In this document: in pieces, positions 1 through 64,000 of the stretch
Layout of the letters: the number at the start of each line of letters is the position of its first letter
Position numbering within the stretch: the first letter of the stretch is position 1
Origin: Thermodesulfobacteriota bacterium
Lineage (GTDB): Bacteria > Desulfobacterota_D > UBA1144 > Nemesobacterales > UBA2774
Assembly: GCA_041753155.1 (NCBI GenBank)
Contig: JBGSVA010000021.1
Coordinates: 1,012-65,011, forward strand
DNA: 64,000 bases
Direction of reading: 5' to 3'
The notes under the pieces: generated by a model
What the model was told of the DNA's origin: nothing
Databases searched by the model: none
Seen by the model: only the letters and a program-made list of their open reading frames with translations
Program-made: the position numbers and the translations under genes

Positions 1-1336
1 CTCCATAATCGCGAGGGAAAAACCGGAAGGGGTGATTGTGCATCTCGGCGGCCAGACCCCCCTCAAGCTCGCTATACCGCTCGAGGAGAGGGGTGTGAAA
101 ATCATCGGCACATCGCCCGACAGCATCGACCTTGCGGAGGACAGAGAGAGGTTCAGGGACCTCGTCGAGGAGCTCGGGCTCAGGCAGCCCGAGAGCGGCA
201 TAGCGAGGAGCCAGGAGGAGGCTATCAGGATAGCGAACGATATAGGCTATCCCATCGTCGTCAGGCCATCCTACGTCCTGGGAGGCCGTGCAATGGAGAT
301 CGTCTACGCCGAGGATTCGCTCAGGCGATACATAAGAGAGGCGGTGAAGGTCTCCCCCAACCGGCCCGTGCTCATAGACAAGTTTTTGAAAGACGCCAAG
401 GAAGTCGACGTCGATGCCCTGTCCGACGGGAGGACCGTCGTCATCGGAGGAGTGCTCGAGCATATAGAAGAGGCCGGGGTTCACTCCGGGGACAGTGCCA
501 TGGTCCTTCCCCCTTTCTCGATCGAAGCCCGTGTGATAAAAGAGATAAAGCGTCAGACAAAAGAGCTCGCCCTTGCGTTAAAGGTCGTAGGACTCGTCAA
601 TATTCAATTCGCCGTAAAGGACAATATCGTTTACATACTCGAAGTAAACCCCCGTGCGAGCAGGACCGTCCCGTTCGTTAGTAAAGCCATAGGCGTCCCG
701 CTTGCCAAGCTCGGGACCAAGGTTATGATAGGGAAAACGCTCAGGCAGCTCGGATTTACCAAGGAGGTAGTCCCCGGGCACTACTGCGTCAAGGAGTCCG
801 TTTTCCCGTTTATCAAGTTTCAGGGCGTAGACACGATCCTCGGCCCCGAGATGAAGTCCACGGGAGAAGTGATGGGCATCGATAACGACCTCAGCATGGC
901 GTTCGCGAAGGCGCAGATTGCAGCGGGAAGCGACCTCCCCCTCGCCGGGACGGCATTCATAAGTGTCAAGGACGAGGATAAGCCCAAGCTCTCGGAGTTT
1001 GTAAAGGACCTCGAAGGTCTCGGGTTTAATATTATGGCTACGGCCGGTACAGCCGCCTATCTCCGGGGTATCGGCGTCGGATGCACCGTCGTGAAGAAGG
1101 TGATCGAAGGCCGCCCGCACGTAGTCGATCATATCAAGAACGGGGAGGTCCAGCTCGTCGTGAACACGACATTCGGGCAGAAAGAGGTGGAACAGTCCTA
1201 CTCTATCAGACGTACTGCACTCGTCCACAGGGTCCCCTACTTTACGACTATTTCTGCGGCCAGGGCCGCCGTAGGCGCAATCGAGGTGCTTATCAGGAAG
1301 GGTCTCGACGTTAAGGCTATTCAGGACTATTATTAA
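1..1336 (+). CDS. carB: carbamoyl-phosphate synthase large subunit, C-terminal portion (5' end outside window)
   Basis: The open frame continues from position 2 upstream of the first ATG, reading ...[24 protein letters not shown]..., typical of the CarB second ATP-grasp half. The C-terminal MGS-like domain is present. The carB-greA order is the usual synteny. Confidence 0.9.
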
Positions 1337-1440
1337 GTGTTGTATAATTGAATACCATGTTTATGTTATCCGAGAATGATTTAATCCGCTCGAGAAGATT
1401 TCCTTTCCCGCTTCCTTAACAGATCCAGGAGGATTTTAGT

Positions 1441-1917
1441 ATGACCGTAGAAAGAGTGCCGATGACTCCCAATGGATATAAAAAGATGCAGGAAGAGCTC
1501 CGCAGGCTGAAGACCGTAGAAAGACAGGAAGTGATAAAGCTGATCGAATTCGCGAGGTCCCTCGGGGACCTTTCGGAGAATGCCGAGTATGAGACGGCGA
1601 AACAAAGGCAATCCTTCGTGGAAGGGAGAATTCAGGAGCTGGAGAGTAAAGTCAGCAGGGCGGAAATTATCGACCCGGCCGAGCTCAGAAACAAGGACAG
1701 GGTAACGTTCGGGGTCAGGGTCAAGCTCGAGAACCTCGAGACCGGGGAGACCGTGACTTATCAGCTCGTGGGTCCTGACGAGTCCGAGCCCGATAACGGT
1801 CTCATATCGATAACATCGCCCATAGGCAGGGCGCTCATAGGAAAGCGGGTGGACGACGACGTTCAGGTCCATGCCCCGGGCGGCGTAAGGGAGTTCGTCG
1901 TTCTGGAGATAAGCTGA
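1441..1917 (+). CDS. greA: transcription elongation factor GreA
   Basis: 158 aa starting MTVERVPMTPNGYKKMQEELRRLK. It has the characteristic GreA coiled-coil N-terminus and an FKBP-like C-terminus. Confidence 0.9.
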   Translation: MTVERVPMTPNGYKKMQEELRRLKTVERQEVIKLIEFARSLGDLSENAEYETAKQRQSFVEGRIQELESKVSRAEIIDPAELRNKDRVTFGVRVKLENLETGETVTYQLVGPDESEPDNGLISITSPIGRALIGKRVDDDVQVHAPGGVREFVVLEIS

Positions 1918-1934
1918 GCCTGCTCCCGGGCGGT

Positions 1935-3014
1935 TCAGTCGACTACTACGCTTGATTCCACTTTACCCGTCTCCGGATCGTATATGTATTCTTCGCCCAG
2001 CGGATGAGCAGGGAAATCCCCTGTGGTCTCGAGCTCTATGAATTTTCTGAGCTCATCCAGGCTCCTCGGAAAATCTCCATATAGCTTTTTATATCTGGCG
2101 GACTTCGCGTTCAGGAATACAATCGCCTCCTGAATTCTCCGCTTCGAGAGATCGGAGCTTTTTACAGCTTCTATCTTGGGCGCGAGAATGAACTTGCCGC
2201 CCATAGGCGCTTCCGGAATTCCGTTTTTGACTACGCCCGACCGAGCCAAATCTTCAGGCGACGACGGCAGCCTTCCATAACGCTTTACGTACTCCTTTAA
2301 CGATTCCGTCAGCTTATCTTCGAGAGCCATCGTGTCTATCTCGTTTATATTCCTGAGCGCGAATTCCCTCCTCCCATCGCTCGGGCTCGTTTCGTAAATG
2401 ATTTCCCAGATCTTCCTCGAAAGCTCGTTGTTTCCTCCTCTCGCGTGAGCGGACGCAGCCATGCCCGCCATCGAGGCCTTTCTCAGCGGGGAGAGGCCCG
2501 GTTTTTCGGAGGCCTCCCTGAAGAGCTCTGCGGCTTTTTCGTAATCTTTCGGATAAAAATAGTAGATGAATGCCTCTTCGAGAGGCAGCTTGTAATTTTC
2601 GGGGTTGTTGCTCCTTCCCTTATCGAATAGCTCGATCCCCTTCATTGTTTCCCCGAGCCCGAATGGCGGGGGCTCAGCGAGGAACGTGCCCCCGTACCTG
2701 TATGCGTTCACGAACTTCGGGTCGAGGTCCGTGATGATATCGAAGTAGTGATAAAGCAGGTCGGGATTCTGCTCATTAGATTTCTTACTGCCGAAGTATT
2801 GGAGCGCCCTAAGCCAGTATATGTCCGCGAGGAGATCGTTGTAGCCTAGAGACAGCTTCTTAAGGGACGAAGACGATATGTAAAGGCTCTCTTCGACTGA
2901 CCGGAATCTGCCCCTTATCTCGTCGATCCTGATCTGAAACGGGATCGATACCGCAACGAGAGCGGCCAGCATGACAAGGGCGATCGTAGGTTTTATCGCG
3001 GTTCTGACTGACAT
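1935..3014 (-). CDS. membrane-anchored periplasmic protein downstream of an ABC-2 exporter (possible accessory component, PilG-like by position)
   Basis: One N-terminal transmembrane helix (IALVMLAALVAVSIPF) followed by a soluble repeat-like domain. The start lies 4 bp after the permease stop, so the two are translationally coupled. Confidence 0.35.
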   Translation of the reverse strand: MSVRTAIKPTIALVMLAALVAVSIPFQIRIDEIRGRFRSVEESLYISSSSLKKLSLGYNDLLADIYWLRALQYFGSKKSNEQNPDLLYHYFDIITDLDPKFVNAYRYGGTFLAEPPPFGLGETMKGIELFDKGRSNNPENYKLPLEEAFIYYFYPKDYEKAAELFREASEKPGLSPLRKASMAGMAASAHARGGNNELSRKIWEIIYETSPSDGRREFALRNINEIDTMALEDKLTESLKEYVKRYGRLPSSPEDLARSGVVKNGIPEAPMGGKFILAPKIEAVKSSDLSKRRIQEAIVFLNAKSARYKKLYGDFPRSLDELRKFIELETTGDFPAHPLGEEYIYDPETGKVESSVVVD

Positions 3015-3017
3015 CAG

Positions 3018-3821
3018 CTATTTAAACTCTTTCCTCTCGAAAATGATGGTCGCGAGTATGAGGAGTGCGAGTGTATATATGACCGCATATACCGTCGTAT
3101 ACAGAATCAGATCGGGGTTGACGATACCTCCGTATACGGCCTCGCTCCTCACGTCGAATTTCTCCAGATTGGGAATTATTCTGTATACCGCTTCTGAAAA
3201 GAGCGCGGTAAAGGGGCTTTTCACTTCCTCGGCGAATAGCCTGATATCGCTCGAGAAGCGGCCTATCGCGATGACGAAAAAGGTGAAGAGGGCGCTCATA
3301 ATGGGGGTCGTGAAGCTCGAGAATACGAGCGCAATGCCGATTACGACGAGGAATTCGAGGTATTCGAAATACACCGCGTTAAAAAACTCCGCGTAGTAAT
3401 GTCCCCCGTAATAAAAACTTATAAGCCCCTCGTATCTGATTTCTATTAACAGCACCAGAAGGAATAGAATAAGCGCCATGCCGAGCGTGATTACGAATAG
3501 AGTGATCCCCAGGCCCAGATATTTCCCGAATATGAATTCGTATCTCTTGATAGGCTTCGAGAAAATGTTGTAAACGGTTTTTCTCTCCACCTCTTTATAG
3601 ACGAGGCCTATACCGAGGAATACCGAGATCAGGATTCCGATTATGGATATGGCGGTGAGCCCCAGGTCCTTGACTATCTTGTTGTACTGCTCAGCCGATA
3701 TGCTGGCGAATACGAGAGAGCTCAGTATCATTATTATTGCGAATAGAATCAGGCTGTATAGGACCCTGTCCCTGATTGCTTCTATAAACGTATTGTGCGC
3801 GACACTCAGTATTCTTCTCAT
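3018..3821 (-). CDS. ABC-2 family transporter permease
   Basis: 267 aa with about 6 hydrophobic helices. It lies immediately downstream of the ABC ATPase. Confidence 0.7.
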   Translation of the reverse strand: MRRILSVAHNTFIEAIRDRVLYSLILFAIIMILSSLVFASISAEQYNKIVKDLGLTAISIIGILISVFLGIGLVYKEVERKTVYNIFSKPIKRYEFIFGKYLGLGITLFVITLGMALILFLLVLLIEIRYEGLISFYYGGHYYAEFFNAVYFEYLEFLVVIGIALVFSSFTTPIMSALFTFFVIAIGRFSSDIRLFAEEVKSPFTALFSEAVYRIIPNLEKFDVRSEAVYGGIVNPDLILYTTVYAVIYTLALLILATIIFERKEFK

Positions 3822-3854
3822 CTTATATTATTCGTGTGGCTGACACCGGAGCTT

Positions 3855-4799
3855 CTATTGTTCCTTTTGCGGGTTCCCCTTTTTGGCTTCCTCTACAAAA
3901 AGCCCTTCGAGGGATTTCCTGAGCGGGTGGATAGATACTATCTCGGCCGATGTGCGTGCGACGGCTTCGAGGACCCTCCGCTTGATGTCTTCGTCGAACT
4001 TGAGCACTATGTATCCGGCCCTCTGATCCATTTCCACCCTCAGGTCCTTTACTGACTGTTTGACTTCGTCACCGGGTCCTTCGAGATGCATTTCGTAGTC
4101 CGTGTGAATCTCTTTAAGCAGGTCACCGATCTTTCCGATTTTTATGACCGTGCCCCCCATGATTATCCCGACCCTGTCGCAGAGCGCTTCGACGTCAGAT
4201 AACATGTGGGAGCTGAGGAGTATCGTCTTTCCTTTCCGTTTCTCTTCTAGTATGAGGTCTTTTATCTCTCTCCTGCCTATCGGGTCGAGCCCGCTCATCG
4301 GCTCGTCGAGGATCATGAATTCCGGATCGTTCACGAGGGCCTGGGCGATGCCGATACGCTGGAGCATACCCTTCGAGTATTTTCTCATCTGCACCTTTTT
4401 CGCGTGCTCCATTCTGACTTTCCGTAGCAGCTCCTCTACTTTCTCGTGAAGGTATTTCCGCCTGAGGCCGTGGAGCTCGCCCATGTAGTAAAGGAGCTCC
4501 TCCCCGGTGAGATAATCGTAGAAGTAAGGGTTCTCCGGCAGGTAGCCGATCCTGCTTTTGGCCCCTGAGTCCGAGTGCTCTTTGCCGAGGAGCTCTATCT
4601 TCCCCTCGGTCGGGGTGACGAACCCGAGGATCGATTTGAAAGTCGTCGTCTTCCCCGCGCCGTTAGGCCCGACGAAGCCGAACACCTCGCCTTTATGGAC
4701 GTCGAATGTTACGTTCTTCAGGACGCGCGTCTTCTTGCCCGTGAATCCGGTTTTGTAGTCCTTTACGAGGTTCGTGATATTGAGTATTGCTTCTGACAT
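3855..4799 (-). CDS. ABC transporter ATP-binding protein
   Basis: Walker A motif GPNGAGKTT, signature LSGGMLQRIGIA, and Walker B ILDEP. Confidence 0.88.
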   Translation of the reverse strand: MSEAILNITNLVKDYKTGFTGKKTRVLKNVTFDVHKGEVFGFVGPNGAGKTTTFKSILGFVTPTEGKIELLGKEHSDSGAKSRIGYLPENPYFYDYLTGEELLYYMGELHGLRRKYLHEKVEELLRKVRMEHAKKVQMRKYSKGMLQRIGIAQALVNDPEFMILDEPMSGLDPIGRREIKDLILEEKRKGKTILLSSHMLSDVEALCDRVGIIMGGTVIKIGKIGDLLKEIHTDYEMHLEGPGDEVKQSVKDLRVEMDQRAGYIVLKFDEDIKRRVLEAVARTSAEIVSIHPLRKSLEGLFVEEAKKGNPQKEQ

Positions 4800-4878
4800 A
4801 ATCGGACATCTAAATATATGTTAATCAATGCCTGGAGGCAATACGTCGAATGGGGTGTTTGGGTAGTATCGATTAATT

Positions 4879-5478
4879 TTATCCGTCGCAGGCCGGGTCA
4901 TCGACGCCCGATTCAAACGTGCCGGATTGCCCGCTGCCTTGTGTGGAAACCGTACATTTTATGACTTTGTCTGTGAACGCGGAAAAATCTTTCCTGCCGT
5001 TTACCCTCGCGCTTGTCATAGAAGCTTCCCATCCGAAGTCTCCTTTGAGCGACTGAGCGTCGGTGCCGGCATCAGCGCTCCATGAGAGGCAGTACCCGGC
5101 TTTGGGATCGGCGCAATCGGCAGAGCTCGAAGGGCTCCCGTCGCTTGAAATCGCATCTTCGAATGTAGAATCTATTAGAGCGTCCTCTGGATCGCTTGTT
5201 CCTGATGGGTCCCTGAGTGTTCCCGCAGCGCCGAGCGCTCCGATTAAGTTTGTAAAGTCCCTGTCACCGTTATCGTCCAGGTCCTGTTCGAAATACTCGT
5301 ACTCGGCGTCTTTCAGGGTCTGCAGGGCCTTCCGCGCGTTAACCTCGTTTGACGAGATACGGGCTTTTAACAGGTTCGGTATAGCGATTGCGAGGAGAAT
5401 ACCTATAATCGCCGCAACTACAAGCAGCTCGATTAAGGTAAAGCCTTTTTCGAGCGTTCTTTTTTGCCGATTGATCAT
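4879..5478 (-). CDS. type IV pilin (prepilin with class III leader), paralog 1
   Basis: Leader ends ...KG, then FTLIELLVVAAIIGILLAIAIPN (prepilin peptidase site G|F, with Glu at +5). The variable C-terminal region is Cys-rich. Confidence 0.8.
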   Translation of the reverse strand: MINRQKRTLEKGFTLIELLVVAAIIGILLAIAIPNLLKARISSNEVNARKALQTLKDAEYEYFEQDLDDNGDRDFTNLIGALGAAGTLRDPSGTSDPEDALIDSTFEDAISSDGSPSSSADCADPKAGYCLSWSADAGTDAQSLKGDFGWEASMTSARVNGRKDFSAFTDKVIKCTVSTQGSGQSGTFESGVDDPACDG

Positions 5479-5506
5479 ATTCCTGCACTCTTCTTATTGA
5501 ATAAAT

Positions 5507-5523
5507 CGCAATATACATACCAA
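5507..5523 (-). promoter_or_regulatory. sigma-54 (-24/-12) promoter for pilin paralog 1
   Basis: Minus-strand sequence TGGTATG-TATA-TTGCG (GG-N10-GC) lies about 28 nt upstream of the ATG. Confidence 0.6.
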
Positions 5524-5642
5524 AACAAGATAAAAGCAGTTCTCAGGTGTACTGTTGCAACTTGCCGGTATTATTGCGATTAATGTTAATCGGAACGATT
5601 TAGATGAACTGGTTCTTTATGCCGATGATATTTCGCTCACCA

Positions 5643-5676
5643 AATGTGACAATATTTGTCGCCCAAATGCAATTTG
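5643..5676. promoter_or_regulatory. paired palindromes (GACAA-TAT-TTGTC and CAAAT-GCA-ATTTG) about 130 bp upstream of the pilin-1 sigma-54 promoter; candidate enhancer-binding-protein site
   Basis: The palindromes are seen directly in the sequence. The core AATGTGACAAT(A/T)TTTGTC recurs upstream of pilin 2. Confidence 0.5.
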
Positions 5677-5756
5677 TGTTCAGCGAATGGATCCATGTCG
5701 AGGAAGCGCTATATATGCTTATGATAAAATCGCGGAAAGGAATGTTAGTACTTCGG

Positions 5757-5800
5757 TAAAAAAAATGCGGCGGATTTGTTTACAAACCCGCCGCTTGTTA
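5757..5800 (-). terminator. intrinsic terminator downstream of pilin paralog 2
   Basis: Minus-strand GCGGCGGGTTTGTAAACAAATCCGCCGC hairpin followed by TTTTTTTT, about 45 nt after the stop codon. Confidence 0.7.
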
Positions 5801-5844
5801 ATTATCCTGAGAGTTACAAAACCTGATTTAAAGCTTAAAACAAA

Positions 5845-6426
5845 TTAGTCGCATCCGGCCGTTGTACGAATGGACTCGAAATTTCCCGGAGTTCCTGCTG
5901 TTCCGACTGAGCTGACCGTACATCTTATAGCACCGTCGCCGTAGACTGAGAAGTCCCTTCTGCCGGTCTTGTTGTAGCTGGTCATACTGGCCTGCCAGGC
6001 GATATCGTCGAGGTCGTCTCCTTCGGCGATTTCGGCGGAATCCCAGGTTAAACAGTAGCCGGCTTTGGGGTCGGTACAGCAGCTCCCGTCGGTCGAGCCG
6101 GCTGCACACACAGCACTATCAAAGCTACTGTCAACAAGCGCGTCCTCTTCTAAACCAGTGCCTTCCGGATCGCGAAGCATGGTCATATTGCTGGTGAAAT
6201 TCCTCTCGCCGTCGTCGTTGAGGTCCTGCTCGAAATACATGCCTTCCGCGTCCCTGAGCGTCTGCATGGACTTCCTGGCATTGGCTTCGTTCGCCGACAT
6301 TCTCGCCTTTATAAGGTTAGGTATAGCGATCGCGAGCAGTATGCCGATGATTGCCGCTACTACGAGAAGTTCGATAAGAGTGAAACCCTTCTCTCCCTTT
6401 TTTACCTTCTTTAATGTGCTTAACAT
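5845..6426 (-). CDS. type IV pilin (prepilin), paralog 2
   Basis: Leader MLSTLKKVKKGEKG|FTLIELLVVAAIIGILLAIAIPN. The first ~60 aa are near-identical to paralog 1 and the C-terminus has diverged. Confidence 0.8.
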   Translation of the reverse strand: MLSTLKKVKKGEKGFTLIELLVVAAIIGILLAIAIPNLIKARMSANEANARKSMQTLRDAEGMYFEQDLNDDGERNFTSNMTMLRDPEGTGLEEDALVDSSFDSAVCAAGSTDGSCCTDPKAGYCLTWDSAEIAEGDDLDDIAWQASMTSYNKTGRRDFSVYGDGAIRCTVSSVGTAGTPGNFESIRTTAGCD

Positions 6427-6468
6427 GAAAATAACCTCCTTTTCGGTAATTAGTCTTGATGATTAAGG

Positions 6469-6485
6469 ATGCAAAGGCCGTGCCA
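6469..6485 (-). promoter_or_regulatory. sigma-54 (-24/-12) promoter for pilin paralog 2
   Basis: Minus-strand TGGCACG-GCCT-TTGCAT lies about 45 nt upstream of the ATG. A Shine-Dalgarno AAGGAGG sits 8 nt before the ATG. Confidence 0.75.
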
Positions 6486-6606
6486 TGTGCAGCGGTTTCG
6501 CCATCTGGAAAGCGTAAGATGCCATGATCTAATGGGAAACCATCATTCGAGTATGTGGACAAGCCGAGGCAGGCTGCCCCGGCTGTACTCCCGGATTTCA
6601 GTAGAT

Positions 6607-6653
6607 GCGACACTTTTTGGTCGCGATCTCCGCAATGTGACAATTTTTGTCAG
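6607..6653. promoter_or_regulatory. tandem palindromes GCGAC-N8-GTCGC and TGACA-ATTTT-TGTCA about 120-170 bp upstream of the pilin-2 sigma-54 promoter; candidate enhancer-binding-protein site
   Basis: Seen directly in the sequence. It shares AATGTGACAAT.TTTGTC with the pilin-1 upstream site. Confidence 0.5.
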
Positions 6654-6761
6654 TGTATCTGTTTTGGTGACCGGGAGCGCGGTTCAAATGAATCAATATT
6701 TATCAATTAGAGGAAGTATGCTATTTTATACTACCTATTTCAGAAGGAGGCGGTTTGAGCC

Positions 6762-7292
6762 ATGCGTAGACATAAGCATTTAGTTTTCCCATTGATGATT
6801 TGCCTCACGGTATTCGCCCTGTTCGTTACAGGATGCACGAATATAAAAACTACTTCCTACTTTACGCCGACAAAGACAAAGCTCCGTGACTTTCAGGCTT
6901 TACAGGTCGAGACGTTCGAGACCGAGATCGAGTACTTCCCGAAAGACGCCCTTACGAAGCTCCCGGATAAAACGGCCGCCCTCATCGAAGCCGAGAACAA
7001 GTTCAAAGAGGTCAGATACGGTGTAATTGAAAATATTCCCGCTGAGGATACTATAGTATTGTTAGGCGAGGTAAGTGAATACAGGCCGAGCTCCGATGTT
7101 TCGTACGAGGGCGGGGCCCTTAAATTCGGCGAAGTATCGATTGCCATTAAGCTCGCGCTTGTGAATAAAGCGACGGGAGACGAAATCGCCACGGGAGAGG
7201 TGAACGGTTTCAGTTCCACCGGATTTATGGCGAAGGATATTTTCGAAAGTATGGCCGAGGAAATAGTCAAGTATATAAACGAGACCTATTGA
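6762..7292 (+). CDS. hypothetical lipoprotein
   Basis: Signal peptide with lipobox LFVTGC. No recognisable catalytic motifs. Confidence 0.5.
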   Translation: MRRHKHLVFPLMICLTVFALFVTGCTNIKTTSYFTPTKTKLRDFQALQVETFETEIEYFPKDALTKLPDKTAALIEAENKFKEVRYGVIENIPAEDTIVLLGEVSEYRPSSDVSYEGGALKFGEVSIAIKLALVNKATGDEIATGEVNGFSSTGFMAKDIFESMAEEIVKYINETY

Positions 7293-7325
7293 GCAGGCCG
7301 AAAAATTCTATTTAAAATTTTAAGT

Positions 7326-8348
7326 TTGGAGGATGATATGAGAAAGTTTATTTTTTGTCTTTTACTGCTGCCCGTAACCATTGGCGCATTTTATCTGGCC
7401 GGGTCCGCGGCATACGCCCAGGATGCCGGGGGCGCCGCGGGTCTTTACAAACAGGGCAGAGAAGAGTTTCTGAAGTTCACGCCCGGGGGATTTGACAAGG
7501 CGATTGAGCTCTATAATCAGGCTATAAAGGCCGACCCGAATTACGCTCAGGCATACGCGGGCCTGGCGGAAGTATATTCCTTCATGGGTTTTTACAGGTA
7601 TCAGGTAAGGGAGGAATACGAGAACTACTATACGCAGTCGTACACGAACATGACAAAGGCGCTGCAGATAAATCCGAACCTCGAAGAGGTGCAGCTTGCG
7701 CTCGCATATACTTATCTCCAGCTGAGCAGGGAGAAAGAGGCGAAGACGACCGCGCAGAAGATACTGGCTAAGAACCCGAACAACACAGAAGCCATTTACA
7801 TTCTTTGGTCGGCCAGCGGAGAGAACCCCGACTCCCCTGAAATAAGAAAAGTCCTCGAGCTCAATCCGAAGTTCGTGCCGGCATACGTAGGGCTCGCAAA
7901 CTCCTTGTTCTTTAAGAAAAGGGCTTACGGACAGGCGACCCAGTACTTCAGAAAAGCGGCGGAAATAGCCCCTTCGGCGCAGATACACAACCTGTTCGGC
8001 ACCGCTCTCAGGACTCAGGGCCACTACAACGAAGCGATCGACGAATACGAGAAGGCAATAAATGAGAACCAGAATTATGCGCCCGCGTACATGAATCTCG
8101 GCATTACGTATTATTACCTCAACAAATTCAACCAGAATATCGACAACCAGAAGAAAGCGATATCGCTTAACCCGAATTATCCCGATGCGTACTTTTTTAT
8201 AGCGCAGGGTTACGAGAAGGCTAACAACCCTCAACAGGCGGTCGTTTACTACAAGAAATTCCTCGAAGTGTCGCTCGAGCAGGAGATGTACGCCGGTTAT
8301 GCCGCGCAGGCCAAGGAGAGGATTTCGGCGCTCGGCGGCGGCAAGTAA
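7326..8348 (+). CDS. secreted TPR-repeat protein
   Basis: N-terminal signal peptide. There are multiple 34-residue repeats with the (A/Y)xxxAxxY-N-L-G pattern (e.g. ADPNYAQAYAGLAEVY, NPNYPDAYFFIAQGY). Confidence 0.75.
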   Translation: MEDDMRKFIFCLLLLPVTIGAFYLAGSAAYAQDAGGAAGLYKQGREEFLKFTPGGFDKAIELYNQAIKADPNYAQAYAGLAEVYSFMGFYRYQVREEYENYYTQSYTNMTKALQINPNLEEVQLALAYTYLQLSREKEAKTTAQKILAKNPNNTEAIYILWSASGENPDSPEIRKVLELNPKFVPAYVGLANSLFFKKRAYGQATQYFRKAAEIAPSAQIHNLFGTALRTQGHYNEAIDEYEKAINENQNYAPAYMNLGITYYYLNKFNQNIDNQKKAISLNPNYPDAYFFIAQGYEKANNPQQAVVYYKKFLEVSLEQEMYAGYAAQAKERISALGGGK

Positions 8349-8460
8349 GGGATACAAGCAGGCTCGCTCGGCTTATACAGGGAACAAATAGAGCCGGTCT
8401 GTTCCGGTGATTATACAGGCTCGGCCGGGGCCGGAATAAATACGGGGCGGGTTCGGTAAT

Positions 8461-8817
8461 ATGCCGCAGTATACGGACGGACATGAGTTAATAGCATTGA
8501 CCCTCGGCATGGAATCGAGTGCGAGCCTGTGGAACGTTATATTCGAGGGTTTCGATCAGGAGGTCGTGCTGGTCTCGAAGTTCTCCGGTAGGGACGACCG
8601 TGTCGTGAGCACCCTCTACGAGTTCGGGGATATAATCGGAAGGAATTATAAAGACTGCAAAGTAAGAACGACACTCACTGGCATAGAGATAAAAAAACCG
8701 TTCCCGAGGAACGACGTTTCGCTCGTGAACGAATGGACCGGTCTCATGGAAAGCATACGGGAGGAAATGACCAAATTTATACCCGATGCATTGAGGCCCG
8801 GCCAGGGCGTTAGATAA
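8461..8817 (+). CDS. hypothetical protein
   Basis: 118-aa ORF with plausible coding composition and no recognisable motifs. Confidence 0.3.
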   Translation: MPQYTDGHELIALTLGMESSASLWNVIFEGFDQEVVLVSKFSGRDDRVVSTLYEFGDIIGRNYKDCKVRTTLTGIEIKKPFPRNDVSLVNEWTGLMESIREEMTKFIPDALRPGQGVR

Positions 8818-8824
8818 CCGGTCG

Positions 8825-9625
8825 TTAGATAACGGTCACGTCTCCCGTTATTATTTTGACCATGCTCTCGTCCTCTTTTCTAATCAGCAGGTGCCCCTCG
8901 CCGTCTATCCCGGTTGCGGTACCTTCGATTACCTTTCCGTCTTCCGTGCTGACCCTGACGCGCTTATTAAATCCGCCCCACCTTTCTGTCCATTCCTTGA
9001 TTATAGAGGACTTTCCCCGCCTGTTGAACGTTTGATACCACGATTCGAGCTCGTAGAGGAGGTCTCCCGCGAATTTAGCCCTGTCGACGTCTCCGCCGAG
9101 ATTCTCTCTGATGGACGTTGCGGATTTCGCGGTCTCTCCCAGCTCGCGCCTCATTTGTTCTCTGGTCATGTTTATATTAACCCCGATCCCGACAATGATA
9201 TAATCGACCCTGTCGCCCCTGGGCTCCATTTCGGTGAGCACGCCCGCAGCCTTTTTGCCCTCGATCAGCACGTCGTTCGGCCATTTTATGGACGTGTTCC
9301 GCACGCCTGTTTTTTTAATCGTTTCCGTGATCGCAATAGAGGCGAGGAGTGTGAGGAGCGGCGATTCCCATGCCGGTATGGAGGGCCTGAACAGTACCGA
9401 CATGTAGAGGTTCATACCGGGCGGCGAGACCTATTTCCGTCCGAGCCTTCCCTTCCCGCTAGTCTGCTTGTCCGCGATGACCGTAGTCCCTTCGGAGGCG
9501 CCGCTCTGGGCGAGCCTCGATAAAACGGTGTTCGTGGACCCGGTCTCATCGAAGTAGTGGATGACTTTGCCGAACGTCTCGGTTTTGAGGAGACCGTTTA
9601 ATTTTCGTATCATCGGCGATGTCAT
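8825..9625 (-). pseudogene. birA: biotin--[acetyl-CoA-carboxylase] ligase (group I, no HTH) interrupted by one in-frame TAG
   Basis: The N-terminal fragment (9431..9625) ends ...QTSGKGRLGRK-TAG. The same frame continues VSPPGMNLYMSVLFRP... through 8825. The TAG (9431-9433) sits where the BirA GRxGRxW motif has an invariant Trp (TGG). Confidence 0.7.
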
Positions 9626-9795
9626 TGGTAACGTCCTCCGGAAGCTGTCGGATACGTATTCTAACTGTTTTATCGCCTGTGTAGAATCTCTCGTACCGTA
9701 TCAAGTGAAAAGGGGTTCAGTCCTTCCCGGACGGTCGGCGGTGGAAAATCATCGGAATGTACTTATAATATTTATATCTGACACCTATCCGGATA

Positions 9796-10215
9796 ATGCC
9801 AATGATTAATATTTTAAAGATATGCGGGTTCCTGGCGGTACTGTCTTTGTTCATATCCCCTATCGGCACCCTTGCCATGGCGGAGCAGACACCGGCCCCG
9901 AAAGAGAGCCCTGTGCTCGAAGTCCAAATAAAGGACGTGGTCTCTAACCCGGGTGAATACAACGGCAAGAAGGTCGCTCTCGAAGGCAAGGTCGCCAAGG
10001 TCGACTACAGGAAATCCGCCAAAGGGGAGCTTTTCACTGTCTTCAAGCTCAAGGACGCCGAGAACAACGAAGTCGGGGTCTATTATGAAGACGAGCGCCT
10101 CCCGCTCTCGAAGGGCGACACGGTGAAGATTATGGGCAGGTTCTGGAAGGAGAAGAGTTACTTCCTCTATAAAATAAAAAACGTGATTAAAGCCAGAACC
10201 GTGGATGTCATTTAG
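9796..10215 (+). CDS. secreted OB-fold-like small protein (BOF/YgiW-like by architecture)
   Basis: Signal peptide followed by a ~110-aa beta-rich domain (KKVALEGKVAKVDYRKSAKGELFTVFKL...). Confidence 0.4.
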   Translation: MPMINILKICGFLAVLSLFISPIGTLAMAEQTPAPKESPVLEVQIKDVVSNPGEYNGKKVALEGKVAKVDYRKSAKGELFTVFKLKDAENNEVGVYYEDERLPLSKGDTVKIMGRFWKEKSYFLYKIKNVIKARTVDVI

Positions 10216-10322
10216 ATTAGGCCATAAGCGGGAACCCGATTCCCGCGGCATGTTTTCAACAGACGGCCTGTCTTAGTGAAATTCCGCTTTCAAACGGACG
10301 ATTCGTCATATAATCTCTTTTC

Positions 10323-13300
10323 ATGACCCTGCTCAGGAACGGGTTAGCCAGAGTACTCCTTTTTATATTCCTCGTCATTTGTGCCGTCCTGGTTTCCCTC
10401 AATGTCTACTTGAGCGGGAAATTAACGGAGCTCGCGCCCGGATACATAGACCAATTCTCCAAACTGAGCGGCTTTAATATTCATATCGGTGAAGCAAGCC
10501 TCGATCCCCTTTTCAGGATAAGGCTCGACGGGGTGAATGTAATCGATCCGGCCGTCCCCGGTAACACTCTTGCCGAGGTCGGGACATTGACGATCGATCC
10601 GGGCGTTTTCTCTTCGCTCATGTCCGGGAGGGTAACGATCGGTGAGATCGCAATCGACCGTCCCGTTATCGGCTATAACCGCGGGAGCGCGGACAGGGTC
10701 CTCGATCTGATCAGAGGGGGAGAGGGCGGAGGCAAAGGCGCAGCTTTCGAGGTCAAGAGAATAAGACTGAACGATGCGCGCATCGAAATGGGCCCTGATA
10801 CGGCTTTTACATCCGAGGCGCTGGATATCCGAATTACGAGGAAGAAGCCGCGGAACGAATCCACGGTGAACGTAAACGGAGACATCTCCGTCTACGGCAA
10901 CGGCATGGATGTTTCGGGGACCGTGAATCTAAAGCCCGGTGAAACGAGCGGACGAATAAATATCATTGCGGACGGGTCCCGGCCGGGTTCGACTTCGGAC
11001 TCTCTCGTTTCTTCCCGGAATCTAAAGGGGGTATCCGAGATCACGTTCACGGCCGCCGCTAACATTGATTCACAGGGCGAGATATCTGTCTTCTCTCTTG
11101 ATAGGGAAAGCGGCGTTTCCGGGGGAGCGCTCGGGAGCCTCAAATACGAGCTCGTATACGACAAGGATAAAGACACCGCCCATGTAAACACTCTCGCTTT
11201 CGACGTGGTGAACGTGATAAGCGGCGTCCTCGCGGGGGATCTGAAAGATATCACAGGCGGCCTCGGTTTCGATTTGAAAGGGTCTCTTGCTCCAGGCGAC
11301 TTGACGGAGCTCTCGAAGCGGGTTCCCGAGATCGATCCGACAACCGTCACTGGAAATATCAGGTCCGATAATTTAAGGATAGACGGCTCGCTTGGCCGGA
11401 ACGACATCAGGCTGACCGGAAATGTTATTCTCGACGACATCGGCTTCGCTTTTGCGGATGAAAGTCTCCGGGTTTCCGGGCTCGGATGCGCTATGGACGT
11501 AAAGCAGTATTTAAGCGGGGGGTCCGGCTTCTCTTTCTCGTCGCGGGGAACGTGCTCCGCGGGTGAGTTTGCCCAGAAGGATATGGGCTCGATAAAGAAC
11601 CTGACTGCGGGAGTTGATATAATTTTCGACGGCCTCTGGAAGAGTAAAGAGCTCTTATTCTCCGACCTGAACGGCCAATACATGGACGGCGCGGTGTCGG
11701 GCTCGCTCAGGCTCTCCTCGGGAAACGGTAAGAGTGGGGTCTCGGGCAGCATCATGGGGGCGGGGCTTAACCTCGAGAAAGCCCCGAAATCGATCGCGCC
11801 TTTTGATCTGACGGGAACCGCGCAGTCCGTATCAGCCGATATAGAGGGGAATCCGGGCGCGTACAGGGCGGGAATTACATTCGCCATAAACGATTTTACA
11901 GTAAGGTCGAAAACCGGCAGTGAGTTTAAGGTGTCCGGTGCCAAGTCCGCAGGTCCGCTCGATCTGGAATATCTGGAGTACACCCCTGCCGGGGGTACGG
12001 AGGCCGAAAGGAAAATCGTAATCAAAGACAAAGGGCTTTCTTACGAGAACCTGTCGTTCGGCGAGTATTTTATAAAAGGCGGCAGGGTCGACGACCTCTT
12101 GTTTTCCCTCGATCTCGGCGGTGACTGGACGCTCGGCATGGCATCCCGGGGGACGGGATTTCAGGTGCTCGGTATGGACCTGCACCTGGAGGAGTTTAAA
12201 GAGCACATCGAAATAGAAGAAAGCGGGAGGAGAGGCTTCAGCGGGACGATCGAAGGGACGGGGGGCAGGTTCAAGGGCGTGACCTTTCCCACGCTGTCGG
12301 CCGATTACGTGTTCGGAGGGGATTTTATCGATATTCGAAAATTAAGCGCCAGGGTGAGTACGATAGGTGAGCTCAGGACGGATGATTTCAGGGTCGGATT
12401 CGGCGCCGGGAAGGGCGGCTATCCTTATACAATTAAGCTCAATAACGGGACTTTCTCCGGCTATGAAGATAAATTGAAATCCGAAGGCATATCCGGAACG
12501 TTTGTCGTCAACAATCCCGAAACGGGTAAAACCGATTGGGAGGGCGGAGCGTCGGCCGAGAAGACCGACATATTCTCCCAAGTTGTCGAGGGGCTTAAAC
12601 TGAGGGTAAGCCCTTCTCCCGACGGAATTATCATAAATGACCTCTCGGGTAAATATATGAACGGGGATTTGAACGGCAGGATAGATATAATCACCTCGGG
12701 CCCGGCGACCCGCATAGTAACCGACCTCGGACTCTTAAACGCGTCCGTTAAATCGGGCGGCCTCGATATCTCGCTCGGCAGGGCGGATTTCGATTTCTCG
12801 GGCACCCTCCCCGACGATTCACTTCCCGAAGGCACGGTGAAGCTGGGGTTCGATAATCTCAATTTGAAAAGACAGGGTCTCGACGCGCTTTACAGCGGGG
12901 CCGTAAATGCCCGGGCCTCCGGTGAAACATTATCCATCGATGACGGGTTTATAAGAAATAAGGATAATAGCGAGTTGAAATTCTCGGGAGAGATGACTAA
13001 TTCCCTCAAGGGGGCGAGGAGGCTTGCGATAAGCTTCCCGGATTTCGCCCTGAAAAGCGCCCTCAAATTCCTGTCCCCCCTCATGCCTGTGACGGTCAAG
13101 GAGGGGCAGGTCGCCGGGACCTCGAGTTTTAACGTCGAGTTTAACAATCTATTCGATGCCGGGGGCTCATGGAACGGCACCCTTTCATTCAAAGATGCCT
13201 CGTTTGCCGCATATATCGGCGGCGCGGACCTTTCTTTGAGAGGCATCAACGGGACCATAACCGTGAAGGACGAGGGTAAGGGCGGAAACGCTCTGGCGTC

Positions 13301-14024
13301 TCACATGGATGGCGCGTTGACGCTCGATAGAGAGGTCTATAAGAATTACTTCCGTACTTTCAAGGAGTCTGACCCCGACCCCGAAGCCGACCGTATTAAC
13401 GTCGAGGAGATAGAATACGGCATACTGAAATTCGAGGACGTCGAATGCGCCCTCGAAGCCGACAGGGGGAAGCTCGGCATAATAAAGCTCGCAGCCGGTA
13501 TCTTCGGCGGGAAGCTCTATGCGAGCGGCGCGCTTGATTTTGACAAAGCAGGCGGCGTTTATAATTTCTCGTTCCTCTTTAACGACATCAGCTTGGGCGC
13601 AATTTCGAAGCGGCTGTCGCCGACCCAGGAGTATATAACGGGGAGGGTCAACGGTCTCGTTTGGCTCACAGGCAATGGCGGCGACCTCGGCACGATAGAC
13701 GGCCCTTTCGAGTTCTGGTCCGTAAGCTCGGGCAAAGAGCCGAGGTCGATAGGGAAGGCTCTCCTCGACAAGCTCGGCGCCAAAGAGAGGCTCATACTCG
13801 GCTCCTCGCGGAGCTATGATAACGGTGAAATTTCAGGTTATATTAATGACGGCGTAATAACGTTCAAAAAATTTATTATATCTAACTCGGTTCTCGGTAT
13901 TAAGAACTTATCGATTCAGGCGGACCCGGTGAAGAATTCGATTTCCATAGCGCATCTGGTATCCGTGATAAGGGAAATAGCCAGAAGGTCGCAGTCGGGC
14001 GGCCCGACGATAGAAACTCAATAA
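10323..14024 (+). CDS. AsmA-family giant inner-membrane-anchored protein (YdbH-like)
   Basis: 1233 aa with one N-terminal transmembrane helix and a long Gly/Ser/Thr-rich beta-taco-like repetitive body. It is followed by a DUF1318-like gene, as in E. coli ydbH-ynbE-ydbL. Confidence 0.6.
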   Translation: MTLLRNGLARVLLFIFLVICAVLVSLNVYLSGKLTELAPGYIDQFSKLSGFNIHIGEASLDPLFRIRLDGVNVIDPAVPGNTLAEVGTLTIDPGVFSSLMSGRVTIGEIAIDRPVIGYNRGSADRVLDLIRGGEGGGKGAAFEVKRIRLNDARIEMGPDTAFTSEALDIRITRKKPRNESTVNVNGDISVYGNGMDVSGTVNLKPGETSGRINIIADGSRPGSTSDSLVSSRNLKGVSEITFTAAANIDSQGEISVFSLDRESGVSGGALGSLKYELVYDKDKDTAHVNTLAFDVVNVISGVLAGDLKDITGGLGFDLKGSLAPGDLTELSKRVPEIDPTTVTGNIRSDNLRIDGSLGRNDIRLTGNVILDDIGFAFADESLRVSGLGCAMDVKQYLSGGSGFSFSSRGTCSAGEFAQKDMGSIKNLTAGVDIIFDGLWKSKELLFSDLNGQYMDGAVSGSLRLSSGNGKSGVSGSIMGAGLNLEKAPKSIAPFDLTGTAQSVSADIEGNPGAYRAGITFAINDFTVRSKTGSEFKVSGAKSAGPLDLEYLEYTPAGGTEAERKIVIKDKGLSYENLSFGEYFIKGGRVDDLLFSLDLGGDWTLGMASRGTGFQVLGMDLHLEEFKEHIEIEESGRRGFSGTIEGTGGRFKGVTFPTLSADYVFGGDFIDIRKLSARVSTIGELRTDDFRVGFGAGKGGYPYTIKLNNGTFSGYEDKLKSEGISGTFVVNNPETGKTDWEGGASAEKTDIFSQVVEGLKLRVSPSPDGIIINDLSGKYMNGDLNGRIDIITSGPATRIVTDLGLLNASVKSGGLDISLGRADFDFSGTLPDDSLPEGTVKLGFDNLNLKRQGLDALYSGAVNARASGETLSIDDGFIRNKDNSELKFSGEMTNSLKGARRLAISFPDFALKSALKFLSPLMPVTVKEGQVAGTSSFNVEFNNLFDAGGSWNGTLSFKDASFAAYIGGADLSLRGINGTITVKDEGKGGNALASHMDGALTLDREVYKNYFRTFKESDPDPEADRINVEEIEYGILKFEDVECALEADRGKLGIIKLAAGIFGGKLYASGALDFDKAGGVYNFSFLFNDISLGAISKRLSPTQEYITGRVNGLVWLTGNGGDLGTIDGPFEFWSVSSGKEPRSIGKALLDKLGAKERLILGSSRSYDNGEISGYINDGVITFKKFIISNSVLGIKNLSIQADPVKNSISIAHLVSVIREIARRSQSGGPTIETQ

Positions 14025-14037
14025 ACGAGGTGAAATT

Positions 14038-14709
14038 ATGAGTAGAAATTTATACATGGCCCTGCAATCTTCCTTTTTCGTTTTGGTGCTCTATTCCGTG
14101 TCCTGCGCTACTATCACCGTCAACGTGTATTTCCCGGCGGAAGAGGTAAGGGAGGCTTATTCCAACCTCGAGGAAGAATTCCTGAAGCAGGGTGAAAACG
14201 GTAGTTCCGGCACCGAGAAAAAGCAGCCCGACGCCAATGCACCCGCCGCCACGCCTCCACCGCAGAGCATGAGAAAGTATCCGGACCAGCCGGCACTTTC
14301 GTCAGAGAAGAAATATTTAGTCATCAAAAAGGAAATTTCCCTCGACTTCAGCGAATATGCATGGGCTCAGGGAAACATAGCCCAGCAGATCACTCAGAAA
14401 ATACGCAGCATGCCCGATGTCGTCCAAGCCTATAAACGGAGGTCCCAGCGGCTGGGCGAAATAAACCAGATGCTGTCCCAGGGCCTTGTCGTGGAAGGCA
14501 ACCAGGGCCTGCTTATACAGAAGGGGAGCCTCACCCCGGGTCAGACCCAGGCCTTCAGCGCGGAGAACACCGACCGTCAGGTGATTATAAGAGGGATGGC
14601 CAAAGCGATAGTCGAGATTAATAACATAGACCCCACGCCCGAGAATATCGACAAGGTGCTGCCTGAGGCTGCGAGACAATTCGCGAGCGTGAGACAGAGC
14701 GAGAGGTAA
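14038..14709 (+). CDS. periplasmic DUF1318 (YdbL-like) protein with an N-terminal extension
   Basis: Signal peptide. The C-terminal AENTDRQVIIRGMA motif matches the DUF1318 AENxDR signature. Its position directly after the AsmA-like gene supports the call. Confidence 0.55.
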   Translation: MSRNLYMALQSSFFVLVLYSVSCATITVNVYFPAEEVREAYSNLEEEFLKQGENGSSGTEKKQPDANAPAATPPPQSMRKYPDQPALSSEKKYLVIKKEISLDFSEYAWAQGNIAQQITQKIRSMPDVVQAYKRRSQRLGEINQMLSQGLVVEGNQGLLIQKGSLTPGQTQAFSAENTDRQVIIRGMAKAIVEINNIDPTPENIDKVLPEAARQFASVRQSER

Positions 14710-14845
14710 GGGGCGGCGGGGCTTTGCGGAACTGACTAAAATCCCGGTTCCGGTATCGGGCTTGCGTTCTCCGGCATCGTCGAAGTATGAATGGGTTATA
14801 CCCCCGTATGTCCGCGGCAACCCGCTGCCTGTCCGTCCTTTGGTG

Positions 14846-14869
14846 CACACACAATGTGTGTTTTATGAT
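14846..14869. promoter_or_regulatory. 24-nt element CACACACAATGTGTGTTTTATGAT (15-nt palindrome plus TTTTATGAT), identical copy at 38484..38507
   Basis: Exact repeat seen at two intergenic sites, each about 150 nt upstream of a plus-strand gene (K+ channel, dcd). Confidence 0.5.
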
Positions 14870-14900
14870 TCCATCCAACTCTTCTGCTTCCGCCAACATT

Positions 14901-14934
14901 CCATATGTCCGCGGCGGCCCGCCGCCCTTTTTCC
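14901..14934 (+). terminator. terminator-like GC hairpin plus T5 inside the intergenic leader upstream of the K+ channel gene
   Basis: CCATATGTCC-GCGGCGG-CCC-GCCGCC-CTTTTT. A related copy CCCCGTATGTCC-GCGGCAACCCGCTGCC lies at 14802..14830. Confidence 0.4.
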
Positions 14935-15011
14935 TCCCCTATCGGTTCCCTCCAAAATCCTCTATTATTTGTTTATGATTTATCCCGATTATTCCGCCGG
15001 AGGACGTTAGA

Positions 15012-15695
15012 ATGTCTGGGACCGTCAGACCGGGCTTCTTGGCCCTGATGTTTAGCTCGACTCAATACAAGATGTTCAATTTCATGCTCTCGATATTGCT
15101 TCTGCTTATACTCTCGGCGGTGCTCGAAGGTACTGAATATGGATACATCGTGGTTAATACGATGAGCAGCATCGTCTTCTTCCTCGGGGTCTATGCCGTG
15201 GGCAGGAGCAGGCGCACCCTACTCGTTCTGATACTACTCGGGCTCCCTTGGATCTTCTCCGAGTGGGCTTTCACGAAATCGAGCAAGACTATATTCACGA
15301 GCATGCTCTTTTTCATTTTCGTGACCGCCACTATATTCGAGCATATTTTAAAAACGGAGGAGGTGACGACCGATACGTTATACGGCGCCGTCTGTGTTTA
15401 TCTCCTCCTCGGAATAATGTGGGCCTCTATTTACGGGTTCCTCGAATATATTACGCCCGGGGCTGTCTTCAAGGGGTCCGACGTGGGTGCCGATACGAAG
15501 CTGACCACGAACGAGCTCATCTATTACAGCTATACCACGCTCGCGACCATTGGCTACGGGGATATCACCTCCGTAACGCCCGTCGGGAGGATATTGTCCG
15601 TGCTCGAGGCCGTATTCGGCCAGCTCTACATCGCGTTCCTCGTCGCGAGACTGATAAGCATATACACGACGAACGCGCTCAGGAGGAAAGGCTGA
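15012..15695 (+). CDS. potassium channel (two-transmembrane/pore type)
   Basis: Selectivity filter TLATIGYGD preceded by a pore helix, with multiple transmembrane helices. Confidence 0.85.
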   Translation: MSGTVRPGFLALMFSSTQYKMFNFMLSILLLLILSAVLEGTEYGYIVVNTMSSIVFFLGVYAVGRSRRTLLVLILLGLPWIFSEWAFTKSSKTIFTSMLFFIFVTATIFEHILKTEEVTTDTLYGAVCVYLLLGIMWASIYGFLEYITPGAVFKGSDVGADTKLTTNELIYYSYTTLATIGYGDITSVTPVGRILSVLEAVFGQLYIAFLVARLISIYTTNALRRKG

Positions 15696-15704
15696 GCAGT
15701 CGTT

Positions 15705-16331
15705 CTAGTTAGCGATAGTTAAATCGGTTATAAGCTTCATCCCCATCACGACTACGCCCATCCTGATCCACCATGCGAGGAATACTATCGGAATAAATAG
15801 CACCGCCGGATAACGCATCATCCCGCATGCGGCAAACATCGGATGAGCGGGCAGAGGCGACAAGGCGCCCCCGAGCAGGATAAGGCTCACCACCCTGAGC
15901 GAGCGGCCCTTCGTCCAACTGTGGTTTTCGACCTCAGGGAACTTTCTCCTGACGAATGGTGTTTTACCGAAGCACCTGCCCAGAAGGTATGACACTGATG
16001 AGCCTGTCACGGCCCCGAGAGCAATAAGGGATATCAGCCTCCCGGGCTCGTAACCCAGAAGGGTCCCGAACACGGCGTAGGCGGAGACGGGCAGCGGAAG
16101 GGGTGAGCTGCTGACGGCGGTAATCAGGTACAGCATGATGTCGGTGTTCCTCTGGCCGTAGCTCGTAAGAAGGCTTTCTCCGAAACCGAGCAGCCTTTCA
16201 CCGTAGAATAACGAGACCGCGGAGCTTGCCAGTACCATCCCGAATGTGACCAGCAGGGCCAGCTTTAAGGAATTCGGGACCGCATGAAGCCTGAAATGGA
16301 TCATCATGTATGGCAAGTAGAACATGACCAT
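15705..16331 (-). CDS. DedA/VTT-family membrane protein
   Basis: Polytopic membrane protein with GxxxG-rich re-entrant-loop-like segments (GYEPGRLISLIALGAVTGSSVSYLLGRCFGK). Confidence 0.55.
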   Translation of the reverse strand: MVMFYLPYMMIHFRLHAVPNSLKLALLVTFGMVLASSAVSLFYGERLLGFGESLLTSYGQRNTDIMLYLITAVSSSPLPLPVSAYAVFGTLLGYEPGRLISLIALGAVTGSSVSYLLGRCFGKTPFVRRKFPEVENHSWTKGRSLRVVSLILLGGALSPLPAHPMFAACGMMRYPAVLFIPIVFLAWWIRMGVVVMGMKLITDLTIAN

Positions 16332-16456
16332 CTTTGATTTCGGTTAAGGAGTTGTGAACCTATGGAGAAGTTCAAAATGTGTGCAGCGGGTTTATTTTGC
16401 AAATTTTTCATCGCCGGGAATTGATAAGCTCCTTAAATCAGGGTTCAATATTCGGC

Positions 16457-17476
16457 ATGAGCAAGCGAGAGATCGTAATAATTCCGGGGGACGGCATCGG
16501 TCCCGAGATAACGGCGGCGGTAAAAAAGGTTATTGAGGCATCCGGTGCCGAGATCACGTGGATCGAGCGAGTGGCCGGCCTCGCCGCGCTCGAAAAGGGT
16601 CTGGACGTGCTTCCGGACGAGACCCTCGAAGCTATAAAGGAGCACAAGGTCGCGTTGAAGGGCCCCTGCACCACCCCGATAGGCGAAGGTTTCACGTCGG
16701 TGAACGTAAAGCTCAGGAAGACGCTCGACCTCTACGCAGCCGTGAGGCCCGTAAGGAACCTTCCGGGGGTTATAACACGGTTCAGGAACGTGGACATAGT
16801 GATAATACGCGAGAACACGGAAGGCCTTTACAGCGGGGTAGAGAACATCATTACCCCGGGCGTCGTGATGAGCATGAAGGTGGCGACCGAGAAGGCGTGC
16901 ACCCGCATTTCGCACTGGGCGTTCGAATACGCGCGCCACCGTCACAGGAAAAAGGTCACTGTTCTCCACAAAGCCAACATCATGAAATTGACGGACGGTC
17001 TCTTTATCAGAAAATCGAAGGAAGCGAGCAAGGAATACGGCGATATCCGGTACGAAGAGATGATAATCGACGCGGGGTGTATGAAGCTCGTTCAGGACCC
17101 GGCCCTTTTCGATATGCTTCTTCTCGAGAACCTATACGGGGATTTGATCAGCGACCTCTGTGCGGGCCTGGTCGGCGGGTTAGGGGTCGTACCCGGAGCG
17201 AACATAGGCGACAGGGAAGCCGTCTTCGAGGCAGTCCACGGCTCAGCCCCCGATATAGCGGGCAAGGGCATCGCGAACCCTCTCGCGCTCCTCATGTCTG
17301 GTGTGATGATGCTCAACCACCTGGCGGATACGGAGGGGCGGGAAGACTTCCGCGCCTGCGCCGTGAGGATAAAGAACGCGTATGACAGCGCCCTTCAGGA
17401 GGGCGACAGGACGCGCGACCTGGGCGGAAAGCTCGGCACAATGGAATTCGCCGACGCGCTGATCAGGAGAATTTAA
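16457..17476 (+). CDS. isocitrate/isopropylmalate dehydrogenase family enzyme (likely NAD-dependent isocitrate dehydrogenase)
   Basis: MSKREIVIIPGDGIGPEI... with IRENTEGLYSG and GSAPDIAGKGIANP motifs. The start is reassigned to the internal ATG at 16457; the track ORF carries an N-terminal extension. Confidence 0.8.
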   Translation: MSKREIVIIPGDGIGPEITAAVKKVIEASGAEITWIERVAGLAALEKGLDVLPDETLEAIKEHKVALKGPCTTPIGEGFTSVNVKLRKTLDLYAAVRPVRNLPGVITRFRNVDIVIIRENTEGLYSGVENIITPGVVMSMKVATEKACTRISHWAFEYARHRHRKKVTVLHKANIMKLTDGLFIRKSKEASKEYGDIRYEEMIIDAGCMKLVQDPALFDMLLLENLYGDLISDLCAGLVGGLGVVPGANIGDREAVFEAVHGSAPDIAGKGIANPLALLMSGVMMLNHLADTEGREDFRACAVRIKNAYDSALQEGDRTRDLGGKLGTMEFADALIRRI

Positions 17477-17532
17477 GGCGTGCTCGTGTGATTCCGGAGA
17501 CAATGCGGGAGGGGCACTGATCTAGCGGCGGG

Positions 17533-18522
17533 CTAAATGTTCTCCTCGATCACCCTCAGGAAGTTCCCGCCCATTATCTTTCTCACCCTTTCCTCGGAGT
17601 ATCCTTTCTCCAGGAAATAACCGGCTATCTTCGGCAGGTCCGCGATCTTTCTCAGGTCTTCGGGGAAGTCCTCGATCCTGGCTCCGTCCATATCGCTCCC
17701 TATACCTACGTGGTCCTCGCCGCAAAGATTGACTATGTAATCCGCATGTTTGAACACGTCTTCCACCGTGGGTGTTTTATCCCCCGTCTTAAGGAATTGA
17801 TTATAGAGCACTATTCCGATGACGCCCCCCCTCTCCGAGATAGCGAGTAGCTGGCCGTCTTTCAGGTTACGCGGGTGATCCGTGAGCGATCTCGCGTTCG
17901 AGTGCGATGCTATTGGAATGAGACTCGTCAGCCCTATCGCTTCCCGGAACCCCTTTTCATTTATATGAGAGAGGTCGAGCGTGACACGGAGCCCGTTCAT
18001 TCTCTTTATCAGCTCCCTCCCCTCGTCCGTGAGTCCTTCTTCGGTCTCGTTCCCCGAGGCGAATCGGTTCTTATCGTTCCACGTAAGCCCTATCAGCCTC
18101 ACTCCACGCTCATAGAATTCCCCAAGCTTATCGGGGCCTTCTATCGGGTCCGCGCCCTCCATGAGCGTAAGGAAGCCGATCCTTCTGTTGGAGCCTGTAC
18201 TCAGGAGGTCCTCACGCGTCTTTATCTGAAAGACTTCGTCTTTATGTTCTCTGTAAATCCTGTCGTACGTGTCGAACTGCTTGAGCGCCGATTCGAGCGT
18301 CTTTTCCGGCTTGTGTTTCGGGTGTACGAATACGGTGTTGAATACGAGGCCGATCCCGGCTTCCTTCAACCAGGGGAGTGTGAGCATGCAGGGGACGGCG
18401 GGGCTTACAAAGTCCCTGTCGTAGTAGTTTAAATGGAACGCGATGTCCTCGTGCGCATCGAGAATGAATAAATCCCTGAGCATTTTTTCCCGCCCGTTCC
18501 TTACCCCTGTATCCGTATCCAA
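17533..18522 (-). CDS. membrane dipeptidase, peptidase M19 (renal-dipeptidase) family
   Basis: N-terminal DAHEDIAF metal-binding motif, with a ~330-aa TIM-barrel amidohydrolase-like layout. Confidence 0.75.
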   Translation of the reverse strand: MDTDTGVRNGREKMLRDLFILDAHEDIAFHLNYYDRDFVSPAVPCMLTLPWLKEAGIGLVFNTVFVHPKHKPEKTLESALKQFDTYDRIYREHKDEVFQIKTREDLLSTGSNRRIGFLTLMEGADPIEGPDKLGEFYERGVRLIGLTWNDKNRFASGNETEEGLTDEGRELIKRMNGLRVTLDLSHINEKGFREAIGLTSLIPIASHSNARSLTDHPRNLKDGQLLAISERGGVIGIVLYNQFLKTGDKTPTVEDVFKHADYIVNLCGEDHVGIGSDMDGARIEDFPEDLRKIADLPKIAGYFLEKGYSEERVRKIMGGNFLRVIEENI

Positions 18523-18575
18523 TTGTCGACCGTCCCTGTTAATTTCATTTTCTTCGCGTCTTTGTGTCTTCCCTT

Positions 18576-19817
18576 CTATATATAAAACCCCATGCTCGCG
18601 TAGCTGACGACCGATCCGGTGTCAGGCTCGAGCGCCTGCCCGTAATCGAGCAGCTTCCCCCGTTCCGCATCGATCGTCGCGAGGGTCGCGTATATCGGGG
18701 AAAGCCCGCATACCTTCCGCCAGTCCTTCTCTCCCTCGACCGACCTGTAAAACCCCTCCGGGTCCATCTTCTCGCCGAAGGAGAGGCTCAGCATGTCTCT
18801 TTCCTTTATCTTGCCGAGCGTGAGGTCGTTTACGGGTTCTTTATCCCCGAACTTAAGCCCCACGTGGGCCATGTCGGCACCCGCGATTATAAAAATATTA
18901 TCGCCCATATCCCTTACGATCCCCGAGACCGCTTCGAGGAAGCCCGAGATCGTTTCGTCCTCTGCCGGGGACCTGCCCTCCCTGACCAGTCTGTAAAATG
19001 AGTTGCAGAGTACGGGCACGATCCTGAATTTCTTTTTTCCGTTCATAATGTGCTGGAGGAAGGCGACCTGGAACTCTATCGAATGCTCGGTGCGGTGCGA
19101 GATCTCGCCCTCATACAAATCCCATTCGCACGCAGTTTCAAGCTTCTCGATTATATTTCTGTCCGTTTCAGCTTCTCCGAGAGGGGTCATGAAGTTCTTT
19201 CTGGTCAGGATGAACGGGTTTTCCACCTCCGCGTAGTGGGACGTGCCGAAGATGAGGAACGTATCCGCTTCGTTTTCCCGGAGTAGCTCCCTGTATGCGA
19301 GCGCGTACGATACGCCGCCCCTCCCGTAGTCGATATGAGGGGATATAAGCCCCCTTAATTTTCCGGTGGCTTCTCTTTGGGGCCCGGACTCCTCCGCCTT
19401 GCTGAAAAAGGCTTGAAACCATCTTTCGAGCTCCCTCGGGTCGCCCGGATATGAGAGGCCCGCGTGGCTCGGCTCCCTCGTCCCCGCTTCGCGGAAACCG
19501 GATTCTATCCGGTCCTTATAGTCCCTGAAATTTTCGCTTTCGAGAAAGAGGGCCTCGTCGAGCTGCTTTATTAAATTCTCTATTTCGTCTGACAAGACCA
19601 GCTCTCCGAACCTCTCCATGACGAGCGACTGTATATCTTGTACAGTCTTCGTCCCGTCGAAGAGGCTCAATATCCTGAGGGTCTCGATCGAGATGGCGAG
19701 GATATTATCCGACAGGTTCTGAGGGTCCCTCAGGCATATGATCCTTTCCCCTTCGACCTCGGCGGGAATAACCTCGACGTACCTCATTTTAGGGTATTCA
19801 ATATTATTATTCGTCAT
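18576..19817 (-). CDS. fusion protein: N-terminal PqqD/RRE-like peptide-binding domain plus C-terminal Memo-family (AmmeMemoRadiSam system protein B-like) domain
   Basis: Residues ~15-100 contain LRILSLFDGTKTVQDIQSLVMERFG...SDEIENLIKQLDEALFLE, which matches PqqD's LELVDGRRDVAAIIAELNERF...DDVVEFL. The remainder carries the Memo motifs HAGLSYPG, SPHIDYGRGG, FGTSH and EHSIEFQ. The start overlaps the hyuB stop as ATGA. Confidence 0.6.
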   Translation of the reverse strand: MTNNNIEYPKMRYVEVIPAEVEGERIICLRDPQNLSDNILAISIETLRILSLFDGTKTVQDIQSLVMERFGELVLSDEIENLIKQLDEALFLESENFRDYKDRIESGFREAGTREPSHAGLSYPGDPRELERWFQAFFSKAEESGPQREATGKLRGLISPHIDYGRGGVSYALAYRELLRENEADTFLIFGTSHYAEVENPFILTRKNFMTPLGEAETDRNIIEKLETACEWDLYEGEISHRTEHSIEFQVAFLQHIMNGKKKFRIVPVLCNSFYRLVREGRSPAEDETISGFLEAVSGIVRDMGDNIFIIAGADMAHVGLKFGDKEPVNDLTLGKIKERDMLSLSFGEKMDPEGFYRSVEGEKDWRKVCGLSPIYATLATIDAERGKLLDYGQALEPDTGSVVSYASMGFYI

Positions 19818-21382
19818 GGGTTTTTTGGTTTACCCCACCCGCCCCCGCCTGGTGTCCTGATCTCGAGCACGTCGCCTTTCCTTACCGTGAACGTGGACTT
19901 GGGAGGTATAACGGATGATTTCCCCTTACTCAATAGAATGTTCCTGCCTTTTTTCCCCCGCCCACCGCCTTGAATGCCGTAGGGCGCAGACTTCCTTCGC
20001 TCGGTTATCAGAGAGACGGTCGCGTCCGTGAGGAACCTGTATTTCCTGACTATGCCGTCTCCCCCCCTGAACCTGCCCCTGCCTCCGCTCCCTTTCCGCA
20101 CGGAATAGGAATCGATCATAACCGGAAGCTCCCTCTCGAGCGCCTCGATCGGTGTGTTGAGGGTATTGGTCATGTGGGTCTGAACAGCGTTCACGCCGTC
20201 CTTCCCGAACCTCCCTCCCATGCCCCCTGCGATCGTTTCGTAGTAGGCGAAGTTCTTCCCGGTCCCGGGGTTCACCCCTCCGAACGTGGTATTGCTCATC
20301 GTACCCGCGCTCGCGGCCGGTATCTTCCCGGGGACTGCTTTGGAGAGCGCCCCGAATACTATATCGACGACGCGCTGCGAGGTCTCGACGTTCCCCCCGA
20401 CCACGGCCGCCGGGTATTCGGCATTGAGTATAGAACCCTTTTCGGCCTTTATGTCTATTACTCTCAGCGGGCCCGAGTTGAGCGGCATTCCTTCGGGCGC
20501 CAGGCACTGAAATACATAAACGACAGCAGCGGTGGTCACGCTGAGGGGCGTGTTTAAACAACCCCTCACCCTCCCGGACGACCCACTGAAATCCACGACC
20601 GCTTTATCCCCCTTTATCGTTATCGACACCCTGAGGGGTATATCCCTCGTGCCCGCCCCGTCGTCGTCGAGGACGTCCTCGAACCTGTAAACCCCGTCGG
20701 GGATATTCCTTATCGCCCCTCTCATTATTTTTTCACTATAGCGGAGGAGCTCGTCACCCGCCTCTTTAACCTTTTTTAACGAGTACTTCGCGGTGACCTC
20801 ATTTAACCTTTTTATACCGAGCTCGAGAGAGCCCAGCTGCGCCCTCAGGTCTCCTTCCCTCTCTTCCGGGTCTCGCGTTGCGGACAGTATGCCTTCAAAG
20901 AGGGACCTGTTCAGCTTCCCTTTCTTGTATAGTCTCGACGGGGGGATCAATATCCCTTCTTCGTGTATCGATGTGGAAAGCGGCATCGAGCCCGGCGTGA
21001 GGCCCCCCATGTCCGCGTGGTGGGCGCGGGAGGCGACGAAGAATTCGAGCCCGCCGTCCGCGAATACCGGGGCTATGCATGTGACGTCAGGCAGGTGTGT
21101 CCCCCCTCTGAACGGGTCGTTAAGTATGAAGACGTCGCCCTCGGCTATTCCCGGCTCTCCGATTATCGCTTTCACGGCGAAGCTCATGGAGCCCAGGTGT
21201 ACGGGAATGTGGGCCGCCTGCGCGATCATCTCTCCCGAGGCTTTGAATATTGCGCAGGACAGGTCCCTCCGCTCCTTTATATTGGGCGAGAACCCCGCGC
21301 GTATGAGGACGACCCCCATTTCCTCGGCGACCGAGCTGAGCGCGTTCTGAAATATTTCGAGTTCGAATGGGCTAAGGGGCAT
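19814..21382 (-). CDS. hydantoinase B/oxoprolinase (HyuB) family protein, with no HyuA partner nearby
   Basis: 522 aa with the HyuB signature SPNIKERRDLSCAIF...AHIPVHLGSM. Confidence 0.8.
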   Translation of the reverse strand: MPLSPFELEIFQNALSSVAEEMGVVLIRAGFSPNIKERRDLSCAIFKASGEMIAQAAHIPVHLGSMSFAVKAIIGEPGIAEGDVFILNDPFRGGTHLPDVTCIAPVFADGGLEFFVASRAHHADMGGLTPGSMPLSTSIHEEGILIPPSRLYKKGKLNRSLFEGILSATRDPEEREGDLRAQLGSLELGIKRLNEVTAKYSLKKVKEAGDELLRYSEKIMRGAIRNIPDGVYRFEDVLDDDGAGTRDIPLRVSITIKGDKAVVDFSGSSGRVRGCLNTPLSVTTAAVVYVFQCLAPEGMPLNSGPLRVIDIKAEKGSILNAEYPAAVVGGNVETSQRVVDIVFGALSKAVPGKIPAASAGTMSNTTFGGVNPGTGKNFAYYETIAGGMGGRFGKDGVNAVQTHMTNTLNTPIEALERELPVMIDSYSVRKGSGGRGRFRGGDGIVRKYRFLTDATVSLITERRKSAPYGIQGGGRGKKGRNILLSKGKSSVIPPKSTFTVRKGDVLEIRTPGGGGWGKPKNP

Positions 21383-21445
21383 CGGATAATCTCAACACTG
21401 CGTTTCCCGGCAGCGTTTGCGGGTCTCTAGTCGAGGAGTCGATTA

Positions 21446-21907
21446 TTATTCGGGCGCGGGCGCGGAAGGCGTCAGGGTTTCGAGGTTCGAGTATCTGCAG
21501 AGCCCGGAGTCGTAGTACCTGACTTCGGTATTTTCCCTGAGATCGGCCTTAGGGCTTCCCGGAATTATGTGACTGCCGTTCTCACAGTCCTGTACTACTT
21601 TTAAAAACGGTACCGGCGCCGGGTCTCCCGGCCCGTATTTGCCCTTTATATTCTTTGCGACTTTCACTGTAGCCGTACATTTCGATACCATCTCGGGCAT
21701 AAAACCTGTTGAACCTTCATCGGCGGGTCTGCATTCTTCGGAATCGTAAGGCTTACCGCATTCGATTTTAATGACCGTGCCCTCTACGGCGTAATCCGAG
21801 CTATTGAGGAGCTCATCTTCCGAGCAAGGGGGCGGGATAGAGTAGACGCGTACCGCTCCAATCGTGAATAGAGTAAAAATGAGTGGTATTATTAACTTGT
21901 TTTTCAC
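21446..21907 (-). CDS. secreted Cys-rich hypothetical protein
   Basis: Signal peptide, about 8 Cys in the mature ~130 aa, and a PAPE tail. It lies 64 bp upstream of hyuB on the same strand. Confidence 0.45.
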   Translation of the reverse strand: MKNKLIIPLIFTLFTIGAVRVYSIPPPCSEDELLNSSDYAVEGTVIKIECGKPYDSEECRPADEGSTGFMPEMVSKCTATVKVAKNIKGKYGPGDPAPVPFLKVVQDCENGSHIIPGSPKADLRENTEVRYYDSGLCRYSNLETLTPSAPAPE

Positions 21908-21998
21908 CCTGATTATACTAATGTATTGTGCTTTTATTCATTGTCAAACGAAATCTTGAGAGCGGAGAAATTGAGTGCGCAAGGGGATAATAAATAGA

Positions 21999-22949
21999 AT
22001 GAAAATTTTGGTCACCGGCGCCGCCGGGTTTATAGGCTCACACCTTGCCGAAAGGCTCTTGAAAGAAGGTTATGCGGTCAAGGGATTGGACTCGTTTCTC
22101 GATTATTATCCGCGCAGGATTAAAGAGCACAACGTCAGGGGTCTCAACGGGAAGAAGGGGTTCGAGTTCATTGAAGGAGATATGCTCGACCTCGATTTAG
22201 TGAAGCTACTCGACGGCGTAGACGCGGTGTTCCATCAGGCTGCGATCGCGGGGGTGAGGTCGAGCTGGGGCGCCAGGTTCGACGAATACGTCAGGAACAA
22301 CATACTCGGGACGCAGCTCCTTCTCGAGGCCTCCAGGGACAGAGAGCTTAAGAGGTTCGTATACGCATCGTCCTCGTCCGTTTACGGCGATTCCGACGAG
22401 CTCCCGATAAAGGAGGCCTCCCCTGTGAGGCCAGTCTCGCCTTACGGCGTTACGAAGCTCTCAGGCGAGCAGCTCGCGTATCTCTATTACAAGGGCTACG
22501 GCGTCCCGGTCGTTTCCCTCAGATATTTCACCGTCTACGGGCCGCGTCAGCGCCCGGACATGGCCTTTCACAAGTTCCTGAGGGCGGTCATCACAGGGGG
22601 GGAGATAGAGGTCTACGGCACGGGGGAGCAGACGAGGGACTTCACATACATCGGGGACGCCGTCGAAGCCAACCTCGCCGCGTTCTCAAGCGGCGTGAAC
22701 GGCGAGGCGTACAACGTAGGCGGAGGCAGCAGGATAAGGCTCATCGAATGCATAAGGTTAATCGAGGAAATATCCGGGAAGAAGGCCAACCTCAGGTTTA
22801 CGGACCCCCAAAGAGGTGACGCGAAACACACCTACGCCGACGTCTCGAAGGCTAAAAAAGATTTCGGGTATTCTCCCGTGTTCGGCATACGGGAAGGCCT
22901 CACTGAGCACTACAATTGGCTAAAGAAGAATATGGAGCTTTACAGGTAG
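21999..22949 (+). CDS. NAD-dependent sugar-nucleotide epimerase/dehydratase (SDR family)
   Basis: MKILVTGAAGFIGSH Rossmann motif and YxxxK (YGVTK). The start is set at the ATG at 21999, preceded by an AAGGGG Shine-Dalgarno. Confidence 0.8.
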   Translation: MKILVTGAAGFIGSHLAERLLKEGYAVKGLDSFLDYYPRRIKEHNVRGLNGKKGFEFIEGDMLDLDLVKLLDGVDAVFHQAAIAGVRSSWGARFDEYVRNNILGTQLLLEASRDRELKRFVYASSSSVYGDSDELPIKEASPVRPVSPYGVTKLSGEQLAYLYYKGYGVPVVSLRYFTVYGPRQRPDMAFHKFLRAVITGGEIEVYGTGEQTRDFTYIGDAVEANLAAFSSGVNGEAYNVGGGSRIRLIECIRLIEEISGKKANLRFTDPQRGDAKHTYADVSKAKKDFGYSPVFGIREGLTEHYNWLKKNMELYR

Positions 22950-22950
22950 A

Positions 22951-23820
22951 TCAACCGATAGCTTCTTTGAGCGTTTCTCCCATCTCGGCGGGGCTCGGAC
23001 ATACCCTGACTCCCGCCCTTTCAAGGGCCGCTACCTTATCCTTGGCGCTTCCCGAGCTTCCCGATATGATAGCACCCGCGTGACCCATCCTTTTCCCTTT
23101 AGGAGCAGTCGCTCCTGCTATAAATGCGACTACGGGTTTGGACATGTGGCTCTTTATGAATTCGGCCGCTTCCTCTTCCGCGCTCCCGCCGATCTCGCCT
23201 ATCATCACTACCGCGTCCGTGTCCTTGTCCTTTTCAAAAAGCTTGAGTATGTCGATGAACGTCGAGCCGATTATCGGGTCTCCCCCGATACCGACGCATG
23301 TGGACTGTCCTATGCCGAGGTTAGACAGCTGCCATACGGCCTCATATGTCAGCGTGCCGCTCCTGGATATGATTCCGATCCTTCCGGGCGTGTGTATGTA
23401 TCCCGGCATAATGCCGACTTTCGCTTCGCCGGGCGTCATCACCCCCGGGCAGTTGGGCCCCACGAGACGCGCCTTCTTGCCCTTCATGTATTCCTTCACC
23501 TTTATCATGTCCTGGGTAGGGACGCCTTCCGTGATGCATATTACGAGATCGATCCCGGCGTCTATCGCCTCCACCATCGAATCCATCGCGAACGGTGCGG
23601 GCACGAATATCAGCGAAGCGTTGGCCCCGGTCTTCTTGACTGCGGCCGCAACGGTGTCGAATACGGGGAAGCCTTCGACCTCTGTGCCGCCTTTCCCCGG
23701 TGTGACCCCTCCCACGACCTTGGTGCCGTATTCCCGGCACTGAGTCGCGTGGAACAGGCCCGCGCTCCCTGTAATTCCCTGAACTAGAACCTTTGTATTT
23801 TTATTGACTAAAATACTCAT
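22951..23820 (-). CDS. sucD: succinyl-CoA synthetase alpha subunit-like (CoA-binding / ATP-citrate-lyase-like fold), with no adjacent beta subunit
   Basis: [24 protein letters not shown]... contains the phospho-His loop GHAGAI. Confidence 0.8.
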
Positions 23821-23974
23821 GCTTCAGTACTCCTTTTCGGCGGCTCCGGATTAAATGCCGTAACGGCGGAGAGGAATCATAACACAGTGTTTTACCGCAT
23901 GCAAACCCTTAAGCCCCTCGTCCAATACGAGTCATATCGCCGATATTCTCGAAGATTTTTTCGAAACGAACGGG

Positions 23975-24844
23975 TTATTCGATGTTCTGGAGCTGCTCCC
24001 TTATTTTTTCCAGCTCGGAGCGGAGCTCTATGGTGAAATGGGAGATCTCGGCGTCCTTGGCCTTCGCCGCTACGGTGCCTGCCTCGCGGTTCATCTCCTG
24101 GAGCAGGAAATCGAGCTCCTTTCCGATCGACCCCTTCTGCCTGAGGGTCTCCCTGAATTTGCCTATGTGCGCTTTTAGTCTGACTAATTCTTCTGTAATA
24201 TCGCTTCTTTCCGTGAGGAACGCCGCTTCCTGATAGAGCCTGGCTTCGTCTATCTGATTGTCTTCGAGGATCTTGGATATCCTCTCCTTCAGCTTGGCCG
24301 AGGATGTCGCCATGAAGTCCTTCCGCTTTACGGCTATCGTCCGTGTCAGGTTCTCTATTTTGTCGAGTCTCTCCCTGAAGTCCTTCTCGAGCTTCTTACC
24401 CTCGTTTTTTCTGGTATCGTCCAGCTTCTGGATCGCCTTAGAGAGGATCTTCTCGATATCGATGACATCGCTTCCGGTGAGCTGGTCCGCGGTTTTCGTC
24501 GTAAAGATATCCTTGATCGTCAGGAAGTGCTCGATCCGCAAATCTTCCTTGATGCCGAACTCCTTCTTCAGGGACTCGATGCTCTTTTTTAACTGCTTGG
24601 CGACTTCGACATTCAGAACGGGTGGAGCCGCTTTTGTCCCTTCGATTGCGAGGGCGATCCTCAATTTCCCCCGCAGTATAAGTTTTTTTACGGTTTCAGC
24701 GAGCTCGGGCTCGATCGATGAAGCCGATTCCGGAAGCAGGAACTTGATGTCGAGGAACCTGTGGTTCTCCGACCTCGCCTCCACAATCACCCTGCCGTGC
24801 CTCGTTTCGCCTTCGCTCTTCCCGAATCCGGTCATGCTTTTCAT
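23975..24844 (-). CDS. yicC: YicC-family stress-induced protein
   Basis: Begins MKSMTGFGKSEGE, the canonical YicC N-terminus. The start is set at 24844, where it overlaps the upstream gene's stop as ATGA. Confidence 0.75.
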   Translation of the reverse strand: MKSMTGFGKSEGETRHGRVIVEARSENHRFLDIKFLLPESASSIEPELAETVKKLILRGKLRIALAIEGTKAAPPVLNVEVAKQLKKSIESLKKEFGIKEDLRIEHFLTIKDIFTTKTADQLTGSDVIDIEKILSKAIQKLDDTRKNEGKKLEKDFRERLDKIENLTRTIAVKRKDFMATSSAKLKERISKILEDNQIDEARLYQEAAFLTERSDITEELVRLKAHIGKFRETLRQKGSIGKELDFLLQEMNREAGTVAAKAKDAEISHFTIELRSELEKIREQLQNIE

Positions 24845-25422
24845 CTTTTCGTCACCTCTTTCAGCTGGCTTCCGTACTCGTGCCTCAGCTTCCTGAACAG
24901 CTCCATCATCTCGTCGCTTCCGTAATCGGGGTATGTCCATTCGAGCATTCTGAAATCGTCTTTTACGTATAGCAGCGTAAGGTCGGCATATACGCCTCTT
25001 CCGAGGTAGGGGCGGTGGGAATAACCTTTTCCTGTGGCGAGTATTATGTGCTCCTGTGCAATGTATCCCGGGTCTATGTTTATCGTCCTCTTGTTTTCAT
25101 ATGAAAATACCTTCTCCAGTTTATTTGTAAATATCTTCATTTCTACGATCTCTTCCCTCTTTATAAGCTTTTTGAAAGTAATTATGACCCTCCTCAGGGC
25201 GGGTCCCATTTCCTCTTCGTAGTATCTGGTGCGATCGAAGGGCATATCGCCGCTCATAAACCCAATTTCGCCGATCCCCTCCTCGAGACTCCTCAAGCAT
25301 TCATCGATCGGGGAGGACGGCCCGTAAATGATCCCTGTGAAAAGTTTTACCGGTGCGGGTTCGGTGAGACGGCTCATAGAATCTTGAGTTCGAAGGATAT
25401 TCGAATCATACCGCAGTTTCAA
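24841..25422 (-). CDS. conserved hypothetical protein (possibly DUF4416 family), translationally coupled to yicC
   Basis: 193-aa ORF whose stop overlaps the yicC start. The family assignment is from memory only. Confidence 0.35.
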   Translation of the reverse strand: MKLRYDSNILRTQDSMSRLTEPAPVKLFTGIIYGPSSPIDECLRSLEEGIGEIGFMSGDMPFDRTRYYEEEMGPALRRVIITFKKLIKREEIVEMKIFTNKLEKVFSYENKRTINIDPGYIAQEHIILATGKGYSHRPYLGRGVYADLTLLYVKDDFRMLEWTYPDYGSDEMMELFRKLRHEYGSQLKEVTKR

Positions 25423-25566
25423 GATTATTTGAGGCTTATTGCATGCAATGGTAAAATCCGTTGACAGGGCGGAGGAATTTCTGCAGCTGCCTCATTGTCA
25501 TAGGCGTGCGCCCTTTTCTCTTCTCTTGATTATCAAAAGCCAATATTACAAGATAACCGGCACTAT

Positions 25567-26847
25567 ATGACAATTAGGAAATCGATAATACTCCTGACTC
25601 TGCTCGTCATAGCCTCGGTCTCGTTAAGCCTCGGCTTCTCGAGGAATTTCCGTAAGGAGATGGGGTTCTTAAACGATTACGGGGATAAAATAGTCTACGC
25701 GGTCAGGGGCTCCTGGTATCCGTATTCTAAAATTCCTTATACCGAAGTCCCGAGCGAATATCCCCAGGCCGCGACATATTTCTTTGCCCTCCCCTATATT
25801 ATAATGGGCTTTCCGGGCCCTCTCGATACCCGCCTTATCGAAGAGCTCGAAGCCTTCGTCGGGAGCAGTCCCCCGGTAAACCCCAACTTGCCTTCGTCTC
25901 CGCATTTGAGGAACAAGCTCTTCATGCGCTATGCCTTCGTCTTCTCGCTGCTCATGGTCCTGTTCCTCTTTTTTTCCATATTGATCGTCTATAGATTGAG
26001 GCCCGACCGGAAGTACCTCGCGTTCCTCATGCTCCTTCCCGGAGGACTTTATTTTACTCATAACAGGTTCGATATTATCCCTGCGTTCCTCGGACTCCTG
26101 GCCATATACCTGCTTTCGAGAAACAGGGACAAAATTTCGGCGTTTGTAATAGCGCTCGGGTTTCTCACGAAATGGTATCTCGCGCTGCTCCTCCCCGTCT
26201 TTCTCTCCTACTATTACACCCGGAGGAGAAAAATAAACTGGCAGATGGTCCTGGTGTTCGCGATAACCTGCATTGCCCTGTTACTGCCTACTATCATATC
26301 GGGAGGACTCAAAGGGCTGCTCGCTCCCTATGTCACGCAGCTCTCCCGCGGCCTTGACCAGCCGTCCTTGTTCTTTCTCATAACTATTTTTCTCGACCGC
26401 GGATTCGGTTTCGATATCAATAATTCTTATTTCGCGGTGGCGTCGCTCGTGCTCCAGTTCTCCATGATACCGCTATGCGTGACGAGCAGGGTCGATTCTG
26501 TGGACAAGGTGATCAGATGGACCCTGTTGTCCGTTCTCGTCTTCATAATATTCGCCAGGATAAATTCGCCCCAGTGGATTCTGTGGGTAAGTCCGCTCCT
26601 GATATTGACCGCTTCCGGGAGGTCGTTCGTCGCGGGAATTATCCTCCTCGACCTGCTTACCTACCTCCAGTTCCCTATCCTCTTTTATCTCCGCGAATAC
26701 GGCGGCCCGTACTACGATCTATTTCTCCTGGTATTTTCAGTCAAGCTTGCATTGCTGATATTGTTCGCGATATACATATTCCGGGGTTTGATAGGCGACA
26801 ATTTAGTCTTTATATACCTGAACGGCCGGAAGGAGAGCAGGGCCTGA
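25567..26847 (+). CDS. polytopic membrane protein (GT-C/DUF2029-like glycosyltransferase candidate)
   Basis: 426 aa with more than 10 predicted transmembrane helices and no soluble domains. Confidence 0.4.
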   Translation: MTIRKSIILLTLLVIASVSLSLGFSRNFRKEMGFLNDYGDKIVYAVRGSWYPYSKIPYTEVPSEYPQAATYFFALPYIIMGFPGPLDTRLIEELEAFVGSSPPVNPNLPSSPHLRNKLFMRYAFVFSLLMVLFLFFSILIVYRLRPDRKYLAFLMLLPGGLYFTHNRFDIIPAFLGLLAIYLLSRNRDKISAFVIALGFLTKWYLALLLPVFLSYYYTRRRKINWQMVLVFAITCIALLLPTIISGGLKGLLAPYVTQLSRGLDQPSLFFLITIFLDRGFGFDINNSYFAVASLVLQFSMIPLCVTSRVDSVDKVIRWTLLSVLVFIIFARINSPQWILWVSPLLILTASGRSFVAGIILLDLLTYLQFPILFYLREYGGPYYDLFLLVFSVKLALLILFAIYIFRGLIGDNLVFIYLNGRKESRA

Positions 26848-26917
26848 AGCGGGGCCGACATTATCCGGAAGTGTAAAATTTCTTGATATATCCGCCCCGA
26901 CAACTTATTCTAATTGC

Positions 26918-27427
26918 TTGATGCCGCGGGGTATTTTAGAGAAGAGTATGAGAAAAACATATTATGCAGTAATCGCCGCCCTAATGTTGAGCGCACTGCT
27001 TTCCTGCATAGGGAAACCCGAGCCCGAAATTCCGGAAAGGAAGGTTTTAGACCCTTCCCCGACAAAAGTGGTCGAAGAATTGCTCAAGGCCTGGCAGAAA
27101 GAGGATTTCAAAAGGGCCTTCAAATATGTCTACGCGCCTTATTCGGATGAAGAAGGCTATGTAATTCAGATGAAGAACTATTTCAAGGACAATCAGATAT
27201 CGATTCTCGACTATCATGTGCTCGGGACCCAGATTTACGACAGGACGGCCATAGTGATCGTGGAGCTGAGACAAAAACTTAAATCCCCCAAGACGGGCAC
27301 TGTCATAGAGCTCAATCAAAAGAGCCAGTACGACCTGGGAATTTTCGAAGACGAATGGAAAGTTACTGCGGGGATCTGTTTCGAGAACTGTATAGAGAAA
27401 GAGAAGGATTTAAATGTGAATGAGTAG
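26918..27427 (+). CDS. hypothetical lipoprotein
   Basis: Lipobox LLSC. The probable true start is the internal MRKTYY at about 26948. Confidence 0.5.
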   Translation: MMPRGILEKSMRKTYYAVIAALMLSALLSCIGKPEPEIPERKVLDPSPTKVVEELLKAWQKEDFKRAFKYVYAPYSDEEGYVIQMKNYFKDNQISILDYHVLGTQIYDRTAIVIVELRQKLKSPKTGTVIELNQKSQYDLGIFEDEWKVTAGICFENCIEKEKDLNVNE

Positions 27428-27430
27428 CCG

Positions 27431-28231
27431 ATGATAAGGGTATCCGTGATGGGCGCAGCGGGGAGGATGGGGCAGAGGATAATCTATTACCTCTCCAGGG
27501 ACGAGGGGATCAAGATAGTCGGGGCCAAGGAAGCCGAGAGGCACCATTCGCTCGGGATTGATGCAGGGATCATCGCTGGCGTGGGGGAGATAGGCGTCCC
27601 CATAACGAGCGATATCGCCGAGTCCTCTTTCGGGGCCGATGTGATAGTCGATTTCTCGTCTCCGAAACCGACTCTCCTAAACGCTTCCTATGCATTGGGG
27701 GAGGGCAAGTCCATGGTAATAGGGACGACGGGCTTTACGGAAAAAGAAGAGGGTGAGTTGAGAAAGCTGTGCCGGGGCTTTCCCTGCGTGGTTTCGGCCA
27801 ATATGAGCATCGGCGTAAACGTGATGATTGAAGCGACCAGGATACTCGCGCGCACGCTGGGAGACGAATACGACGTCGAGATCTTAGAGGCCCACCACAA
27901 GCATAAGGTCGATTCCCCGAGCGGCACGGCGTTGATGATCGGGCAGGCCGCCTCGGAGGGCCTGGGCAGGGATTTCCAGGAGGTCGCCAGATTCGAGAGG
28001 CACGGGAGGGTAGGTGAGCGGAAACAGCATGAGATCGGCATACAGTCGCTCAGGGGCGGAGACGTGGTCGGGGAGCACACCGTCATGTTCCTGGGCGAGG
28101 GTGAGAGAATAGAGCTTACCCACAGGGCCTTCAGCAGGGACAATTTCGCAAAGGGGGTCCTTCGCGCCGTTAAATGGATCTACGGTAAACCGCCCGGGGT
28201 CTATACGATGAAGGATGTCCTCGACCTTTGA
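27431..28231 (+). CDS. dapB: 4-hydroxy-tetrahydrodipicolinate reductase
   Basis: MIRVSVMGAAGRMGQRI NAD-binding N-terminus and the conserved EAHHxxKxDxPSGTA motif. Confidence 0.9.
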   Translation: MIRVSVMGAAGRMGQRIIYYLSRDEGIKIVGAKEAERHHSLGIDAGIIAGVGEIGVPITSDIAESSFGADVIVDFSSPKPTLLNASYALGEGKSMVIGTTGFTEKEEGELRKLCRGFPCVVSANMSIGVNVMIEATRILARTLGDEYDVEILEAHHKHKVDSPSGTALMIGQAASEGLGRDFQEVARFERHGRVGERKQHEIGIQSLRGGDVVGEHTVMFLGEGERIELTHRAFSRDNFAKGVLRAVKWIYGKPPGVYTMKDVLDL

Positions 28232-28271
28232 CCGGAGACTGTGCTCTTTCCGGTTGATTCCCCTAAAGTGA

Positions 28272-29398
<1,127 letters not shown>

Positions 29399-29399
<1 letters not shown>

Positions 29400-29782
29400 T
29401 GTATAAAAATGTAATAGCGATAATATCCATAGCATTAATGACGATGGGCGGGTGTATGGCGCCCGGAGGCGAAGGCGGGGGAGGCGGCTCCCCTCTCGCT
29501 TTCCTGCCGTTCGTATTGATATTCGTCCTGTTTTATTTCCTCATACTGAGGCCCCAGCAGAAGCAGACCAGGAAAAAGGAAGAAATGCTCAAGAGCCTGA
29601 AGCGCGGGGACAACGTCATCACCGCGGGCGGTATCTACGGCAAGATAATGAACATTTCGGAAGACGATATAGTGACGCTCGAGATATCCAAGGGGGTGAG
29701 CATCCGTATCGCACGCACCGGCATCACCGGTCTCGAGGGCCAGGGGAAGGAAGAGTCCAAGGAGGATAAATCCAAGAAATGA
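29399..29782 (+). CDS. yajC: preprotein translocase subunit YajC
   Basis: One transmembrane helix followed by LKRGDNVITAGGIYGKI. The tgt-yajC-secDF synteny supports the call. Confidence 0.85.
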
Positions 29783-31377
29783 GAGCTTCCAGAGGATGGA
29801 TTATCACGATTATCGTCTTTAGCGTGCTGTCCGCGCTTCTCCTGATTCCCACGGTCGCGGGCGACTCTCTTCCGGGCTGGTGGGGAAAGATATTCCCGGA
29901 CAGGGGCATCAGGCTCGGACTCGACCTGAGGGGCGGGATATTCCTGTTGATAGGCGTCGATACGGAGAAGGCCGTCGATCACGAGCTTAACGGCATTAAG
30001 GATTTTATGACTCAGGAATTGAAGGGTGAAAAAGTACTTATAAAAGGTTCTGAAATAAAAGGCGACGATCTGACGCTGCAGTTCTTCACCAAAGAAGACC
30101 TAGACAAGGGTGCGAAGATCGCGGAGGAGAACTTCAGCGACAGGGCCGATATAAACGAATCCGACCTCTCTCTCGCATTCGTTCTCAACGGTTCTTACCT
30201 GGACGACATCCAGGTAAGGGCTATCGATCAGGTGAAGCAGGTCATAGAGAACCGTGTTCAGGAGCTTGGGCTTGTCGAGCCTTCGATACAGAAGGCCGGA
30301 TCCGACAGGATACTGATTCAGGTCCCCGGTGCATCCGAAAAGGACAGGCAGAGGATTATCGATATAATAAAGCGCTCGGCGGTCCTTGAGTTTAAGATCG
30401 TCAGGGATACGGGTGTGGACCAGGACGTCCTGCTCGCCAAATACGGCGTTAAGAAGCCCGACGAGCTTAAGGCCCAGGCCCTGATGCTCATCCCCGGAGA
30501 TACGGGCACGGAGAACGAGAAATTCTTTATCGCTACTGCCGATTCGCCGGTGACGGGCGGGTCTTTAACGGATGCGCGGCTTATCTTCGATGAATTCGGC
30601 AGGCCCGCTGTGGGCTTTAATTTCAACGGAGAAGGCGCGAGTAAGTTCGGCGAGCTCACGGAAAAGAACATCGGGCAAAGACTCGCCATAGTGCTCGACG
30701 GTACGATTAAGTCTGCGCCCACTATCCAGGAGAGGATCGCGGCACAGGGCAGGATCACCGGTAGCTTTACGACCGAGGAAGCAAAGGACCTCGCGCTCGT
30801 GCTCCGTTCAGGCGCCCTTCCGGTGCCTGTTACCGTGGAGCAGGAACGGACGGTGGGCCCGTCGCTCGGCAGGGATTCCATTGAAAGCGGAATGATGTCG
30901 ATGACAGTCGGGGGCGTGCTGGTCATAATATTCATGGTTTTCTTTTACAGACTGCAGGGTGTGGTTTCCGACATTGCGCTGGCCTTAAACATGCTCTTTA
31001 TCCTGGGTTTCCTTTCCGCATTCGGCATAACGCTGACCCTTCCCGGTATAGCGGGGCTCGTCCTCACTATGGGCATGGCGGTCGACGGGAACATTATTAT
31101 TCTCGAGAGGATAAAGGAGGAGCTGAGGACGGGGAAATCACCGATCGCCGCAATAGACGCCGGTTACGCCAGGTCCCTATGGACGGTTCTTGACGCGAAC
31201 ATCACAACGCTCATTACGGCTCTCATTCTGTTCTGGTTCGGCACCGGGCCGATAAAGGGTTTCGCGGCGACGGTCTCGATCGGTATTATATCGACCGTAT
31301 TCAGCAACGTAGTCGTGGCTCGCGTTATCACCAATTTGATTTATCAGGACAGGAAAGCCCCTGCCTTAAGCATCTAA
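29779..31377 (+). CDS. secD: protein translocase subunit SecD
   Basis: 532 aa with a large periplasmic domain followed by 6 C-terminal transmembrane helices. It overlaps the yajC stop. Confidence 0.9.
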   Translation: MRASRGWIITIIVFSVLSALLLIPTVAGDSLPGWWGKIFPDRGIRLGLDLRGGIFLLIGVDTEKAVDHELNGIKDFMTQELKGEKVLIKGSEIKGDDLTLQFFTKEDLDKGAKIAEENFSDRADINESDLSLAFVLNGSYLDDIQVRAIDQVKQVIENRVQELGLVEPSIQKAGSDRILIQVPGASEKDRQRIIDIIKRSAVLEFKIVRDTGVDQDVLLAKYGVKKPDELKAQALMLIPGDTGTENEKFFIATADSPVTGGSLTDARLIFDEFGRPAVGFNFNGEGASKFGELTEKNIGQRLAIVLDGTIKSAPTIQERIAAQGRITGSFTTEEAKDLALVLRSGALPVPVTVEQERTVGPSLGRDSIESGMMSMTVGGVLVIIFMVFFYRLQGVVSDIALALNMLFILGFLSAFGITLTLPGIAGLVLTMGMAVDGNIIILERIKEELRTGKSPIAAIDAGYARSLWTVLDANITTLITALILFWFGTGPIKGFAATVSIGIISTVFSNVVVARVITNLIYQDRKAPALSI

Positions 31378-31403
31378 GGGAATATTCTGGAGGAGATCGC
31401 AAC

Positions 31404-32321
31404 TTGGATTTAATTAAACCTGGCACTCATATAGATTTCGTGGGGAAAATGAGGAAAGCCGTCATCGTGTCGGCTGTGCTGATTCTAATTTCAATCGGTT
31501 CGCTCATATACCATAAAGGTCCAAACTGGGGGGTGGAGTTCACGGGCGGCTCCGAAATTCATATAAAGCTTGCCAAGGACGTGGGACTGGAGCAGATCAA
31601 GACCACTCTGGATAAGGCGGGTTACCCACCCGACGAGGTCCAGAGGATAGGCCTTCAGGGGGATAACGAGTATTTAATCAGGTTTTCCGCTGACCTCGTT
31701 AAATTCGAGCAGATACAGTCATTCCAGAAGATACTCGAGGGTATCATGAGCAGCGATCCGGAATTCAAAGGCGGCTCGATCCTGAGGGTGGATTATATAG
31801 GGCCCAAGGTCGGCGCGGAGTTGATCGAAAAGGCAATTATTGCAATCCTGGTCGGGTGTGTGGGGATACTGATCTACGTAATGCTGAGGTTCGAATTCGC
31901 TTTTGCACTGGGCGCTGTCGTTGCGCTCTTGCACGATACTATCATAACTATCGGAGCCGTATCTGTTACAGACAAGGAATTCACTCTGACCATAATCGCT
32001 GCGCTCCTGACTGTTATCGGTTATTCGGTGAACGATACGATTATAATATTCGACAGGATCAGGGAGAATATGAAGAAGGGCGGAAGAGCGACTTTCGAAG
32101 AGATAGTTAACGATTCCGTTAATCAAACCCTGGCGAGGACTATTCTGACGGGTGCTACGGTTTTCGTCGTATTGCTGTCCCTGTTCTTCCTGGGAGGCTC
32201 CGTAATACACGATTTCGCTTTCGCCTTGCTGGTCGGAGTCCTCGTCGGGACTTTCTCTTCTGTTTTTGTCGCGAGCGCGATCGTAATATACTGGAGAAAA
32301 AAAAGGGGGCTTACGGTTTAG
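31404..32321 (+). CDS. secF: protein translocase subunit SecF
   Basis: 305 aa, following secD. Confidence 0.9.
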   Translation: MDLIKPGTHIDFVGKMRKAVIVSAVLILISIGSLIYHKGPNWGVEFTGGSEIHIKLAKDVGLEQIKTTLDKAGYPPDEVQRIGLQGDNEYLIRFSADLVKFEQIQSFQKILEGIMSSDPEFKGGSILRVDYIGPKVGAELIEKAIIAILVGCVGILIYVMLRFEFAFALGAVVALLHDTIITIGAVSVTDKEFTLTIIAALLTVIGYSVNDTIIIFDRIRENMKKGGRATFEEIVNDSVNQTLARTILTGATVFVVLLSLFFLGGSVIHDFAFALLVGVLVGTFSSVFVASAIVIYWRKKRGLTV

Positions 32322-32724
32322 CCTGGACGATACTCTTTTCGAGCTCCTCATAAAGCACCTCTGCGCCGGGGACTTTCCCCTTTCCGACTACTTTCCCGTT
32401 CACGATTACGGCAGGCACCGGATACCAGAGCAATAACGTCCTTAGAGAAGAAAGAAACGGCTCGCGGTGTTTTAATAAGTCTTTAATCAGCCTTGGTACG
32501 ACGTATATATAGTCTTTAGGCTCGATCTGTATTATCTCGACTTCCTCTTCCCCGTACCTCTCGCGTATCTCCCTGTGGAGCCTCCCGCATTCCACCGCCG
32601 ATGCCCTGATCTCATGATACGAGGGTTCCTTCTTCGCATGCTCCCCCATGCCTCCCGAGCAGCATATGCAGCCGCTCCCCGAATCGCTCTCCCTCACAAT
32701 GATAACGGTCGAGCCGCTAATCAT
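32311..32724 (-). CDS. thioredoxin-fold small redox protein (Thioredoxin_3/MTH895-like) with an atypical C-I-C-C motif
   Basis: GSGCICCS N-terminus and C-terminal [25 protein letters not shown] match the Thioredoxin_3 layout (GSGCxxC ... PALVINGKVV.SGRVPS.EE). The start overlaps the cstA stop by 8 nt. Confidence 0.5.
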
Positions 32725-34546
32725 GTGCCGCCTCCTTTTGTGAGAGTGTCCCCTCTTTCTTTTCCGCAGGGAGCGCCTTCGTCCATACCCTTATCGAGTC
32801 GATGAGTATCACCACCGCGCATATCATAATGACGGCCGTGAAAACGATGTTCACGTAACCCTGTACGGCGAATCCCTCCTTCCTCGTGAGGGGTAAGAAG
32901 TTATTCGTGATGTTCAGCCACGCGGCCGTTAGCGTCGTCGCCATTACGAAGGCCATCGGTACTATTGTAACCCAGGCGTATCTCGCCCTGCCTAACTTTA
33001 TTATGAACGTCGTCCCCACACAGAGGGCTATACCCGCAAGGAGCTGGTTCGCCGTCCCGAACATGGGCCAGATCGTGCTTATGCTTCCCGTGAAGACGAA
33101 GTACCCCCACGCGCATGAGATCAGCGCGCTCGATATTACCGCAGAGGGCAGGTGGTCGACCCTCTCGAAAGGCTTGTAAAACCTTCCCCCGAATTCCTGT
33201 ATCATGAACCTCGCGACCCTCGTTCCCGTATCGATCGTCGTCAGTATGAAGAGCGCCTCGAACATTATTGCGAAGTGGTACCAGTAGTCCATCAGGTGGC
33301 TCATTCCCGGAAGCGCCGTGAATATCTGCGCCATCCCCACCGCGAGCGAAACCGCCCCTCCCGTCCTTCCGGTGAGTGTCTCCCCGACCTGGGCCGAGAG
33401 GTGGTCGAGGTTCACAGTGCTCAGGCCGAGCGTCTCGAATATGGGCCCCGGGACGTTTATGGCGAAATAATCGCCCGGGAAAAGTGCGGTCGCGGCGATG
33501 AGCGCGAGGATTGCGATGAATCCCTCTATCAGCATCGCGACAAACCCTATCGTCTTAATGTCCGATTCCCTGGAGACCATCTTGGGGGAGGTGCCCGAGG
33601 CGACGAGCGCGTGGAACCCGGAGATCGCGCCGCAGGCGATGGTTATAAACGTAAAGGGGAACAGCGCGCCCGGTATTATCGGCCCTCCGCCCTTTATAAA
33701 CTCGGTCACGGCCGGCATTTTCAGCTCCGGGTCGACAATAACGATCCCGGCAGCGAGGAATACGATGGTTCCTATCTTCATGAACGAGCTCAGGTAGTCC
33801 CTGGGACACAGGAGAAGCCAGACGGGAAGTATAGAGGCCGTAAAGCCGTAGATGAGAATGAACAACGTGATCTTTGCTTTGGGGAGCGTGAAATAAGGCG
33901 CGAGCGGTGAGTGGGCTATGTCCTTCCCGAAATAGACGGCCAGTAAAAGGAGGATTACGCCTATGACCGTGGCCTCCACTATCCTTCCTTTCCTGAACCT
34001 GTACATGTAAAGACCCATAAAGAAGGCGATCGGTACAGTACACCCGATGGTGAACACCCCCCACGAGCTTTCCGCGAGCGCGTTCACAACCGCGAGCCCG
34101 AGTCCCGCCAAAGCGACGACGAGTATGAAGAGTACTGCGATCGAGGCAATGATCCCGGAGAGCGGGCTGATCTCGGTCTTCGCTATCTCCGCGAGAGACT
34201 TCCCCCCGTGTCTTACCGAGGCGAAGAATATGATGAAATCGTGCACCGCCCCCGCCAGCACTACGCCTATGAGTATCCATAGATAGCCCGGCAGCACGCC
34301 GAACTGGGCGGCTAGGACGGGCCCTATCAGGGGCCCCGCTCCGGTGATAGCGGCGAAATGGTGCCCGAAAAGCACCCACTTGTTCGTCGGGAAGTAGTTC
34401 TGACCGTCGTACATGGTATAGGCAGGGGTTTTTCGTGAATCGTCGAGCACCGCGACCTTGGCGGCGATAAATGCGTGGTAATACCTGTAGAAAATCACCA
34501 TGACGCAGAGTGCGGCCACGACGAGCGGCATGGCGTGTATGGTCAT
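32717..34546 (-). CDS. cstA: carbon starvation protein A
   Basis: 609-aa polytopic transporter whose N-terminus carries the CstA-typical [12 protein letters not shown]...[23 protein letters not shown]. Confidence 0.9.
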
Positions 34547-35119
34547 CGGATTGACCTCGTTTCGCTATTGGAATAGGGGTAGCCGGACATAATAGCGGCG
34601 AATTGTCGTATGATGTTTTTTTTCATCTTTCTGATTTGTCTTAACGCTTAATTTTGCGCATAGCCGGATATGAAGATACAGCAAATGAATTATAAACTCA
34701 AAATCGCAGGCGATTACAGCCCGTGAGCGGCTATTTTACCGGCCCGCCTCGTTCTCCTTCTTCATTATGCGATTACGCGTATTGATATGTTTTTCCGCAT
34801 CTTCGGGAGGTATGAGGATTTAAATTGCTCCGGTCAAGGTACGGAGACTCCGTTAAGAGTGCCTGCCGGAAATGCATATCCCGCCCGTTCATATATTTTA
34901 GATACGAGCAGTGCCGGCTGCATTTCAAAAGCCTCGTCTTCCTCTTCAGCGCACTCGCGATAAGGGCGGTAGCCAGGGCGGCGTATTATGTAATCAGCGA
35001 CGTGCGCGCCCGGTTCAGGGAAAACCCCGGCATCCTGCGGGGCGCTTCCAGGACGGATCACGCTCGTGCTTGCGCCGTTGTTTATCTAGTTTTTAGATAG
35101 TAATATTCAGGAGGCCCTG

Positions 35120-36565
35120 TTGATGTTAAAGCAACTCCTGAAACGAAAAAATATAAGCCGGATAACGCTCGAAGCGGACGACGAGCAGCACGGTTTAAAA
35201 CGTGTGCTCGGTCCGCTCGATCTGGTGAGTCTCGGCATCGGTATAATTATCGGCGCCGGGATTTTTGTCGTCACGGGCCAGGCGGCTGCCCAGTACGCGG
35301 GACCCGCGATATCCCTCTCTTTCGTCCTATCCGGTTTCGGATGTGTTTTGGCCGGGCTATGCTACGCGGAAATGGCCTCGATGATCCCCGTTTCCGGAAG
35401 CGCATATACGTATGCTTATGCCACGCTCGGGCAGTTTATCGCCTGGGTGATCGGATGGGACCTCGTTCTCGAGTACCTCTTCGCAAGCTCGACAGTCTCG
35501 GTAGGCTGGTCGGGCTACGTCGTGAGCTTCCTCAAGGACTTCGGTATCTTTATTCCCGACATAGTATCGAGAGCGCCTCTCTCATACGACCCTCACACCG
35601 GGTGGGCGTTTACCGGGGCCGTAATCAATCTGCCCGCGATCCTCATAGTGCTCTCGATGATGACGCTCCTGGTCATAGGTATAAGGGAATCCGCCGCGGC
35701 AAACAGCGTTATCGTAATAATCAAACTCACCGTACTTCTGGTCTTTGTCGGCATAGGATTTTTTTACATCAACCGGGAGAACTGGCAGCCGTTCATACCT
35801 CCTAACGAGGGAGCGTTCGGTCATTTCGGCTGGAGCGGGGTGCTCAGGGGGGCGGGCGTGATATTCTTTGCGTACATCGGCTTCGACGCGGTATCCACAG
35901 CCGCGCAGGAAACGCGAAACCCCCAGCGTAACGTGCCAATCGGCATCCTCGGCTCTCTCCTGGTCGCGACTGTTTTGTATATCGTAGTAGCGCTTGTTCT
36001 GACCGGCGTCGTGAAGTACTCGCTTCTGAACGTACCTGACCCGATCGCGGTGGCCGTCGATTTTATGGGGGAGAAGCTCTACTGGCTCCGACCGCTGATA
36101 AAAATAGGCGCGATCGCGGGCCTCACGTCCGTCATCCTCGTGCTCCTCTTCGGGCAGACCAGGATATTTTATTCGATGGCGCGCGACAAAATGCTGCCCG
36201 GACGCTTCGCCGCCCTACACCCGGTGTTCAGGACGCCGGTGTTCACGACGATTCTTACGGGTATCGCCGCTTCATTTTTCGCGGGGATATTCCCCCTGAG
36301 TGTTTTAGGGGAGCTCGTATCTATAGGCACACTGTTCGCTTTCGTGATCGTCTGCGTCGGGGTGCTGGCGCTCCGCTATACCGACCCTCAGCTTCCGAGG
36401 CCCTTTAAAGTCCCGCTCTTCCCTCTTGTCCCGATACTGGGCGCGGGTGTGAGCTTCCTTCAGATGGCGGCGCTCCCTATGGATACATGGCTCAGGCTCA
36501 TTATCTGGATGCTGATCGGGTTCGCTATATATTTCTTATACTCTCGCAAACGGGCCGTGGACTGA
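35120..36565 (+). CDS. amino acid permease (APC superfamily)
   Basis: 12-transmembrane layout with the GIGIIIGAGIFVVTG signature. Confidence 0.85.
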   Translation: MMLKQLLKRKNISRITLEADDEQHGLKRVLGPLDLVSLGIGIIIGAGIFVVTGQAAAQYAGPAISLSFVLSGFGCVLAGLCYAEMASMIPVSGSAYTYAYATLGQFIAWVIGWDLVLEYLFASSTVSVGWSGYVVSFLKDFGIFIPDIVSRAPLSYDPHTGWAFTGAVINLPAILIVLSMMTLLVIGIRESAAANSVIVIIKLTVLLVFVGIGFFYINRENWQPFIPPNEGAFGHFGWSGVLRGAGVIFFAYIGFDAVSTAAQETRNPQRNVPIGILGSLLVATVLYIVVALVLTGVVKYSLLNVPDPIAVAVDFMGEKLYWLRPLIKIGAIAGLTSVILVLLFGQTRIFYSMARDKMLPGRFAALHPVFRTPVFTTILTGIAASFFAGIFPLSVLGELVSIGTLFAFVIVCVGVLALRYTDPQLPRPFKVPLFPLVPILGAGVSFLQMAALPMDTWLRLIIWMLIGFAIYFLYSRKRAVD

Positions 36566-36671
36566 TTTGGGGCCGGATGGAGGGCTCTTGGTATTTACTT
36601 GACCGGATGCATGACGCCGAAGAGCTAAATTATCAGTTGGAAAAAAGGGTTTTGCGGGTAAATCTATTCGG

Positions 36672-37181
36672 ATGATGGATTACGTCGTTCTCGTCTTATA
36701 TATTCTCGTTTCGCTCGCGGGTCTCGTTTCCCTCATATTCGGCCTCCCGGGCACTTTCATCATACTGGGGGCCTCTGTCCTCTACGGCTGGTACGGCGGT
36801 TTCAGCGAGATAACGGTCAGGGTTATTATCGTTCTTGTCGTTCTCGCCCTCGCCGGGGAGCTGATAGAGTTCCTTCTCGGCATACTGGGGTCGAAAAAGT
36901 ACGAGTCCAGCAACAGGGCCATAGTGGGTTCTATAATCTTCGGTATTATAGGCGCCGTCATGGGGGCGCCGTTCTTTTTCGGCATAGGGGCCGTCATCGG
37001 CGCGTTTGCAGGGGCATTTGCCGGGGCTATTTTGATGGAGCTCTCACAGGGAAAAAAGATGGACGAGGCCATAAAATCGGGTTGGGGGGCATTCTTGGGC
37101 AGGGTCGCCGGTACTATTTCGAAGGGCGCCGTCGGAATAGCGATGATCGCGATAACCGTACTGGCCGTGCTCAACAATTAA
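36672..37181 (+). CDS. DUF456-like small membrane protein
   Basis: 169 aa with four Gly-rich transmembrane helices. Confidence 0.45.
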   Translation: MMDYVVLVLYILVSLAGLVSLIFGLPGTFIILGASVLYGWYGGFSEITVRVIIVLVVLALAGELIEFLLGILGSKKYESSNRAIVGSIIFGIIGAVMGAPFFFGIGAVIGAFAGAFAGAILMELSQGKKMDEAIKSGWGAFLGRVAGTISKGAVGIAMIAITVLAVLNN

Positions 37182-37336
37182 AATCTTTCCCAATAGCCGT
37201 CAAATCGCATTTTCTATCTATTCGGCAGTTTAATTGCCCCCGGCCGACTTTTCGTAATTCGTGCGCGGGAGTAGATGTAAATTCTCGTTATGGTAGATTA
37301 TTGTCCGGATTTCGATGATTTTACCGGAGTGAATCG

Positions 37337-38356
37337 ATGATAGACGTGCTCGAAGAAGTTAAAAAACAGGCGGAAGCCGAGCTCAATTCCGTAAACGACG
37401 AGATATCCCTACAGAACCTCAAGGCGAAGTTCGTCGGACGGAAGGGTGTCATCACCGATATATTAAAGGGCATGAAGGATATACCCGACTCAGACCGCCC
37501 GCGCATGGGCAAGCTCATAAACGAGACCAAGACCTTCGTCGAGGATCTCATCGAGCGGAGGCTCGGTGCGCTCAGGGAAGAGAAGAAGAGACGTTCTCTC
37601 TATGAAGAGAAGATAGACGTCACGCTTCCGGGGAGGGTCATGCCCGTAGGCGCGAGACACCCAATCACACAGGTCATGGAGGAGATAACGGCCATATTCG
37701 AAAGAATGGGGTTCGAAGTCGCCGAGGGTCCCGAAGTCGAGACCGACTACTATAACTTCGAGGCGCTCAATATCCCCAAGAACCACCCGGCGCGGGATAT
37801 GCAGGATACGTTCTACGTATCTGACGAAATAGTCCTCAGGACCCATACGTCCCCCGTTCAGATACGCGTCATGGAGAAGCGGAATCCCCCGGTGAAAGTC
37901 ATCGCCCCGGGGAAGGTTTACAGGTGCGACAGCGATATATCCCACACCCCGATGTTCCACCAGATAGAGGGGCTCCTCGTCGACGAGGGCGTTACTTTCG
38001 GGGACCTGAAGGGGGTGCTGACCGAATTCGTCAGGATTGTTTTCGGAGAGGGCGTGGGGGTAAGGTTCAGGCCGAGCTTCTTCCCGTTCACCGAGCCGAG
38101 CGCCGAAGTCGACATAGCGTGCCTGATCTGCGGGGGAAAGGGGTGCAGGGTGTGTAAGAACACAGGCTGGCTCGAGATTCTCGGCTGCGGAATGGTCGAC
38201 CCCGAGGTCTTCAAGAGCGTAGGCTACGACCCCGATAAATACTCGGGCTTCGCTTTCGGCATGGGGATCGAGAGGATAGCCATGCTCAAATTCGGCATTA
38301 ACGACATAAGACTCTTCTTCGAGAACGACATCCGTTTCCTCCGGCAATTCACCTGA
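37337..38356 (+). CDS. pheS: phenylalanine--tRNA ligase alpha subunit
   Basis: Class II aaRS motifs [17 protein letters not shown] and [10 protein letters not shown]. No pheT follows. Confidence 0.9.
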
Positions 38357-38435
38357 TCGGACTTCTAGCGTCCCGGAATCTGTCATTTCGAGGCACAGCC
38401 GAGAAATCTATCATTTGCCTTTTCTTTTCATAAAC

Positions 38436-38507
38436 CACACTACGTGTGTGATTTTTGCTTCTTTTCATCAAGGAAAAGAAGAACACACACAATGTGTGTT
38501 TTATGAT
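38436..38507. promoter_or_regulatory. structured intergenic element: palindrome CACAC-TACGT-GTGTG, a 9-bp perfect hairpin (CTTCTTTTC-ATCAAG-GAAAAGAAG), then the 24-mer CACACACAATGTGTGTTTTATGAT
   Basis: Seen directly in the sequence. The second half is identical to 14846..14869. Confidence 0.5.
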
Positions 38508-38566
38508 ACTTCCGTATCTCCTCTGCCAACCCACCAACCGCGGCAATCTCATCCCTCACCCCCGAT

Positions 38567-38601
38567 TGAGTTAAATCCCCGTCTGTGGTACTATGCTTTT
38601 C
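38567..38601 (+). promoter_or_regulatory. candidate sigma-70 promoter for dcd (TTGAGT-17 nt-TACTAT)
   Basis: Hexamers spaced 17 nt apart, about 40 nt upstream of the dcd ATG. Matched by pattern only. Confidence 0.3.
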
Positions 38602-38639
38602 CCTAAGCAGCATAACCCAAATCATCAGGAGTAAAGACA

Positions 38640-39194
38640 ATGGGAGTTAAGCCTGACCACTGGATCAGAAAGATGGCCACAGAGCATAAAATGATAGACC
38701 CTTTCGTCGACGGACAAGTGAGAGAGGGCGCTATATCATACGGCCTTTCCGCTTACGGTTACGACATCAGGGTGAGCGACGAATTCAAGGTATTCACGAA
38801 CGTATATAACACCGTGGTCGACCCCAAGCAGTTCGATGAAAGATCGTTCGTCGAAATAAATTCGGATGTCTGCCTGATCCCTCCTAACTCCTTCGCGCTT
38901 GCAAGGACGGTCGAGTATTTTAGAATTCCCAGGAGCACTATCACCCTGTGTGTCGGTAAGTCCACGTACGCCAGGTGCGGGATTATTGTGAACGTCACTC
39001 CGTTCGAGCCGGAATGGGAGGGATTCGTCACTCTCGAGATATCCAACACGACCCCGCTGCCGGCGAAAATATACGCAAACGAGGGCATTGCGCAGGTATT
39101 ATTCTTCGAGGCGGACGAGATGTGCGAAATCTCATACGCCGACAAGAAGGGCAAATATCAGAAGCAGGTAGGGATAACCCCCCCGAAAGTATGA
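38640..39194 (+). CDS. dcd: dCTP deaminase
   Basis: 184 aa; [13 protein letters not shown]... with GxSxxARxGI and the Dcd C-terminal motifs. Confidence 0.85.
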
Positions 39195-39376
39195 GACGGG
39201 CGGCCGGAATACCCCGTCCTGACTGGAAAAATTGGCATCGGAAGGCCCCCTCATTCGCGCTTCAGGGATTACTTCTATAAATGCATTAAAACCCCTTGAT
39301 TTTATTTCCATTTTTTGCCCATCATGGTATAATATTATCTCATTAATTCCCCCCCCGCAGGTATGTTCGGAGGTAG

Positions 39377-41851
<2,475 letters not shown>

Positions 41852-41882
41852 GATGTAAATCCGCCGGTCTGGAACAAGTAAG

Positions 41883-42248
41883 ATGCCCGAGTCCGTAAAG
41901 CACGTAAATCAAATCCCCGTAGAAAAGGTAAGCGCCGGTAGCCATACATACCGTCAGGTGCTGATAGGGCCCGAGGAAGGGCCCAACTTCGCGATGAGAC
42001 GCTTTATTATGGAGCCCGGCGGCGGCATCCCCGCTCACACAAACACCGTCGAGCACGAGCAGTACGTGCTCCGCGGCCGTGCGAGGATAGGGATAGGCGA
42101 TAGTGTGTACGAGGTGAAGGCCGAAGACGTCCTCTACATCCCCGCCGGAGTCCCCCACTGGTACGAGGTCCTGGGCGACGAGAATTTCGAGTTCCTCTGC
42201 ATGGTCCCCAACCGGGACGACCGGATAAAGTTAGTCGGTAGCGACTGA
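41883..42248 (+). CDS. cupin-domain protein
   Basis: GGGIPAHTNTVEHEQYVLRG...YIPAGVPHW two-His cupin motifs. Confidence 0.7.
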   Translation: MPESVKHVNQIPVEKVSAGSHTYRQVLIGPEEGPNFAMRRFIMEPGGGIPAHTNTVEHEQYVLRGRARIGIGDSVYEVKAEDVLYIPAGVPHWYEVLGDENFEFLCMVPNRDDRIKLVGSD

Positions 42249-42311
42249 CTTCCTGACTATTTCCGCAATAATCCATTTACAATGAAAAGCGATAATTGAA
42301 GTGAGGCTCAG

Positions 42312-43379
42312 TTAAGCCTTCAGATAGCCGTAATTCTGGAGCACGAGAATAGCGATGCTTACGATTATCAGGTTCGCGACGGCTATCGGAAAGAGCACCT
42401 TCCATCCGAGGTTCATCACCTGGTCGTACCTGAATCTCGGGAGCGTAAACCTCACCCATATGAAGAAGAAGAGGAACGCCAGTACTTTTCCTATGAATAC
42501 GATAGGAGGGAGGAACCAGTATTTGTCTATATCTATCCCGAACCAGCCGCCGAAGGGAAGCGGATACCACCCGCCGAAGAACAGAGCCACCGCGAGGCAC
42601 GAGACGACTATCATGTGCGTATACTCGGCCATGAAGAACATCGCGAACTTCATGCTGCTGTACTCTGTGTGGTAGCCGGCGACGATCTCGGGCTCGGCTT
42701 CAGGCATGTCGAACGGGAGCCGGTTCGTCTCGGCGAACGCCGCGGCGACGAATACAAGGCATCCGAGTATCTGCGGGATTGCGAACCAGCACCTGGACTG
42801 CGCCTCGATAATGTCATCCAGCCTCAATGACCCCGTCCAGGCGATCACGCCTATAATCGACAACCCCATGGCGAGCTCGTAGCTTATCATCTGCGCCGCG
42901 CCCCTGAGTCCGCCGAGGAATGAGTACTTGCTGTTCGACGCCCATCCGCCGAGCACCACTCCGTAGACGCTGAGAGACCCTATAGCGAGCACGTACAGTA
43001 TGCCCACATTGAGGTCGGCTATCTGCAGCTTGACGAATATGGGAGCGCTCAGGAGGCCGAAGAGGGTCGTATCGAATCCCCTGCCTATCGGTATGACGGC
43101 GAGCGCGATAAGCGCCGTGATGAGCGCGAAAGCGGGCGCTGCGATAAAAAAGGGCTTATTGACGTGACTCGGTATCAGGTCTTCCTTGAATATGAACTTG
43201 ACCCCGTCCGCAAGCGGCTGGAGTAACCCGAACGGCCCGACACGGTTGGGTCCGAGCCTGTCCTGGATGAAAGCGCTCACCCTCCGCTCGGCCAGCGTGA
43301 GGTATGCGACGAGCGTGAGCACGACGAAGAACATGAGGGCTATTTTTACGAGTGTGATTCCGAGTTCGACCCAAACCAT
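42312..43379 (-). CDS. nuoH: NADH-quinone oxidoreductase subunit H
   Basis: ERRVSAFIQDRLGPNRVGPFGLLQPLADGVKF is the classic NuoH/ND1 N-terminus. Confidence 0.9.
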   Translation of the reverse strand: MVWVELGITLVKIALMFFVVLTLVAYLTLAERRVSAFIQDRLGPNRVGPFGLLQPLADGVKFIFKEDLIPSHVNKPFFIAAPAFALITALIALAVIPIGRGFDTTLFGLLSAPIFVKLQIADLNVGILYVLAIGSLSVYGVVLGGWASNSKYSFLGGLRGAAQMISYELAMGLSIIGVIAWTGSLRLDDIIEAQSRCWFAIPQILGCLVFVAAAFAETNRLPFDMPEAEPEIVAGYHTEYSSMKFAMFFMAEYTHMIVVSCLAVALFFGGWYPLPFGGWFGIDIDKYWFLPPIVFIGKVLAFLFFFIWVRFTLPRFRYDQVMNLGWKVLFPIAVANLIIVSIAILVLQNYGYLKA

Positions 43380-43396
43380 ATTTATTCTCTGGCGGC

Positions 43397-44998
43397 TTAT
43401 TGCCGGGCTCTATCCGTCCCGAGCATACCGATATTCTCGTAGTTCAATCCGGTGTAGGAAGCGACGCGTCCGGCTATTTCGTGCATTATTTCGGAAGGAG
43501 CGCCGTACTCGAAGCTTTCGGCCTCGATAGCGCCGCCTATGAGCGAGAGTATTTCCCAATCGGGTTTCGCGGTCCCCGGAGGAGGTATCGTTTGTCTCGC
43601 CCTCTGTACCCTTCCCCTGTCGTTGGTGAAAGTGCCCTCCTTCTCGTATGGGCTCGCTCCGGGCAGGATTACATGGGCGAGTCTTACCGTTTCTGTGATC
43701 TTATAGTCCTCCGCAATAAGGAGCGGGAGTCCGGCGAGCGCCTCCTTCAGTCTCGGGCGCTGTTCTGAAGTCGTGAAATTAAAGATGTCTTCACCCGCGG
43801 CGTATAATACCTTCACGTCGCCGCTTAATATTGCCCTTATCAGCTCTTCTATTCTTTCGGGGCCTGACGGGATTCCCAGGTCCTTCACCCCTGCGCTGTT
43901 GGGATAGGGGTCCGAGCTTATGAGACCGAACAGCTTGGGAGCGCCCGGGTCGCCCGTATTCGAGCTAATCCTCCGCGTGTTGAGGACCGCGCCTATTTTC
44001 TTAATCAGATAAAGCTCTTCGTTCGTAAGCTCGGGCGACGCGAGGACCGCAATCGAATCCGGCGACGTCTCCCTCGCCTTCATAAGTCCCGACGATGCGG
44101 TAGCTATAGCGTCCGTCCAATTTGTAATCTCGAATCCTTCTCCTTTTCTGACGATGGGGTCTTTGAGACGGACTCCGCCTTCCTGTATGTCCCTGAAGCC
44201 GTATCTTCCCCTGTCGCAGATCCAGTATTCGTTTACGTCCATGTTCGTCCGCGGCCTTACTCTCGACACCTGCCCCTTCCTTGGATCTACGCCGACCGTG
44301 ATGTTGCATCCGTTGCTGCAGAGCGTGCAGACGCTTTCTGTGAATTTCCAGTACCAGACCCGCTCCTCGTGGAGGTTGTCCTTGTTGAGGAGCGCGCCCA
44401 CTGGACAGAGGTCCGTAACGTTTCCCGAGAGCTCGTTGTCGAGGTTCTTCCCCGGGAATACGACGATCTTCTTTCTGAACCCCCTCCCGTCGAATCCCAG
44501 CTCCCCCGTTTTCGTGACTTCGTCCGTGAACCTCACGCACCTCGAGCACATTATGCAGCGGTTGGGGTCGTAGAGTATCCTGTCGCTGAGGTAGTATTTC
44601 CTTCTGACCTTCTTATGTTCGGGCCCTTCGAACCTGCTCACGCCCGGTCCGTGCTTGACCGTCGTAAGCTGGAGCGGGCATTCTCCGCCCTTATCGCAAA
44701 TGGGACAGTCGAGCGGGTGGTTTATGAGCGTGAATTCTACAGTCGCTTTCCTGGCTTTTATCGCCTTTTCGGTATTGGTTTTGACTATCAGCCCCTCTCT
44801 CACGAACGTATTGCACGCGGGCATTACCTTGGGGACTCCTTCCACCTCCACCAGGCATTGCCTGCATTGGGCTACAATGCTCAGGGCCGGGTGGTAGCAG
44901 AAATGAGGGACGTCTATCCCGACGCGGGAAGCCGCCTGTATAAGATTGAGGCCGTCTTCGACCTCTACCTCGATTCCGTCTATCGTGAGTTTAGGCAT
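43397..44998 (-). CDS. nuoG: NADH-quinone oxidoreductase subunit G (short form)
   Basis: 2Fe-2S and 4Fe-4S Cys clusters (CYHPALSIVAQCRQC, HPLDCPICDKGGEC) and a molybdopterin-like domain. 533 aa. Confidence 0.8.
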   Translation of the reverse strand: MPKLTIDGIEVEVEDGLNLIQAASRVGIDVPHFCYHPALSIVAQCRQCLVEVEGVPKVMPACNTFVREGLIVKTNTEKAIKARKATVEFTLINHPLDCPICDKGGECPLQLTTVKHGPGVSRFEGPEHKKVRRKYYLSDRILYDPNRCIMCSRCVRFTDEVTKTGELGFDGRGFRKKIVVFPGKNLDNELSGNVTDLCPVGALLNKDNLHEERVWYWKFTESVCTLCSNGCNITVGVDPRKGQVSRVRPRTNMDVNEYWICDRGRYGFRDIQEGGVRLKDPIVRKGEGFEITNWTDAIATASSGLMKARETSPDSIAVLASPELTNEELYLIKKIGAVLNTRRISSNTGDPGAPKLFGLISSDPYPNSAGVKDLGIPSGPERIEELIRAILSGDVKVLYAAGEDIFNFTTSEQRPRLKEALAGLPLLIAEDYKITETVRLAHVILPGASPYEKEGTFTNDRGRVQRARQTIPPPGTAKPDWEILSLIGGAIEAESFEYGAPSEIMHEIAGRVASYTGLNYENIGMLGTDRARQ

Positions 44999-45227
44999 AG
45001 GAAATTCGGTTAAGCGAGAGTCGGGAAAATATTATCTGACGGGAGGGGCCTTAGCAAGTTATGCGGGGATTTTAGAAGGATTTCAGCGCGGATGAGACGG
45101 GTTAAGCGGGCTTATCCGGGAGCCCGAGAGCTCCATACGCTGCTGCAAGCCTGTCCCTGATACGGGCGTGTCCATATCTCCGGTATCCCGCCTATAAGGG
45201 TGTGTGTTATACTTCACTGGATAGGCT

Positions 45228-48200
45228 ATGCGTTCGAAAGTCCTTAAACCTATAGTTGTGTTCCTTCTGTTACTCCTCTTATTATCGGTATTAGTCATTC
45301 TTATAATCCAGACCCATTACTTCAGGCAGTTCGTCAAGATCACGACTAACGCCATCGTTAGCACCCTTACGGCGCAGAATTTCACGATCGGGGGCATCGA
45401 AGGCAACTTCCTTAAAGGGATCACTCTCAAAAATGTATCGCTTGACATCGGGGACAAAAAATTTATCGATTGTGACGAGATATTTATCGATTACTCTCTC
45501 CCCGTTATTCTCGACGGCTCGATGCTTTTCAGCAAGGTGATCCCGCTCCATGTAGTCAGAGTGAAGGGAATCCGCATAAATCTGGTCCACTACAGGGACG
45601 ATTCCTGGAATTTTCAGGAGCTCCAGAAATTAATGATCAAAGAAAAAAAGCCCAATCCCGATTGGAATATATTTATACAGAACGGTTCAATCCGGGATGC
45701 AAAGATGACGATCGAGGACGAGGCCAGGGGAGAGAGCTCGGTCTTCGAGTTGTCGAACGCGGATCTATCGCTGAACCTGTTCAAAATAGCCGATAAGGCG
45801 GAGATCGATGTGAAAGACGCTCATCTGACCGTCGCCTACGAGAGCATGGACTTCGAAAAACTGCATTTTGAGAACATTAAAGGGAAAGCAGTTTATTCGA
45901 ATAAAGAGCTCCCGGATAGGTTCGAAGTTATGAACGTCCTGTTTAATTACATGGGGGCGGCGGTGACCGGAAAGGGCGAGATTATCGACATGATGAATCC
46001 CCGGTTCAGCCTGAACGCGCTGATAAGCGGGATAGATATCCCCGATCTCGGCGTCCTCAACGCAGAAGTCGACGCGCGCGGGAATTCCGTCAAATGGAAG
46101 GACTTGCATGCGGCGGGGAATGTGAAGCTTGCGGACTCGTCGTTCATGGATGGCCTTCTCTCAGGCGGGATCGGCTCCGTTCTGGTCGAGAACAAGCATA
46201 TAACCGTTAAAAAAGGCAATCTGGGCGCCGATGTCGGGGACGCGACTTTCGAGGGGGTGATCGACCTCCATGAGATACACGGCAGGGGGAAAAATAACAC
46301 GGCTGATTTTGAGCTAGACCTCCGGTCTCTCAAGGTCCCGCGCATAATCGAGATATTGGAGAAGAGAAACGGGCCGATAGAAGCGGGCGTCAACCGTAGC
46401 ATCGAAGCCGTGATAAATTCGAAATTAAAAATCACCGCCGGATGGAGCAGGTCCCGCGAAATGACGGCGGGTCTCGATATAAAGGAGATGAGCCTCACCG
46501 GGGGAGGCGTGGGAGAAATCAAGCTCAAAGGCCCTCTCGCCATTACGGGCTCGAAGATAGATTACGATCTCGACGCCGGTTTTCTGAAAACGAATTTTGC
46601 GCCAATCTTCAACGATCAGAGGTACGCAAGCGACTTCAACTCGAGCCTCAAGATCAAGGGGTCGATGAGCACGGCCGAGGTTTTTCCGAAGGGTTTCGAT
46701 GTAGCTCTCAGGGGTGAGGCCGCTCCTTCAAAGATGTTCGACACCAGCCTCAAAAGAGGAGTCATAGACGCTACGTATAACGGGGCCTCTGTCGGGATTA
46801 AGTCACTCGTCCTCGAATCCGAGCCTTTCAGCGTGAACGCTTCAGGCGACTTAGGGGGCGGCGGGGAGAACGGCATTAAATATAATGTCGATTTCAAAAA
46901 TCTGAGCTTCGTCACGAAACTCGCGCCCGCTTACCATCTCGGGGGCAGCCTCGGTCTCGACGGTTACATCAAGGGTGATCTTCAAAAACCGAGAATCATA
47001 GTCAACGCCAGGGGCTCGGACATAACGTACGAGGAAAAACGCTTAAGAATGAAGAAGGTTGAGCTGACAGCCGACAGCTATCTGGATATTAACGACCTCA
47101 GGCTCACAGCAGGGGGAGAGGCGAAAGGAATAGATATCCGGGGCAGGGAAATCCAGCTCGTGGAATTCAGGGCCGCAAGCAGGGGGAGCGGGATAGACGG
47201 TACGCTCAATATGCAGGAGACCGTGAAGAGAAAGTATTCACTGGATTTCAAGCTCGGTGAGCTGGGGGGCGGCGGAGCACGCCTTGACCTCGGAAACGTC
47301 CGGATGAATTTTGAAAACGCGGTCTTTAAAAACCGGAGGCCTATCGTAATATCGCTGTCGAAGGATGGAGTGAGGGTGGACTCGTTTAATCTCTATCACA
47401 AGGAGAATTTCGTAGTAGGGGAGCTTACTTTCGGCTTCGACGAGAGCATCGCCGGATCGATAAAGCTCGAGAAGCTGAGCCTCCTCGACGCCTCGGAGCT
47501 CCTGGGCGTCAAATTCCCCGTGAAGGGCGAGATGTCCGGGGAAATAAAATTCGGGTCGTCTCTCAAACATCCCGACCTGAGGGCCGATATAACTGCCAGG
47601 GACCTCGAATATATGGAATTCAAGAGCGACCGGCTCACTCTCTCGGTCCTGTTTTCAGGCGACAAAATGGGGCTGGATCTGAAAATTATCGATAATAATG
47701 AGGAAATCCTCTCAGCGGTCGCCGACGCGACAATCAAGCTCGACCCTGAGAATATGGACAAGAGCATCGGGCAGGCTCAGTACAGGGCGACGATAAAGTC
47801 AAAGGGGGTCGACATCAGCCCGATCAGCGTATTCAACGAAGAGATACAGGAGTTAAACGGCAAGCTCTCGGTAGACCTGGTCGCGGAGGGTACCGGGGAG
47901 GACCCGAACATTTCGGGCAGACTCGAGCTCAGGGATATGACGATGAAGGTGCTGGCGCTCAGAAACAAGATCCATATAGATAACGCTGTCATGGATATGT
48001 CGGGTAAATACGGCACTCTCCGCCAGGTCACAATCGATACCGGCGAGGGGAAGGGGGTATTCGAGGGCAGGGTGGATTTCCGGGACCTTTCGTACACCGG
48101 CAAAGGCACAATGTCCAACATGCTTATGCAAACTTTTCCTGCGGACGTGACCGCCAACCTCGACGGCGATCTGGAGGTCGAGGGGAAATTCCTGAACGCT

Positions 48201-49121
48201 TTCATAAAGGGGAATATTACGGCCAGGAATATTGAAATCATGGTCCCCGAAAAGCCCCTCAAGGAGATCGAGAGCATAAAGTTCATCGACGAGCAGGATT
48301 CGGACAAGGATGAGTTCATTTACACGGGAGCAAAAAAAGAGGATTTTGTCGAGGAGTTCATCGCGCTCGACCTCGATGTGGACATTCCCAGGGATTCGTG
48401 GGTGAAGGGGGGCGGGGCGAACATCGAGGTCGAAGGGAAGCTCGATATTAATAAGAGCTACAAGGAGCCCTACTTCATAACGGGGAATATAGACGTCATC
48501 AGGGGAGATTACCAGTTCATGGGCAGGCTCTTCAAGGTCGAAAACGGCACAGTGAGCTTCAGGGGCAAGAAGATTATAGACCCGTTCCTCGACTTGAGGG
48601 CGACATACGAAGTGTCCAGCGTCGAGGTATACATCAACATCACGGGTACGGCGGAGAAACCCAAGATACAGCTTTCGAGCGACCCTCCGCTCGACGAGAA
48701 CGAAATAGTATCGTACCTCGTATTCGGCACGTCCTCGGATAAGCTCGGTACGGACGAGAGGGTCGAGTTCCAGGAGAAAGCGGGGGAGGTCCTGGGAACG
48801 ATGGCGGTCGGCGAGCTGAGGGAGGCTATCGGCGATGATCTCGCCATAGACGTGATGACGATCAAGGGCGGCCAGACCGGGTTCAGGGACACGCACCTCG
48901 AGATAGGCAAGTATCTGACCGACGACCTCTACGTCGGGTATGAAAGGCTTTCCTATGAAAGATATTTCTACGAGCGGTATTTCTTCAGCCCCGGTCTCCC
49001 TTCGTCCACCGTTACCGCCAACAGGGCGGTAATCGAATACAGGGTATTCGATTTCCTGACGCTCGAGAGCGAGATAGGGGACGAGGCCGGAGCGGACGTC
49101 TTTTTTAATTTCGACTACTGA
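45228..49121 (+). CDS. TamB-like translocation/assembly module protein (AsmA superfamily, DUF490 C-terminus)
   Basis: 1297 aa with an N-terminal transmembrane helix and a repetitive beta-rich body. The C-terminal IGKYLTDDLYVGYE...FNFDY is TamB-like. Confidence 0.65.
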   Translation: MRSKVLKPIVVFLLLLLLLSVLVILIIQTHYFRQFVKITTNAIVSTLTAQNFTIGGIEGNFLKGITLKNVSLDIGDKKFIDCDEIFIDYSLPVILDGSMLFSKVIPLHVVRVKGIRINLVHYRDDSWNFQELQKLMIKEKKPNPDWNIFIQNGSIRDAKMTIEDEARGESSVFELSNADLSLNLFKIADKAEIDVKDAHLTVAYESMDFEKLHFENIKGKAVYSNKELPDRFEVMNVLFNYMGAAVTGKGEIIDMMNPRFSLNALISGIDIPDLGVLNAEVDARGNSVKWKDLHAAGNVKLADSSFMDGLLSGGIGSVLVENKHITVKKGNLGADVGDATFEGVIDLHEIHGRGKNNTADFELDLRSLKVPRIIEILEKRNGPIEAGVNRSIEAVINSKLKITAGWSRSREMTAGLDIKEMSLTGGGVGEIKLKGPLAITGSKIDYDLDAGFLKTNFAPIFNDQRYASDFNSSLKIKGSMSTAEVFPKGFDVALRGEAAPSKMFDTSLKRGVIDATYNGASVGIKSLVLESEPFSVNASGDLGGGGENGIKYNVDFKNLSFVTKLAPAYHLGGSLGLDGYIKGDLQKPRIIVNARGSDITYEEKRLRMKKVELTADSYLDINDLRLTAGGEAKGIDIRGREIQLVEFRAASRGSGIDGTLNMQETVKRKYSLDFKLGELGGGGARLDLGNVRMNFENAVFKNRRPIVISLSKDGVRVDSFNLYHKENFVVGELTFGFDESIAGSIKLEKLSLLDASELLGVKFPVKGEMSGEIKFGSSLKHPDLRADITARDLEYMEFKSDRLTLSVLFSGDKMGLDLKIIDNNEEILSAVADATIKLDPENMDKSIGQAQYRATIKSKGVDISPISVFNEEIQELNGKLSVDLVAEGTGEDPNISGRLELRDMTMKVLALRNKIHIDNAVMDMSGKYGTLRQVTIDTGEGKGVFEGRVDFRDLSYTGKGTMSNMLMQTFPADVTANLDGDLEVEGKFLNAFIKGNITARNIEIMVPEKPLKEIESIKFIDEQDSDKDEFIYTGAKKEDFVEEFIALDLDVDIPRDSWVKGGGANIEVEGKLDINKSYKEPYFITGNIDVIRGDYQFMGRLFKVENGTVSFRGKKIIDPFLDLRATYEVSSVEVYINITGTAEKPKIQLSSDPPLDENEIVSYLVFGTSSDKLGTDERVEFQEKAGEVLGTMAVGELREAIGDDLAIDVMTIKGGQTGFRDTHLEIGKYLTDDLYVGYERLSYERYFYERYFFSPGLPSSTVTANRAVIEYRVFDFLTLESEIGDEAGADVFFNFDY

Positions 49122-49178
49122 TCGTTATCCATCCGGCTTTTTCCGGATTCAAACCGCGACACGGATCAACGACACTTG

Positions 49179-50366
49179 TCAGTAACTATTGATGAATTTC
49201 CTTATCCCTCTCACTGCCTGCATGATCCTTTTTTCGTTCTCCACGAGCGCGAGTCTCAGGTGTCCTTCCCCGTAGTTTCCAAATCCTATTCCGGGAGAGA
49301 CGGCTACCTTCGCCTTTTCTATAAGCAGTTTCGAGAATTCGAGAGACCCCATGCTCTTGAACGCCTCCGGCATCTCGGCCCATACGAACATAGTCCCCTT
49401 GGGTTTCGGTATATCCCACCCCGACTTCGACAAACCCTCCACGAGCTTGTCCCTTCTCGATTTATATAATTTCCTCACGTCCTCGACGCAGTCCTGAGGA
49501 CCGTTTAGCGCCGCGATCGCGGCTACCTGAATGGGAGTGAATATGCCGTAATCCATATAGCTCTTGATACGCTTCAGCGCCGACACTATCTTCGGGTTCC
49601 CTACCATGAATCCCACCCTCCATCCGGGCATATTGTAGCTCTTCGAGAGTGAGTAGAACTCGACGCCTATCTCCTTGGCGCCGGGGACCTGCAGGAAGCT
49701 CGGGGCCTTGTACCCGTCGAAACAGAGCTCTGCGTACGCGAAGTCGTGGACGACTATCAGCCCGGCCTCTTTCGCGATCTCATAGATGTCCTTGAAGAAC
49801 CCGAGATCGACCACGGTCGCCGTGGGGTTGTTGGGGAACGAGATCATGAGCACCTTCGGCTTGGGCCAGGTCTCTTTGACCGCTTTCTCGATCCCCTCCA
49901 GTATGTTCGAGTCTCTCGTGAACGGGACGCTGTGCACGTCCCCTCTCGAAATAATGACGGAATAGATGTGTATCGGGTATGCGGGGTTAGGAACAATAAC
50001 CGTATCACCCGGTGACAGAATGGAAAGCATAAGGTGGCATATCCCTTCCTTCGATCCAATGGTGGTAACGACTTCCGTATCGGGGTCGAGATCGACGTCG
50101 TAATTCTTTTTATACCAGCCGGCGACCGCTCTGCGGAGCTTCGGTATGCCCGCCGACGCGGAATACCTGTGGGCTCTCGGGTCCTTCGAAGCCTCTATTA
50201 ATTTCTTTACTATGTGGTCGGGCGTCGCCTGGTCCGGGTTCCCCATACCGAGGTCGATTATGTCGTCCCCCCTGGCCCTGGCTTTCGATTTTAGCTCGTT
50301 TACGATACTGAATACGTACGGCGGAAGCCGCCTGATTAATGAGAATTCTTCGGGTATATGCATCAT
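49179..50366 (-). CDS. class I aminotransferase (alanine/aspartate aminotransferase-like)
   Basis: PLP fold type I with IDLGMGNPD near the N-terminus, and [14 protein letters not shown] carrying the Lys that binds PLP. Confidence 0.8.
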
Positions 50367-50459
50367 CTAAGGTCCTTTTTCATTTTCAGTTATTTTATTC
50401 GAATCCTTGACAATCTCAAGAAAATTAAGCGAAAATAGTAAAAACAGAGATTATGGGTC

Positions 50460-50858
50460 ATGAATAAAAATATAAGCTTATTGTCAATCTTGCTGCTGGT
50501 AGTATTCGCCGTGCCTTTGGTTTACTCAGAGGAAGTTCGCCAGTACGGAAACGCTTCATGGTATTCGAGCTCCCTCCACGGCAGAAAGACTGCAAGCGGC
50601 GAGTGTTACGACAAGAACGAGCTTACGGGCGCCCATAGGGAGCTCCCGTTCGGGACAATAGTAAAGGTTAAGAACTTATATAATGGTAAAGAGGTAATAG
50701 TGAGGGTGAATGACAGAGGTCCGTTTATTAAGAGTCGTATAATCGACCTCTCCAGGGCGGCGGCTATTACGCTTGGGATTCTGAACCTGGGCACTGCGAG
50801 AGTCAGCGTCGAAGTGATCTCGCTGCCCGTAATCGCTGATCCGGGCTCCGCATCATAG
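50460..50858 (+). CDS. RlpA-like double-psi beta-barrel (DPBB) lytic transglycosylase-like protein
   Basis: ASWYSSSLHGRKTASGE...VRVNDRGPF is an RlpA DPBB domain with a signal peptide. Confidence 0.8.
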   Translation: MNKNISLLSILLLVVFAVPLVYSEEVRQYGNASWYSSSLHGRKTASGECYDKNELTGAHRELPFGTIVKVKNLYNGKEVIVRVNDRGPFIKSRIIDLSRAAAITLGILNLGTARVSVEVISLPVIADPGSAS

Positions 50859-50905
50859 GCGGGGTTCCTGCTCAAGCCCGTCCTCTGTCATCTCTTTTCG
50901 AGAGC

Positions 50906-51580
50906 ATGAATAATAGATTCCTTCTATTATTGTTGATTCTCCCGGTCGTTTTTTCATGCGCAAAAAAAAGTGTCGAGTCTACCCGTCCACCCGGGGAAGA
51001 GGCCCCTCCGGGAGGTTATATCGAGGAGGGCTCCATACAGGTCGGCATCGCCTCATGGTACGGGATCGAAGAGCATAACAATCACGCCGCCAGCGGCGAG
51101 CGCTTCAGCAAGCACGCATATACCGCGGCCCATAAGAGCCTTCCCTTGGGCACGGTCGTCAGGGTCACGAATATGGAGAACGGAAGGGACGTGATCGTAG
51201 AGATAAACGACAGGGGCCCCTTCGTGAAGGGCCGTATAATCGATCTTTCATATGCTCCGGCCAAGTCGATAGGCATGATCCAGCAGGGCACCGTAGAGGT
51301 CAAGGTCGAGGTCATATCGACCCCTTCCACGAGAGGGGGCAGCTATTTTCAACCCCTCTATACAGTACAGGTTGCCTCGTTCTCGGAGAAGGGGAAAGCG
51401 CTGTCCCTTAAACGCGCGCTCGACGGCGAGTACGACGACGTCAGGGTTGAGTCGATAGAGTTGAGCGGGGATAATTACTGGAGGGTAAGGGTCGGGCGGT
51501 ACGAGGACAAGCAGGACGCCGATCAAACCGCTTCGAAGCTCCGAACGGACGGGCATTACGGAAGAGTCATCATGGAATAA
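50906..51580 (+). CDS. rlpA: RlpA-like lipoprotein with C-terminal SPOR domain
   Basis: Lipobox VFSC. DPBB domain IASWYGIEEH...EINDRGPF plus a C-terminal SPOR-like YTVQVASFSEKGKALSLKRAL...WRVRVGRYEDKQDADQ. Confidence 0.8.
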   Translation: MNNRFLLLLLILPVVFSCAKKSVESTRPPGEEAPPGGYIEEGSIQVGIASWYGIEEHNNHAASGERFSKHAYTAAHKSLPLGTVVRVTNMENGRDVIVEINDRGPFVKGRIIDLSYAPAKSIGMIQQGTVEVKVEVISTPSTRGGSYFQPLYTVQVASFSEKGKALSLKRALDGEYDDVRVESIELSGDNYWRVRVGRYEDKQDADQTASKLRTDGHYGRVIME

Positions 51581-51696
51581 TTCCGTACCTCTTACTTTTA
51601 TTCCTTTCGGGGCTCGGATGATGACCAGATCACCATACGTTGTGGTGTATCATATTGAGCGCTCTGTAGATATCTGGTATTGAGAGACCTGCGTAT

Positions 51697-52566
51697 ATGA
51701 ACGGATTCGTAAAATCACACGGGCTCGGGAACGACTATTTTGTCCTGGACGGCTCCCGCATCTCTTTCGGGCTTACGCCCGCGGCCATAAGGCTCCTCTG
51801 CGACCGGAACTACGGTATCGGCTCAGACGGTATTCTGCTCCTCGTCCCCTCGGCCAGGGCTGACTTCGGCTTGAGGATTCTCAACCCCGACGGCAGCGAG
51901 GCTGAAAAGAGCGGGAACGGTCTCAGGATATTCGCCAAGTACCTTTACGAGCACGGCCACACCGATAAGAAGGAATTCAAAATCGATACCCTCGGCGGCG
52001 TAGTCACGGCCGAGCTCGATGTAAGAGAGGGAAGGGTTCCGTTCGTTACAGTGGAGATGGGGACCGCGACATTCGACAGCAGCCTGATACCTGTAAAGGG
52101 TGACGAGAGGGAGGTAGTGAACGAAGAGATGAGGATAGAAGGCGAGGTGCTCAGGTTCACGGCCGTATCGGTCGGGAACCCTCACTGCGTCGTGTTTACG
52201 GAGAACCTCGACGAGGGGTACACAAAGCTCCTCGGGCCCTTGATAGAGACCGCGGAACTCTTCCCCAACCGCACGAACGTCCAGTTCGCAAGGGTCGACT
52301 CGAGAGACAGGGTCGAGATAATGATATGGGAGCGGGGGGCAGGCTACACGCTCGCTTCGGGGAGCAGCTCGTGCGCCGTCGCGGCGGCGTGCGTAAAGAA
52401 CGGGTTTACGGACAGAGCAGTGACCGTATCCATGCCGGGCGGCGAGCTCGACATCGAAATAAGGGAGGACTGGTCTATAAAAATGAGGGGAGCGGTGGAA
52501 GAGGTCGCCTACGGCACGCTGAGCGAAGATTTGATTGAGAGGATAAAATCCCTCGGTGCGGAATGA
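51697..52566 (+). CDS. dapF: diaminopimelate epimerase
   Basis: FVKSHGLGNDYFVLD and GNPHCV active-site Cys motifs. Confidence 0.9.
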   Translation: MNGFVKSHGLGNDYFVLDGSRISFGLTPAAIRLLCDRNYGIGSDGILLLVPSARADFGLRILNPDGSEAEKSGNGLRIFAKYLYEHGHTDKKEFKIDTLGGVVTAELDVREGRVPFVTVEMGTATFDSSLIPVKGDEREVVNEEMRIEGEVLRFTAVSVGNPHCVVFTENLDEGYTKLLGPLIETAELFPNRTNVQFARVDSRDRVEIMIWERGAGYTLASGSSSCAVAAACVKNGFTDRAVTVSMPGGELDIEIREDWSIKMRGAVEEVAYGTLSEDLIERIKSLGAE

Positions 52567-52631
52567 TAGAGCTCCGTTATAATGATATTCCGCGCGTCTG
52601 AATAATTGATTCCGGTACATTCGACCTTACT

Positions 52632-53882
52632 ATGGGAAAGCTGATACTGACTGCCGAAACGGTCCTGCCTGTTTCCTCGAAACCTTTGAAAAACGCTTCC
52701 GTACTGATCTCCGGCGGAAAGATCAGAGAGATCGGCAAATCCGCCGCGCTCAGGAAACGCTATAAAGGCGTGATCGAAAGGGATTTAGGAAACGGAATAC
52801 TCCTGCCGGGGTTCGTCAATGCCCATACACATCTCGAGCTCGGATGGATGTTAAGGAGGCTCCGCAGCTTCGGGGGCTTTACGGGCTGGCTCGGGCAGAT
52901 AATAAAGGAAAAGAGGGCGGGTGTGGCGGACGGTGAAATAGCCGAGTCGGTGGAGGAAGGAATAAGAACGAACATACGCTCGGGGGTTACGACCGTAGGG
53001 GAGATATCCTCGTACGGCGGTATAGATATACCGCTACTTAAATCGTCGGGGCTGAGGACTGTGCTCTTCAGAGAAATCCTCGACAGCAATGAAGGTGCCG
53101 CGGATTTCTCGTCTCTCGAAAAAGGGGCGCTCTTCGAGGAGAGGCTCTTCCCGCATTCACCCTATTCGTGCAGTCCCGGGGTGCTGAAAAAATCGCTCAG
53201 GTCTCACAGGAAAAACGGCGTCCCCCTCGGTATCCACCTCGCGGAGAGCGCGGATGAGGTGAGGTTCCTGAGGGGTGAAGTAAACAATATAGAAAAGAAG
53301 ATATTCCCGCTTATAAACAAGGCCCCCTTTAAAAAGCATTCGGCAGACACGCCTGTCTCATATTTAAGGAGAGCGGGCCTCTTAGACGGCGTGAGGATTA
53401 CACTCGTTCACATGGTGCAGGTGAGCGGGGAAGAGGCGCGGGAGCTCTGCGAGCTCGACGCGGCTATCGTCCTTTGCCCGAGGAGCAATTTTTTTCTTCA
53501 GGTGGGCGCCCCGCCCGTAAAGGAATATGCGAAGTTCAACAGGATGGGTATCGGCACGGACGGCCTATCAAGCAACTACAACCTCAATTTTTTTGAAGAG
53601 ATGAGGTTCCTCCATCTCCTCATGTCGCAGTCCGAGGGGCAGCGGGCGGCATATGTTACCGTATACGCTGCGACACTCGGGGGGGCAAGGGCGCTGTACA
53701 TTGAGGATAAGACCGGCAGCATTGAGCCCGGCAAAGAGGCCGACCTGATATTCCTCAAAAACGGCAGCGGATCGGGCGACCCTTACCTCTCGGTCATTTC
53801 ATCAGACGCGCGGGACGTCGGAATGGTCATGGTCCGGGGTAATATTATATATGCCGGGAATGCCGCGCGCCCCGGCAAATAG
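52632..53882 (+). CDS. amidohydrolase, ATZ/TRZ (nucleoside/aminofutalosine deaminase-like) family
   Basis: PGFVNAHTHLEL metal-binding motif. About 416 aa. Confidence 0.7.
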   Translation: MGKLILTAETVLPVSSKPLKNASVLISGGKIREIGKSAALRKRYKGVIERDLGNGILLPGFVNAHTHLELGWMLRRLRSFGGFTGWLGQIIKEKRAGVADGEIAESVEEGIRTNIRSGVTTVGEISSYGGIDIPLLKSSGLRTVLFREILDSNEGAADFSSLEKGALFEERLFPHSPYSCSPGVLKKSLRSHRKNGVPLGIHLAESADEVRFLRGEVNNIEKKIFPLINKAPFKKHSADTPVSYLRRAGLLDGVRITLVHMVQVSGEEARELCELDAAIVLCPRSNFFLQVGAPPVKEYAKFNRMGIGTDGLSSNYNLNFFEEMRFLHLLMSQSEGQRAAYVTVYAATLGGARALYIEDKTGSIEPGKEADLIFLKNGSGSGDPYLSVISSDARDVGMVMVRGNIIYAGNAARPGK

Positions 53883-53884
53883 CT

Positions 53885-54931
53885 ATGTCCGGCAAGATCA
53901 ATAAAATCTTCGTCTACGGGACGCTCCAGCGCGGGGAAGAGAGGAGTGGCTTCATGCGGGGCTGCAAGCTCTCGGAGATACTCGAAGTGCCGGGAAGGCT
54001 CTACGATACGGGACAGGGTTACCCGGCCGCTATATTCAACGACGGATCGGACCGGGCAGTGTCGGGCGAGCTCTATACCATGGAAGACCCGCCTTCCAAG
54101 CTCGAAGAGCTCGACAGGGTCGAGAGGACTCTATCCGGGTTCTTCGTAAGGTCGAGGATCAAATGCCCCCATTCGGAATTTTATTGCTACGAGGCGGGAC
54201 CGCTTCTGAAAGAAACAGCTACCGACCGGAACAGGATCATAAGCGGGAGCTGGAGGACGCACTCCTCGCTCGCATACACCGACCCGGTAGATTTCGCACT
54301 CAGGTTCGAGACGCACTTAAAAGACAGTTACAGGGAGCATCCGGGCGAAGACTCGGATGGGATACATTATATAAGGGGACGCGTCCCGGTCTTGGTCACG
54401 GCGCCCCACGCGACGGCGCACGTGCGAATGGGCAAATTGAAGAGGCAGGAATTCTATACGGGCGCGCTCGCCGTCCTCCTTCATTCGGTGACGGGGTGTC
54501 ATGCGCTCTACGTCGGCCGGCTGTCTTCACTCGACCCTAATTACACGGACGAATCCCCGTTCAAAGCGAAGCTATCCGAGATAGCCGGGAGAATCGGGCT
54601 CGAATTTCTGATCGACGTTCACGGGACCGGTTCGGAAAGGCCCGGGGACGTCTTTCCGGGCGTAGGCACGAACGGCGAGTTCCTGAACGGCAGGCCCGGA
54701 TCATTCGGCGAGCTCGGTCAGGCGGCCCAATCGAACGGCATCTCGCTCGGGCCTACGGATGTCTTCCCCGCGGCGAGGCAGATGACAGTGACAAGGTTTG
54801 CAGCTACCAAACTGAGCATACCCTCTATGCAGCTCGAAATAAACCGGAACCTGAGGCGGCCCGAAACTGAGCCCGGGGATTTCATAAAGCTCGTAAATTT
54901 TCTCAAGGACTTTATCGGGCGACTTTGTTGA
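53885..54931 (+). CDS. two-domain protein: N-terminal gamma-glutamylcyclotransferase (AIG2/GGCT)-like, C-terminal N-formylglutamate-amidohydrolase (FGase)-like
   Basis: The N-terminus IFVYGTLQRGE...GELY is a GGCT signature. The C-terminus has VLVTAPHAT and LIDVHGTG, resembling the FGase motifs (SCEHA / IDLHSM). The start lies 3 nt after the upstream stop. Confidence 0.5.
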   Translation: MSGKINKIFVYGTLQRGEERSGFMRGCKLSEILEVPGRLYDTGQGYPAAIFNDGSDRAVSGELYTMEDPPSKLEELDRVERTLSGFFVRSRIKCPHSEFYCYEAGPLLKETATDRNRIISGSWRTHSSLAYTDPVDFALRFETHLKDSYREHPGEDSDGIHYIRGRVPVLVTAPHATAHVRMGKLKRQEFYTGALAVLLHSVTGCHALYVGRLSSLDPNYTDESPFKAKLSEIAGRIGLEFLIDVHGTGSERPGDVFPGVGTNGEFLNGRPGSFGELGQAAQSNGISLGPTDVFPAARQMTVTRFAATKLSIPSMQLEINRNLRRPETEPGDFIKLVNFLKDFIGRLC

Positions 54932-57809
54932 TACGGCTTGCCAGTATCTCCGCCAGGTGTTTTACGCTCCTGCCAGTGAAGTGCTCAATTTGATGCCTGC
55001 ACGATACGCCCGAGACTGCGATGACCGTCTCGGGAGAGGATTTTCTCACGGCGGGGAATAAACGGTCTTCGCCTATGGTCTTCGATACCCCGTAGTGCTC
55101 TCTCTCGTAGCCGAAGCTGCCCGCCATCCCGCAGCACCCGGCCCCGCTCTCTTCGGCCTTGCATCCGGCGGCGGCGAGTATGCCGAGCGGGGCCTCAATC
55201 CCCGTGAGCGACCTCTCGTGGCAGTGCGCGTGATAGAGGATTTCGGGGGCGTCCCCACGCCATTCTATATTTAGACCTCTCTCCCGGTCCACGCGGTGCA
55301 GGAACTCTCCGATCAGAAATGAATTCCCGGCGAGTATCCGGGCGTCTTCGTTTCCGGGCAGGAGGTCCATGTACTCGTCCCTGAATGTGAGTATGCAGCT
55401 CGGCTCGGTGCCGACGACGGGAATACCTTCTCTCACGTAAGGCGAGAGTAACGAGACGTTCTTTCGCGCCATCTCCCTCGCGGGCTCGATTGCGCCCTTA
55501 CTCAGCATGGGCCGCCCGCAGCAGGCCCTTCGCCGTTCAAGCAATACCTCGTATCCGGCTGCCTCCAGAAGCTCGACGGCCGACTTCCCGACCTCCGGAT
55601 GATAGTACGTTACCCATGTGTCGTGAAAGAAGACTACTTTTTTGTCGGATGTTTTGCGGTTTTTTTTCCTTCCGTAAAACCATCCAGTGAAATTTTCTCC
55701 AGTCAGCTTTGGCAGTGTGCGCTCGGGGTGAATACCGATGCGTGAGAGCAGGAGTTTCGTCACCGGGTTCCCGATCAGGGCGTTCGAGAGCCGGGGGGCG
55801 AGCGAAGCGATGCGGCTCGCCTCGTGGACGTCCGAGAAAAAACGGTCCCTCGCGCTCATGCCGTGCTCTTCGTGATAATGGGAGAGGAACTCGGTCTTCA
55901 TCTTGGCGGCGTCCACCTTCGACGGGCACTCCGTCTTGCAAGCCTTGCACGATATGCACAGGTCGAAGACCCCGTACATCTCCCTGCCGGCGAGCGAATC
56001 CCTGTCGAGCGCGCCCGAGAGCACGGCTCTGAGTGCATTGGCGCGCGCCCTCGTCGAGTCCCTCTCGTCGCGGGTAGCCATGTAGGAAGGGCACATTATT
56101 CCCTCTCCGAGCTTCCTGCAGACGCCCTGGCCGTTACACATCCCGACCGCCTGAGAAAAGCCGAGGTCTTGAGACCAGTCGAGCCTGGTCCTGATTTCAT
56201 AGGGTTCGCTCCTGTCTCCGTACCTGAGGTCCTCGAGCGGGCCCCCGGGGTCTACGACCTTCCCCGGATTGAATATGCCCTCGGGATCGAACGCCGCCTT
56301 TAGCTCCCGCATTACGCCGTATAGCTCGTGCCCGAACAGTTTTTCGTTGAGATAACTCCTCTGTCTCCCGTCCCCGTGCTCGCCGCTCATCACGCCCCCG
56401 TACCTGACGGCAAGCTCGAAGGCTCCGTCCATTAGCTCCTTCATCATGAGTACGCCCTTTCCCGTTTTCAGGTTCACGAGGGGCCTTATGTGCAGGCAGC
56501 CCGCGCTCGCGTGCCCGTAAAATCCGGCGGTCGTCCCGAGGCGCTTGATTAATTCCGACACGTCGCGCACATATTCGGGGAGACTTCCGACCGGTACGGA
56601 CACGTCCTCTATGCACGGTATGGGCTTGTGCTCGTCCCTCCTGCTCATCATTATGCCGAGCCCCGCCCTCCTCACTCCCCATACGTTTGACTGCTCCTCA
56701 CTGCCGAGTGCGAAATTAATACTGCACCCGGCCCCTCTTTCCCTTAATGACGAAGCGAGGCCCCGGGCCTTTCCTTTTACCTCTGCTTCGCTACCTCCGT
56801 AGAATTCCACTGCGAGAATGGCTTCGGGCTCTCCTTCGACGAAGGAGAGCATCTTGCTATACCCCGCGTGGGCCCTCGTCAGACCGACGAGCATCGCGTC
56901 TATCAGCTCTACCGCTGACGGGCCGTGCCCGAGAATCCCGGGGACGGTCTCCATCGCTGAAATAATGCTCCCGAACTGCAGTATTACGAGTCCCGTGTGA
57001 GCGGGCCTCGGCACGAGCGTCAAAGTGAATTCGGTAACTACACCGAGAGTGCCCTCCGATCCCGCGAGCAGCTTTGCCGGATTAAATGGGGATTCGAGAA
57101 AATAGTTGAGACTGTATCCGGACGCCCTCCTCCAGTGCTTCGGAAAATCACGCCTTATCGCTTCCGAATATTTTTCACGCAGCGCGGTGAGATTCTTAAA
57201 CAGACGCCCCGCGGGCCCGCTCTCCTTCGCCCGCGCGAGGAGGGCGTCCTCACCGAGGGCGCCGAGCTCGACGGGACTTCCGTCAAGCAGAATTTTTGCC
57301 GCCCCGACGTTGTCCCCCGCCATGCCGTAGAGGATCGAATGCGCCCCCGTGGCATTATTGCCGACGACCCCTCCCGCTGTCGCGATCCTCGCCGTGGACG
57401 GGTCCGGTCCGAACATCAGCCCCGAGGGCTTAAGCCTTCGGTTGAGCTGCTCTATATATATTCCCGGCTGTACACGGGCGGTTTTGGCTTCCGGATTTAT
57501 TTCGATGACACCGTTCAGGTACTTCGAGAAATCTATGACCAGCGCGTCTCCGACCGCCTGCCCAGCAAGGCTCGTGCCCCCGCCCCTCGGCAGTATCGCG
57601 ACCCCGAGCCGCCGGGCGGTTTCGGCGGCGATAGATACGTCCTCTACCGTCCGCGGTATGACGACGCCCACGGGCTCTATCTCGTAATTGCTCGCGTCCG
57701 TACTGTAGAGCGCCCTGCTCATCTGATCGAAGCGGACTTCGCCCTTTATGGTCTTCTTGAGCGAGGCTTCGAGCTCTGATAGCGAGCTATTCCCGGCGGT
57801 TCTAGGCAT
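54912..57809 (-). CDS. YdiJ-like FAD-linked oxidase fused to Fe-S/CCG domains (GlcD+GlcF-like)
   Basis: 965 aa with an N-terminal PCMH-type FAD-binding domain, a central CISCKACKTECP ferredoxin motif, and C-terminal Cys-rich CCG repeats. Confidence 0.7.
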   Translation of the reverse strand: MPRTAGNSSLSELEASLKKTIKGEVRFDQMSRALYSTDASNYEIEPVGVVIPRTVEDVSIAAETARRLGVAILPRGGGTSLAGQAVGDALVIDFSKYLNGVIEINPEAKTARVQPGIYIEQLNRRLKPSGLMFGPDPSTARIATAGGVVGNNATGAHSILYGMAGDNVGAAKILLDGSPVELGALGEDALLARAKESGPAGRLFKNLTALREKYSEAIRRDFPKHWRRASGYSLNYFLESPFNPAKLLAGSEGTLGVVTEFTLTLVPRPAHTGLVILQFGSIISAMETVPGILGHGPSAVELIDAMLVGLTRAHAGYSKMLSFVEGEPEAILAVEFYGGSEAEVKGKARGLASSLRERGAGCSINFALGSEEQSNVWGVRRAGLGIMMSRRDEHKPIPCIEDVSVPVGSLPEYVRDVSELIKRLGTTAGFYGHASAGCLHIRPLVNLKTGKGVLMMKELMDGAFELAVRYGGVMSGEHGDGRQRSYLNEKLFGHELYGVMRELKAAFDPEGIFNPGKVVDPGGPLEDLRYGDRSEPYEIRTRLDWSQDLGFSQAVGMCNGQGVCRKLGEGIMCPSYMATRDERDSTRARANALRAVLSGALDRDSLAGREMYGVFDLCISCKACKTECPSKVDAAKMKTEFLSHYHEEHGMSARDRFFSDVHEASRIASLAPRLSNALIGNPVTKLLLSRIGIHPERTLPKLTGENFTGWFYGRKKNRKTSDKKVVFFHDTWVTYYHPEVGKSAVELLEAAGYEVLLERRRACCGRPMLSKGAIEPAREMARKNVSLLSPYVREGIPVVGTEPSCILTFRDEYMDLLPGNEDARILAGNSFLIGEFLHRVDRERGLNIEWRGDAPEILYHAHCHERSLTGIEAPLGILAAAGCKAEESGAGCCGMAGSFGYEREHYGVSKTIGEDRLFPAVRKSSPETVIAVSGVSCRHQIEHFTGRSVKHLAEILASRINKVAR

Positions 57810-57992
57810 AGGCCCGATTAGTATAACTTGACGGCGGGTGAAATATACAACTCCCGGCCCTCTGGTCCCTCTCGCGCGGGGCGGGGTTCCGACTATTACA
57901 GACTTTAAAAAAATACTGGTATCATAAACTGATTTTTATGGGCCCAGCGTTATAGTGCGCGCCGTCTATATCCGGGCGCCGAAAGACTTTAT

Positions 57993-58646
57993 ATGAAATT
58001 TGCTATCGTTCCCGTAAAAGACCTCTCGAAAGCGAAGGAAAGGCTGTCCTCAGTCCTGCCTCAGGACGTCAGGACCGACCTCGCCTACGCGATGCTCGAG
58101 GACGTGCTCACCGCGCTCAAGGGCTCTAGGCTCCTCGACAGGATATTTATCGTGACCATGGACAGGAATGCGATAAGGATAGCCGGGGAGATAGGGATCG
58201 AAATCATAGAAGAGACAGAGCAGAAGGGCGAAAGCGACTCCGTCGACCGGGCGTCCCGAATCTGCATGGAGATGGGGGCCGGATCCGTGCTCGTTATTCC
58301 GGGCGACGCCCCGCTCATAACCTCTCAGGACATCGATTTCATCGCGGGAAAGGAAACGGCCCCTCCCTCGGTGGTACTCGTCCCGGCGAGAGACATGCTG
58401 GGCACGAACGCTATACTCAGAAACCCGCCCGACGCCATCCCGTCCCGGTTCGGCCACGACAGTTTCAGGAAGCACATCGAAGAGGCGGAGAAGAAGGGCA
58501 TACGATTAGAGTATTACGAGAACGAAAGGGTAGGGCTCGATATCGACCACCCGGACGATCTGAAAATATTCGCTTCGGAAAAGAGCGGTACGAGGACCTA
58601 CGAATTACTATTGAGAAAAAATATACTCAGCAAGATAAGCGAATAA
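57993..58646 (+). CDS. CofC/FbiD-like nucleotidyltransferase (2-phospho-L-lactate guanylyltransferase family)
   Basis: MKFAIVPVKDLSKAKERLSSVL matches the CofC N-terminal motif (AVIPxKxxxAKSRL). 217 aa, MobA-like fold. Confidence 0.5.
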   Translation: MKFAIVPVKDLSKAKERLSSVLPQDVRTDLAYAMLEDVLTALKGSRLLDRIFIVTMDRNAIRIAGEIGIEIIEETEQKGESDSVDRASRICMEMGAGSVLVIPGDAPLITSQDIDFIAGKETAPPSVVLVPARDMLGTNAILRNPPDAIPSRFGHDSFRKHIEEAEKKGIRLEYYENERVGLDIDHPDDLKIFASEKSGTRTYELLLRKNILSKISE

Positions 58647-58671
58647 TACGTTACTGTTTCTTACCGTCCGC

Positions 58672-60105
58672 CTAGTAATTCAGGTTGACTACCAATAGTT
58701 TTAATTCAGTCATCTCCTCGATCGCATACCGGACCCCTTCCTTCCCGACGCCCGAGTCCTTAACCCCGCCGTACGGCATGTTCTCGACCCTGAAGCTCGG
58801 GTAGTCGTTCACGACGACCCCTCCCACGTCGAGGGCGGCATAGGCCTTGAATGCCTTCTTGATGTCCTTCGTGAATACTCCGGCCTGAAGACCGTAACGA
58901 GAGTCGTTTACGGCTTTGAGAGCGTCGTCGAAATCCCTGTACCTCTCCACATGAACCACGGGCCCGAATACCTCACTCTTGCTGACGTCGCATCCGGGAG
59001 GCACGTCCGTCAGTATCGCGGGCTCGATGAGAGAGCCGTCCCTGTTCCCGCCTGAAAGGAGCCTAGCTCCCCTTCCGACGGCGTCCTCTATCCATTCCAT
59101 GATCCTGTCCGCCGACTGAGCGTCTATGACGGGCCCCACGTCCGTGTCTTCGAGCATCGGGTCGCCCAGCCTGAGCTTTCTCGTCTCTTCGACGAATTTG
59201 CTTATGAACCTGTCGAATGTCTTTTCATGCACGTACATCCTCTGCACGGATATGCAGCTTTGACCGGCCTGGTAAAATGCCCCCCACGCGTTCCTGCTCG
59301 CGGCGAAATCGAGGTCGGGCGGGTCTTCGTCGATAATAGTCGCCGCGTTCCCGCCTAACTCGAGCGTGACCTTCTTCTTCGGGTGCTTCCTTTTAAGCTC
59401 CCACCCTATGGCGTCGCTCCCGGTGAACGAGACCTTCTTCACCCTCACGTCGTCTATCACGGCCTCAATCTCCGACCCCGGCACGGGCAAAATATTCAGC
59501 AGTCCGTCGGGAAGCCCGGCCTCGCAGACGACCTCCCCCAGCATCAGCGCCGAGAGCGGCGTCTGGGATGCGGGCTTGAGCAACATTACATTCCCCGATG
59601 CTATAGACGGCGCGACTTTATGGGCGACGAGGTTGAGAGGGAAGTTGAAAGGGGATATGCCGACGACGACACCTAAGGGGAAACGTCTCGCGATCCCGAA
59701 CATCCCTTCGTTCCCCGGCGCAATGTCTATGGGGACCAGCTCTCCTTCGGAGATCCTGTTCGCCTCCTCCGCAGCCACGGAGAACGTGGTCACTGCACGG
59801 CCCACCTCGACCCTGGCCGTTTTCAGAGGCTTCCCGCCTTCGAGCACGAGGGTCTTGGCAAATTCCTCCTTCCTTCCCGCAATACCTTCCGCTATTTTTC
59901 TCAATATACGGCTCCGCTCAAAGCTCGGGCTCTCTCTCCATTTCTCGTACGCGCTCTCGGCCGTGCCTATAGAGCCTATAGCGGTCTCACGGTCGGGGAT
60001 ATTGATTATCCCCGCCGTCTCTCCGTTATAAGGGCTTTTTATCTCCCTTTTCCTTTTGCTCTTCGTCCACTTACCGTTTATTAGGAATCCGTATTCTTTG
60101 GGCAT
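58672..60105 (-). CDS. NAD(P)-dependent aldehyde dehydrogenase
   Basis: 477 aa with the ELGGNA catalytic Glu region and the FTGS Rossmann motif. Confidence 0.85.
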   Translation of the reverse strand: MPKEYGFLINGKWTKSKRKREIKSPYNGETAGIINIPDRETAIGSIGTAESAYEKWRESPSFERSRILRKIAEGIAGRKEEFAKTLVLEGGKPLKTARVEVGRAVTTFSVAAEEANRISEGELVPIDIAPGNEGMFGIARRFPLGVVVGISPFNFPLNLVAHKVAPSIASGNVMLLKPASQTPLSALMLGEVVCEAGLPDGLLNILPVPGSEIEAVIDDVRVKKVSFTGSDAIGWELKRKHPKKKVTLELGGNAATIIDEDPPDLDFAASRNAWGAFYQAGQSCISVQRMYVHEKTFDRFISKFVEETRKLRLGDPMLEDTDVGPVIDAQSADRIMEWIEDAVGRGARLLSGGNRDGSLIEPAILTDVPPGCDVSKSEVFGPVVHVERYRDFDDALKAVNDSRYGLQAGVFTKDIKKAFKAYAALDVGGVVVNDYPSFRVENMPYGGVKDSGVGKEGVRYAIEEMTELKLLVVNLNY

Positions 60106-60227
60106 TACACCGCTCCTGTCCGTTGTTGTGTGTTATCGATTATTATAAGTCGTATTTAAACCGTACTCTATCCCGGTCGGGAATATTCGACTGCGGTTGG
60201 TATGAGGGGGGATTCCGTATATGAAAT

Positions 60228-61061
60228 CTAGGCTTCCAGTATGTCGAGCCTCGGCTCTTCTTTTATGATCCCTTTATCGTAAGCCCTGTTAAATAGATAC
60301 TTGAGCGCGGCCTTCCCTTTCCCCCCGAGGTCCAGCGTGTATTTGTTGACGTACATCAGGACGAATTTCTCTCCCACGTCCTCGCCTATGCCCCTGCCGT
60401 ATTTCATCGCATATTCGAGAGCTTCTTTTTTGTGGGCGAGTCCGTACTCGATGCTCTCCTTATGTACCCTGAGGACTTCTTTCTGAAGCTCCTCTCCAAT
60501 GTCCCTCTTAACGACGTTAAGTCCTAGTGGGAGCGGGAGCGTGGTCTCAATTTGCCACTGCTCGCCCAGATCGAGCACAAGCTCGAGGTCGTAGTCCTTG
60601 TAAGTAAGCTGTCCCTCGTGGATGATGAGGCCGGTCTCAATGTCGCCCCTCGCGACTGCGGGCATTATCTCGTCGAAAGGCATCTCCACCGGTATAAAGC
60701 CGTCTGAGTAAATGCTCAGGAGCAGGAACGCGGTCGTGAGCTTCCCGGGGACACCTATCTCCTTCCCATTGAGGTCGTCGGTCGGCACGCTCGATACCAC
60801 GATAGGGCCGTACCCCTCTCCCATGCTCGCGCCGCAGGACATGATTCTGTAATCGTCCTGTACTTTCAGATATCCGTGCGCGGAGATCGCGGTAGTTTCA
60901 AGCTCTTTATTGAGCGCGCGCTTGTTCAGGGATTGAATGTCCTCTATGACGTGCTCGAAATCGATTTTGTCCGAAGTCACTTTGCCTGAGGCTATGCCGT
61001 AAAACATGAAAGCGTCGTCGGGGTCGGGGCTGTGTCCGAGTCTCATCTTTATCTTGGTCAA
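60228..61061 (-). CDS. mqnD: 1,4-dihydroxy-6-naphthoate synthase (futalosine pathway)
   Basis: LGHSPDPDDAFMFYG and GLIIHEGQLTY closely match MqnD (LGFSPCPNDTFIFY / GLIIHESRFTY). Confidence 0.75.
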   Translation of the reverse strand: MTKIKMRLGHSPDPDDAFMFYGIASGKVTSDKIDFEHVIEDIQSLNKRALNKELETTAISAHGYLKVQDDYRIMSCGASMGEGYGPIVVSSVPTDDLNGKEIGVPGKLTTAFLLLSIYSDGFIPVEMPFDEIMPAVARGDIETGLIIHEGQLTYKDYDLELVLDLGEQWQIETTLPLPLGLNVVKRDIGEELQKEVLRVHKESIEYGLAHKKEALEYAMKYGRGIGEDVGEKFVLMYVNKYTLDLGGKGKAALKYLFNRAYDKGIIKEEPRLDILEA

Positions 61062-61085
61062 TCTGCGTCCTCCAGTTTCTTCAAG

Positions 61086-61892
61086 CTATTGTGAATATAA
61101 TTTTATGCGGGAAATCTTTTCTGCCTCGCCGAGCCGGGAGAGGTATTCGCTGTATCTGCCGATCGCTTCGATCTCCTTTTCACCGAGGTCATACTTTATC
61201 CTTTCTGTTAAATATTTATGGCACATGCCCTCATCGATTCCCGTCCTCATCGATTCGAGCTTTGCTATTTTACCCACTATGCCGAGCCCGTAGTCTTTGG
61301 ATTTATGGAGCGCGTCCAGGTTCCGTCCGAGCTCCACGCCTTCGTTTACGGCGAAGACGGCATACACAAACGGGAGCCCGGTCTCTCCGGTCCAGATCTC
61401 CCCGAGGTCATAAACGTCATAGCCCACGGGAGGGGAGTAGGTCGTCTCGAGGCCGGTGTCGCCAATTATCATCCCCGCATCGACGTCTTCCAGGAAATCA
61501 CCGTCCGCGGCCCGCGGCAGATAGACCGGCGAAAGGCTATGGAATGTTTCGAGTATTATCCTCAATAGTGCAGTCGAGCTCTGCGACCTCCTGTCGACGG
61601 CGACCCTCTTAATGTCCGTGATCTCGCCCTTCGACAGGAGCACGACACTGTCCACCTTCCCGTAAGAAGAGATAGAGATTCCGGGTACCGCGGAGTACGA
61701 GTTTCTCCTGAGGAATTCCGCGACGGGTATGAGCCCCAAGTCTATCGCTTTTCCGGAGAGCATCAGCGAGAGATCGGAAGGGGGCGTTAGCGTTATATCG
61801 AAGTCGTGTTCTACGAGACCGTTCTCGATCGCGAACGTCAGGGGTTTTGCATTCATAAACGATACCGAGCCCAGCTTTATCAATCTTTGCAT
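61086..61892 (-). CDS. mqnA: chorismate dehydratase (futalosine pathway)
   Basis: The KLGSVSFMNAKPL...IDLGLIPVAEF layout matches MqnA. It is tandem with mqnD. Confidence 0.65.
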   Translation of the reverse strand: MQRLIKLGSVSFMNAKPLTFAIENGLVEHDFDITLTPPSDLSLMLSGKAIDLGLIPVAEFLRRNSYSAVPGISISSYGKVDSVVLLSKGEITDIKRVAVDRRSQSSTALLRIILETFHSLSPVYLPRAADGDFLEDVDAGMIIGDTGLETTYSPPVGYDVYDLGEIWTGETGLPFVYAVFAVNEGVELGRNLDALHKSKDYGLGIVGKIAKLESMRTGIDEGMCHKYLTERIKYDLGEKEIEAIGRYSEYLSRLGEAEKISRIKLYSQ

Positions 61893-61997
61893 CTTGTTCT
61901 ATTTAAATTCTATGTAAAACTCATCAAATGCAAGGGGTTAGTTATGAGAGTTACGGTTAATTTACAAGGCTAATAATGTTACCTGAACCGGATAATA

Positions 61998-63047
61998 TTA
62001 AAATGTGCTCAAATCTCCCTGCCATCTCCTGGGGAGGAATATGCTTTCGTACATGCTTATTGCGTATGAATCGGTCATACCCGCGATGAAATCGCAGACC
62101 GTGCGCTCGATGGTTTCCCCTTCCCTCACGCCCTTATTATAATGCTTACGAAGCTCGCTCTCGTTTTCGCAGAAATACTGGTACAGCTCTCTGATTACCT
62201 TATTGGCCTTAAGAAAGTTGTTCTTTATCTTTTCGTTCATATATACGGTATTGAAGAGGTAGCCCCTCAGCTCCACCATCGCCTGCTCGACTTCGGCGCT
62301 CGACGCCACCTTCTCGCCTTCGAACTTCAGTGTTTCCGTGATTATATCGGTGACCATTCTGTTGATCCTTTCGGAATTCGTCCTGCCGAGGGCGTCGACG
62401 CATTCTTTCGGGACGTCGTCTATGGTAATGATCCCCGCCCTTATCGCGTCGTCGAGGTCGTGGTTCGCGTAGGCGACGAGGTCCGATATCCTGACGACCT
62501 GGCCTTCGAGTGTCTCCGGTCGGTATTTGGGGTTATCGACCGCTCCCATTCCCTTAGAATGCTTGGCTATGCCGTCCCTCACCTCGTAAGTGAGGTTGAG
62601 TCCCTTCCCGCCCTTCTCCAGCACGTCCACGACCCTCAGGCTGTGTATCACGTGCTTGAACCCTCCGGGGTATATCTCGTTGAGCGCCGCCTCCCCCGCG
62701 TGCCCGAACGGTGTATGGCCGAGGTCGTGCCCGAGCGCTATAGCCTCCGTGAGGTCTTCGTTTAATCTGAGCGCCTTCGATATCGTCCTCGCTATCTGGG
62801 ACACCTCGATGACATGAGTGAGCCTCGTCCTGTAATGGTCGTCCGTCGGGGATAAAAAGACCTGCGTCTTGTGCTTCATCCTCCGAAACGATTTCGAATG
62901 GATTATCCTGTCCCTGTCCCTCTGGTAATCCGTCCTTATGGAGCAGGGCTCCTCGGGAACCATCCTGCCCTTGGTCCCGGCGCTTAGAGCCGCATAGGGC
63001 GAAAGGATTTGTCTCTCGATCTCTTCCGACTGTTCTCTTATGTTCAT
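61998..63047 (-). CDS. dGTP triphosphohydrolase-like HD-domain protein
   Basis: RTRLTHVIEVSQIAR...GHDLGHTPFGHAGE HD motifs. Confidence 0.8.
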   Translation of the reverse strand: MNIREQSEEIERQILSPYAALSAGTKGRMVPEEPCSIRTDYQRDRDRIIHSKSFRRMKHKTQVFLSPTDDHYRTRLTHVIEVSQIARTISKALRLNEDLTEAIALGHDLGHTPFGHAGEAALNEIYPGGFKHVIHSLRVVDVLEKGGKGLNLTYEVRDGIAKHSKGMGAVDNPKYRPETLEGQVVRISDLVAYANHDLDDAIRAGIITIDDVPKECVDALGRTNSERINRMVTDIITETLKFEGEKVASSAEVEQAMVELRGYLFNTVYMNEKIKNNFLKANKVIRELYQYFCENESELRKHYNKGVREGETIERTVCDFIAGMTDSYAISMYESIFLPRRWQGDLSTF

Positions 63048-63081
63048 TCAGTCACCCCGCCCCGCGTCAGCGGCACGCCAC

Positions 63082-63843
63082 TCAGAGCCTCACCGATATG
63101 CCCTTCGAGCTCATGAACTCCTTCGCATCCCTTATAGTATGCTCCCCGTAGTGGAATATCGAAGCGACGAGCACCGCGTCCGCCTCCCCGTCACTCACCC
63201 CTTCCGAGAGGTGGTCGAGGCTGCCTGCGCCTCCGGAAGCGATGACCGGTATGGATACCGTCCGGGATACGGCCTTCGTGAGCGCTATATCGTAGCCCGA
63301 CTTGGTCCCGTCCTTATCCATGCTCGTGAGCAGTATCTCGCCTGCGCCGTATTCCTCCATCTCCTTCGCCCATTCGAGGGCGTCTATGCCCGTCGGGTTT
63401 CTCCCGCCGTGCGTATAGACCTCCCATTTCCCTTCCGAGACGCGCCTCGCGTCTATCGCCACAACGATGCACTGGCTCCCGAACCTCTCGGACGCCCTCT
63501 TCACGAAATCCGGGTCCTTCACCGCGGCCGTGTTTATCGATACCTTGTCGGCCCCCGCAAGGAGGAGCTGCCTCACGTCTTCTATAGTCCTCACCCCTCC
63601 TCCGACGGTCAGAGGGACGAATACCTCGGCTGCGGTCCTTTCCACGACGTCGACCATCGTCTTCCTCTCCTCGTGGGAAGCCGTTATGTCGAGGAAGCAG
63701 ATTTCGTCGGCCCCCTCGTCGCTGTATTTCTTCGCTATCTCGACCGGGTCGCCCGCGTCTCTCAGGTTAACGAAGTTAACACCCTTCACGACCCTCCCGT
63801 CCTTGACGTCGAGGCATGGGATTATTCTCTTCGACAGCATCAC
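63082..63843 (-). CDS. hisF: imidazole glycerol phosphate synthase cyclase subunit
   Basis: [20 protein letters not shown] is the canonical HisF start. The likely start is the ATG at 63840. Confidence 0.9.
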
Positions 63844-64000
63844 GAGTACCTTTCTATAGCGTCTTTAAGGTTTATTGTGCCTGTATAGATCGACTTCCCG
63901 AGTATCACGCCGTATAGGCCTATTTGTTCGAGCGTTTTCAATTTATCCAGGTCGTCTGTGGTTGCGATACCCCCGGACGCGATGACCGGAAGCGGGGACG
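63840..64000 (-). CDS. hisA: HisA (ProFAR isomerase), C-terminal end (gene continues beyond window)
   Basis: The reverse-strand frame ends ...[48 protein letters not shown]. Its stop overlaps the hisF start. Confidence 0.7.

Follow-up and report, generated by a model that had tools for sequence, protein, structure and literature searches.

The locus described here lies in a window of 64 kb (the whole stretch of DNA analysed, 64,000 nucleotides) from an uncultured Dadabacteria/Thermodesulfobacteriota-like bacterium which possesses a two-gene type IV pilin module. We consider, with a probability of about 0.8, that the two genes are served by separate sigma-54 promoters answering a shared, unlinked enhancer-binding protein (EBP) of the NtrC family, and that the upstream gene, pilA1, provides the major pilin and the downstream gene, pilA2, a second one.

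The locus and the sequences compared

Both prepilin genes are encoded on the minus strand (Table 1), and all DNA features which an earlier note on this locus had described were found on that strand at their coordinates. Directly downstream of the pilins come an ABC ATPase gene, an ABC-2-type membrane protein gene and a gene for a third protein, of 359 aa, which is anchored in the membrane by its N-terminus; these ABC genes have a conserved promoter-like block of their own. The locus was compared with about 88 syntenic or homologous loci (429 kb) from Dadabacteria/Thermodesulfobacteriota-like MAGs, many of which are closely related to one another, so that counts over this set are not independent. 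The relatives were found by scanning metagenome contigs with a pilin alignment from which the N-terminal helix had been removed (mature residue 27 onwards); the full-length alignment, used on genome contigs, gave 80 unrelated pilin loci with patterns stemming from the generic N-terminal helix and was set aside. No Rfam family matched anywhere in the window, and a Pfam survey of the 64 kb detected none of the pilus assembly genes (PilB/C/D/M-Q, PilT).

Table 1. Positions of the genes and signals at the two-pilin locus, numbered from the first letter of the window. A slash separates prepilin leader and mature protein.
Feature	Position	Strand	Remarks
pilA1	5845..6426	-	upstream pilin gene, 'pilin 2' of the earlier note; 193 aa
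pilA2	4879..5478	-	downstream pilin gene, 'pilin 1' of the earlier note; 199 aa
pilA1 -24/-12 element	6470..6485	-	TGGCACGgcctTTGCA; predicted transcription start near 6459
pilA2 -24/-12 element	5508..5523	-	TGGTATGtataTTGCG; predicted transcription start near 5497
pilA1 distal putative enhancer dyad	6638..6652	.	TGACAAAAATTGTCA on gene strand; centre ~-186 from predicted start
pilA1 proximal putative enhancer site	6607..6624	.	GCGAC-N8-GTCGC; gene strand GCGACcAAAAAgTGTCGC; centre ~-157
pilA2 single putative enhancer dyad	5647..5661	.	CGACAAATATTGTCA on gene strand; centre ~-157 from predicted start
Box just 5' of pilA2 dyad	5664..5676	.	CAAATGCAATTTG; core conserved in the alignment of second-pilin regions
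pilA1 intrinsic terminator	5759..5794	-	12-bp stem, then U8
pilA1 Shine-Dalgarno	6435..6439	-	GGAGG (consensus), 8 nt before ATG
pilA1 prepilin leader			MLSTLKKVKKGEKG/FTLIELL; 14 residues
pilA2 prepilin leader			MINRQKRTLEKG/FTLIELL; 12 residues

A sigma-54-type promoter before each pilin gene

Each pilin gene is preceded by an element with GG at -24 and GC at -12, 10 bp apart, in a TGGCAC-N5-TTGC context. The pilA1 element (6485..6470) is the sole exact match to TGGCACG-N4-TTGCW in the 64 kb (expected 0.00), and the relaxed pattern TGGYAY-N5-TTGC matched in the window only at the two pilin promoters (expected 0.12). The -24 element of pilA2 is off consensus (TGGTAT), and its promoter is predicted to be weaker than the consensus promoter of pilA1. 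In related loci TGGCAC-N5-TTGCA is kept at -88..-101 from the Gly(-1) codon of first and single pilins, and 15 second-pilin regions have the consensus TGGTATgtAtATTGCt at -64..-90. Of the 86 pilin upstream regions from these partly interrelated loci, 60 carry at a fixed offset a GG-N10-GC element with a score of 10/12 or more, and two loci (L083 and L086) had no recognisable -24/-12 element before the second pilin. Phylogenetic footprints across dozens of diverged loci thus bear out the earlier proposal that each gene has its own sigma-54-type promoter together with an enhancer-like upstream site, and both pilA1 and pilA2 are probably sigma-54 dependent. An rpoN gene was found neither in the window (Pfam survey) nor in any fetched locus. 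A sigma-70-like match, TTGTCA-16-TATCAT, overlaps the pilA2 dyad and was rejected as a chance occurrence, since its -10 element is not conserved in relatives.

Dyads upstream of the promoters

Further upstream both genes share a dyad with the core TGACA-N5-TGTCA. At up to 3 mismatches the 18-mer AATGTGACAATWTTTGTC occurs in the window at 5643-5660 and 6634-6651 only (expected 0.05), and the palindromes lie 130-160 bp upstream of the -24 elements, within the distance given earlier. Among relatives the core is kept about 130-190 bp upstream despite a spacer which is only about 40-50% identical; when 6220..5500 of the window is aligned with locus L096 (about 40-50% identical), the dyad and the -24/-12 element stand at unchanged offsets. 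In the 429 kb there are 59 perfect copies of TGACA-N5-TGTCA, of which 43 fall in the 35 kb of sequence that, taken together, lies upstream of the pilins recognised by the scan and the remaining 16 also adjoin pilin genes, missed by the regular expression, so that all 59 are pilin-adjacent.

First and single pilins of related loci often have two dyads, the second lying 29-33 bp downstream of the first, and second pilins have one; some distant single-pilin loci have three. The distal pilA1 dyad recurs in related loci in a perfect or 9/10 version, and of the proximal site the right half, AAAAAnTGTCrCA, is conserved. For pilA2 the consensus tGACAAAtaTTGTCAc is kept in 13 second-pilin regions. Two additional palindromes had been reported earlier, and both GCGAC-N8-GTCGC (6607-6624) and CAAATGCAATTTG (5664-5676) are indeed present; the latter is the box 5' of the pilA2 dyad, and relatives preserve its core AAAtTGCr but not its palindromic arms.

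By their position the dyads conform to upstream activating sequences, which lie 80-200 bp upstream of the -24/-12 element and usually number two or more. At glnAp2 the NtrC enhancer consists of two dyads spaced by about three helical turns, which nucleate the activator oligomer at a distance of more than 100 bp upstream of the sigma-54 promoter. The paired dyads of pilA1 resemble it in this respect, but their half-site sequence is a different one, they are placed further upstream (about -157 and -186), and pilA2 has one clear dyad. Because position, pairing and association with sigma-54 promoters match this established architecture, we read the dyads, by analogy, as putative EBP enhancers. In the 46 regions examined, the stretch between dyad and promoter showed no enrichment of the E. 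coli-type IHF consensus WATCAANNNNTTR (exact matches, 0 against 0.8 expected; with one mismatch, 13 against 16.5 expected). A CRP/FNR-type site was considered and rejected: TGTGA..TCACA does appear in a few copies, but with N10 and not N6, and the family consensus is TGACA-N5-TGTCA. A third 'site', TTGATAAATATTGAT, hinted at by the MAFFT alignment, more plausibly belongs to the conserved promoter region of the divergent lipoprotein gene.

Candidates for the activator

A six-frame search for the GAFTGA motif revealed no EBP gene in the 64 kb window or in the approximately 88 related loci, and no protein of the window contained a Sigma54_activat domain in the Pfam survey. The activator could be the canonical PilS-PilR pair, sensing pilin levels or a surface signal and binding to the dyads, and we rate this possibility at somewhat less than an even chance. 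In Pseudomonas, Myxococcus and Geobacter, pilA depends on sigma-54 and is activated by PilR (PMC2725144, PMC6058289, PMC6211767), the TGTC core described for PilR sites of P. aeruginosa is present in each half-site of the dyad (PMC6058289), and the N-terminal helix of our pilins is most similar to those of Myxococcus and Geobacter. Also, as in the pilA genes of P. aeruginosa, M. xanthus and G. sulfurreducens, a -24/-12 promoter is combined with activator sites about 100-200 bp upstream (PMC2725144, PMC6058289). However, neither the window nor the approximately 88 loci carry an NtrC-family regulator with PilS beside the pilin or pil cluster, whereas in Geobacter pilR is situated immediately upstream of pilA (PMC2725144). 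Furthermore, the inverted TGACA-N5-TGTCA dyad with its 5-bp spacer, for all its TGTC half-sites, is arranged differently from the TGT-N11-ACA with nearby TGTC/GTCT elements which is the hallmark of P. aeruginosa PilR sites (PMC8035640, PMC6058289). The locus also departs from the pilA loci of the three species in having no pilus assembly genes adjacent to it and in possessing two separately promoted pilin genes.

A more specific version of our reading is that an unlinked EBP of previously undescribed specificity (TGACA-N5-TGTCA), possibly not PilR, serves a two-pilin module across Dadabacteria-like bacteria, in which the hypervariable pilA1 and the conserved pilA2 build either two distinct filaments, like the wide and narrow pili of Thermus, or one filament with a conserved tip or priming subunit, the ratio being set by the unequal strengths of promoters and enhancers; taken as a whole, this version is doubtful. 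Still less likely, in our judgment, is that a repressor or another non-EBP factor uses the dyad as its operator and that the EBP binds elsewhere or acts without sequence-specific binding. Many helix-turn-helix factors typically recognise such dyads, the dyad has not been connected with any EBP and pilA2 has only one; yet a place at about -157 to -186 from the predicted start is what an EBP enhancer usually occupies and is unusual for a repressor, and the same holds for paired sites about 30 bp apart which are tied strictly to sigma-54 promoters.

Termination and translation signals

The upstream gene, called pilin 2 in the earlier note, was said there to be independently terminated, and it does end in a strong terminator (5794..5767 plus the U8 run), which folds at -22 kcal/mol with z = -6.5. 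Related loci have equivalent hairpins behind their first pilin, and nothing comparable was found after pilA2. The ribosome-binding sites of the two genes also differ in strength: AAGGAGGT is conserved in first pilins, and those of second pilins are weak, the one of pilA2 being of the AGGA type only.

Type IV pilin features of the two proteins

Both proteins match the Pfam model PF07963 (N_methyl) at 32-36 bits against a cut-off of 21.2, and TIGR02532 also scores above its cut-off. The residues Gly(-1), Phe(+1) and Glu(+5) that mark a class III signal peptide are present in both, together with a hydrophobic N-terminal helix (KG/FTLIELLVVAAIIGILLAIAIPN in either case). Their leaders of 14 and 12 residues are longer than the classical T4a ones, typically of fewer than 10 residues, and shorter than those of T4b pilins. 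The same fold is predicted for both, namely a long alpha1 helix on a 4-stranded antiparallel sheet, as in pilins. The best structural matches of both proteins are type IV pilins, with Thermus PilA4 on top in either case, and among solved sequences Geobacter PilA-N and M. xanthus PilA come closest. A DxDxDG-like loop is a possible Ca2+ site.

The C-terminal domains of the two had been described as unrelated, which is incorrect: they are homologous, being 45% identical with four Cys in common and having the same predicted pilin fold. One Cys pair (C169/C192 in pilA1, C175/C197 in pilA2) is invariant across 72 family members, and the second (C117/C125 and C122/C130) is conserved in at least 90% of them; these pairs probably form the disulfide bonds of the C-terminal region which is characteristic of such pilins. 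It is very unlikely that the genes encode type II secretion pseudopilins or other non-pilus prepilin-like proteins, given the structural matches to type IV pilins: the GspG match covers the N-terminal helix only and stays below its cut-off (37 against 88.9 bits), the mature proteins have a C-terminal Cys pair and, at about 180 aa, exceed GspG in size, no gsp genes are nearby, and a hypervariable globular domain, as described below, is typical of exposed major pilins.

Evolution of the pair

Second pilins form a separate clade and each copy has its own clade of orthologues; pilA1 and pilA2 are ancient paralogues. They have evolved at very different rates. Where relatives share 95-96% identity in the ABC ATPase, the figure is 87-91% for pilA2 and only 67-82% for pilA1. 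The globular domain of pilA1 is hypervariable and recombining among close relatives, and the conservation of pilA2 is nearly that of a housekeeping gene. The locus as a whole is a recombination mosaic between lineages. The earlier note had envisaged antigenic or functional variation, of which hypervariability was seen in the globular domain of the upstream pilin only; of programmed switching there is no sign. It is highly improbable that antigenic variation is programmed here, whether one copy is the expressed locus and the other a donor cassette or the cell switches between copies. Tandem paralogues with a near-identical N-terminal helix could support recombination, and the locus is mosaic, but both genes are complete with conserved promoters and start codons of their own, they belong to separate, old orthologue clades, pilA2 is strongly conserved, and the locus showed neither an invertible element or repeat nor any silent partial cassette.

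Proposed roles of the two pilins

In the two-pilin module that we favour, a separate sigma-54 promoter would drive each pilin gene. The activator, an NtrC-family EBP whose gene would lie elsewhere in the genome, would bind the TGACA-N5-TGTCA dyads about 130-190 bp upstream, oligomerise there, reach the sigma-54 holoenzyme by DNA looping and open the promoter at the expense of ATP. With a -24/-12 element and a ribosome-binding site that both follow the consensus, a pair of dyads spaced by about 30 bp and a strong terminator, pilA1 would act as a monocistronic, high-output unit and is likely to encode the major filament subunit. The single dyad of pilA2, at -157, would work at a distance equal to that of the proximal pilA1 site. 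From the weaker -24 element, the single dyad, the weak ribosome-binding site, the lack of a terminator and the nearly housekeeping conservation of pilA2, we infer that it may be a lower-abundance, functionally constrained second pilin, alternative or accessory, which would answer the same activator. Several observations count against the module: neither rpoN nor an EBP gene turned up in the window or the fetched loci, the 64 kb contain no pilus assembly genes, the -24 element of pilA2 is off consensus, L083 and L086 show no such element before their second pilin, and the IHF consensus is not enriched.

Relation to known systems

Paired pilA paralogues are on record in Pseudomonas stutzeri (pilAI/pilAII), Stigmatella aurantiaca (tandem pilA) and Thermus thermophilus (PilA4/PilA5), and our pair resembles them in that a genome holds two related pilins, of about 55-70% similarity, presumably with different roles (PMC6060248). 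Unlike in those pairs, here each copy has a conserved sigma-54 promoter and a putative enhancer, which differ in strength between the copies, the pair has been passed on stably throughout an uncultured lineage, and one copy evolves fast and the other slowly. In layout the genes downstream recall M. xanthus pilA-pilGHI, where genes for the same three kinds of protein (ABC ATPase, ABC-2-type membrane protein, membrane-anchored third protein) likewise follow the pilin directly; PilGHI is reported to be needed for pilus assembly and PilA export (PMC3924187). The two loci differ, as the order here is ATPase, permease, third protein and the ABC genes have their own promoter-like block.

Control of pili by sigma-54 and an upstream activator is well known; the locus is ordinary in kind and leaves the understanding of such control unchanged. 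What it provides is a cis-regulatory map for the pilus genes of an uncultured lineage, comprising two promoters, three putative activator sites, a terminator and predicted starts, and a dyad motif with which complete genomes can be searched for the activator and its regulon. The contrast of a major pilin that recombines and is hypervariable with a conserved, co-regulated paralogue suggests a division of labour between the two.

Two related pilin genes and their proteins

The region 4879-6761 holds two minus-strand ORFs, the upstream pilA1 and the downstream pilA2, both of them pilin genes which share the prepilin cleavage/methylation motif KG/FTLIELLVVAAIIGILLAIAIPN and match Pfam PF07963 above its cut-off. 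Their proteins share 57% identity across 190 residues (E = 1e-60), and past mature residue 53 the identity is still 45%, with a local alignment score of 280 vs 38 +/- 7.5 for shuffled sequence. Four Cys positions are common to both, and the AF2 models (pLDDT 85 and 81) present the same order of elements, a ~50-residue alpha1 helix and then four strands. The C-terminal domains, which the earlier note had called unrelated, are thus clearly related. The M. xanthus pilus was the top Foldseek match of pilA1; the nearest solved chains by sequence, Geobacter PilA-N and M. xanthus PilA, match in the helix only, and the top NCBIfam match, the Myxococcus PilA model, fell under its cut-off. The family yielded >4000 matches, the best 120 being full length at 59-94% identity, and its members come from MAGs named Candidatus Dadabacteria, Thermodesulfobacteriota or Deltaproteobacteria. 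In both pilins, and in essentially all 72 aligned members, alpha1 is directly followed by E-Q-D-L-[DN]-[DN]-[DN]-G-x-R-[DN]-[FY], a sequence resembling a DxDxDG calcium-binding loop.

Features of the pilin locus and its neighbours
Feature	Position	Strand	Remark
pilA1	6426..5845	minus	ORF, 193 aa; pilin 2 of the earlier note
pilA2	5478..4879	minus	ORF, 199 aa; pilin 1 of the earlier note
E-Q-D-L-type loop	6208-6225; 5266-5283		pilA1 residues 68-73; pilA2 residues 66-71; family alignment
-24/-12 element of pilA1	6485..6470	minus	TGGCACGgcctTTGCA
-24/-12 element of pilA2	5523..5508	minus	TGGTATGtataTTGCG
18-mer AATGTGACAATWTTTGTC	5643-5660 and 6634-6651		one copy upstream of each pilin gene
GCGAC-N8-GTCGC	6607-6624		proximal pilA1 site
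CAAATGCAATTTG	5664-5676		adjoins pilA2 dyad
Intrinsic terminator of pilA1	5794..5759	minus	12-bp hairpin plus U8
ABC ATPase	4799..3855	minus	
ABC-2 permease	3018-3821	minus	
359-aa protein	1935-3014	minus	no Pfam or NCBIfam match
Lipoprotein gene	6762..7292	plus	divergent from pilins
TPR protein	7326-8348	plus	divergent from pilins

Sigma-54-type promoters and upstream dyads

All the DNA motifs listed in the earlier note, including both -24/-12 elements, were found in the window. The 64 kb contain a single exact sigma-54 consensus (0/100 shuffles), and the relaxed TGGYAY-N5-TTGC picks out only these two pilin sites in the window (0.12 expected). We compared the window with 7 syntenic loci obtained by exact protein look-up and 80 from metagenome contigs. 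Of 86 regions upstream of pilin genes, 60 had a GG-N10-GC element (>=10/12) whose distance from the Gly(-1) codon is fixed, a count that is not independent as many of the loci are closely related to one another. For first or single pilins this offset is -88 to -101; for second pilins it ranges from -64 to -90 and is mostly -74 to -82. The consensus also differs between the classes, being TGGCAcgggctTTGCA, then AAGGAGGT, in first/single pilins, and TGGTATgtAtATTGCt, then merely a weak ribosome-binding site, in second pilins; two relatives, L083 and L086, have no recognisable element before the second pilin. The clearest footprint for the pilA2 promoter and dyad is given by the window and the related locus L096. 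These two share 90-100% identity in the flanking genes and in the coding sequence of pilA2. The pilA1 3' half and the spacer (6220..5500) have diverged to just ~40-50% identity, despite which the dyad and the -24/-12 element stand at the same offsets. A sigma-70-like match overlapping the pilA2 dyad, TTGTCA-16-TATCAT, was dropped as not conserved.

The 18-mer has no further match in the window at <=3 mismatches (0.05 expected). Its conserved core is the inverted dyad TGACA-N5-TGTCA, found in the window at <=1 mismatch at the two pilin sites only. A search of 429 kb of related loci returned 59 perfect dyads, all beside pilin genes: 43 fall in the 35 kb of sequence that make up the upstream regions of recognised pilin genes, and the remaining 16 adjoin pilin genes missed by the recognition pattern. 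Upstream of first/single pilins there are often two sites, spaced 29-33 bp (three in some distant single-pilin loci), the distal one reading TGACAAwwTTTGTCACA and the proximal one conserved in its right half, AAAAAnTGTCrCA. In second pilins there is a single dyad, with a conserved AAAtTGCr box before it. The additional palindromes reported before are indeed present; GCGAC-N8-GTCGC, however, is the proximal site with the conserved right half and therefore a second copy of the same element rather than a distinct palindrome, and the palindromic arms of CAAATGCAATTTG are not conserved in the second-pilin alignment. Assuming transcription starts 12 nt downstream of the -12 C, the dyad centres would lie near -186 and -157 for pilA1 and at -157 for pilA2. 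The dyad-promoter spacer showed no enrichment of the E. coli-type IHF site.

Putative activator

No ORF bearing GAFTGA, the signature of sigma-54 enhancer-binding proteins (EBPs), was found in the window or any fetched locus; the Pfam survey of the window gave housekeeping genes only and the Rfam scan of the whole window no matches. P. aeruginosa PilR sites read TGT-N11-ACA with TGTC/GTCT elements nearby (PMC8035640, PMC6058289); the TGTC core is shared but the arrangement here differs. Geobacter pilR is immediately upstream of pilA (PMC2725144), a linkage absent here. Of the PilR-type layout proposed earlier, the -24/-12 elements and upstream sites hold, and any membership of the PilR regulon is putative. 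By analogy, the layout would function as PilR-controlled pilin promoters do. In the most likely mechanism, a AAA+ activator that binds DNA and is encoded at another place in the genome would attach to the dyads as dimers, assemble into a higher oligomer, more readily at the two-site pilA1 enhancer, and by looping contact the sigma-54 holoenzyme at the -24/-12 element and drive open-complex formation.

Transcription units and expression

The terminator that had been ascribed to pilA1 was confirmed (-22 kcal/mol, z = -6.5), and first pilins of relatives likewise end in one; being strong, it makes a separate promoter necessary for pilA2. With its consensus promoter, pair of sites, consensus ribosome-binding site and this terminator, pilA1 is consistent with a monocistronic gene that yields a major pilin at high expression. 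Owing to its TGGTAT -24 element, single site and weak ribosome-binding site, pilA2 would be produced less abundantly in response to the signal that acts on pilA1; TGGTAT is likewise found in the Klebsiella nifH promoter, which depends strongly on its activator. These expression levels and roles are inferences.

There is no stable structure 3' of pilA2 (folding z = -0.4), and read-through into the ABC genes is possible. Immediately 5' of the ABC ATPase gene, most syntenic loci conserve a block, TATTGCCTCCaGGCAttGATTAACATATATTTAGATGTCC (~4803-4845, minus), even where a single, terminated pilin precedes, so that the ABC genes probably have their own promoter. The block contains a sigma-70-like TTGCCT-17-TATATT ending ~13 nt before the ABC ATPase ATG, and an mRNA starting from it would have almost no leader and lack a visible Shine-Dalgarno. 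In each syntenic locus the trio of ABC ATPase, ABC-2 permease and 359-aa protein (1935-4799) comes after the pilin(s); it recalls, in gene arrangement, M. xanthus pilA-pilGHI, whose ABC system is reported necessary for pilus assembly and PilA export (PMC3924187, PMC6060248).

Flanking genes

On one flank the conserved order is AsmA-like, small ORF, birA, small ORF, TPR protein and 176-aa lipoprotein; the pilin(s) come next, followed by ABC ATPase, ABC-2 permease, 359-aa protein, greA and carB. An in-frame TAG at 9431-9433 (minus) interrupts birA (9625..8825) where relatives have Trp (GRLGRK*VSPPG vs GRLGRKWFSPPG in the related locus L081); this single TGG-to-TAG change represents a genuine nonsense mutation or else an assembly/consensus error. 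Between the lipoprotein gene and the pilA1 enhancer (~6690-6740), a ~24-nt block GGTAGTATAAAATAGCATACTTCC (pilin strand) and TTGATAAATATT are almost invariant across genomes with pilins just 65-83% identical, and probably belong to the divergent lipoprotein-TPR operon, as its promoter or 5' leader. The TPR protein has as its top NCBIfam matches two type IV pilus TPR proteins, PilW (81.6 bits, cut-off 154) and Tgl (55 bits, cut-off 225). Neither match reaches its cut-off, and the similarity could simply be that of TPR proteins in general; even so, the conserved place beside the pilins is suggestive.

Evolution of the two copies

Second pilins form their own clade in a neighbour-joining tree, so that the duplication is old, with both copies retained; a few genomes have a single pilin (L084, L094, L098, L106) and one has a lineage-specific duplicate (L088). 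In the closest relatives, L092, L096 and L102, the ABC ATPase is 95-96% and the permease 99% identical, pilA2 87-91% (tblastn; globular domain 84-93%) and pilA1 67-82%; against L096 the pilA1 N-terminal part is 52/54 identical and the globular domain, with indels, 75/134 (56%). The evolutionary rates of the two genes thus differ widely. The spacer is 77-93% identical to that of L092, in which pilA2 is less similar than in L096, so that the window, like L096 in pilA2 and like L092 in the pilA1 3' half and spacer, is a recombination mosaic. A variable pilA1 beside a conserved pilA2 is the pattern usually left where diversifying selection acts on an exposed major pilin next to a constrained paralogue. 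As to the antigenic or functional variation suggested earlier, the variation seen is from strain to strain, and no evidence was found for programmed switching within a genome.

Control of pilin genes by sigma-54 and an EBP is well known, as is the duplication of pilA (PMC2725144, PMC6058289, PMC6060248). What is new here is the lineage, the precise dyad and the lack of a linked regulator, together with the fact that one variable and one conserved pilin, with separate promoters, are stably paired.

Follow-up and report, generated by a model that had tools for sequence, protein, structure and literature searches.

Short extragenic repeats with imperfect palindromes are known from several bacterial lineages. 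The REP/BIME elements of enterobacteria and the REPINs of Pseudomonas, which are mobilised by RAYT, form mosaics with other motifs, are often located at the 3' ends of genes or where two genes converge, occur as inverted doublets that fold into a single long hairpin, and can serve as mRNA 3'-end hairpins. The BOX elements of Streptococcus pneumoniae (boxA-boxB-boxC) are intergenic, structured and variable between relatives, with modules that are missing, repeated or re-ordered. MITEs, amongst them the Correia elements of Neisseria and ERIC, are non-coding, measure about 100-380 nt, are present or absent at orthologous sites and can provide adjacent genes with terminators or promoters.

In the window (the whole stretch of 64,000 nucleotides analysed here), the spacer before a K+ channel gene and the spacer between pheS and dcd share an element that resembles these systems. 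We consider it probable, at roughly 60%, that the two loci each carry a copy of an interspersed repeat of modular build, present in some of the uncultured Dadabacteria, and that no gene-specific regulatory leader is present. Judged from its sequence, the element is most likely a REP/BIME/BOX-like mosaic repeat with terminator-like hairpins, which would act as a 3'-end or insulator module at most. It shares with REP, BIME and REPIN elements the palindromes combined into mosaics, the location relative to genes, the inverted doublets (the long doublet hairpin being formed here by 38428-38506) and the capacity for mRNA 3'-end hairpins, but it is unrelated to them in sequence, has a C-rich, non-palindromic tract of some 42 nt as well as a second hairpin of another type, and has few exact copies per metagenome-assembled genome (MAG) where those elements have hundreds; no RAYT is encoded among the ORFs scanned in six of the repeat-bearing loci. 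The modular variability recalls BOX, but phylum and sequence differ, and the Dadabacteria modules cluster with several repeat families (P/Q, S, L). The likeness to MITEs extends to inverted H modules at both ends of 300-380-nt composites (L001, L026), whereas the basic H-CU-F unit has no complementary ends and neither a target-site duplication nor a parent insertion sequence was found.

Repeat copies in the two spacers of the window

The spacer before the K+ channel gene spans 302 nt (14710-15011), close to the 300 bp given in an earlier, sequence-only reading of this DNA. It contains the 24-mer CACACACAATGTGTGTTTTATGAT, whose identity with 38484-38507 had been stated in that reading. The window holds two exact matches to it, 14846-14869 and 38484-38507, each on the forward strand. 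The 24-mer is the longest exact repeat of the window, where a third match with three or fewer mismatches was not found (expectation 0 in 100 shuffles). Its positions 2-16 form the perfect 15-nt palindrome ACACACA-A-TGTGTGT, followed by TTTATGAT, and the palindrome with an adjoining TATGAT-type hexamer is present as claimed.

The two CCRTATGTCC motifs with GC hairpins described in the same spacer are likewise real: CCGTATGTCCGCGGCAACCCGCTGCC (14804-14829) and CCATATGTCCGCGGCGGCCCGCCGCC (14901-14926) are direct repeats of 26 nt, 85% identical and 97 nt apart. CCRTATNTCC, the motif whose count had been proposed as a check, occurs five times in the window against 1.3 expected, and three of the five lie inside the two repeat copies; the other matches to it and to TTTATGAT in the window (45172, 57921) are in sequence unrelated to the repeat. 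The first of the two copies, F', is probably the 3'-end remnant of a preceding repeat unit, and a module of CRTAYGTCC plus hairpin also closes units in L006, L043, L044 and L045. In the second copy, F, the hairpin at 14911-14925 is followed by CC and then by T5 (14928-14932). A consensus scan called this hairpin terminator-like, in line with the sequence-only reading, as it did the hairpin of the 24-mer; the calls fall at 14845-14869, 14911-14932, 38436-38455 and 38485-38507. The predicted RNA fold of the H hairpin at 14845-14861 has an energy of -7.3 kcal/mol, and this copy of the 24-mer (14846) is a singlet with no inverted doublet. The window's K+ channel protein had no record in the exact-protein look-up.

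The second copy of the 24-mer belongs to a larger composite, in which the perfect hairpin B is framed by two inverted H-type modules. The A-B-H block (38428-38506) folds into a single long hairpin of -31.9 kcal/mol (z = -7.06) and is near-identical in L001, L011 and L026; according to the module map, inverted doublets are also present in L001, L003, L004, L011, L026 and L035. On comparison of orthologous spacers, the pheS-dcd copy is a lineage-specific insertion that is missing from close relatives: the spacer measures 283 nt in the window versus 117 nt (L038/39), 60 nt (L040) and 73 nt (L041), all three without the repeat, and none of the repeat modules was found in 87 kb of the genomes of relatives lacking the insertion. 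The L-type repeat is absent in the orthologous spacers of L038-L042. Comparison of the filled with the empty pheS-dcd site gave no recognisable target-site duplication. At its right side, the inserted repeat (38508-38554) grades into native sequence, with a boundary at about 38544 as judged against L038. The promoter-like site of dcd is kept in the relatives, as TTGAGT-N17-TAATAT in L038/L039 and TTGTGA-N17-TACTAT in L041/L042, all of them without the repeat.

Table 1. Repeat modules and adjoining native elements in the two spacers (positions in the window).
Feature	Position	Strand	Description
F' module	14804-14829	+	CCGTATGTCC plus imperfect GC hairpin GCGGC-AACCC-GCTGC
H module (24-mer)	14845-14869	+	7-pair hairpin (14845-14861), then TTTTATGAT; 5' end of repeat unit
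C-rich, G-poor single-stranded tract	14870-14900	+	tccatccaactcttctgcttccgccaacatt; 41% C, 7% G; homologous in nearly all copies (alignment)
F module	14901-14934	+	CCATATGTCC, hairpin GCGGCG-GCC-CGCCGC (14911-14925), CCTTTTTCC
Native K+ channel leader/promoter block, outside the repeat	14936-15011	+	Second TTTATGAT at 14972-14979; Shine-Dalgarno GGAGG at 14999-15003
L-type hairpin repeat, separate family within the same insertion	38382-38408	+	GTCATTTCGAGG-CACAG-CCGAGAAATC
A module (inverted H-like module)	38428-38450	-	CACACACGTAGTGTGGTTTATGA on the - strand; terminator-like call on the + strand
B module, perfect hairpin between two inverted H-type modules	38458-38481	+	CTTCTTTTC-ATCAAG-GAAAAGAAG
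H module, second exact 24-mer copy	38484-38507	+	
C-rich, G-poor tract	38508-38554	+	Ends with GCGGCAATCTCATCC; 47% C, 12% G; homologous to the tracts of other copies
Native dcd promoter-like site, outside the repeat	38566-38594	+	TTGAGT-N17-TACTAT

Build and spread of the repeat family

The basic unit is about 80-110 nt long. It opens with the 5' hairpin, in canonical form ACACAC-AAT-GTGTGT, and continues through a U-rich linker, which has TAYGAT at its end, and some 42 nt of C-rich, G-poor sequence to the 3' GC hairpin, which is either of type F (CRTATGTCC plus GCGGCG/CGCCGC) or of type S. Units stand alone, in tandem or mixed with the modules A, B, P/Q and L, and H-CU-S/F-P-Q-A/B-H is an example of the orders that recur in the module map. 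About 20 copies, mixed with other repeat modules, are spread over at least five Dadabacteria assemblies; they show the pattern CACAC-loop-GTGTG followed by T-rich sequence and TAYGA, in either orientation, and essentially all are intergenic. The exact 24-mer was found at seven places in three GTDB species representatives (4, 2 and 1 per MAG), which is far rarer than classical REPs. A 19-mer taken from it detects Dadabacteria-like copies in metagenome contigs, most of the 30 matches in that scan being unrelated low-GC or eukaryote-like DNA, and nhmmer recovers diverged copies of the H module. In the alignment, nearly all copies are also homologous over about 55 nt on the 3' side of the 24-mer.

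Presence and absence of units varies between related genomes, and the similarity between copies does not follow that of the adjacent genes. The 49-mer H-CU is 100% identical among the window, L002 and L005 despite a divergence of 6-10% between their K+ channel coding sequences; L043 is equally close to the window, yet its copy is about one-third diverged by eye and resembles that of L044. Also by eye, the first window copy closely matches the copy of L006 at the unrelated pspA locus. Going by these sequence comparisons, repeat copies evolve non-vertically and are homogenised between loci, and it is through this spread that two unlinked sites carry one and the same 24-mer.

A literature search on Dadabacteria repeats returned nothing relevant. 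The repeat family, for which no description was found, belongs to a candidate phylum without cultured members, and it combines modularity, hairpin covariation, insertion polymorphism and homogenisation between loci. Repeats of this kind break MAG assemblies, can be mistaken for small ORFs or regulatory RNAs, and mark recent rearrangements; in the window they adjoin the loss of a gene for a 417-aa protein.

Hairpin covariation, orthologous loci and alternative readings

The 5' stems observed are CACACA/TGTGTG, GCACAC/GTGTGC, GCGCAG/CTGCGC and CGCGC/GCGCG, with loops of 3-7 nt. As MAFFT placed several hairpins out of register, pairs were counted on hand-chosen 15-mers; in this small and selected set, compensatory change is seen at three of the six stem pairs, and pairing is retained in 95.7% of cells. 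The compensatory changes together with the variable loop length fit a hairpin formed in nucleic acid and do not fit a fixed site for a dimeric protein.

Hairpins of this type could be single-strand DNA substrates of a transposase of the REP/REPIN-RAYT or IS200/IS605 kind, with any effect on transcription being incidental. This reading is compatible with the mosaic repeat and has a small chance of being correct. The hairpin carries a conserved flank, GTGTG-TTTATGA, in both orientations; the inverted A-B-H doublets, near-identical across species, fold in the manner of REPINs; sequence identity falls sharply just past TATGAT; and both an insertion polymorphism and a non-vertical homogenisation of copies are seen. 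However, no Y1 or other transposase was found among the ORFs scanned in six of the repeat-bearing loci, the copy number appears low, and the conserved motifs face inwards from the end hairpins, unlike the cleavage sites of IS608, which are on the outer side. An IS200/IS605-like geometry with the right end of the element at TATGAT was rejected, as it is contradicted by the pheS-dcd insertion: there the C-rich tract came with the hairpin, which leaves a right end at TATGAT unsupported.

The sequence-only reading had proposed a small RNA, for which the chance is slightly lower still. The copies would then be independent, multicopy genes of a trans-acting RNA with TATGAT as -10 element, a start about 7 nt downstream, a length of 60-100 nt, a C-rich seed resembling an anti-Shine-Dalgarno sequence (CUCCUCCGCU in many copies) and an end at the 3' hairpin. 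The unstructured C-rich region followed by a 3' hairpin recalls sRNAs with C-rich seeds, T5 follows the F hairpin in the window and TATTTTTAT the S hairpin in L006a, T1, A2 and T6 of TAYGAT are kept in most copies, and copies occur in every type of spacer, as they would for autonomous genes. Against this, the promoter scan detected no sigma-70-like promoter in either spacer, a manual search upstream of TATGAT revealed no conserved -35 hexamer, an extended -10 is absent and conservation ends at the 5' foot of the hairpin. Nor does the hexamer itself behave as the -10 element it had been taken for: its variants at the orthologues, TTCGAT (L044) and CACGAT (L045c), lose a consensus T or A, with TTCGAT changing the most critical position. 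L044 and L045 are among the copies whose 3' hairpin lacks a U-tract, and L002 and L005 have lost this hairpin altogether. The Rfam covariance scan suggested in the sequence-only reading gave no match at gathering thresholds on the window and seven related loci, and permissive scans of both spacers returned chance-level matches only (E >= 0.05, scores far under gathering); miRNA-precursor and CsrC "hits" at the pheS-dcd locus were discarded, as they merely reflect the long hairpin. No tRNA or tmRNA was found.

Two further products were considered and rejected. A small ORF starting from the ATG within TATGAT (37 codons before the channel gene, 23 at the pheS-dcd locus) has no Shine-Dalgarno sequence, encodes unrelated peptides at the two loci and loses its ATG in TACGAT variants. 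A GGA-rich RNA resembling a CsrA sponge, read from the - strand and ending at the palindrome, has no conserved U-tract after the - strand hairpin and no promoter; the GGA enrichment of that strand arises only because the + strand is rich in C and T.

The proposal that the palindrome is the operator of a dimeric DNA-binding regulator, through which the K+ channel gene, dcd and other genes would be co-regulated, is very unlikely. In its favour, the palindrome is perfect, has the same sequence at two loci and shares positions with a -10-like hexamer, and the pheS-dcd locus has another palindrome of the form CACAC-N-GTGTG 48 nt upstream, but half-site spacing varies from 3 to 7 nt and the stems covary to GCGCAG/CTGCGC and CGCGC/GCGCG at an orthologous site. 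Copies are moreover situated between convergent genes and right after stop codons, and the dcd copy is an insertion upstream of a native promoter that relatives retain without it. Boxes of NrdR, DnaA, parS, matS and LexA were rejected for misfits of length or register, with the covariation opposing any duplex-specific site. The NrdR box is a 16-bp motif (acaCwAtATaTwGtgt), and it does not fit because the palindrome is of odd length.

At the orthologous loci of the K+ channel gene, the repeat varies while the gene-proximal sequence does not. The second (F) hairpin and T5 are missing from L002 and L005; L044 and L045 keep the F hairpin and lack the U-tract; L043 has TTTCT after the F hairpin and was grouped with these two as having no U-tract after either hairpin; and L046 lacks the entire repeat element. 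The F module is thus terminator-like solely in the genome of the window. A block of about 75 nt beside the channel start codon is conserved in all seven orthologous loci, L046 included, with 72-93% identity to the window, and the repeat sits upstream of this block and not within it.

An attenuation leader or riboswitch of the channel gene, with the 24-mer as promoter and the GC hairpin plus T5 responding to a ligand or ion, is hardly tenable: the window does present a -10-like hexamer, a leader and a hairpin with T5 ahead of the gene, and several species retain the element at this place, but Rfam yields nothing above chance, no aptamer-like structure is conserved, the 40-nt stretch separating the hairpins is poor in G and unstructured (fold z-score of only -2.6 for 14800-14940), hairpin, U-tract or the whole element is lost at orthologous loci that all keep the gene and its proximal block, outside which the element lies, and the unit also follows or faces unrelated genes of several families. 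What stands of the interpretation offered from the sequence is the repeated module, together with the terminator-like look that both hairpins have, whereas its small RNA, its riboswitch-like attenuator and its regulator-binding site do not hold, and a false lead is removed in that neither a K+ channel riboswitch nor a shared operator is found here.

Flanking genes and a possible role at transcript 3' ends

As a rule, a co-directional gene ends 2-40 nt ahead of the H module, as is the case in six loci. The distance from the stop codon is 2 nt for LysE, 4 nt for a xanthine/uracil permease, 8 nt for marC, 22 nt for a POR-like gene and 22-37 nt for the gene of the 417-aa protein. Other copies are directed towards a convergent gene and run into its 3' end (carA, EamA, rhodanese and a lipase, the latter as the gene on the 3' side only), and the copies L001a and L006a are antisense to both flanking genes. 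Around eight copies are co-directional and two opposite, a small tally for which some of the loci were ascertained ones.

Intrinsic terminators are stem-loops with a U-tract directly behind them, situated downstream of a co-directional gene. This arrangement is true of the window copies and not of every family member. By eye, about 7 of the 10 distal S/F hairpins have a U-rich tail, while hairpin 1 is weak (-4 to -11 kcal/mol) and rich in AU and GU pairs; since several orthologous copies have no U-tract, terminator function is not a conserved property of every copy. Ordinary terminators, in contrast to these hairpins, are not homologous between unlinked genes. The unstructured C-rich tract resembles the rut site of Rho-dependent terminators: across 19 copies it contains 43% C and 12% G, compared with 27% each in the window, and 18 of the 19 tracts of about 42 nt hold 10-16 YC dimers (6 in L007a). 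Typical rut sites, at about 70-80 nt, are longer.

As hairpins in + orientation tend to precede U-rich sequence and the unit usually begins 2-40 nt past a co-directional stop codon, any action that the repeat may have is most likely exerted at transcript 3' ends. Two weak-to-moderate intrinsic terminators would then flank a tract with the composition of a Rho-loading site. The first window copy may in this way insulate the K+ channel promoter block from read-through out of the asmA-like operon, and the second copy may likewise insulate the native dcd promoter behind pheS. If such a role is true, these would be terminators that spread as repeats.

With a similarly slight chance as the small RNA, the H-CU-F/S units could go beyond this and constitute a self-propagating functional cassette, either a mobile dual terminator or insulator acquired at gene ends (intrinsic hairpin, rut-like tract, second hairpin) or a source of multicopy RNAs with a C-rich anti-Shine-Dalgarno seed, which would be made from 3' UTRs or a weak promoter and act globally on Dadabacteria ribosome-binding sites.

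A modular interspersed repeat in two spacers

A 24-mer, CACACACAATGTGTGTTTTATGAT, is the longest sequence to recur exactly within the window, and its presence in two spacers, as noted in the sequence-only reading, was confirmed: locus 1 precedes the K+ channel gene (Ion_trans_2) and follows a 223-aa gene without Pfam match, itself located after an AsmA/DUF748-like gene, while locus 2 is flanked by pheS on one side and dcd-gyrB on the other. No further near-match was found elsewhere in the window, and none is expected by chance. Within the 24-mer (H module), the perfect palindrome ACACACA-A-TGTGTGT (15 nt) precedes TTTATGAT. The pair of CCRTATGTCC repeats with GC hairpins at locus 1 was likewise borne out (26 nt at 85% identity), and its second member as well as the 24-mer hairpin at this locus scored as terminator-like in a consensus scan. 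At locus 2, an inverted H-like module (A), a perfect hairpin (B) and H fold into a single long hairpin (-31.9 kcal/mol, z = -7.06).

The nearest sequences in public databases come from MAGs that bear the labels Candidatus Dadabacteria, Thermodesulfobacteriota or uncultured delta proteobacterium; the K+ channel CDS shares 92.7% identity with its counterpart in GCA_020027805.1 (Candidatus Dadabacteria bacterium). Scanning one genome per species, we found the exact 24-mer at 7 sites in 3 MAGs, two of them representing the orthologous K+ channel locus and the others unrelated loci. A metagenome scan with its first 19 nt added Dadabacteria-like copies, including variants in which TTTTATGAT is replaced by TTTTACGCT or TTTTTACGAT; the other matches were mostly unrelated low-GC DNA. 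In nearly all copies, about 55 nt 3' of the 24-mer are homologous (consensus yCTTCCgaAyCTCyTCyGCTCAAAyCaGCAAy..GGCAA), and an HMM of the 80-nt unit detected diverged copies beside canonical ones and at orthologous loci. The unit has four parts. The 5' hairpin is followed by a U-rich linker (2-8 nt) with TAYGAT at its end; next come the CU tract, whose roughly 42 nt contain 43% C but 12% G as compared to 27% each in the window, and a 3' hairpin of F or S type. It occurs singly, in tandem (L026, L045) or inside composites of 300-380 nt that include the modules A, B, P/Q and L and carry mutually inverted H-type modules at either end. The element is a modular interspersed repeat in which a C-rich spacer separates two hairpins of conserved structure; it is polymorphic among relatives and homogenised across loci.

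Repeat and hairpin features in the window and in related loci (L numbers; letter suffixes denote individual copies)
Feature	Locus	Position	Detail
24-mer, locus 1	window	14846-14869	exact copy
24-mer, locus 2	window	38484-38507	exact copy
CCRTATGTCC repeat, first	window	14804-14829	
CCRTATGTCC repeat, second	window	14901-14926	GCGGCG-GCC-CGCCGC, then CC and T5
A-B-H block, locus 2	window	38428-38506	
Extra hairpin, locus 2	window	38436-38450	CACAC-N-GTGTG
Perfect hairpin, locus 2	window	38458-38481	9 bp
L-type hairpin	window	38382-38408	GTCATTTCGAGG-CACAG-CCGAGAAATC
dcd promoter-like site	window	38566-38594	TTGAGT-N17-TACTAT
F-type 3' hairpin			CRTAYGTCC + GCGGCG-ACC-CGCCGC
S-type 3' hairpin			CGTTC-stem-GAGCYTGTCGA-stem
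5' hairpin stem	window		CACACA/TGTGTG
5' hairpin stem	L043		GCACAC/GTGTGC
5' hairpin	L044		GCGCAG-AAC-CTGCGC
5' hairpin	L045		CGCGC-ACATATA-GCGCG
S hairpins	L026	424-440, 535-551	
S hairpin	L023	5906-5922	
S hairpin	L006	5758-5774	
S hairpin	L045	about 9800-9830	approximate
S hairpin	L006	about 1680-1705	approximate
P/Q units	L001	2848-3126, 4145-4425	93% identical
P/Q unit	L006	1720-1913	
P/Q unit	L023	5604-5897	
P/Q unit	L026	449-583	
H start after stop codon	L009	2 nt	LysE gene
H start after stop codon	L001b	8 nt	marC
H start after stop codon	L006b	4 nt	xanthine/uracil permease gene
H start after stop codon	L023b	22 nt	POR-like gene
H start after stop codon	K+ locus	22-37 nt	417-aa gene
H start after stop codon	L001e	2 nt	94-aa ORF

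Variation between orthologous loci

The pheS-dcd spacer measures 283 nt in the window versus 117 nt in L038/L039, whose dcd is 95% identical, 60 nt in L040 and 73 nt in L041/L042, and no repeat modules were found in these shorter spacers. By this comparison, the repeat at locus 2 is an insertion. A promoter-like block downstream of it and the following leader are common to the window and L038/L039 and diverged in L041/L042; the repeat-free relatives have TTGAGT-N17-TAATAT (L038) and TTGTGA-N17-TACTAT (L041). Since this block is conserved and relatives lack the repeat, the repeat is dispensable for dcd expression in the clade. The consensus scan overlooked the window's site (8/12 matches). The close relative L038/L039 encodes an H+-pyrophosphatase between cstA and an amino-acid permease gene (L038 4537-6660), where the window has just a 570-nt spacer (34547-35119) without repeat modules.

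At the K+ channel locus, about 75 nt directly 5' of the start codon, containing a second TTTATGAT (14972-14979) and a Shine-Dalgarno sequence, are conserved at 7/7 loci. Upstream of this block the loci diverge: an H-CU-F unit is present in the window, L043, L044 and L045, only H-CU, without the CCATATGTCC hairpin and T5, in L002 and L005, and no repeat unit in L046. The tail after the F hairpin is T5 in the window only, TTTCT in L043, and no U-tract in L044 and L045. Five related genomes (L005, L043-L046) encode a 417-aa protein between the 223-aa and channel genes, and L002 retains its 3' end; the window has lost this gene. In a comparison of window 14710-14803 with L043 7090-8563, L005 3780-5254, L045 and L046, the window's leftover 94 nt had no counterpart; the deletion or rearrangement adjoins repeat copies. 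The 417-aa protein has no Pfam match and ends in ...YRF.

Across these orthologous channel loci, the 5' hairpin varies by compensatory substitutions. In a small, selected sample of 8 hand-selected distinct 15-mers, 95.7% of cells are paired and 3/6 pairs show two-sided changes; the fold is retained in every copy (-4 to -11 kcal/mol). Such covariation argues for a nucleic-acid hairpin and against a site at which a sequence-specific dimeric protein would bind the duplex.

The window, L002 and L005 have the same H-CU 49-mer without a single change, where the channel CDSs differ by 6-10%. The channel CDS of L043 is equally close (92.7-94.9%), yet its H-CU is, by eye, roughly one-third diverged and resembles that of L044, a more distant genome. 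Copy 1, at locus 1, is by eye closely similar to one at an unrelated pspA locus in another species (L006), and A-B-H copies show about 100% identity through TATGAT, dropping straight after to roughly 55-60% (by eye). These patterns indicate that the family spreads or is homogenised between loci, which is the simplest reason for an exact 24-mer in two unlinked spacers. Gene conversion and a single-strand transposase (RAYT or IS200/605 kind) are the candidate agents; the ORFs scanned in 6 repeat-bearing loci included no transposase.

Placement of copies and possible function

At several loci, H begins a short distance past the stop codon of a gene read in the same direction. The unit is directed into the 3' end of an opposite-strand gene at the carA, EamA, lipase and rhodanese loci, and L001a and L006a are antisense to both neighbours. 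Among the loci examined, no full unit lies in a purely divergent promoter spacer; an H-only fragment, L030b, may occupy one. With this placement, the unit cannot in general serve the downstream CDS as promoter or leader. The + orientation correlates with an upstream gene end (about 8 to 2, suggestive and not significant).

In + orientation, both hairpins tend to precede U-rich sequence, and the C-rich spacer matches a Rho-loading site in composition. On these features the unit, where it works at all, is probably a compound 3'-end or terminator module, and the window copies would keep read-through from upstream out of the native promoter blocks of the K+ channel gene and dcd. Its nearest known counterparts are repeats of the REP/BIME/REPIN, BOX and MITE types, together with intrinsic or Rho-dependent terminators; the family resembles REP/BIME/REPIN in its extragenic palindrome copies and in inverted doublets folding as a long hairpin, and MITEs in its presence or absence at an orthologous site. 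We found no prior description of this Dadabacteria family in the literature searched.

Of the roles proposed in the sequence-only reading, a small RNA, here autonomous with a C-rich seed, may apply to individual copies such as window copy 1 or L006a; the family lacks a conserved promoter, and terminator features are not kept in every copy. A riboswitch or attenuator controlling the channel gene is contradicted by the insertion at pheS-dcd, by the loss of the F hairpin/T5 or the whole unit in some channel orthologues and by units following or facing unrelated genes; Rfam gave zero matches at gathering thresholds in the window and 7 related loci, and chance-level matches only in a permissive scan of both spacers. 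No tRNA or tmRNA genes were found. A regulator-binding module acting as shared operator is contradicted by the compensatory stem changes, the dcd copy being an insertion absent from relatives, and copies following stop codons or facing opposite-strand 3' ends.

Neighbouring repeat families

S hairpins (CGTTC-[stem]-GAGCYTGTCGA-[stem]) have an invariant 11-nt loop and covarying stems (GCCCT/AGGGT, GTCCT/AGGAC, GTGCT/AGCAC), which suggests a recognised structure; a tandem G.A/A.G pair may adjoin the stem. This family may be widespread beyond this phylum. The L-type hairpin, found also in L007 and L003, and the related GTCATTGCGAGG...GCGGCAATC in L009, L030 and L001 share the layout of stem, GA/GA, short stem and loop with the S hairpins, and form a separate family clustering with the 24-mer family. 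P (TTCCGACATTACAGAATTTGCG) and Q (ATTTTTAGCAAATTATGTA) form the two ends, mutually inverted, of a MITE-like palindromic unit (about 190-330 nt), which is nested between H-type modules, so that repeat families pile up in the same spacers. In L003 1003-4692 (MAG MFD09730.bin.2.52), a series of paralogous small ORFs, about 170-184 aa each, weakly matches IPTL-CTERM and prealbumin-like (SpaA_4) domains and is adjoined by a repeat-rich region. The 19-mer CACACACAATGTGTGTTTT also has a constant position within an unrelated repeated sequence of low GC content (37-40%) on several metagenome contigs (L008, L012, L013, L024, L036 and similar, many from one set of related JGI samples); this sequence is probably a transposable element, eukaryotic or other, and is unrelated to the Dadabacteria repeat.

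Follow-up and report, generated by a model that had tools for sequence, protein, structure and literature searches.

An RRE–Memo fusion protein of a known, uncharacterised family in a Dadabacteria-specific gene string

Introduction

Do four neighbouring minus-strand genes of a Dadabacteria genome, one of which encodes an RRE-like domain fused to a Memo domain, form a new peptide-processing system? The first-pass annotation of the 64,000-nucleotide stretch of DNA analysed here (the window) suggested that they might. An RRE recognises the leader of its precursor peptide, usually the product of a nearby gene, and RREs are known to be divergent in sequence. The Memo family, to which human MEMO1 and the "AmmeMemoRadiSam protein B" of bacteria and archaea belong, has no agreed enzymatic function, and that of MEMO1 is debated. 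We find that the locus does not hold as a candidate new "system". It is an ordinary lineage-specific operon with a member of a known, uncharacterised enzyme family, and the RRE–Memo protein is the sole unusual member of the string.

Results

The string and its features, in the order of transcription, are as follows.

21920–21947, minus strand: promoter-like site, TTGACA-16-TACATT, 10/12, a consensus match only
21446–21907, minus strand: Cys-rich protein, 153 aa (ORF list)
19814–21382, minus strand: HyuB, 522 aa (ORF list and Pfam Hydantoinase_B)
18576–19817, minus strand: RRE–Memo fusion protein, 413 aa (ORF list)
19482–19817, minus strand: RRE-like winged-helix domain of the fusion, residues 1–112
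18576–19481, minus strand: Memo/LigB-fold metal domain of the fusion, residues 113–413 plus the stop codon
17533–18522, minus strand: M19 dipeptidase (ORF call with a TTG start; Pfam Peptidase_M19)

The ORFs and their Pfam matches bear out the minus-strand string as first described, including the overlap of HyuB with the fusion gene, where the junction reads ...CCC ATG ACG and ATGA serves as stop and start. The spacing of "54 bp" between the fusion and M19 genes stands, as 53 nt, for the called TTG start but not for the likelier ATG, which leaves 92 nt. That ATG, at 18483, is probably the true start, to judge from the sequence; it gives a protein of 316 aa that matches homologues of 316–323 aa. 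In a consensus scan of the minus strand, the only good promoter-like site for the string was the one upstream of the Cys-rich gene, with none elsewhere within the string. The intergenic gaps hold no minus-strand terminator-like site, and the two such sites that were found both lie inside the HyuB coding sequence. The four genes thus probably form a single transcription unit. Rfam returned no matches over 17000–22500, and the string includes no transporter. The search for a precursor-like ORF proposed in the first-pass annotation yielded neither such an ORF nor a conserved short ORF in 17.4–22.0 kb, where the gaps are too short to hold one.

The fusion itself is real. Its C-terminal part matches Pfam Memo (E=3.8e-45, residues 115–409), as annotated, and the profile match, the fold and the conserved metal-site residues all place it in the Memo (PF01875)/MEMO1 family. 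Profile searches of the N-terminal domain against the PDB gave weak matches only (PKMT2, E=0.005; the PaaA RRE region, E=0.45), and the fold was therefore tested by structure. AF2 models (pLDDT 93.8 for the isolated domain, 88.2 for the full-length fusion) show a βββ-ααα winged helix followed by a linker helix, with strands at residues 15–21, 24–30 and 39–42 and helices at 44–50, 59–70 and 76–88. This is the topology of an RRE of about 80–90 residues, and the closest structural matches are the leader-binding RREs TfuB1, TbiB1 and PbtF, which were solved with peptides. The proposed PqqD/RRE likeness therefore stands at the level of fold; a Pfam PqqD match above threshold was not obtained, as PF05402 gave E=0.041 and 14.7 bits over residues 48–89 against a gathering score of 23.4. 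TIGR03859 reached 14.8 bits against a cutoff of 46, and PqqD was matched at E≤0.01 in 6 of 82 relatives (best 2.2e-4). That this domain binds peptide is suggested by its fold.

An alternative is that the domain is merely an RRE-like winged helix serving oligomerisation, regulation or protein contact, attached to a housekeeping Memo enzyme whose substrate is a folded protein or some small molecule, in an operon of unrelated metabolic genes. The subthreshold PqqD match is compatible with this, as is the presence of the same domain in a 986-aa TPR protein lacking Memo. The likeness to peptide-bound RREs speaks against it, as does the strong conservation of the domain across the fusion family, the β3/α3 region included. 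Human MEMO1 itself, moreover, is reported to accommodate a peptide in the cleft of its active site (Qiu and colleagues, 2008).

The fusion belongs to a large family of 993 clusters at 50% identity (E≤1e-3), in which nearly all full-length members have 400–430 aa and the Memo domain was present in all 82 sampled. Taxon labels span several phyla (Dadabacteria/Thermodesulfobacteriota, Brocadiia, Abyssubacteria and Methylomirabilia, besides "Deltaproteobacteria" and "Pseudomonadota" MAGs); the window's fusion protein itself had no exact-sequence match. The architecture, initially put forward as undescribed, is already on record: the RRE-Finder update (PMC12710340; mSystems, November 2025) describes fusions of RREs to Memo-like proteins (PF01875), with model RREFam044 Memo_RRE in its Table S1. 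It states that AlphaFold predicts the RRE–Memo architecture with high confidence and calls the fusion "unprecedented in RiPPs"; the text searched gives no substrate, chemistry or neighbourhood for the class. By architecture and fold, the window's protein is a member of this multi-phylum family catalogued as Memo_RRE, and the classification of the domain as an RRE by those authors also counts against a winged helix of unrelated function.

HyuB, of the Hydantoinase_B/oxoprolinase family, matches Pfam Hydantoinase_B, the catalytic subunit, over its full length (E=5.5e-207, 688.8 bits). It has no equivalog-level match, scoring 261.9 bits against a cutoff of 1000 for NCBIfam caprolactamase beta and 110.9 against 1500 for ApcD, and its best matches among solved structures are to the fused N-methylhydantoinase 7hk5 and to caprolactamase beta 6yra_B. 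Families missing from the window were sought by Pfam on most ORFs of at least 200 aa outside the cluster, a few flanking genes being identified instead through syntenic homologues. The scanned ORFs contained no Hydantoinase_A match, in agreement with the annotation of HyuB as lacking a HyuA partner, and no AMMECR1, radical SAM or YcaO match, also as annotated. Hydantoinase_A was likewise missing from the Pfam-annotated clade loci L012, L096, L097 and L098 and from the scanned intervening genes of L007 and L008; the remaining clade loci were compared solely with the proteins of this window. Since no HyuA-type subunit lies nearby, ATP use by HyuB, and with it the "ATP-dependent" chemistry first attributed to the locus, is not to be assumed. 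The M19 protein is also full length (Peptidase_M19, E=4.2e-84, 282.9 bits, profile positions 3–319 of 319). Relatives of solved structure (E down to 3e-35) include renal dipeptidase and GliJ besides M19 dipeptidases of bacteria; it has no signal peptide and was classed as cytoplasmic.

Cys-Gly dipeptidases are found among the M19 enzymes, and 5-oxoprolinase among those of the HyuA/B type. These activities underlie a second proposal of the first-pass annotation, a gamma-glutamyl-cycle-like module in which HyuB would be a 5-oxoprolinase B subunit and M19 a Cys-Gly dipeptidase, both tied to a GGCT-like gene at 53885. The domain exists, as GGACT (PF06094, E=3e-15, 53885–54931), but its gene lies 32 kb away, side by side with that of an aminofutalosine-deaminase-family hydrolase and close to menaquinone (futalosine) genes; only HyuB and M19 are adjacent. 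The lack of HyuA among the scanned window ORFs and the Pfam-scanned clade loci and genes would leave ATP-dependent ring opening without an ATPase, HyuB falls below every equivalog cutoff, and no Pxp, GGT or glutathione-synthesis genes were seen. The module would also leave the RRE–Memo gene unexplained, and we consider it extremely unlikely.

The Cys-rich protein carries the N-terminal Sec-type signal-peptide-like segment that had been annotated, has six cysteines rather than the eight first counted, and matched no family in profile searches. Its gene is an optional member of the string, detected by tblastn in 11 of 22 Dadabacteria loci. It was undetected in L001, L006–L009, L016, L019–L021, L096 and L097, in some of which the upstream flank is too short for a decision, as well as in the Memo-less locus L098 and in all distant loci. 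Its Sec-type signal peptide, the failure to detect it in half of the clade loci and its absence from the distant ones led us to reject this protein as a candidate substrate of the RRE.

Could HyuB, the RRE–Memo protein and M19 nonetheless act in one pathway confined to Dadabacteria? In such a pathway a peptide- or lactam-type substrate would first be modified and then trimmed: Memo would act on the peptide recruited by the RRE, the part of HyuB would be to open or close an amide or lactam, and a dipeptide or amino-acid product would be set free by M19. Across the clade sample of 22 Dadabacteria loci, M19 lies downstream of the fusion in every one and HyuB upstream of it in 19 of the 20 whose upstream stretch is long enough to judge. 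The genes share a strand, HyuB and the fusion overlap or are at most 10 nt apart in 14 of 19 loci, and the gap between fusion and M19 is 1–150 nt in 20 of 22. In L096 and L007 the three genes stay within 6–10 kb although both flanks differ from those of the window, and in the divergent L021 fusion and M19 are 1 nt apart. The ATGA coupling, this persistence within 10 kb and the 1-nt spacing argue for something beyond chance adjacency, perhaps a functional link within Dadabacteria, and the gaps free of promoter- and terminator-like sites point the same way.

Other features of the clade weigh against a single pathway. The whole neighbourhood is syntenic (SucD, epimerase, YicC, DUF4416, IsoDH, YhdP), so the adjacency of the trio carries little information. 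L021 lacks HyuB, L098 keeps HyuB and M19 with an AhpD/CMD-family gene in place of the fusion, and in L007 and L096 2.3–3.7 kb of unrelated genes (PNPOx, glyoxalase, DJ-1, ABATE) are inserted between the members. Neither a precursor ORF near the string nor a HyuA ATPase subunit was found. Outside Dadabacteria the trio is absent: among 78 distant loci with a full-length fusion homologue (37–46% identity, about 587 kb of flanks), none had HyuB or M19 in the flanks. Beyond the clade the three genes are therefore not conserved as a unit, which was the refuting condition named in the first-pass annotation, and the "cassette" first proposed cannot be upheld. We regard a shared pathway as unlikely.

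The immediate neighbours of the distant RRE–Memo genes vary and look like housekeeping genes (Lon 8, M20 5, PCYCGC 4, UPF0047 3, otherwise singletons), and the five distant contexts annotated with Pfam all differ (MnmE, MreBCD, arginine biosynthesis, a RecQ-like helicase and DUF1285). Two apparent associations were rejected. That with Lon is restricted to one lineage (Lon 78–90% identical). A link of RRE–Memo to two non-homologous dipeptidase families, M19 and M20, fails as the M20 neighbours are ArgE/DapE-type deacylases from one lineage (70–80% identical), which makes the M20 association weak. A nearby precursor, typical of an RRE, was likewise missing: no conserved short ORF is present here and no small neighbour recurs across about 100 loci. 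Such precursor-free, housekeeping-like contexts, differing by lineage, would also fit a non-RiPP role of the RRE-like domain; weighed against the structural evidence, a mere winged helix on a housekeeping enzyme seems rather improbable.

Discussion

With moderate confidence, we favour the reading that this is a Dadabacteria-specific co-directional string, probably transcribed as one, that opens with a secreted Cys-containing protein and in which RRE–Memo comes from a known family and the orphan HyuB-type protein and the cytoplasmic M19 are lineage-specific neighbours. It is not a new conserved peptide-processing system, the adjacency of the trio being limited to Dadabacteria. In the mechanism that we propose for the fusion, the N-terminal RRE would dock part of a peptide or protein chain for the MEMO1-type His/His/Cys metal centre of the C-terminal domain, which would carry out a metal-dependent, probably redox, step; the gene for this substrate would lie elsewhere in the genome. 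Neither HyuB nor M19 would be an obligate partner of RRE–Memo; at most the two may serve as an accessory pathway, specific to Dadabacteria, that salvages peptides or lactams.

A large bacterial Memo subfamily with a peptide-docking domain suggests a peptide or a protein tail as the substrate. Since RRE–Memo is a widespread singleton without local RiPP partners, this substrate is to be sought genome-wide, and the two hydrolase-type genes tightly linked to RRE–Memo in Dadabacteria offer a modest experimental handle. A bolder proposal is that RRE–Memo is a peptide-directed metalloenzyme and that Dadabacteria, with their orphan HyuB and M19, make or salvage a small product, either an amide or an amino-acid derivative, out of a carrier peptide in three steps. 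If true, a defined chemistry would be available for the Memo family for the first time, the carrier peptide encoded elsewhere would follow a scaffold-peptide logic, and the tight HyuB–fusion overlap and the persistent fusion–M19 pairing would reflect the pathway; we think this very improbable.

A literature search on HyuB without HyuA, on Dadabacteria hydantoinase and on AmmeMemoRadiSam returned nothing relevant. The HyuA/HyuB enzymes (N-methylhydantoinase 7hk5, caprolactamase 6yra, and the acetone and acetophenone carboxylases) share the full-length Hydantoinase_B with the window protein, which differs in having no HyuA adjacent or fused and no equivalog-level match. M19 dipeptidases such as renal dipeptidase, the Sco3058-type enzymes and GliJ share the full-length Peptidase_M19, whereas the window M19 has neither a signal peptide nor a membrane anchor.

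The RREs of RiPP pathways (PqqD, TfuB1, TbiB1, PbtF and TglI of TglHI) contrast with the present one, which has no precursor, protease, transporter or other RiPP gene nearby and whose gene occurs in various phyla as a singleton amid housekeeping genes. With no precursor, no transporter in the string and no trio at the 78 distant loci, the locus does not qualify as a RiPP biosynthetic gene cluster.

Public sources call the fusion protein AmmeMemoRadiSam system protein B, and the window's protein scores 129.6 bits against a cutoff of 26 for that family (TIGR04336). The defining partners of that system are AMMECR1 (protein A) and a radical SAM enzyme. Neither was found in the 64-kb window, and AMMECR1 occurred at 1 of 103 loci, as a Memo–AMMECR1 fusion (L051). 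The name over-annotates the RRE–Memo subfamily. Human MEMO1 (PDB 7kq8, 3bcz) differs in lacking the RRE, the bacterial protein having about 110 extra N-terminal residues. The closest counterpart is Memo_RRE (RREFam044), described in PMC12710340 as an N-terminal RRE joined to a Memo-like PF01875 domain. The architecture here is the same, and the HyuB and M19 neighbours set the locus apart from that class as a peculiarity of Dadabacteria.

Organization of the four-gene string

ORF calling and Pfam searches confirmed the string of four minus-strand genes described in the first-pass annotation, apart from a cysteine count and one spacing. Its features are as follows.

21947-21920, minus: promoter-like site upstream of the Cys-rich gene, the only strong one on this strand
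21446-21907, minus: 153-aa secreted protein with 6 Cys (ORF call; no family match)
19814-21382, minus: 522-aa HyuB-type protein (Pfam Hydantoinase_B, E=5.5e-207)
18576-19817, minus: 413-aa RRE-Memo fusion (Pfam Memo, E=3.8e-45, residues 115-409)
17533-18522, minus: M19 dipeptidase (Pfam Peptidase_M19, E=4.2e-84)

The Cys-rich protein contains six cysteines rather than the eight first counted. Successive genes are separated by 63 nt, a 4-nt overlap and 53 nt; the overlap is as originally described, with the HyuB stop and the fusion start both within ATGA (…CCC ATG ACG…). The last spacing, earlier given as 54 bp, is 53 nt with a TTG start of M19 and widens to 92 nt with an ATG at 18483, which appears the more likely start and agrees with homologues of 316-323 aa. 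Minus-strand promoter- or terminator-like sites were not found in the intergenic gaps of the string; two minus-strand terminator-like matches both lie inside HyuB, a number within chance expectation. Neither these gaps nor the 56-nt convergent gap downstream of M19 has room for a precursor gene, and an Rfam search returned no match.

Against NCBIfam, HyuB reached 262 bits with the caprolactamase beta model (cutoff 1000) and had no equivalog, and the fusion scored 129.6 bits with TIGR04336, 'AmmeMemoRadiSam protein B'. Among solved structures, HyuB is closest to the fused N-methylhydantoinase 7hk5 and to caprolactamase beta, each of which works with a HyuA-type ATPase part. A family scan gave no match to Hydantoinase_A, AMMECR1, radical SAM or YcaO in any window ORF scanned, as the first reading had it. 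Since the HyuA-type part is missing, the ATP-dependent chemistry proposed for this cluster should not be assumed.

An RRE-like domain and a Memo domain in the fusion

The N-terminus of the fusion, proposed to be PqqD/RRE-like, matched Pfam PqqD below threshold (E=0.041; 14.7 bits vs 23.4). The βββ-ααα order is the defining topology of RREs. AlphaFold2 models of the fusion (48 homologues; pLDDT 88, pTM 0.86) and of the N-terminal domain alone (pLDDT 93.8) both place strands at β15-21, β24-30 and β39-42 and helices at α44-50, α59-70 and α76-88, followed by a linker helix. A Foldseek search with the isolated domain ranked TruD and TbiB1 at the top, with weak E-values of about 0.02. In a structural comparison, lower-ranking matches to the N-terminal part were ThcOx, LynD, MibB, MccB, TglI, TbtB and NisB. 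Despite the Pfam failure, the RRE fold is confirmed at the level of predicted structure, because the models show this topology together with structural matches to RREs.

The Memo-family assignment of the remainder also held. H161, H194, E244, H245, D315 and H318 are invariant in 82 diverse relatives (31-47% identity), and at least 90% of them retain C370; in a profile alignment the conserved residues fall in the MEMO1 motifs PHAGY, GPSHH, EHSIE, SSDFCHWG and ICGRHP. Because the metal-site residues are conserved and so placed, a working metal site is likely, and we infer the chemistry of the domain.

RRE-Memo is a widespread singleton gene

The first reading knew of no described fusion of this type. 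Table S1 of the RRE-Finder update (PMC12710340) already lists a model for them, RREFam044 Memo_RRE, so the fusion is catalogued and not new; the passages searched assign it no function. When 1.84 billion cluster representatives were scanned in full by HMMER with fusion residues 1-113, 993 clusters matched at E<=1e-3, and 304 passed the stricter E<=1e-10. Full-length matches are nearly all 400-430 aa. Memo is present in all 82 sampled members, and PqqD is the sole recurrent N-terminal Pfam match (6/82 at E<=0.01). Among the source labels are Dadabacteria/Thermodesulfobacteriota, Candidatus Brocadiia, Abyssubacteria, Methylomirabilia, and 'Deltaproteobacteria' and 'Pseudomonadota' MAGs. One long protein, P0227 (986 aa, ENA metagenome), carries the same RRE-like domain at residues 2-105 (38% identity) and weak TPR matches without Memo; the N-terminal domain is therefore not exclusive to Memo.

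A family-alignment scan of metagenomes yielded 80 loci with full-length matches, and further loci were added by exact look-up. The distant set comprised 78 loci (fusion homologue 37-46% identical; ~587 kb of flanks; 32 of them flanked by 2 kb or more on each side). Neither HyuB nor M19 was found in their flanks (0/78; tblastn E<=1e-5), so the trio of HyuB, fusion and M19, proposed as a cassette and indeed kept in Dadabacteria, is not a conserved unit outside that clade. The immediate-neighbour Pfam census was heterogeneous (Lon protease 8, M20 peptidase 5, PCYCGC 4, UPF0047 3, M19 1, the rest singletons), and five Pfam-annotated long-contig contexts were all unlike (MnmE; MreBCD/PBP2; arginine biosynthesis; a RecQ-like helicase; DUF1285). 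AMMECR1 was nearby in just 1 of 103 loci. Given these three observations, RRE-Memo is a widespread singleton gene rather than the core of a conserved cluster.

Recurrent neighbours were as follows.

Lon, same strand, immediately upstream in 8 of 11 loci: L028, L029, L032-L034, L038, L039, L041
Lon, 2-4 genes upstream: L037, L046, L053
M20 deacylase, 3' end overlapping or abutting the RRE-Memo start, high-GC lineage: L079:6757-7989, L063:4246-5472, L061:6761-7978, L090:2-517
DUF1285-like gene: L103:7239-7697 (Methylomirabilia MAG), L079:9212-9706, also L060, L064, L090, L093, L094

The Lon loci all belong to a single lineage (Lon 78-90% identical), in which UPF0047 and metallophosphoesterase genes often lie downstream. 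The four clear M20 loci, encoding ArgE/DapE-type deacylases, likewise represent one lineage (70-80% identical). The DUF1285-like gene (150-165 aa) overlaps or closely trails the RRE-Memo 3' end, often overlapping its stop; the copies of six metagenome loci are 68-76% identical to that of L079, and a PCYCGC-motif protein is often nearby. It is a recurrent, putative RRE-Memo partner.

In the single AMMECR1-bearing locus (L051:3059-5781), the gene for a canonical Memo-AMMECR1 fusion (478 aa; Memo E=4e-70, AMMECR1 E=4e-61) reaches 4 nt into the RRE-Memo start. This arrangement hints that the subfamily is a paralogue functionally related to AmmeMemo proteins.

The trio is kept in Dadabacteria and its members are separable

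Synteny puts the window in Candidatus Dadabacteria. Among 22 clade loci (fusion at least 51% identical), M19 lies downstream of the fusion in all 22 and HyuB upstream in 19 of the 20 with enough upstream sequence. In 14/19, HyuB and the fusion overlap or are no more than 10 nt apart, and in 20/22 the fusion is separated from M19 by 1-150 nt. Adjacency by itself carries little weight here because the entire neighbourhood is conserved (TGT, DapB, DUF4416, YicC, SucD, epimerase, IsoDH, YhdP). The Cys-rich gene was detected in 11 of the 22. At its position in L097 (spacer 5420-6010) there is just an 83-aa ORF that begins similarly (…HPVTCMEEELFRTSNYAIS…) and may be a decayed copy.

Variant loci show that the members are separable. 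In L021 (51% identity, other upstream genes) the fusion and M19 are 1 nt apart without HyuB. L096 and L007 have flanks unlike those in the window, and in both of them HyuB is split from the fusion by 2.3-3.7 kb that encodes unrelated proteins (PNPOx-like, glyoxalase, DJ-1, ABATE/CGNR regulator); in L007 another 3 kb separates the fusion from M19. L098 (6001-10533), a Dadabacteria-type locus with SucD and epimerase upstream, lacks RRE-Memo and carries, in this order, HyuB, a 176-aa AhpD/CMD-family (YciW-related) gene, M19 and a PBP4B-like beta-lactamase-family gene; HyuB and M19 can thus stay together without the fusion. M19 shows some tendency to stay with its neighbours beyond pure synteny.

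HyuB, RRE-Memo and M19 could instead form a genuine pathway of three enzymes found only in Dadabacteria. The ATGA coupling and loci L096 and L021 favour this reading; the absence of the fusion from L098, the insertions between members and the lack of a precursor speak against it, and we consider it rather unlikely.

Other genes of the window

A gamma-glutamyl-cycle-like module had been suggested as well, partly from a GGCT-like gene. That gene is real: a GGACT/AIG2-like domain (E=3e-15) forms the N-terminal part of a 348-aa protein (53885-54931) whose C-terminal 220 residues have no family match. It starts 3 nt past an aminofutalosine-deaminase-family amidohydrolase gene (pair at 52632-54931), near MqnA/MqnD-like genes at 60228-61892, and lends the module no support; we consider such a module highly improbable. 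ORFs 1935-3014, 8891-9523, 14038-14709 and 63040-63888 (210-359 aa) had no Pfam match at E<=0.01; ORF 14038-14709 is conserved beside the YhdP-like gene in Dadabacteria loci.

Interpretation

On balance we lean towards a lineage-specific operon whose sole unusual gene belongs to the catalogued Memo_RRE family, with HyuB and M19 as Dadabacteria-specific neighbours. A peptide, or a segment of a protein, from a gene elsewhere probably docks on the RRE-Memo protein and is acted on at its MEMO1-type metal centre; that the RRE-like domain has a role not involving peptides seems unlikely. Of the peptide-processing cassette first envisaged, the fusion is real, but it was already described, and conservation of the cassette as a unit does not extend beyond one clade.

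Follow-up and report, generated by a model that had tools for sequence, protein, structure and literature searches.

The window analysed here (the whole 64,000-nt stretch of DNA) carries, on its forward strand, the genes for a diaminopimelate epimerase (dapF; 51697-52566, 289 aa), a metal-dependent, deaminase-like amidohydrolase of the cog0402 type (52632-53882, 416 aa) and a 348-aa protein (53885-54931) in which a GGACT-like domain is fused to a divergent domain resembling the metallo-amidohydrolases of the FGase/PghP superfamily. This arrangement raises two questions: what a protein joining these two domains might do, and whether it acts together with the products of the genes that precede it.

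Layout and distribution of the operon

The dapF stop codon and the amidohydrolase ATG were separated by 65 nt. The amidohydrolase TAG ended at position 53882 and the ATG of the fusion gene lay at 53885, leaving a spacer of 2 nt ('TAGCTATG'). This layout agrees with a preliminary description of the locus, which placed the amidohydrolase start after dapF and the start of the 348-aa ORF 3 nt past the amidohydrolase stop; the three motifs it listed were also present, YGTLQRGE at residues 11-18, VLVTAPHAT at 169-177 and LIDVHGTG at 242-249. DapF scored 243.1 bits against TIGR00652 (equivalog cutoff 114.65) and matched Pfam DAP_epimerase at 5.7e-56, while the amidohydrolase matched Pfam Amidohydro_1 at 9e-44. 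Full-length homologs of the fusion protein numbered 141, and the order dapF, amidohydrolase, fusion gene was repeated in 30 independent loci. The trio therefore consists of real genes rather than chance ORFs. With a score beyond the equivalog cutoff and slow evolution (65-95% identity), dapF fits a housekeeping biosynthetic gene.

All 30 loci belonged to a single lineage, the candidate phylum Dadabacteria. The amidohydrolase and fusion genes were at most 19 nt apart in 28 of them, with the stop and start overlapping or nearly abutting in 24, and this tight, often overlapping spacing persisted down to 40% identity. Wherever the upstream sequence could be read, dapF lay immediately 5′ of the amidohydrolase gene, the sole exception being L029, in which the amidohydrolase-fusion pair was relocated together to a new context lacking dapF. 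In one further locus, L031, a 3.2-kb insertion separated the pair. The mqnA and mqnD genes previously noted nearby correspond to two PF02621 paralogs (MqnA/MqnD family; Pfam VitK2_biosynth, 252 and 166 bits) on the reverse strand at 60228-61061 and 61086-61892, convergent to the trio and 5.3 kb from it; in an NCBIfam scan, the distant genes of the window that were sampled proved to be housekeeping genes, with no further mqn gene among them. The intervening block (54912-60105, outside the feature) contained, by Pfam, FAD-oxidase/CCG (-), CofC (+) and aldehyde dehydrogenase (-) genes. It comes between the trio and the mqn genes only in the window lineage; deep-branching loci lack it, and the PF02621 genes are immediately next to the fusion gene in L003, L025, L027, L028, L031 and L032. 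The mqnA/mqnD pair is thus likely to be the ancestral neighbour of the trio. The pair of amidohydrolase and fusion gene, in most cases with dapF in front and probably first located beside mqnA/mqnD, is a Dadabacteria-specific operon. The two genes are presumably co-transcribed and probably translationally coupled.

The divergence of the amidohydrolase correlated with that of the fusion protein (r = 0.97), but no more closely than either did with that of DapF (0.97-0.98 for all pairs), which reflects phylogeny rather than co-evolution. The best 120 amidohydrolase homologs listed were same-clade proteins only, so outgroup gene contexts were not obtained from them. Further, standalone GGACT genes in other phyla had no FGase-like or amidohydrolase neighbour in any of 53 loci, and hence gene neighbourhoods lend no independent support to a GGACT/FGase-like partnership. 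The trio might therefore be an inherited arrangement without joint function, made up of a housekeeping dapF, a nucleoside or aminofutalosine deaminase and a separate enzyme for gamma-glutamyl processing. The confinement of all loci to one lineage, the identities tracking phylogeny and the failure of either the amidohydrolase/FGase-like or the GGACT/FGase-like pairing to recur in other phyla are in keeping with this, as is the lack of any chemistry linking an adenine-type deaminase to glutamyl amides. The spacing conserved at such low identity, and a pair that stayed together on relocation in L029, are harder to reconcile with it, leaving this explanation a serious one that falls somewhat short of probable. 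It is compatible with the function proposed below for the fusion protein itself.

The two domains of the fusion protein

The AF2 model of the 348-aa protein was of high confidence (pLDDT 93.1, pTM 0.92), and fold searches identified both domains. Residues 1 to ~127 (53885-54265) have the GGACT/AIG2-type gamma-glutamyl cyclotransferase fold. PF06094 was matched with 57.3 bits (cutoff 22.8) over residues 8-124, covering 119 of the 120 profile positions; the suggestion that the N-terminal half is GGCT-like thus held for both profile and fold. The A1 profile matched YkqA (1e-10) and YtfP (4.5e-8), as well as mouse and human GGACT. The YGTL loop occupies residues 11-14 (YGTLQRGE, nt 53915-53938). 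In the profile alignment, E80 of the LDRVE segment (nt 54110-54124) aligned with the mouse GGACT motif LDDFE, which holds the catalytic E82; in 3jub and 3jud, the latter an E82Q entry, this residue fell just outside the aligned stretch. Among 38 homologs, conservation of E80 was 90% or more. The N-domain thus resembles GGACT, YtfP and YkqA (PF06094; 3juc, 1xhs, 2qik) in its fold, its YGTL loop and its catalytic Glu (E80, corresponding to E82 of GGACT), although identity is only about 20-28% and none of the solved relatives found has an FGase-like partner domain. These matches predict a gamma-glutamyl cyclotransferase of the GGACT type, in which YGTL forms the substrate loop and E80 is the catalytic residue.

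Residues 128-348 (54266-54931) were assigned by fold and by transitive searches. The C-domain has the fold of the solved FGase members 2q7s and 2odf. Neither the full protein (E ≤ 0.1) nor its C-terminal half (E ≤ 10) matched PF05013 (gathering threshold 28.9 bits), and the fusion protein did not match PF05908 (threshold 22 bits) either; NCBIfam, phmmer and the A1/A2 profiles likewise gave no family assignment for this domain, the two profiles finding no FGase chain among PDB sequences. However, four of the relatives that match the C-domain profile (1e-32 to 1e-40) score above the PF05013 threshold (P0298, 36.8 bits; P0350, 33.1; P0263, 29.8; P0281, 29.0), and relatives 30-39% identical carry precomputed PF05013 assignments. 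P0281 alone approached PF05908, with 20.2 bits, below the threshold. Through these intermediates the C-domain belongs to the FGase superfamily by traceable homology. The resemblance to FGase put forward in the preliminary description is therefore borne out by the fold and at the level of the superfamily, but not by a direct PF05013 match.

Three segments were strongly conserved among 132 distant relatives. In VLVTAPHAT...KLKRQE (54389-54451), H175 and an acidic residue (D or E) at position 189 were present in all 132, R181 in 129 and K or R at position 186 (K186 here) in 127; H179, a possible alternative ligand, was conserved in only 89. In LIDVHGTG (54608-54631), H246 was invariant and D244 was found in 131; in MQLEINR (54827-54847), E318 was invariant and Q316 was found in 130. 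In the AF2 model LIDVHGTG lies inside a predicted strand (241-248), and E318 near the C-terminal end of another (314-320). The Zn ligands of PghL are near strand ends, and PghL Glu165 and CPA Glu270 are near C-terminal strand ends (PMC6506827). In the secondary structure of the model, H175, D/E189, H246 and E318 fall at the kinds of place expected of a Zn site built from His, Glu and His, with a distal catalytic Glu close to a strand end. H175, E189 and H246 are the predicted metal ligands, and E318 the predicted catalytic base.

The C-domain is a divergent member of the FGase/poly-gamma-glutamate-hydrolase branch of the Zn-carboxypeptidase-like fold. It differs from HutG and the FGase family (PF05013; 2q7s, 2odf), whose fold it shares without matching their profile, in lying outside any hut operon and being joined to GGACT. 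It also differs from PghP and PghL (YndL; PF05908; 3a9l, 5onj): PF05908 is not matched, the first two predicted ligands are 14 residues apart (H175-E189) rather than five (PghL His41-Glu46), and PghP and PghL are phage-derived secreted depolymerases, whereas the fusion protein is predicted to be cytoplasmic and has a cyclotransferase attached.

Clustered at 50% identity, the large C-domain family comes to about 1,390 clusters. Most of it escapes Pfam and NCBIfam, and public names are either 'hypothetical' or 'N-formylglutamate amidohydrolase'. It sits between the FGase and poly-gamma-glutamate hydrolase families. Its relatives were found beside GGT, peptide transporter and gamma-PGA or capsule synthesis genes, some of them in Opp/Dpp-type peptide-uptake operons, while others were wall-anchored through SLH domains; an enolase-superfamily (MR_MLE) gene lay near one, L090. 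None of these settings suits N-formylglutamate hydrolysis, and the public label is probably wrong. However, the relatives with such contexts are only 30-39% identical, and their gamma-glutamyl setting may not transfer to the window protein. A metagenome scan for standalone relatives yielded a single subfamily, the Sporomusa type, which had no conserved neighbour (the commonest ORF cluster occurred in at most 6 of 38 loci), and is therefore uninformative on context.

The upstream amidohydrolase

The preliminary description suggested that the amidohydrolase could be the futalosine-pathway deaminase. Its best NCBIfam family was indeed NF006269 (aminofutalosine deaminase), aligned over the full length (protein 5-377, model 3-376 of 408), and it has mqn neighbours, but the score of 219 bits was below the cutoff of 320. 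The second-best score (159 bits) was to an MTA/SAH deaminase model, and HutF models reached 72 bits in a partial alignment. Among PDB sequences the best match was 3v7p/4m51 (118 bits), followed closely by MTA/SAH and other deaminases (105-94 bits); 7lkj, named 'Aminofutalosine deaminase', scored 93.5. 3v7p corresponds to Nis_0429, and 2imr to DR_0824, an aminofutalosine deaminase. The catalytic set H65-x-H67, H202-x-x-E205, H260 and D310 aligned with 3v7p, and the Ser mutated in 4m51 was also present. Automated names of the homologs were split between aminodeoxyfutalosine deaminase and MTA/SAH deaminase. The protein is thus like the aminofutalosine deaminases (NF006269, 7lkj, 3v7p, 2imr) in its best matches, its HxH/HxxE/H/D set and its mqnA/mqnD neighbours, but is set apart by the sub-cutoff score and by MTA/SAH deaminases being nearly as close in the PDB. 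It most resembles aminofutalosine or adenosine-type deaminases, and is a candidate aminofutalosine or 5′-substituted adenosine deaminase.

Its futalosine-pathway company, namely the two PF02621 genes that adjoin the operon in deep lineages, might suggest that the fusion protein itself serves menaquinone synthesis, as an unrecognised step or as a replacement for MqnB (futalosine hydrolase), with the deaminase and MqnA/MqnD. In those lineages the mqnA/mqnD paralogs are immediate convergent neighbours, the best matches of the amidohydrolase are aminofutalosine deaminases, and Foldseek listed PNP/MTAN-fold enzymes for the fusion protein, including futalosine hydrolase 4bmz (E 8e-4). We nevertheless consider such a role highly improbable.

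In histidine catabolism, formiminoglutamate deiminase (HutF), which belongs to the same amidohydrolase subgroup, acts ahead of the N-formylglutamate amidohydrolase HutG and supplies it. In a similar pathway the amidohydrolase would deaminate or deiminate a precursor, the N-acyl-glutamyl product would undergo FGase-like hydrolysis and GGACT would finish the process. The HutF-HutG pair likewise consists of a cog0402-type amidohydrolase followed by an FGase-superfamily hydrolase, and in Dadabacteria the pair is the conserved core of the operon, tightly spaced in nearly all loci and moved jointly in L029. HutF models were among the NCBIfam matches, but the amidohydrolase is far nearer to the aminofutalosine and MTA/SAH deaminases. 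Further, no hutH, hutU, hutI or hutF was found within ~10 kb in the window or the 30 related loci, the fusion has an extra GGACT domain, an insertion splits the pair in L031, and no amidohydrolase gene was seen beside any of the seven standalone relatives examined. A pathway of this kind is therefore rather unlikely.

Possible roles of the fusion protein

We propose, with moderate confidence, that the fusion protein is a bifunctional cytoplasmic enzyme whose domains work one after the other on a glutamyl amide, encoded beside a deaminase-type amidohydrolase. The likeliest such substrates would be gamma-glutamyl peptides and N-blocked gamma-glutamyl amines. The C-domain, as a metallo-amidohydrolase, would cleave an amide bond at a glutamate, whether to take off an N-acyl or peptidyl group or to shorten a chain of gamma-glutamyl residues. 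This would leave a gamma-glutamyl unit whose alpha-amine is free. The GGACT domain would turn that unit into 5-oxoproline and free the attached amine or amino acid. The metal binding, substrate class, order of reactions and functional link to the amidohydrolase are all inferred. The coupled, nucleoside-deaminase-like amidohydrolase is not explained by this gamma-glutamyl chemistry, which counts against the proposal.

A narrower form of the proposal is the recycling of peptidoglycan stem peptides. Acting on L-Ala-gamma-D-Glu-meso-DAP or gamma-D-Glu-mDAP, the C-domain would strip the N-terminal residue or cut at D-Glu, after which cyclisation of the gamma-glutamyl unit by GGACT would release meso-DAP; such a product would link the enzyme to dapF, almost always directly 5′ of the pair. 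Two RlpA-like lytic transglycosylase genes (one with SPOR) and a DapL/AlaT-like aminotransferase gene lie just upstream in the window lineage, and the peptide-uptake operons, SLH anchors and MR_MLE gene of the relatives also point in this direction. Peptidoglycan degradation or recycling has been predicted phylum-wide for Dadabacteria (PMC8115339). However, DapF looks like a housekeeping biosynthetic enzyme, the deep lineages L003, L005, L025 and L027 lack both the RlpA and the aminotransferase neighbours, and in L029 the pair survives without dapF. The deaminase-like amidohydrolase has no part in the scheme. Further, the stem peptide contains D-Glu, while characterised GGACT and GGCT enzymes act on L-gamma-glutamyl substrates. 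Recycling of this kind is accordingly unlikely, if less so than the HutF/HutG-like pathway.

Returning to the broader proposal, the pair might also form one Dadabacteria-specific pathway (deaminase, glutamyl-amide hydrolase and cyclotransferase) acting on a gamma-glutamylated or N-acyl-glutamyl metabolite, possibly one bearing an amino-heterocycle; the conserved neighbours suggest a possible connection with menaquinone (futalosine) or diaminopimelate metabolism. We regard this extension as improbable.

A search of the literature found no description of a GGCT/GGACT-FGase fusion. Seen only in Dadabacteria, the fusion protein is a modestly novel, uncharacterised enzyme rather than a new type of system. 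Gamma-glutamyl chemistry recurs around the C-domain family, in the form of GGT, of genes for capsule synthesis and for peptide uptake and, in this case, of the cyclotransferase joined to it, and the Dadabacteria fusion offers a Rosetta-stone hint to its substrate class. It is also a compact, confidently modelled target for learning the role of bacterial GGACT/YtfP-type proteins. If the pair and its deaminase do form a pathway, this would be a new metabolism in an uncultured phylum; if they do not, the gain would be a better annotation of the C-domain and caution in naming the deaminase.

Gene order and conservation of the operon

ORF calling placed the three genes, as the preliminary description had it, on one strand (+): dapF at 51697-52566 (243 bits on the TIGR00652 equivalog model, whose cutoff is 115), a clear Amidohydro_1 protein gene at 52632-53882, and the 348-aa fusion ORF at 53885-54931. 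The motifs quoted from the 348-aa protein were also present (residues 11-18, 169-177 and 242-249). A gap of 65 nt separates dapF from the amidohydrolase gene, and 2 nt (TAG-CT-ATG) lie between the stop of the latter and the fusion start; the gene order is that of an ordinary operon. Two genes of the PF02621 (MqnA/MqnD) family, identified with Pfam, are found at 60228-61892 on the opposite strand (-). Close homologs bearing names, and the records of matching loci, belong to Candidatus Dadabacteria or 'Thermodesulfobacteriota' MAGs.

The trio is parted from the mqn genes, in the window lineage only, by a three-gene block (54912-60105) that is a later insertion. Its genes encode a FAD-linked oxidase with Fe-S/CCG domains (-), a CofC-like 2-phospho-L-lactate guanylyltransferase (+) and an aldehyde dehydrogenase (-); together they could supply F420 biosynthesis with lactate or 2-phospholactate. 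The oxidase gene is convergent with the fusion gene and overlaps it by 20 nt (54912-54931). Just upstream of dapF (50460-51580) is a tandem pair of RlpA-like (DPBB_1) lytic transglycosylase genes, of which the second also encodes a SPOR peptidoglycan-binding domain; the pair is preceded by an aminotransferase gene (49179-50366, -) scoring just below the cutoffs for both alanine transaminase (640/647 bits) and LL-DAP aminotransferase (598/648 bits). A 282-aa ORF at 63040-63888 (+), adjoining the HD/HD_assoc gene, had no Pfam match and no NCBIfam match at E≤1e-40. Deep-branching Dadabacteria loci have weakly similar sequences (tblastn, 20-39% identity) at the corresponding place next to the mqn-HD cluster; in one such locus (L003) the genes called there are of His_biosynth type, so the prediction of this ORF may need checking.

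A scan of one genome per species (185,579 species) identified 27 loci with the full-length fusion, a count based on a specific C-domain pattern that leaves out distant C-domain relatives; all were in Dadabacteria, 'Thermodesulfobacteriota' or unclassified delta-proteobacterial MAGs. The remaining 53 retained loci had the GGACT part only. When an N-domain HMM was run over all distant C-domain relatives, GGACT was detected in the Dadabacteria clade only; the fusion therefore seems to have arisen once.

The amidohydrolase gene lay immediately upstream of the fusion gene in 28 of 30 loci (spacer -23 to +19 nt), with stop and start overlapping or at most 2 nt apart in 24. The sole large break, in one Dadabacteria lineage (L031, 4805-7863), is a 3.2-kb insertion carrying, on the other strand, a CNNM/CBS transporter gene and a gene for a 583-aa 'choice-of-anchor I' protein. 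In L029 the pair is 336 nt apart, in an unrelated context lacking dapF and mqn genes; dapF was upstream in all other loci with readable upstream sequence. The fusion gene of deep-branching loci (40-49% identity of the fusion) has the two mqn genes and an HD-domain gene as its immediate, convergent neighbours. The adjacency in 28 loci, and the persistence of the pair in L029, indicate that the amidohydrolase and the fusion form the conserved core, beside which dapF and mqnA/mqnD have long been located.

The upstream amidohydrolase

The amidohydrolase had been suggested as a possible futalosine-pathway deaminase. In favour of this, its best NCBIfam model was the aminofutalosine deaminase family (full-length, 219 bits; next-best model, 159 bits), and its best PDB sequence match (118 bits) was 3v7p/4m51, which we take to be Nitratiruptor Nis_0429, reportedly characterised by Goble et al. 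in 2013. It also matched 7lkj, an 'aminofutalosine deaminase' (93.5 bits), and 2imr (77 bits), and it keeps the HxH, HxxE, H and D catalytic residues plus the Ser mutated in 4m51. However, the family score falls short of the curated cutoff of 320, MTA/SAH-type deaminases in the PDB score nearly as high, and automated JGI naming calls some homologs aminodeoxyfutalosine deaminase and others MTA/SAH deaminase. The mqn genes nearby make an aminofutalosine or 5'-substituted-adenosine deaminase the preferred identity, and a somewhat probable one.

Intermediates of the futalosine pathway are not known to have an amide bond, and no chemical link was seen between aminofutalosine/adenosine-type deamination and glutamyl amide hydrolysis. 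That the fusion protein itself acts in this pathway (enzymes listed in PMC13280913), or replaces MqnB, is highly improbable.

The two domains of the fusion protein

Pfam GGACT (PF06094) covers residues 8-124 (57.3 bits; cutoff 22.8), and a profile of 38 homologs matched the PDB sequences of Bacillus subtilis YkqA, Escherichia coli YtfP, and mouse and human GGACT. The invariant YGTL loop is accompanied by a near-invariant E80 (in LDRVE), which aligns with the GGACT LDDFE motif bearing the catalytic E82 (PDB entry 3jud is the E82Q mutant). Conservation of these elements suggests that the N-domain is catalytically intact. Public annotation names the protein 'gamma-glutamylcyclotransferase' only.

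The preliminary description likened the C-terminal half to N-formylglutamate amidohydrolase (FGase). The window protein itself is not detected as a PF05013 member; its membership of the superfamily was established transitively, since intermediates pass the Pfam threshold of 28.9 bits (P0298, 36.8; P0350, 33.1; P0263, 29.8; P0281, 29.0) and standalone relatives sharing 30-39% identity with the window C-domain bear precomputed PF05013 matches. P0281 also scores 20.2 bits on PF05908 (poly-gamma-glutamate hydrolase). Both domains belong to known superfamilies.

Searching 1.84 billion representative proteins with a C-domain-only profile gave 1,390 matching clusters at E≤1e-3, of which 935 reached E≤1e-10. 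Among the best 150 matches, 91 were standalone proteins of about 220 aa, the remainder including tandem duplications (P0261, P0269, P0296 and P0313 have two domains), SLH-domain fusions, and proteins of 600-690 aa whose C-terminal extension is of unknown type. Twelve proteins of a 590-690-aa class (P0283, P0289, P0292, P0315, P0316, P0336, P0345, P0361, P0366, P0370, P0375 and P0388) carry an N-terminal FGase-like domain followed by an extension of ~400 aa with weak, sub-threshold CDC48_N-like Pfam matches only. Relatives are mostly named 'hypothetical protein' and occasionally 'N-formylglutamate amidohydrolase'. The subfamily lies between the FGase and gamma-PGA hydrolase families and is essentially uncovered by Pfam and NCBIfam.

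Across 132 distant relatives aligned with an HMM, H175, H246 and E318 were invariant, position 189 was always Asp or Glu, and R181, D217, N219, D244, Q316, K186 and K227 were nearly invariant. In the structure model, H175 follows a predicted strand (167-173), H246 lies within another (241-248) and E318 is near the end of a third (314-320). These predicted positions resemble those in the poly-gamma-glutamate hydrolase PghL, whose Zn ligands His41, Glu46 and His102 lie near strand ends and whose Glu165, the equivalent of CPA Glu270, ends beta-7 (PMC6506827). From these residues and their placement we infer that the C-domain is a working metallo-amidohydrolase, with H175, E189 and H246 as predicted metal ligands and E318 as predicted catalytic base.

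Gene contexts and proposed function

Seven contexts of standalone relatives were inspected. In Oceanobacillus, Alteribacillus and Paenibacillus, the FGase-like gene shares an operon with an M20 peptidase, an Opp/Dpp-type peptide ABC transporter and gamma-glutamyltranspeptidase (GGT), with a C26 gene near one and glutamate dehydrogenase near another. The Cytobacillus gene comes after capB-like Mur ligase, capC, small-ORF and GGT genes in what appears to be a poly-gamma-glutamate capsule operon; that of Niallia lies upstream of a Mur-ligase-like and an ATP-grasp gene, and that of a Clostridia MAG downstream of genes for peptide-transporter ATPases, an MlrC-type peptidase and an alpha/beta hydrolase. 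Nothing could be learned from the Sporomusa context. The Cytobacillus locus (sp. FJAT-54145; L138, 2332-6936), in which the small ORF encodes 64 aa, the FGase-like protein has 311 aa and a Peptidase_C39_2 gene follows, appears to be a capsule locus with a candidate new depolymerase; a capA-sized gene was not called there.

At least five representatives are SLH-anchored; their extracellular, wall-bound placement does not fit an N-formylglutamate amidohydrolase. An M24 peptidase gene overlaps the fusion gene in L029. Taken with the nearest two structural families that have been characterised (hydrolases of N-acyl-glutamate and of gamma-glutamyl-glutamate), these contexts and anchors point to glutamyl amide bonds as the substrate class, especially gamma-glutamyl peptides or polymers. 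The joining to a gamma-glutamyl cyclotransferase fits this theme.

A GGACT-type enzyme requires a free alpha-amine on the gamma-glutamyl unit, which suggests a chemical logic for the FGase-like partner: a deacylase of FGase type, or a trimming hydrolase, would expose the amine, and the cyclotransferase would then act on the unit. With about even confidence, we propose that the fusion is a bifunctional enzyme that breaks down gamma-glutamyl or N-acyl-glutamyl amides in two successive reactions, its gene being presumably co-transcribed with the deaminase gene. Peptidoglycan stem peptide as the specific substrate would agree with dapF and the RlpA/SPOR neighbours, with the Opp contexts and SLH anchors of relatives, and with the peptidoglycan-recycling lifestyle predicted for the Dadabacteria phylum (PMC8115339); it is nevertheless unlikely, in view of the D-Glu stereochemistry and the loss of such neighbours in deep lineages. 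A HutF/HutG-like two-step pathway formed by the amidohydrolase and the fusion is more doubtful still. That the operon is an inherited arrangement of functionally unrelated genes is a reasonable, if tentative, alternative, and is compatible with a two-step glutamyl amidase reading of the fusion protein itself.

Elsewhere in the window (18576-21382, -), a gene for AmmeMemoRadiSam system protein B (MEMO1-like) adjoins a hydantoinase-B/oxoprolinase-family gene (caprolactamase beta-like, 262 bits), 32 kb from the trio; an alpha subunit was not identified. Should the latter gene be part of an ATP-dependent 5-oxoprolinase, it could serve to recycle the 5-oxoproline that a GGACT-type enzyme would release.

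Among the papers searched, none describes a GGACT/GGCT fusion to an FGase-like domain; the architecture is new and was found in one candidate phylum only. New, too, is that its C-domain represents a large subfamily lying essentially outside Pfam and NCBIfam. The consistent occurrence of the C-domain subfamily alongside gamma-glutamyl chemistry is likewise a new observation, and the fusion is worthwhile for enzyme-function discovery and annotation.
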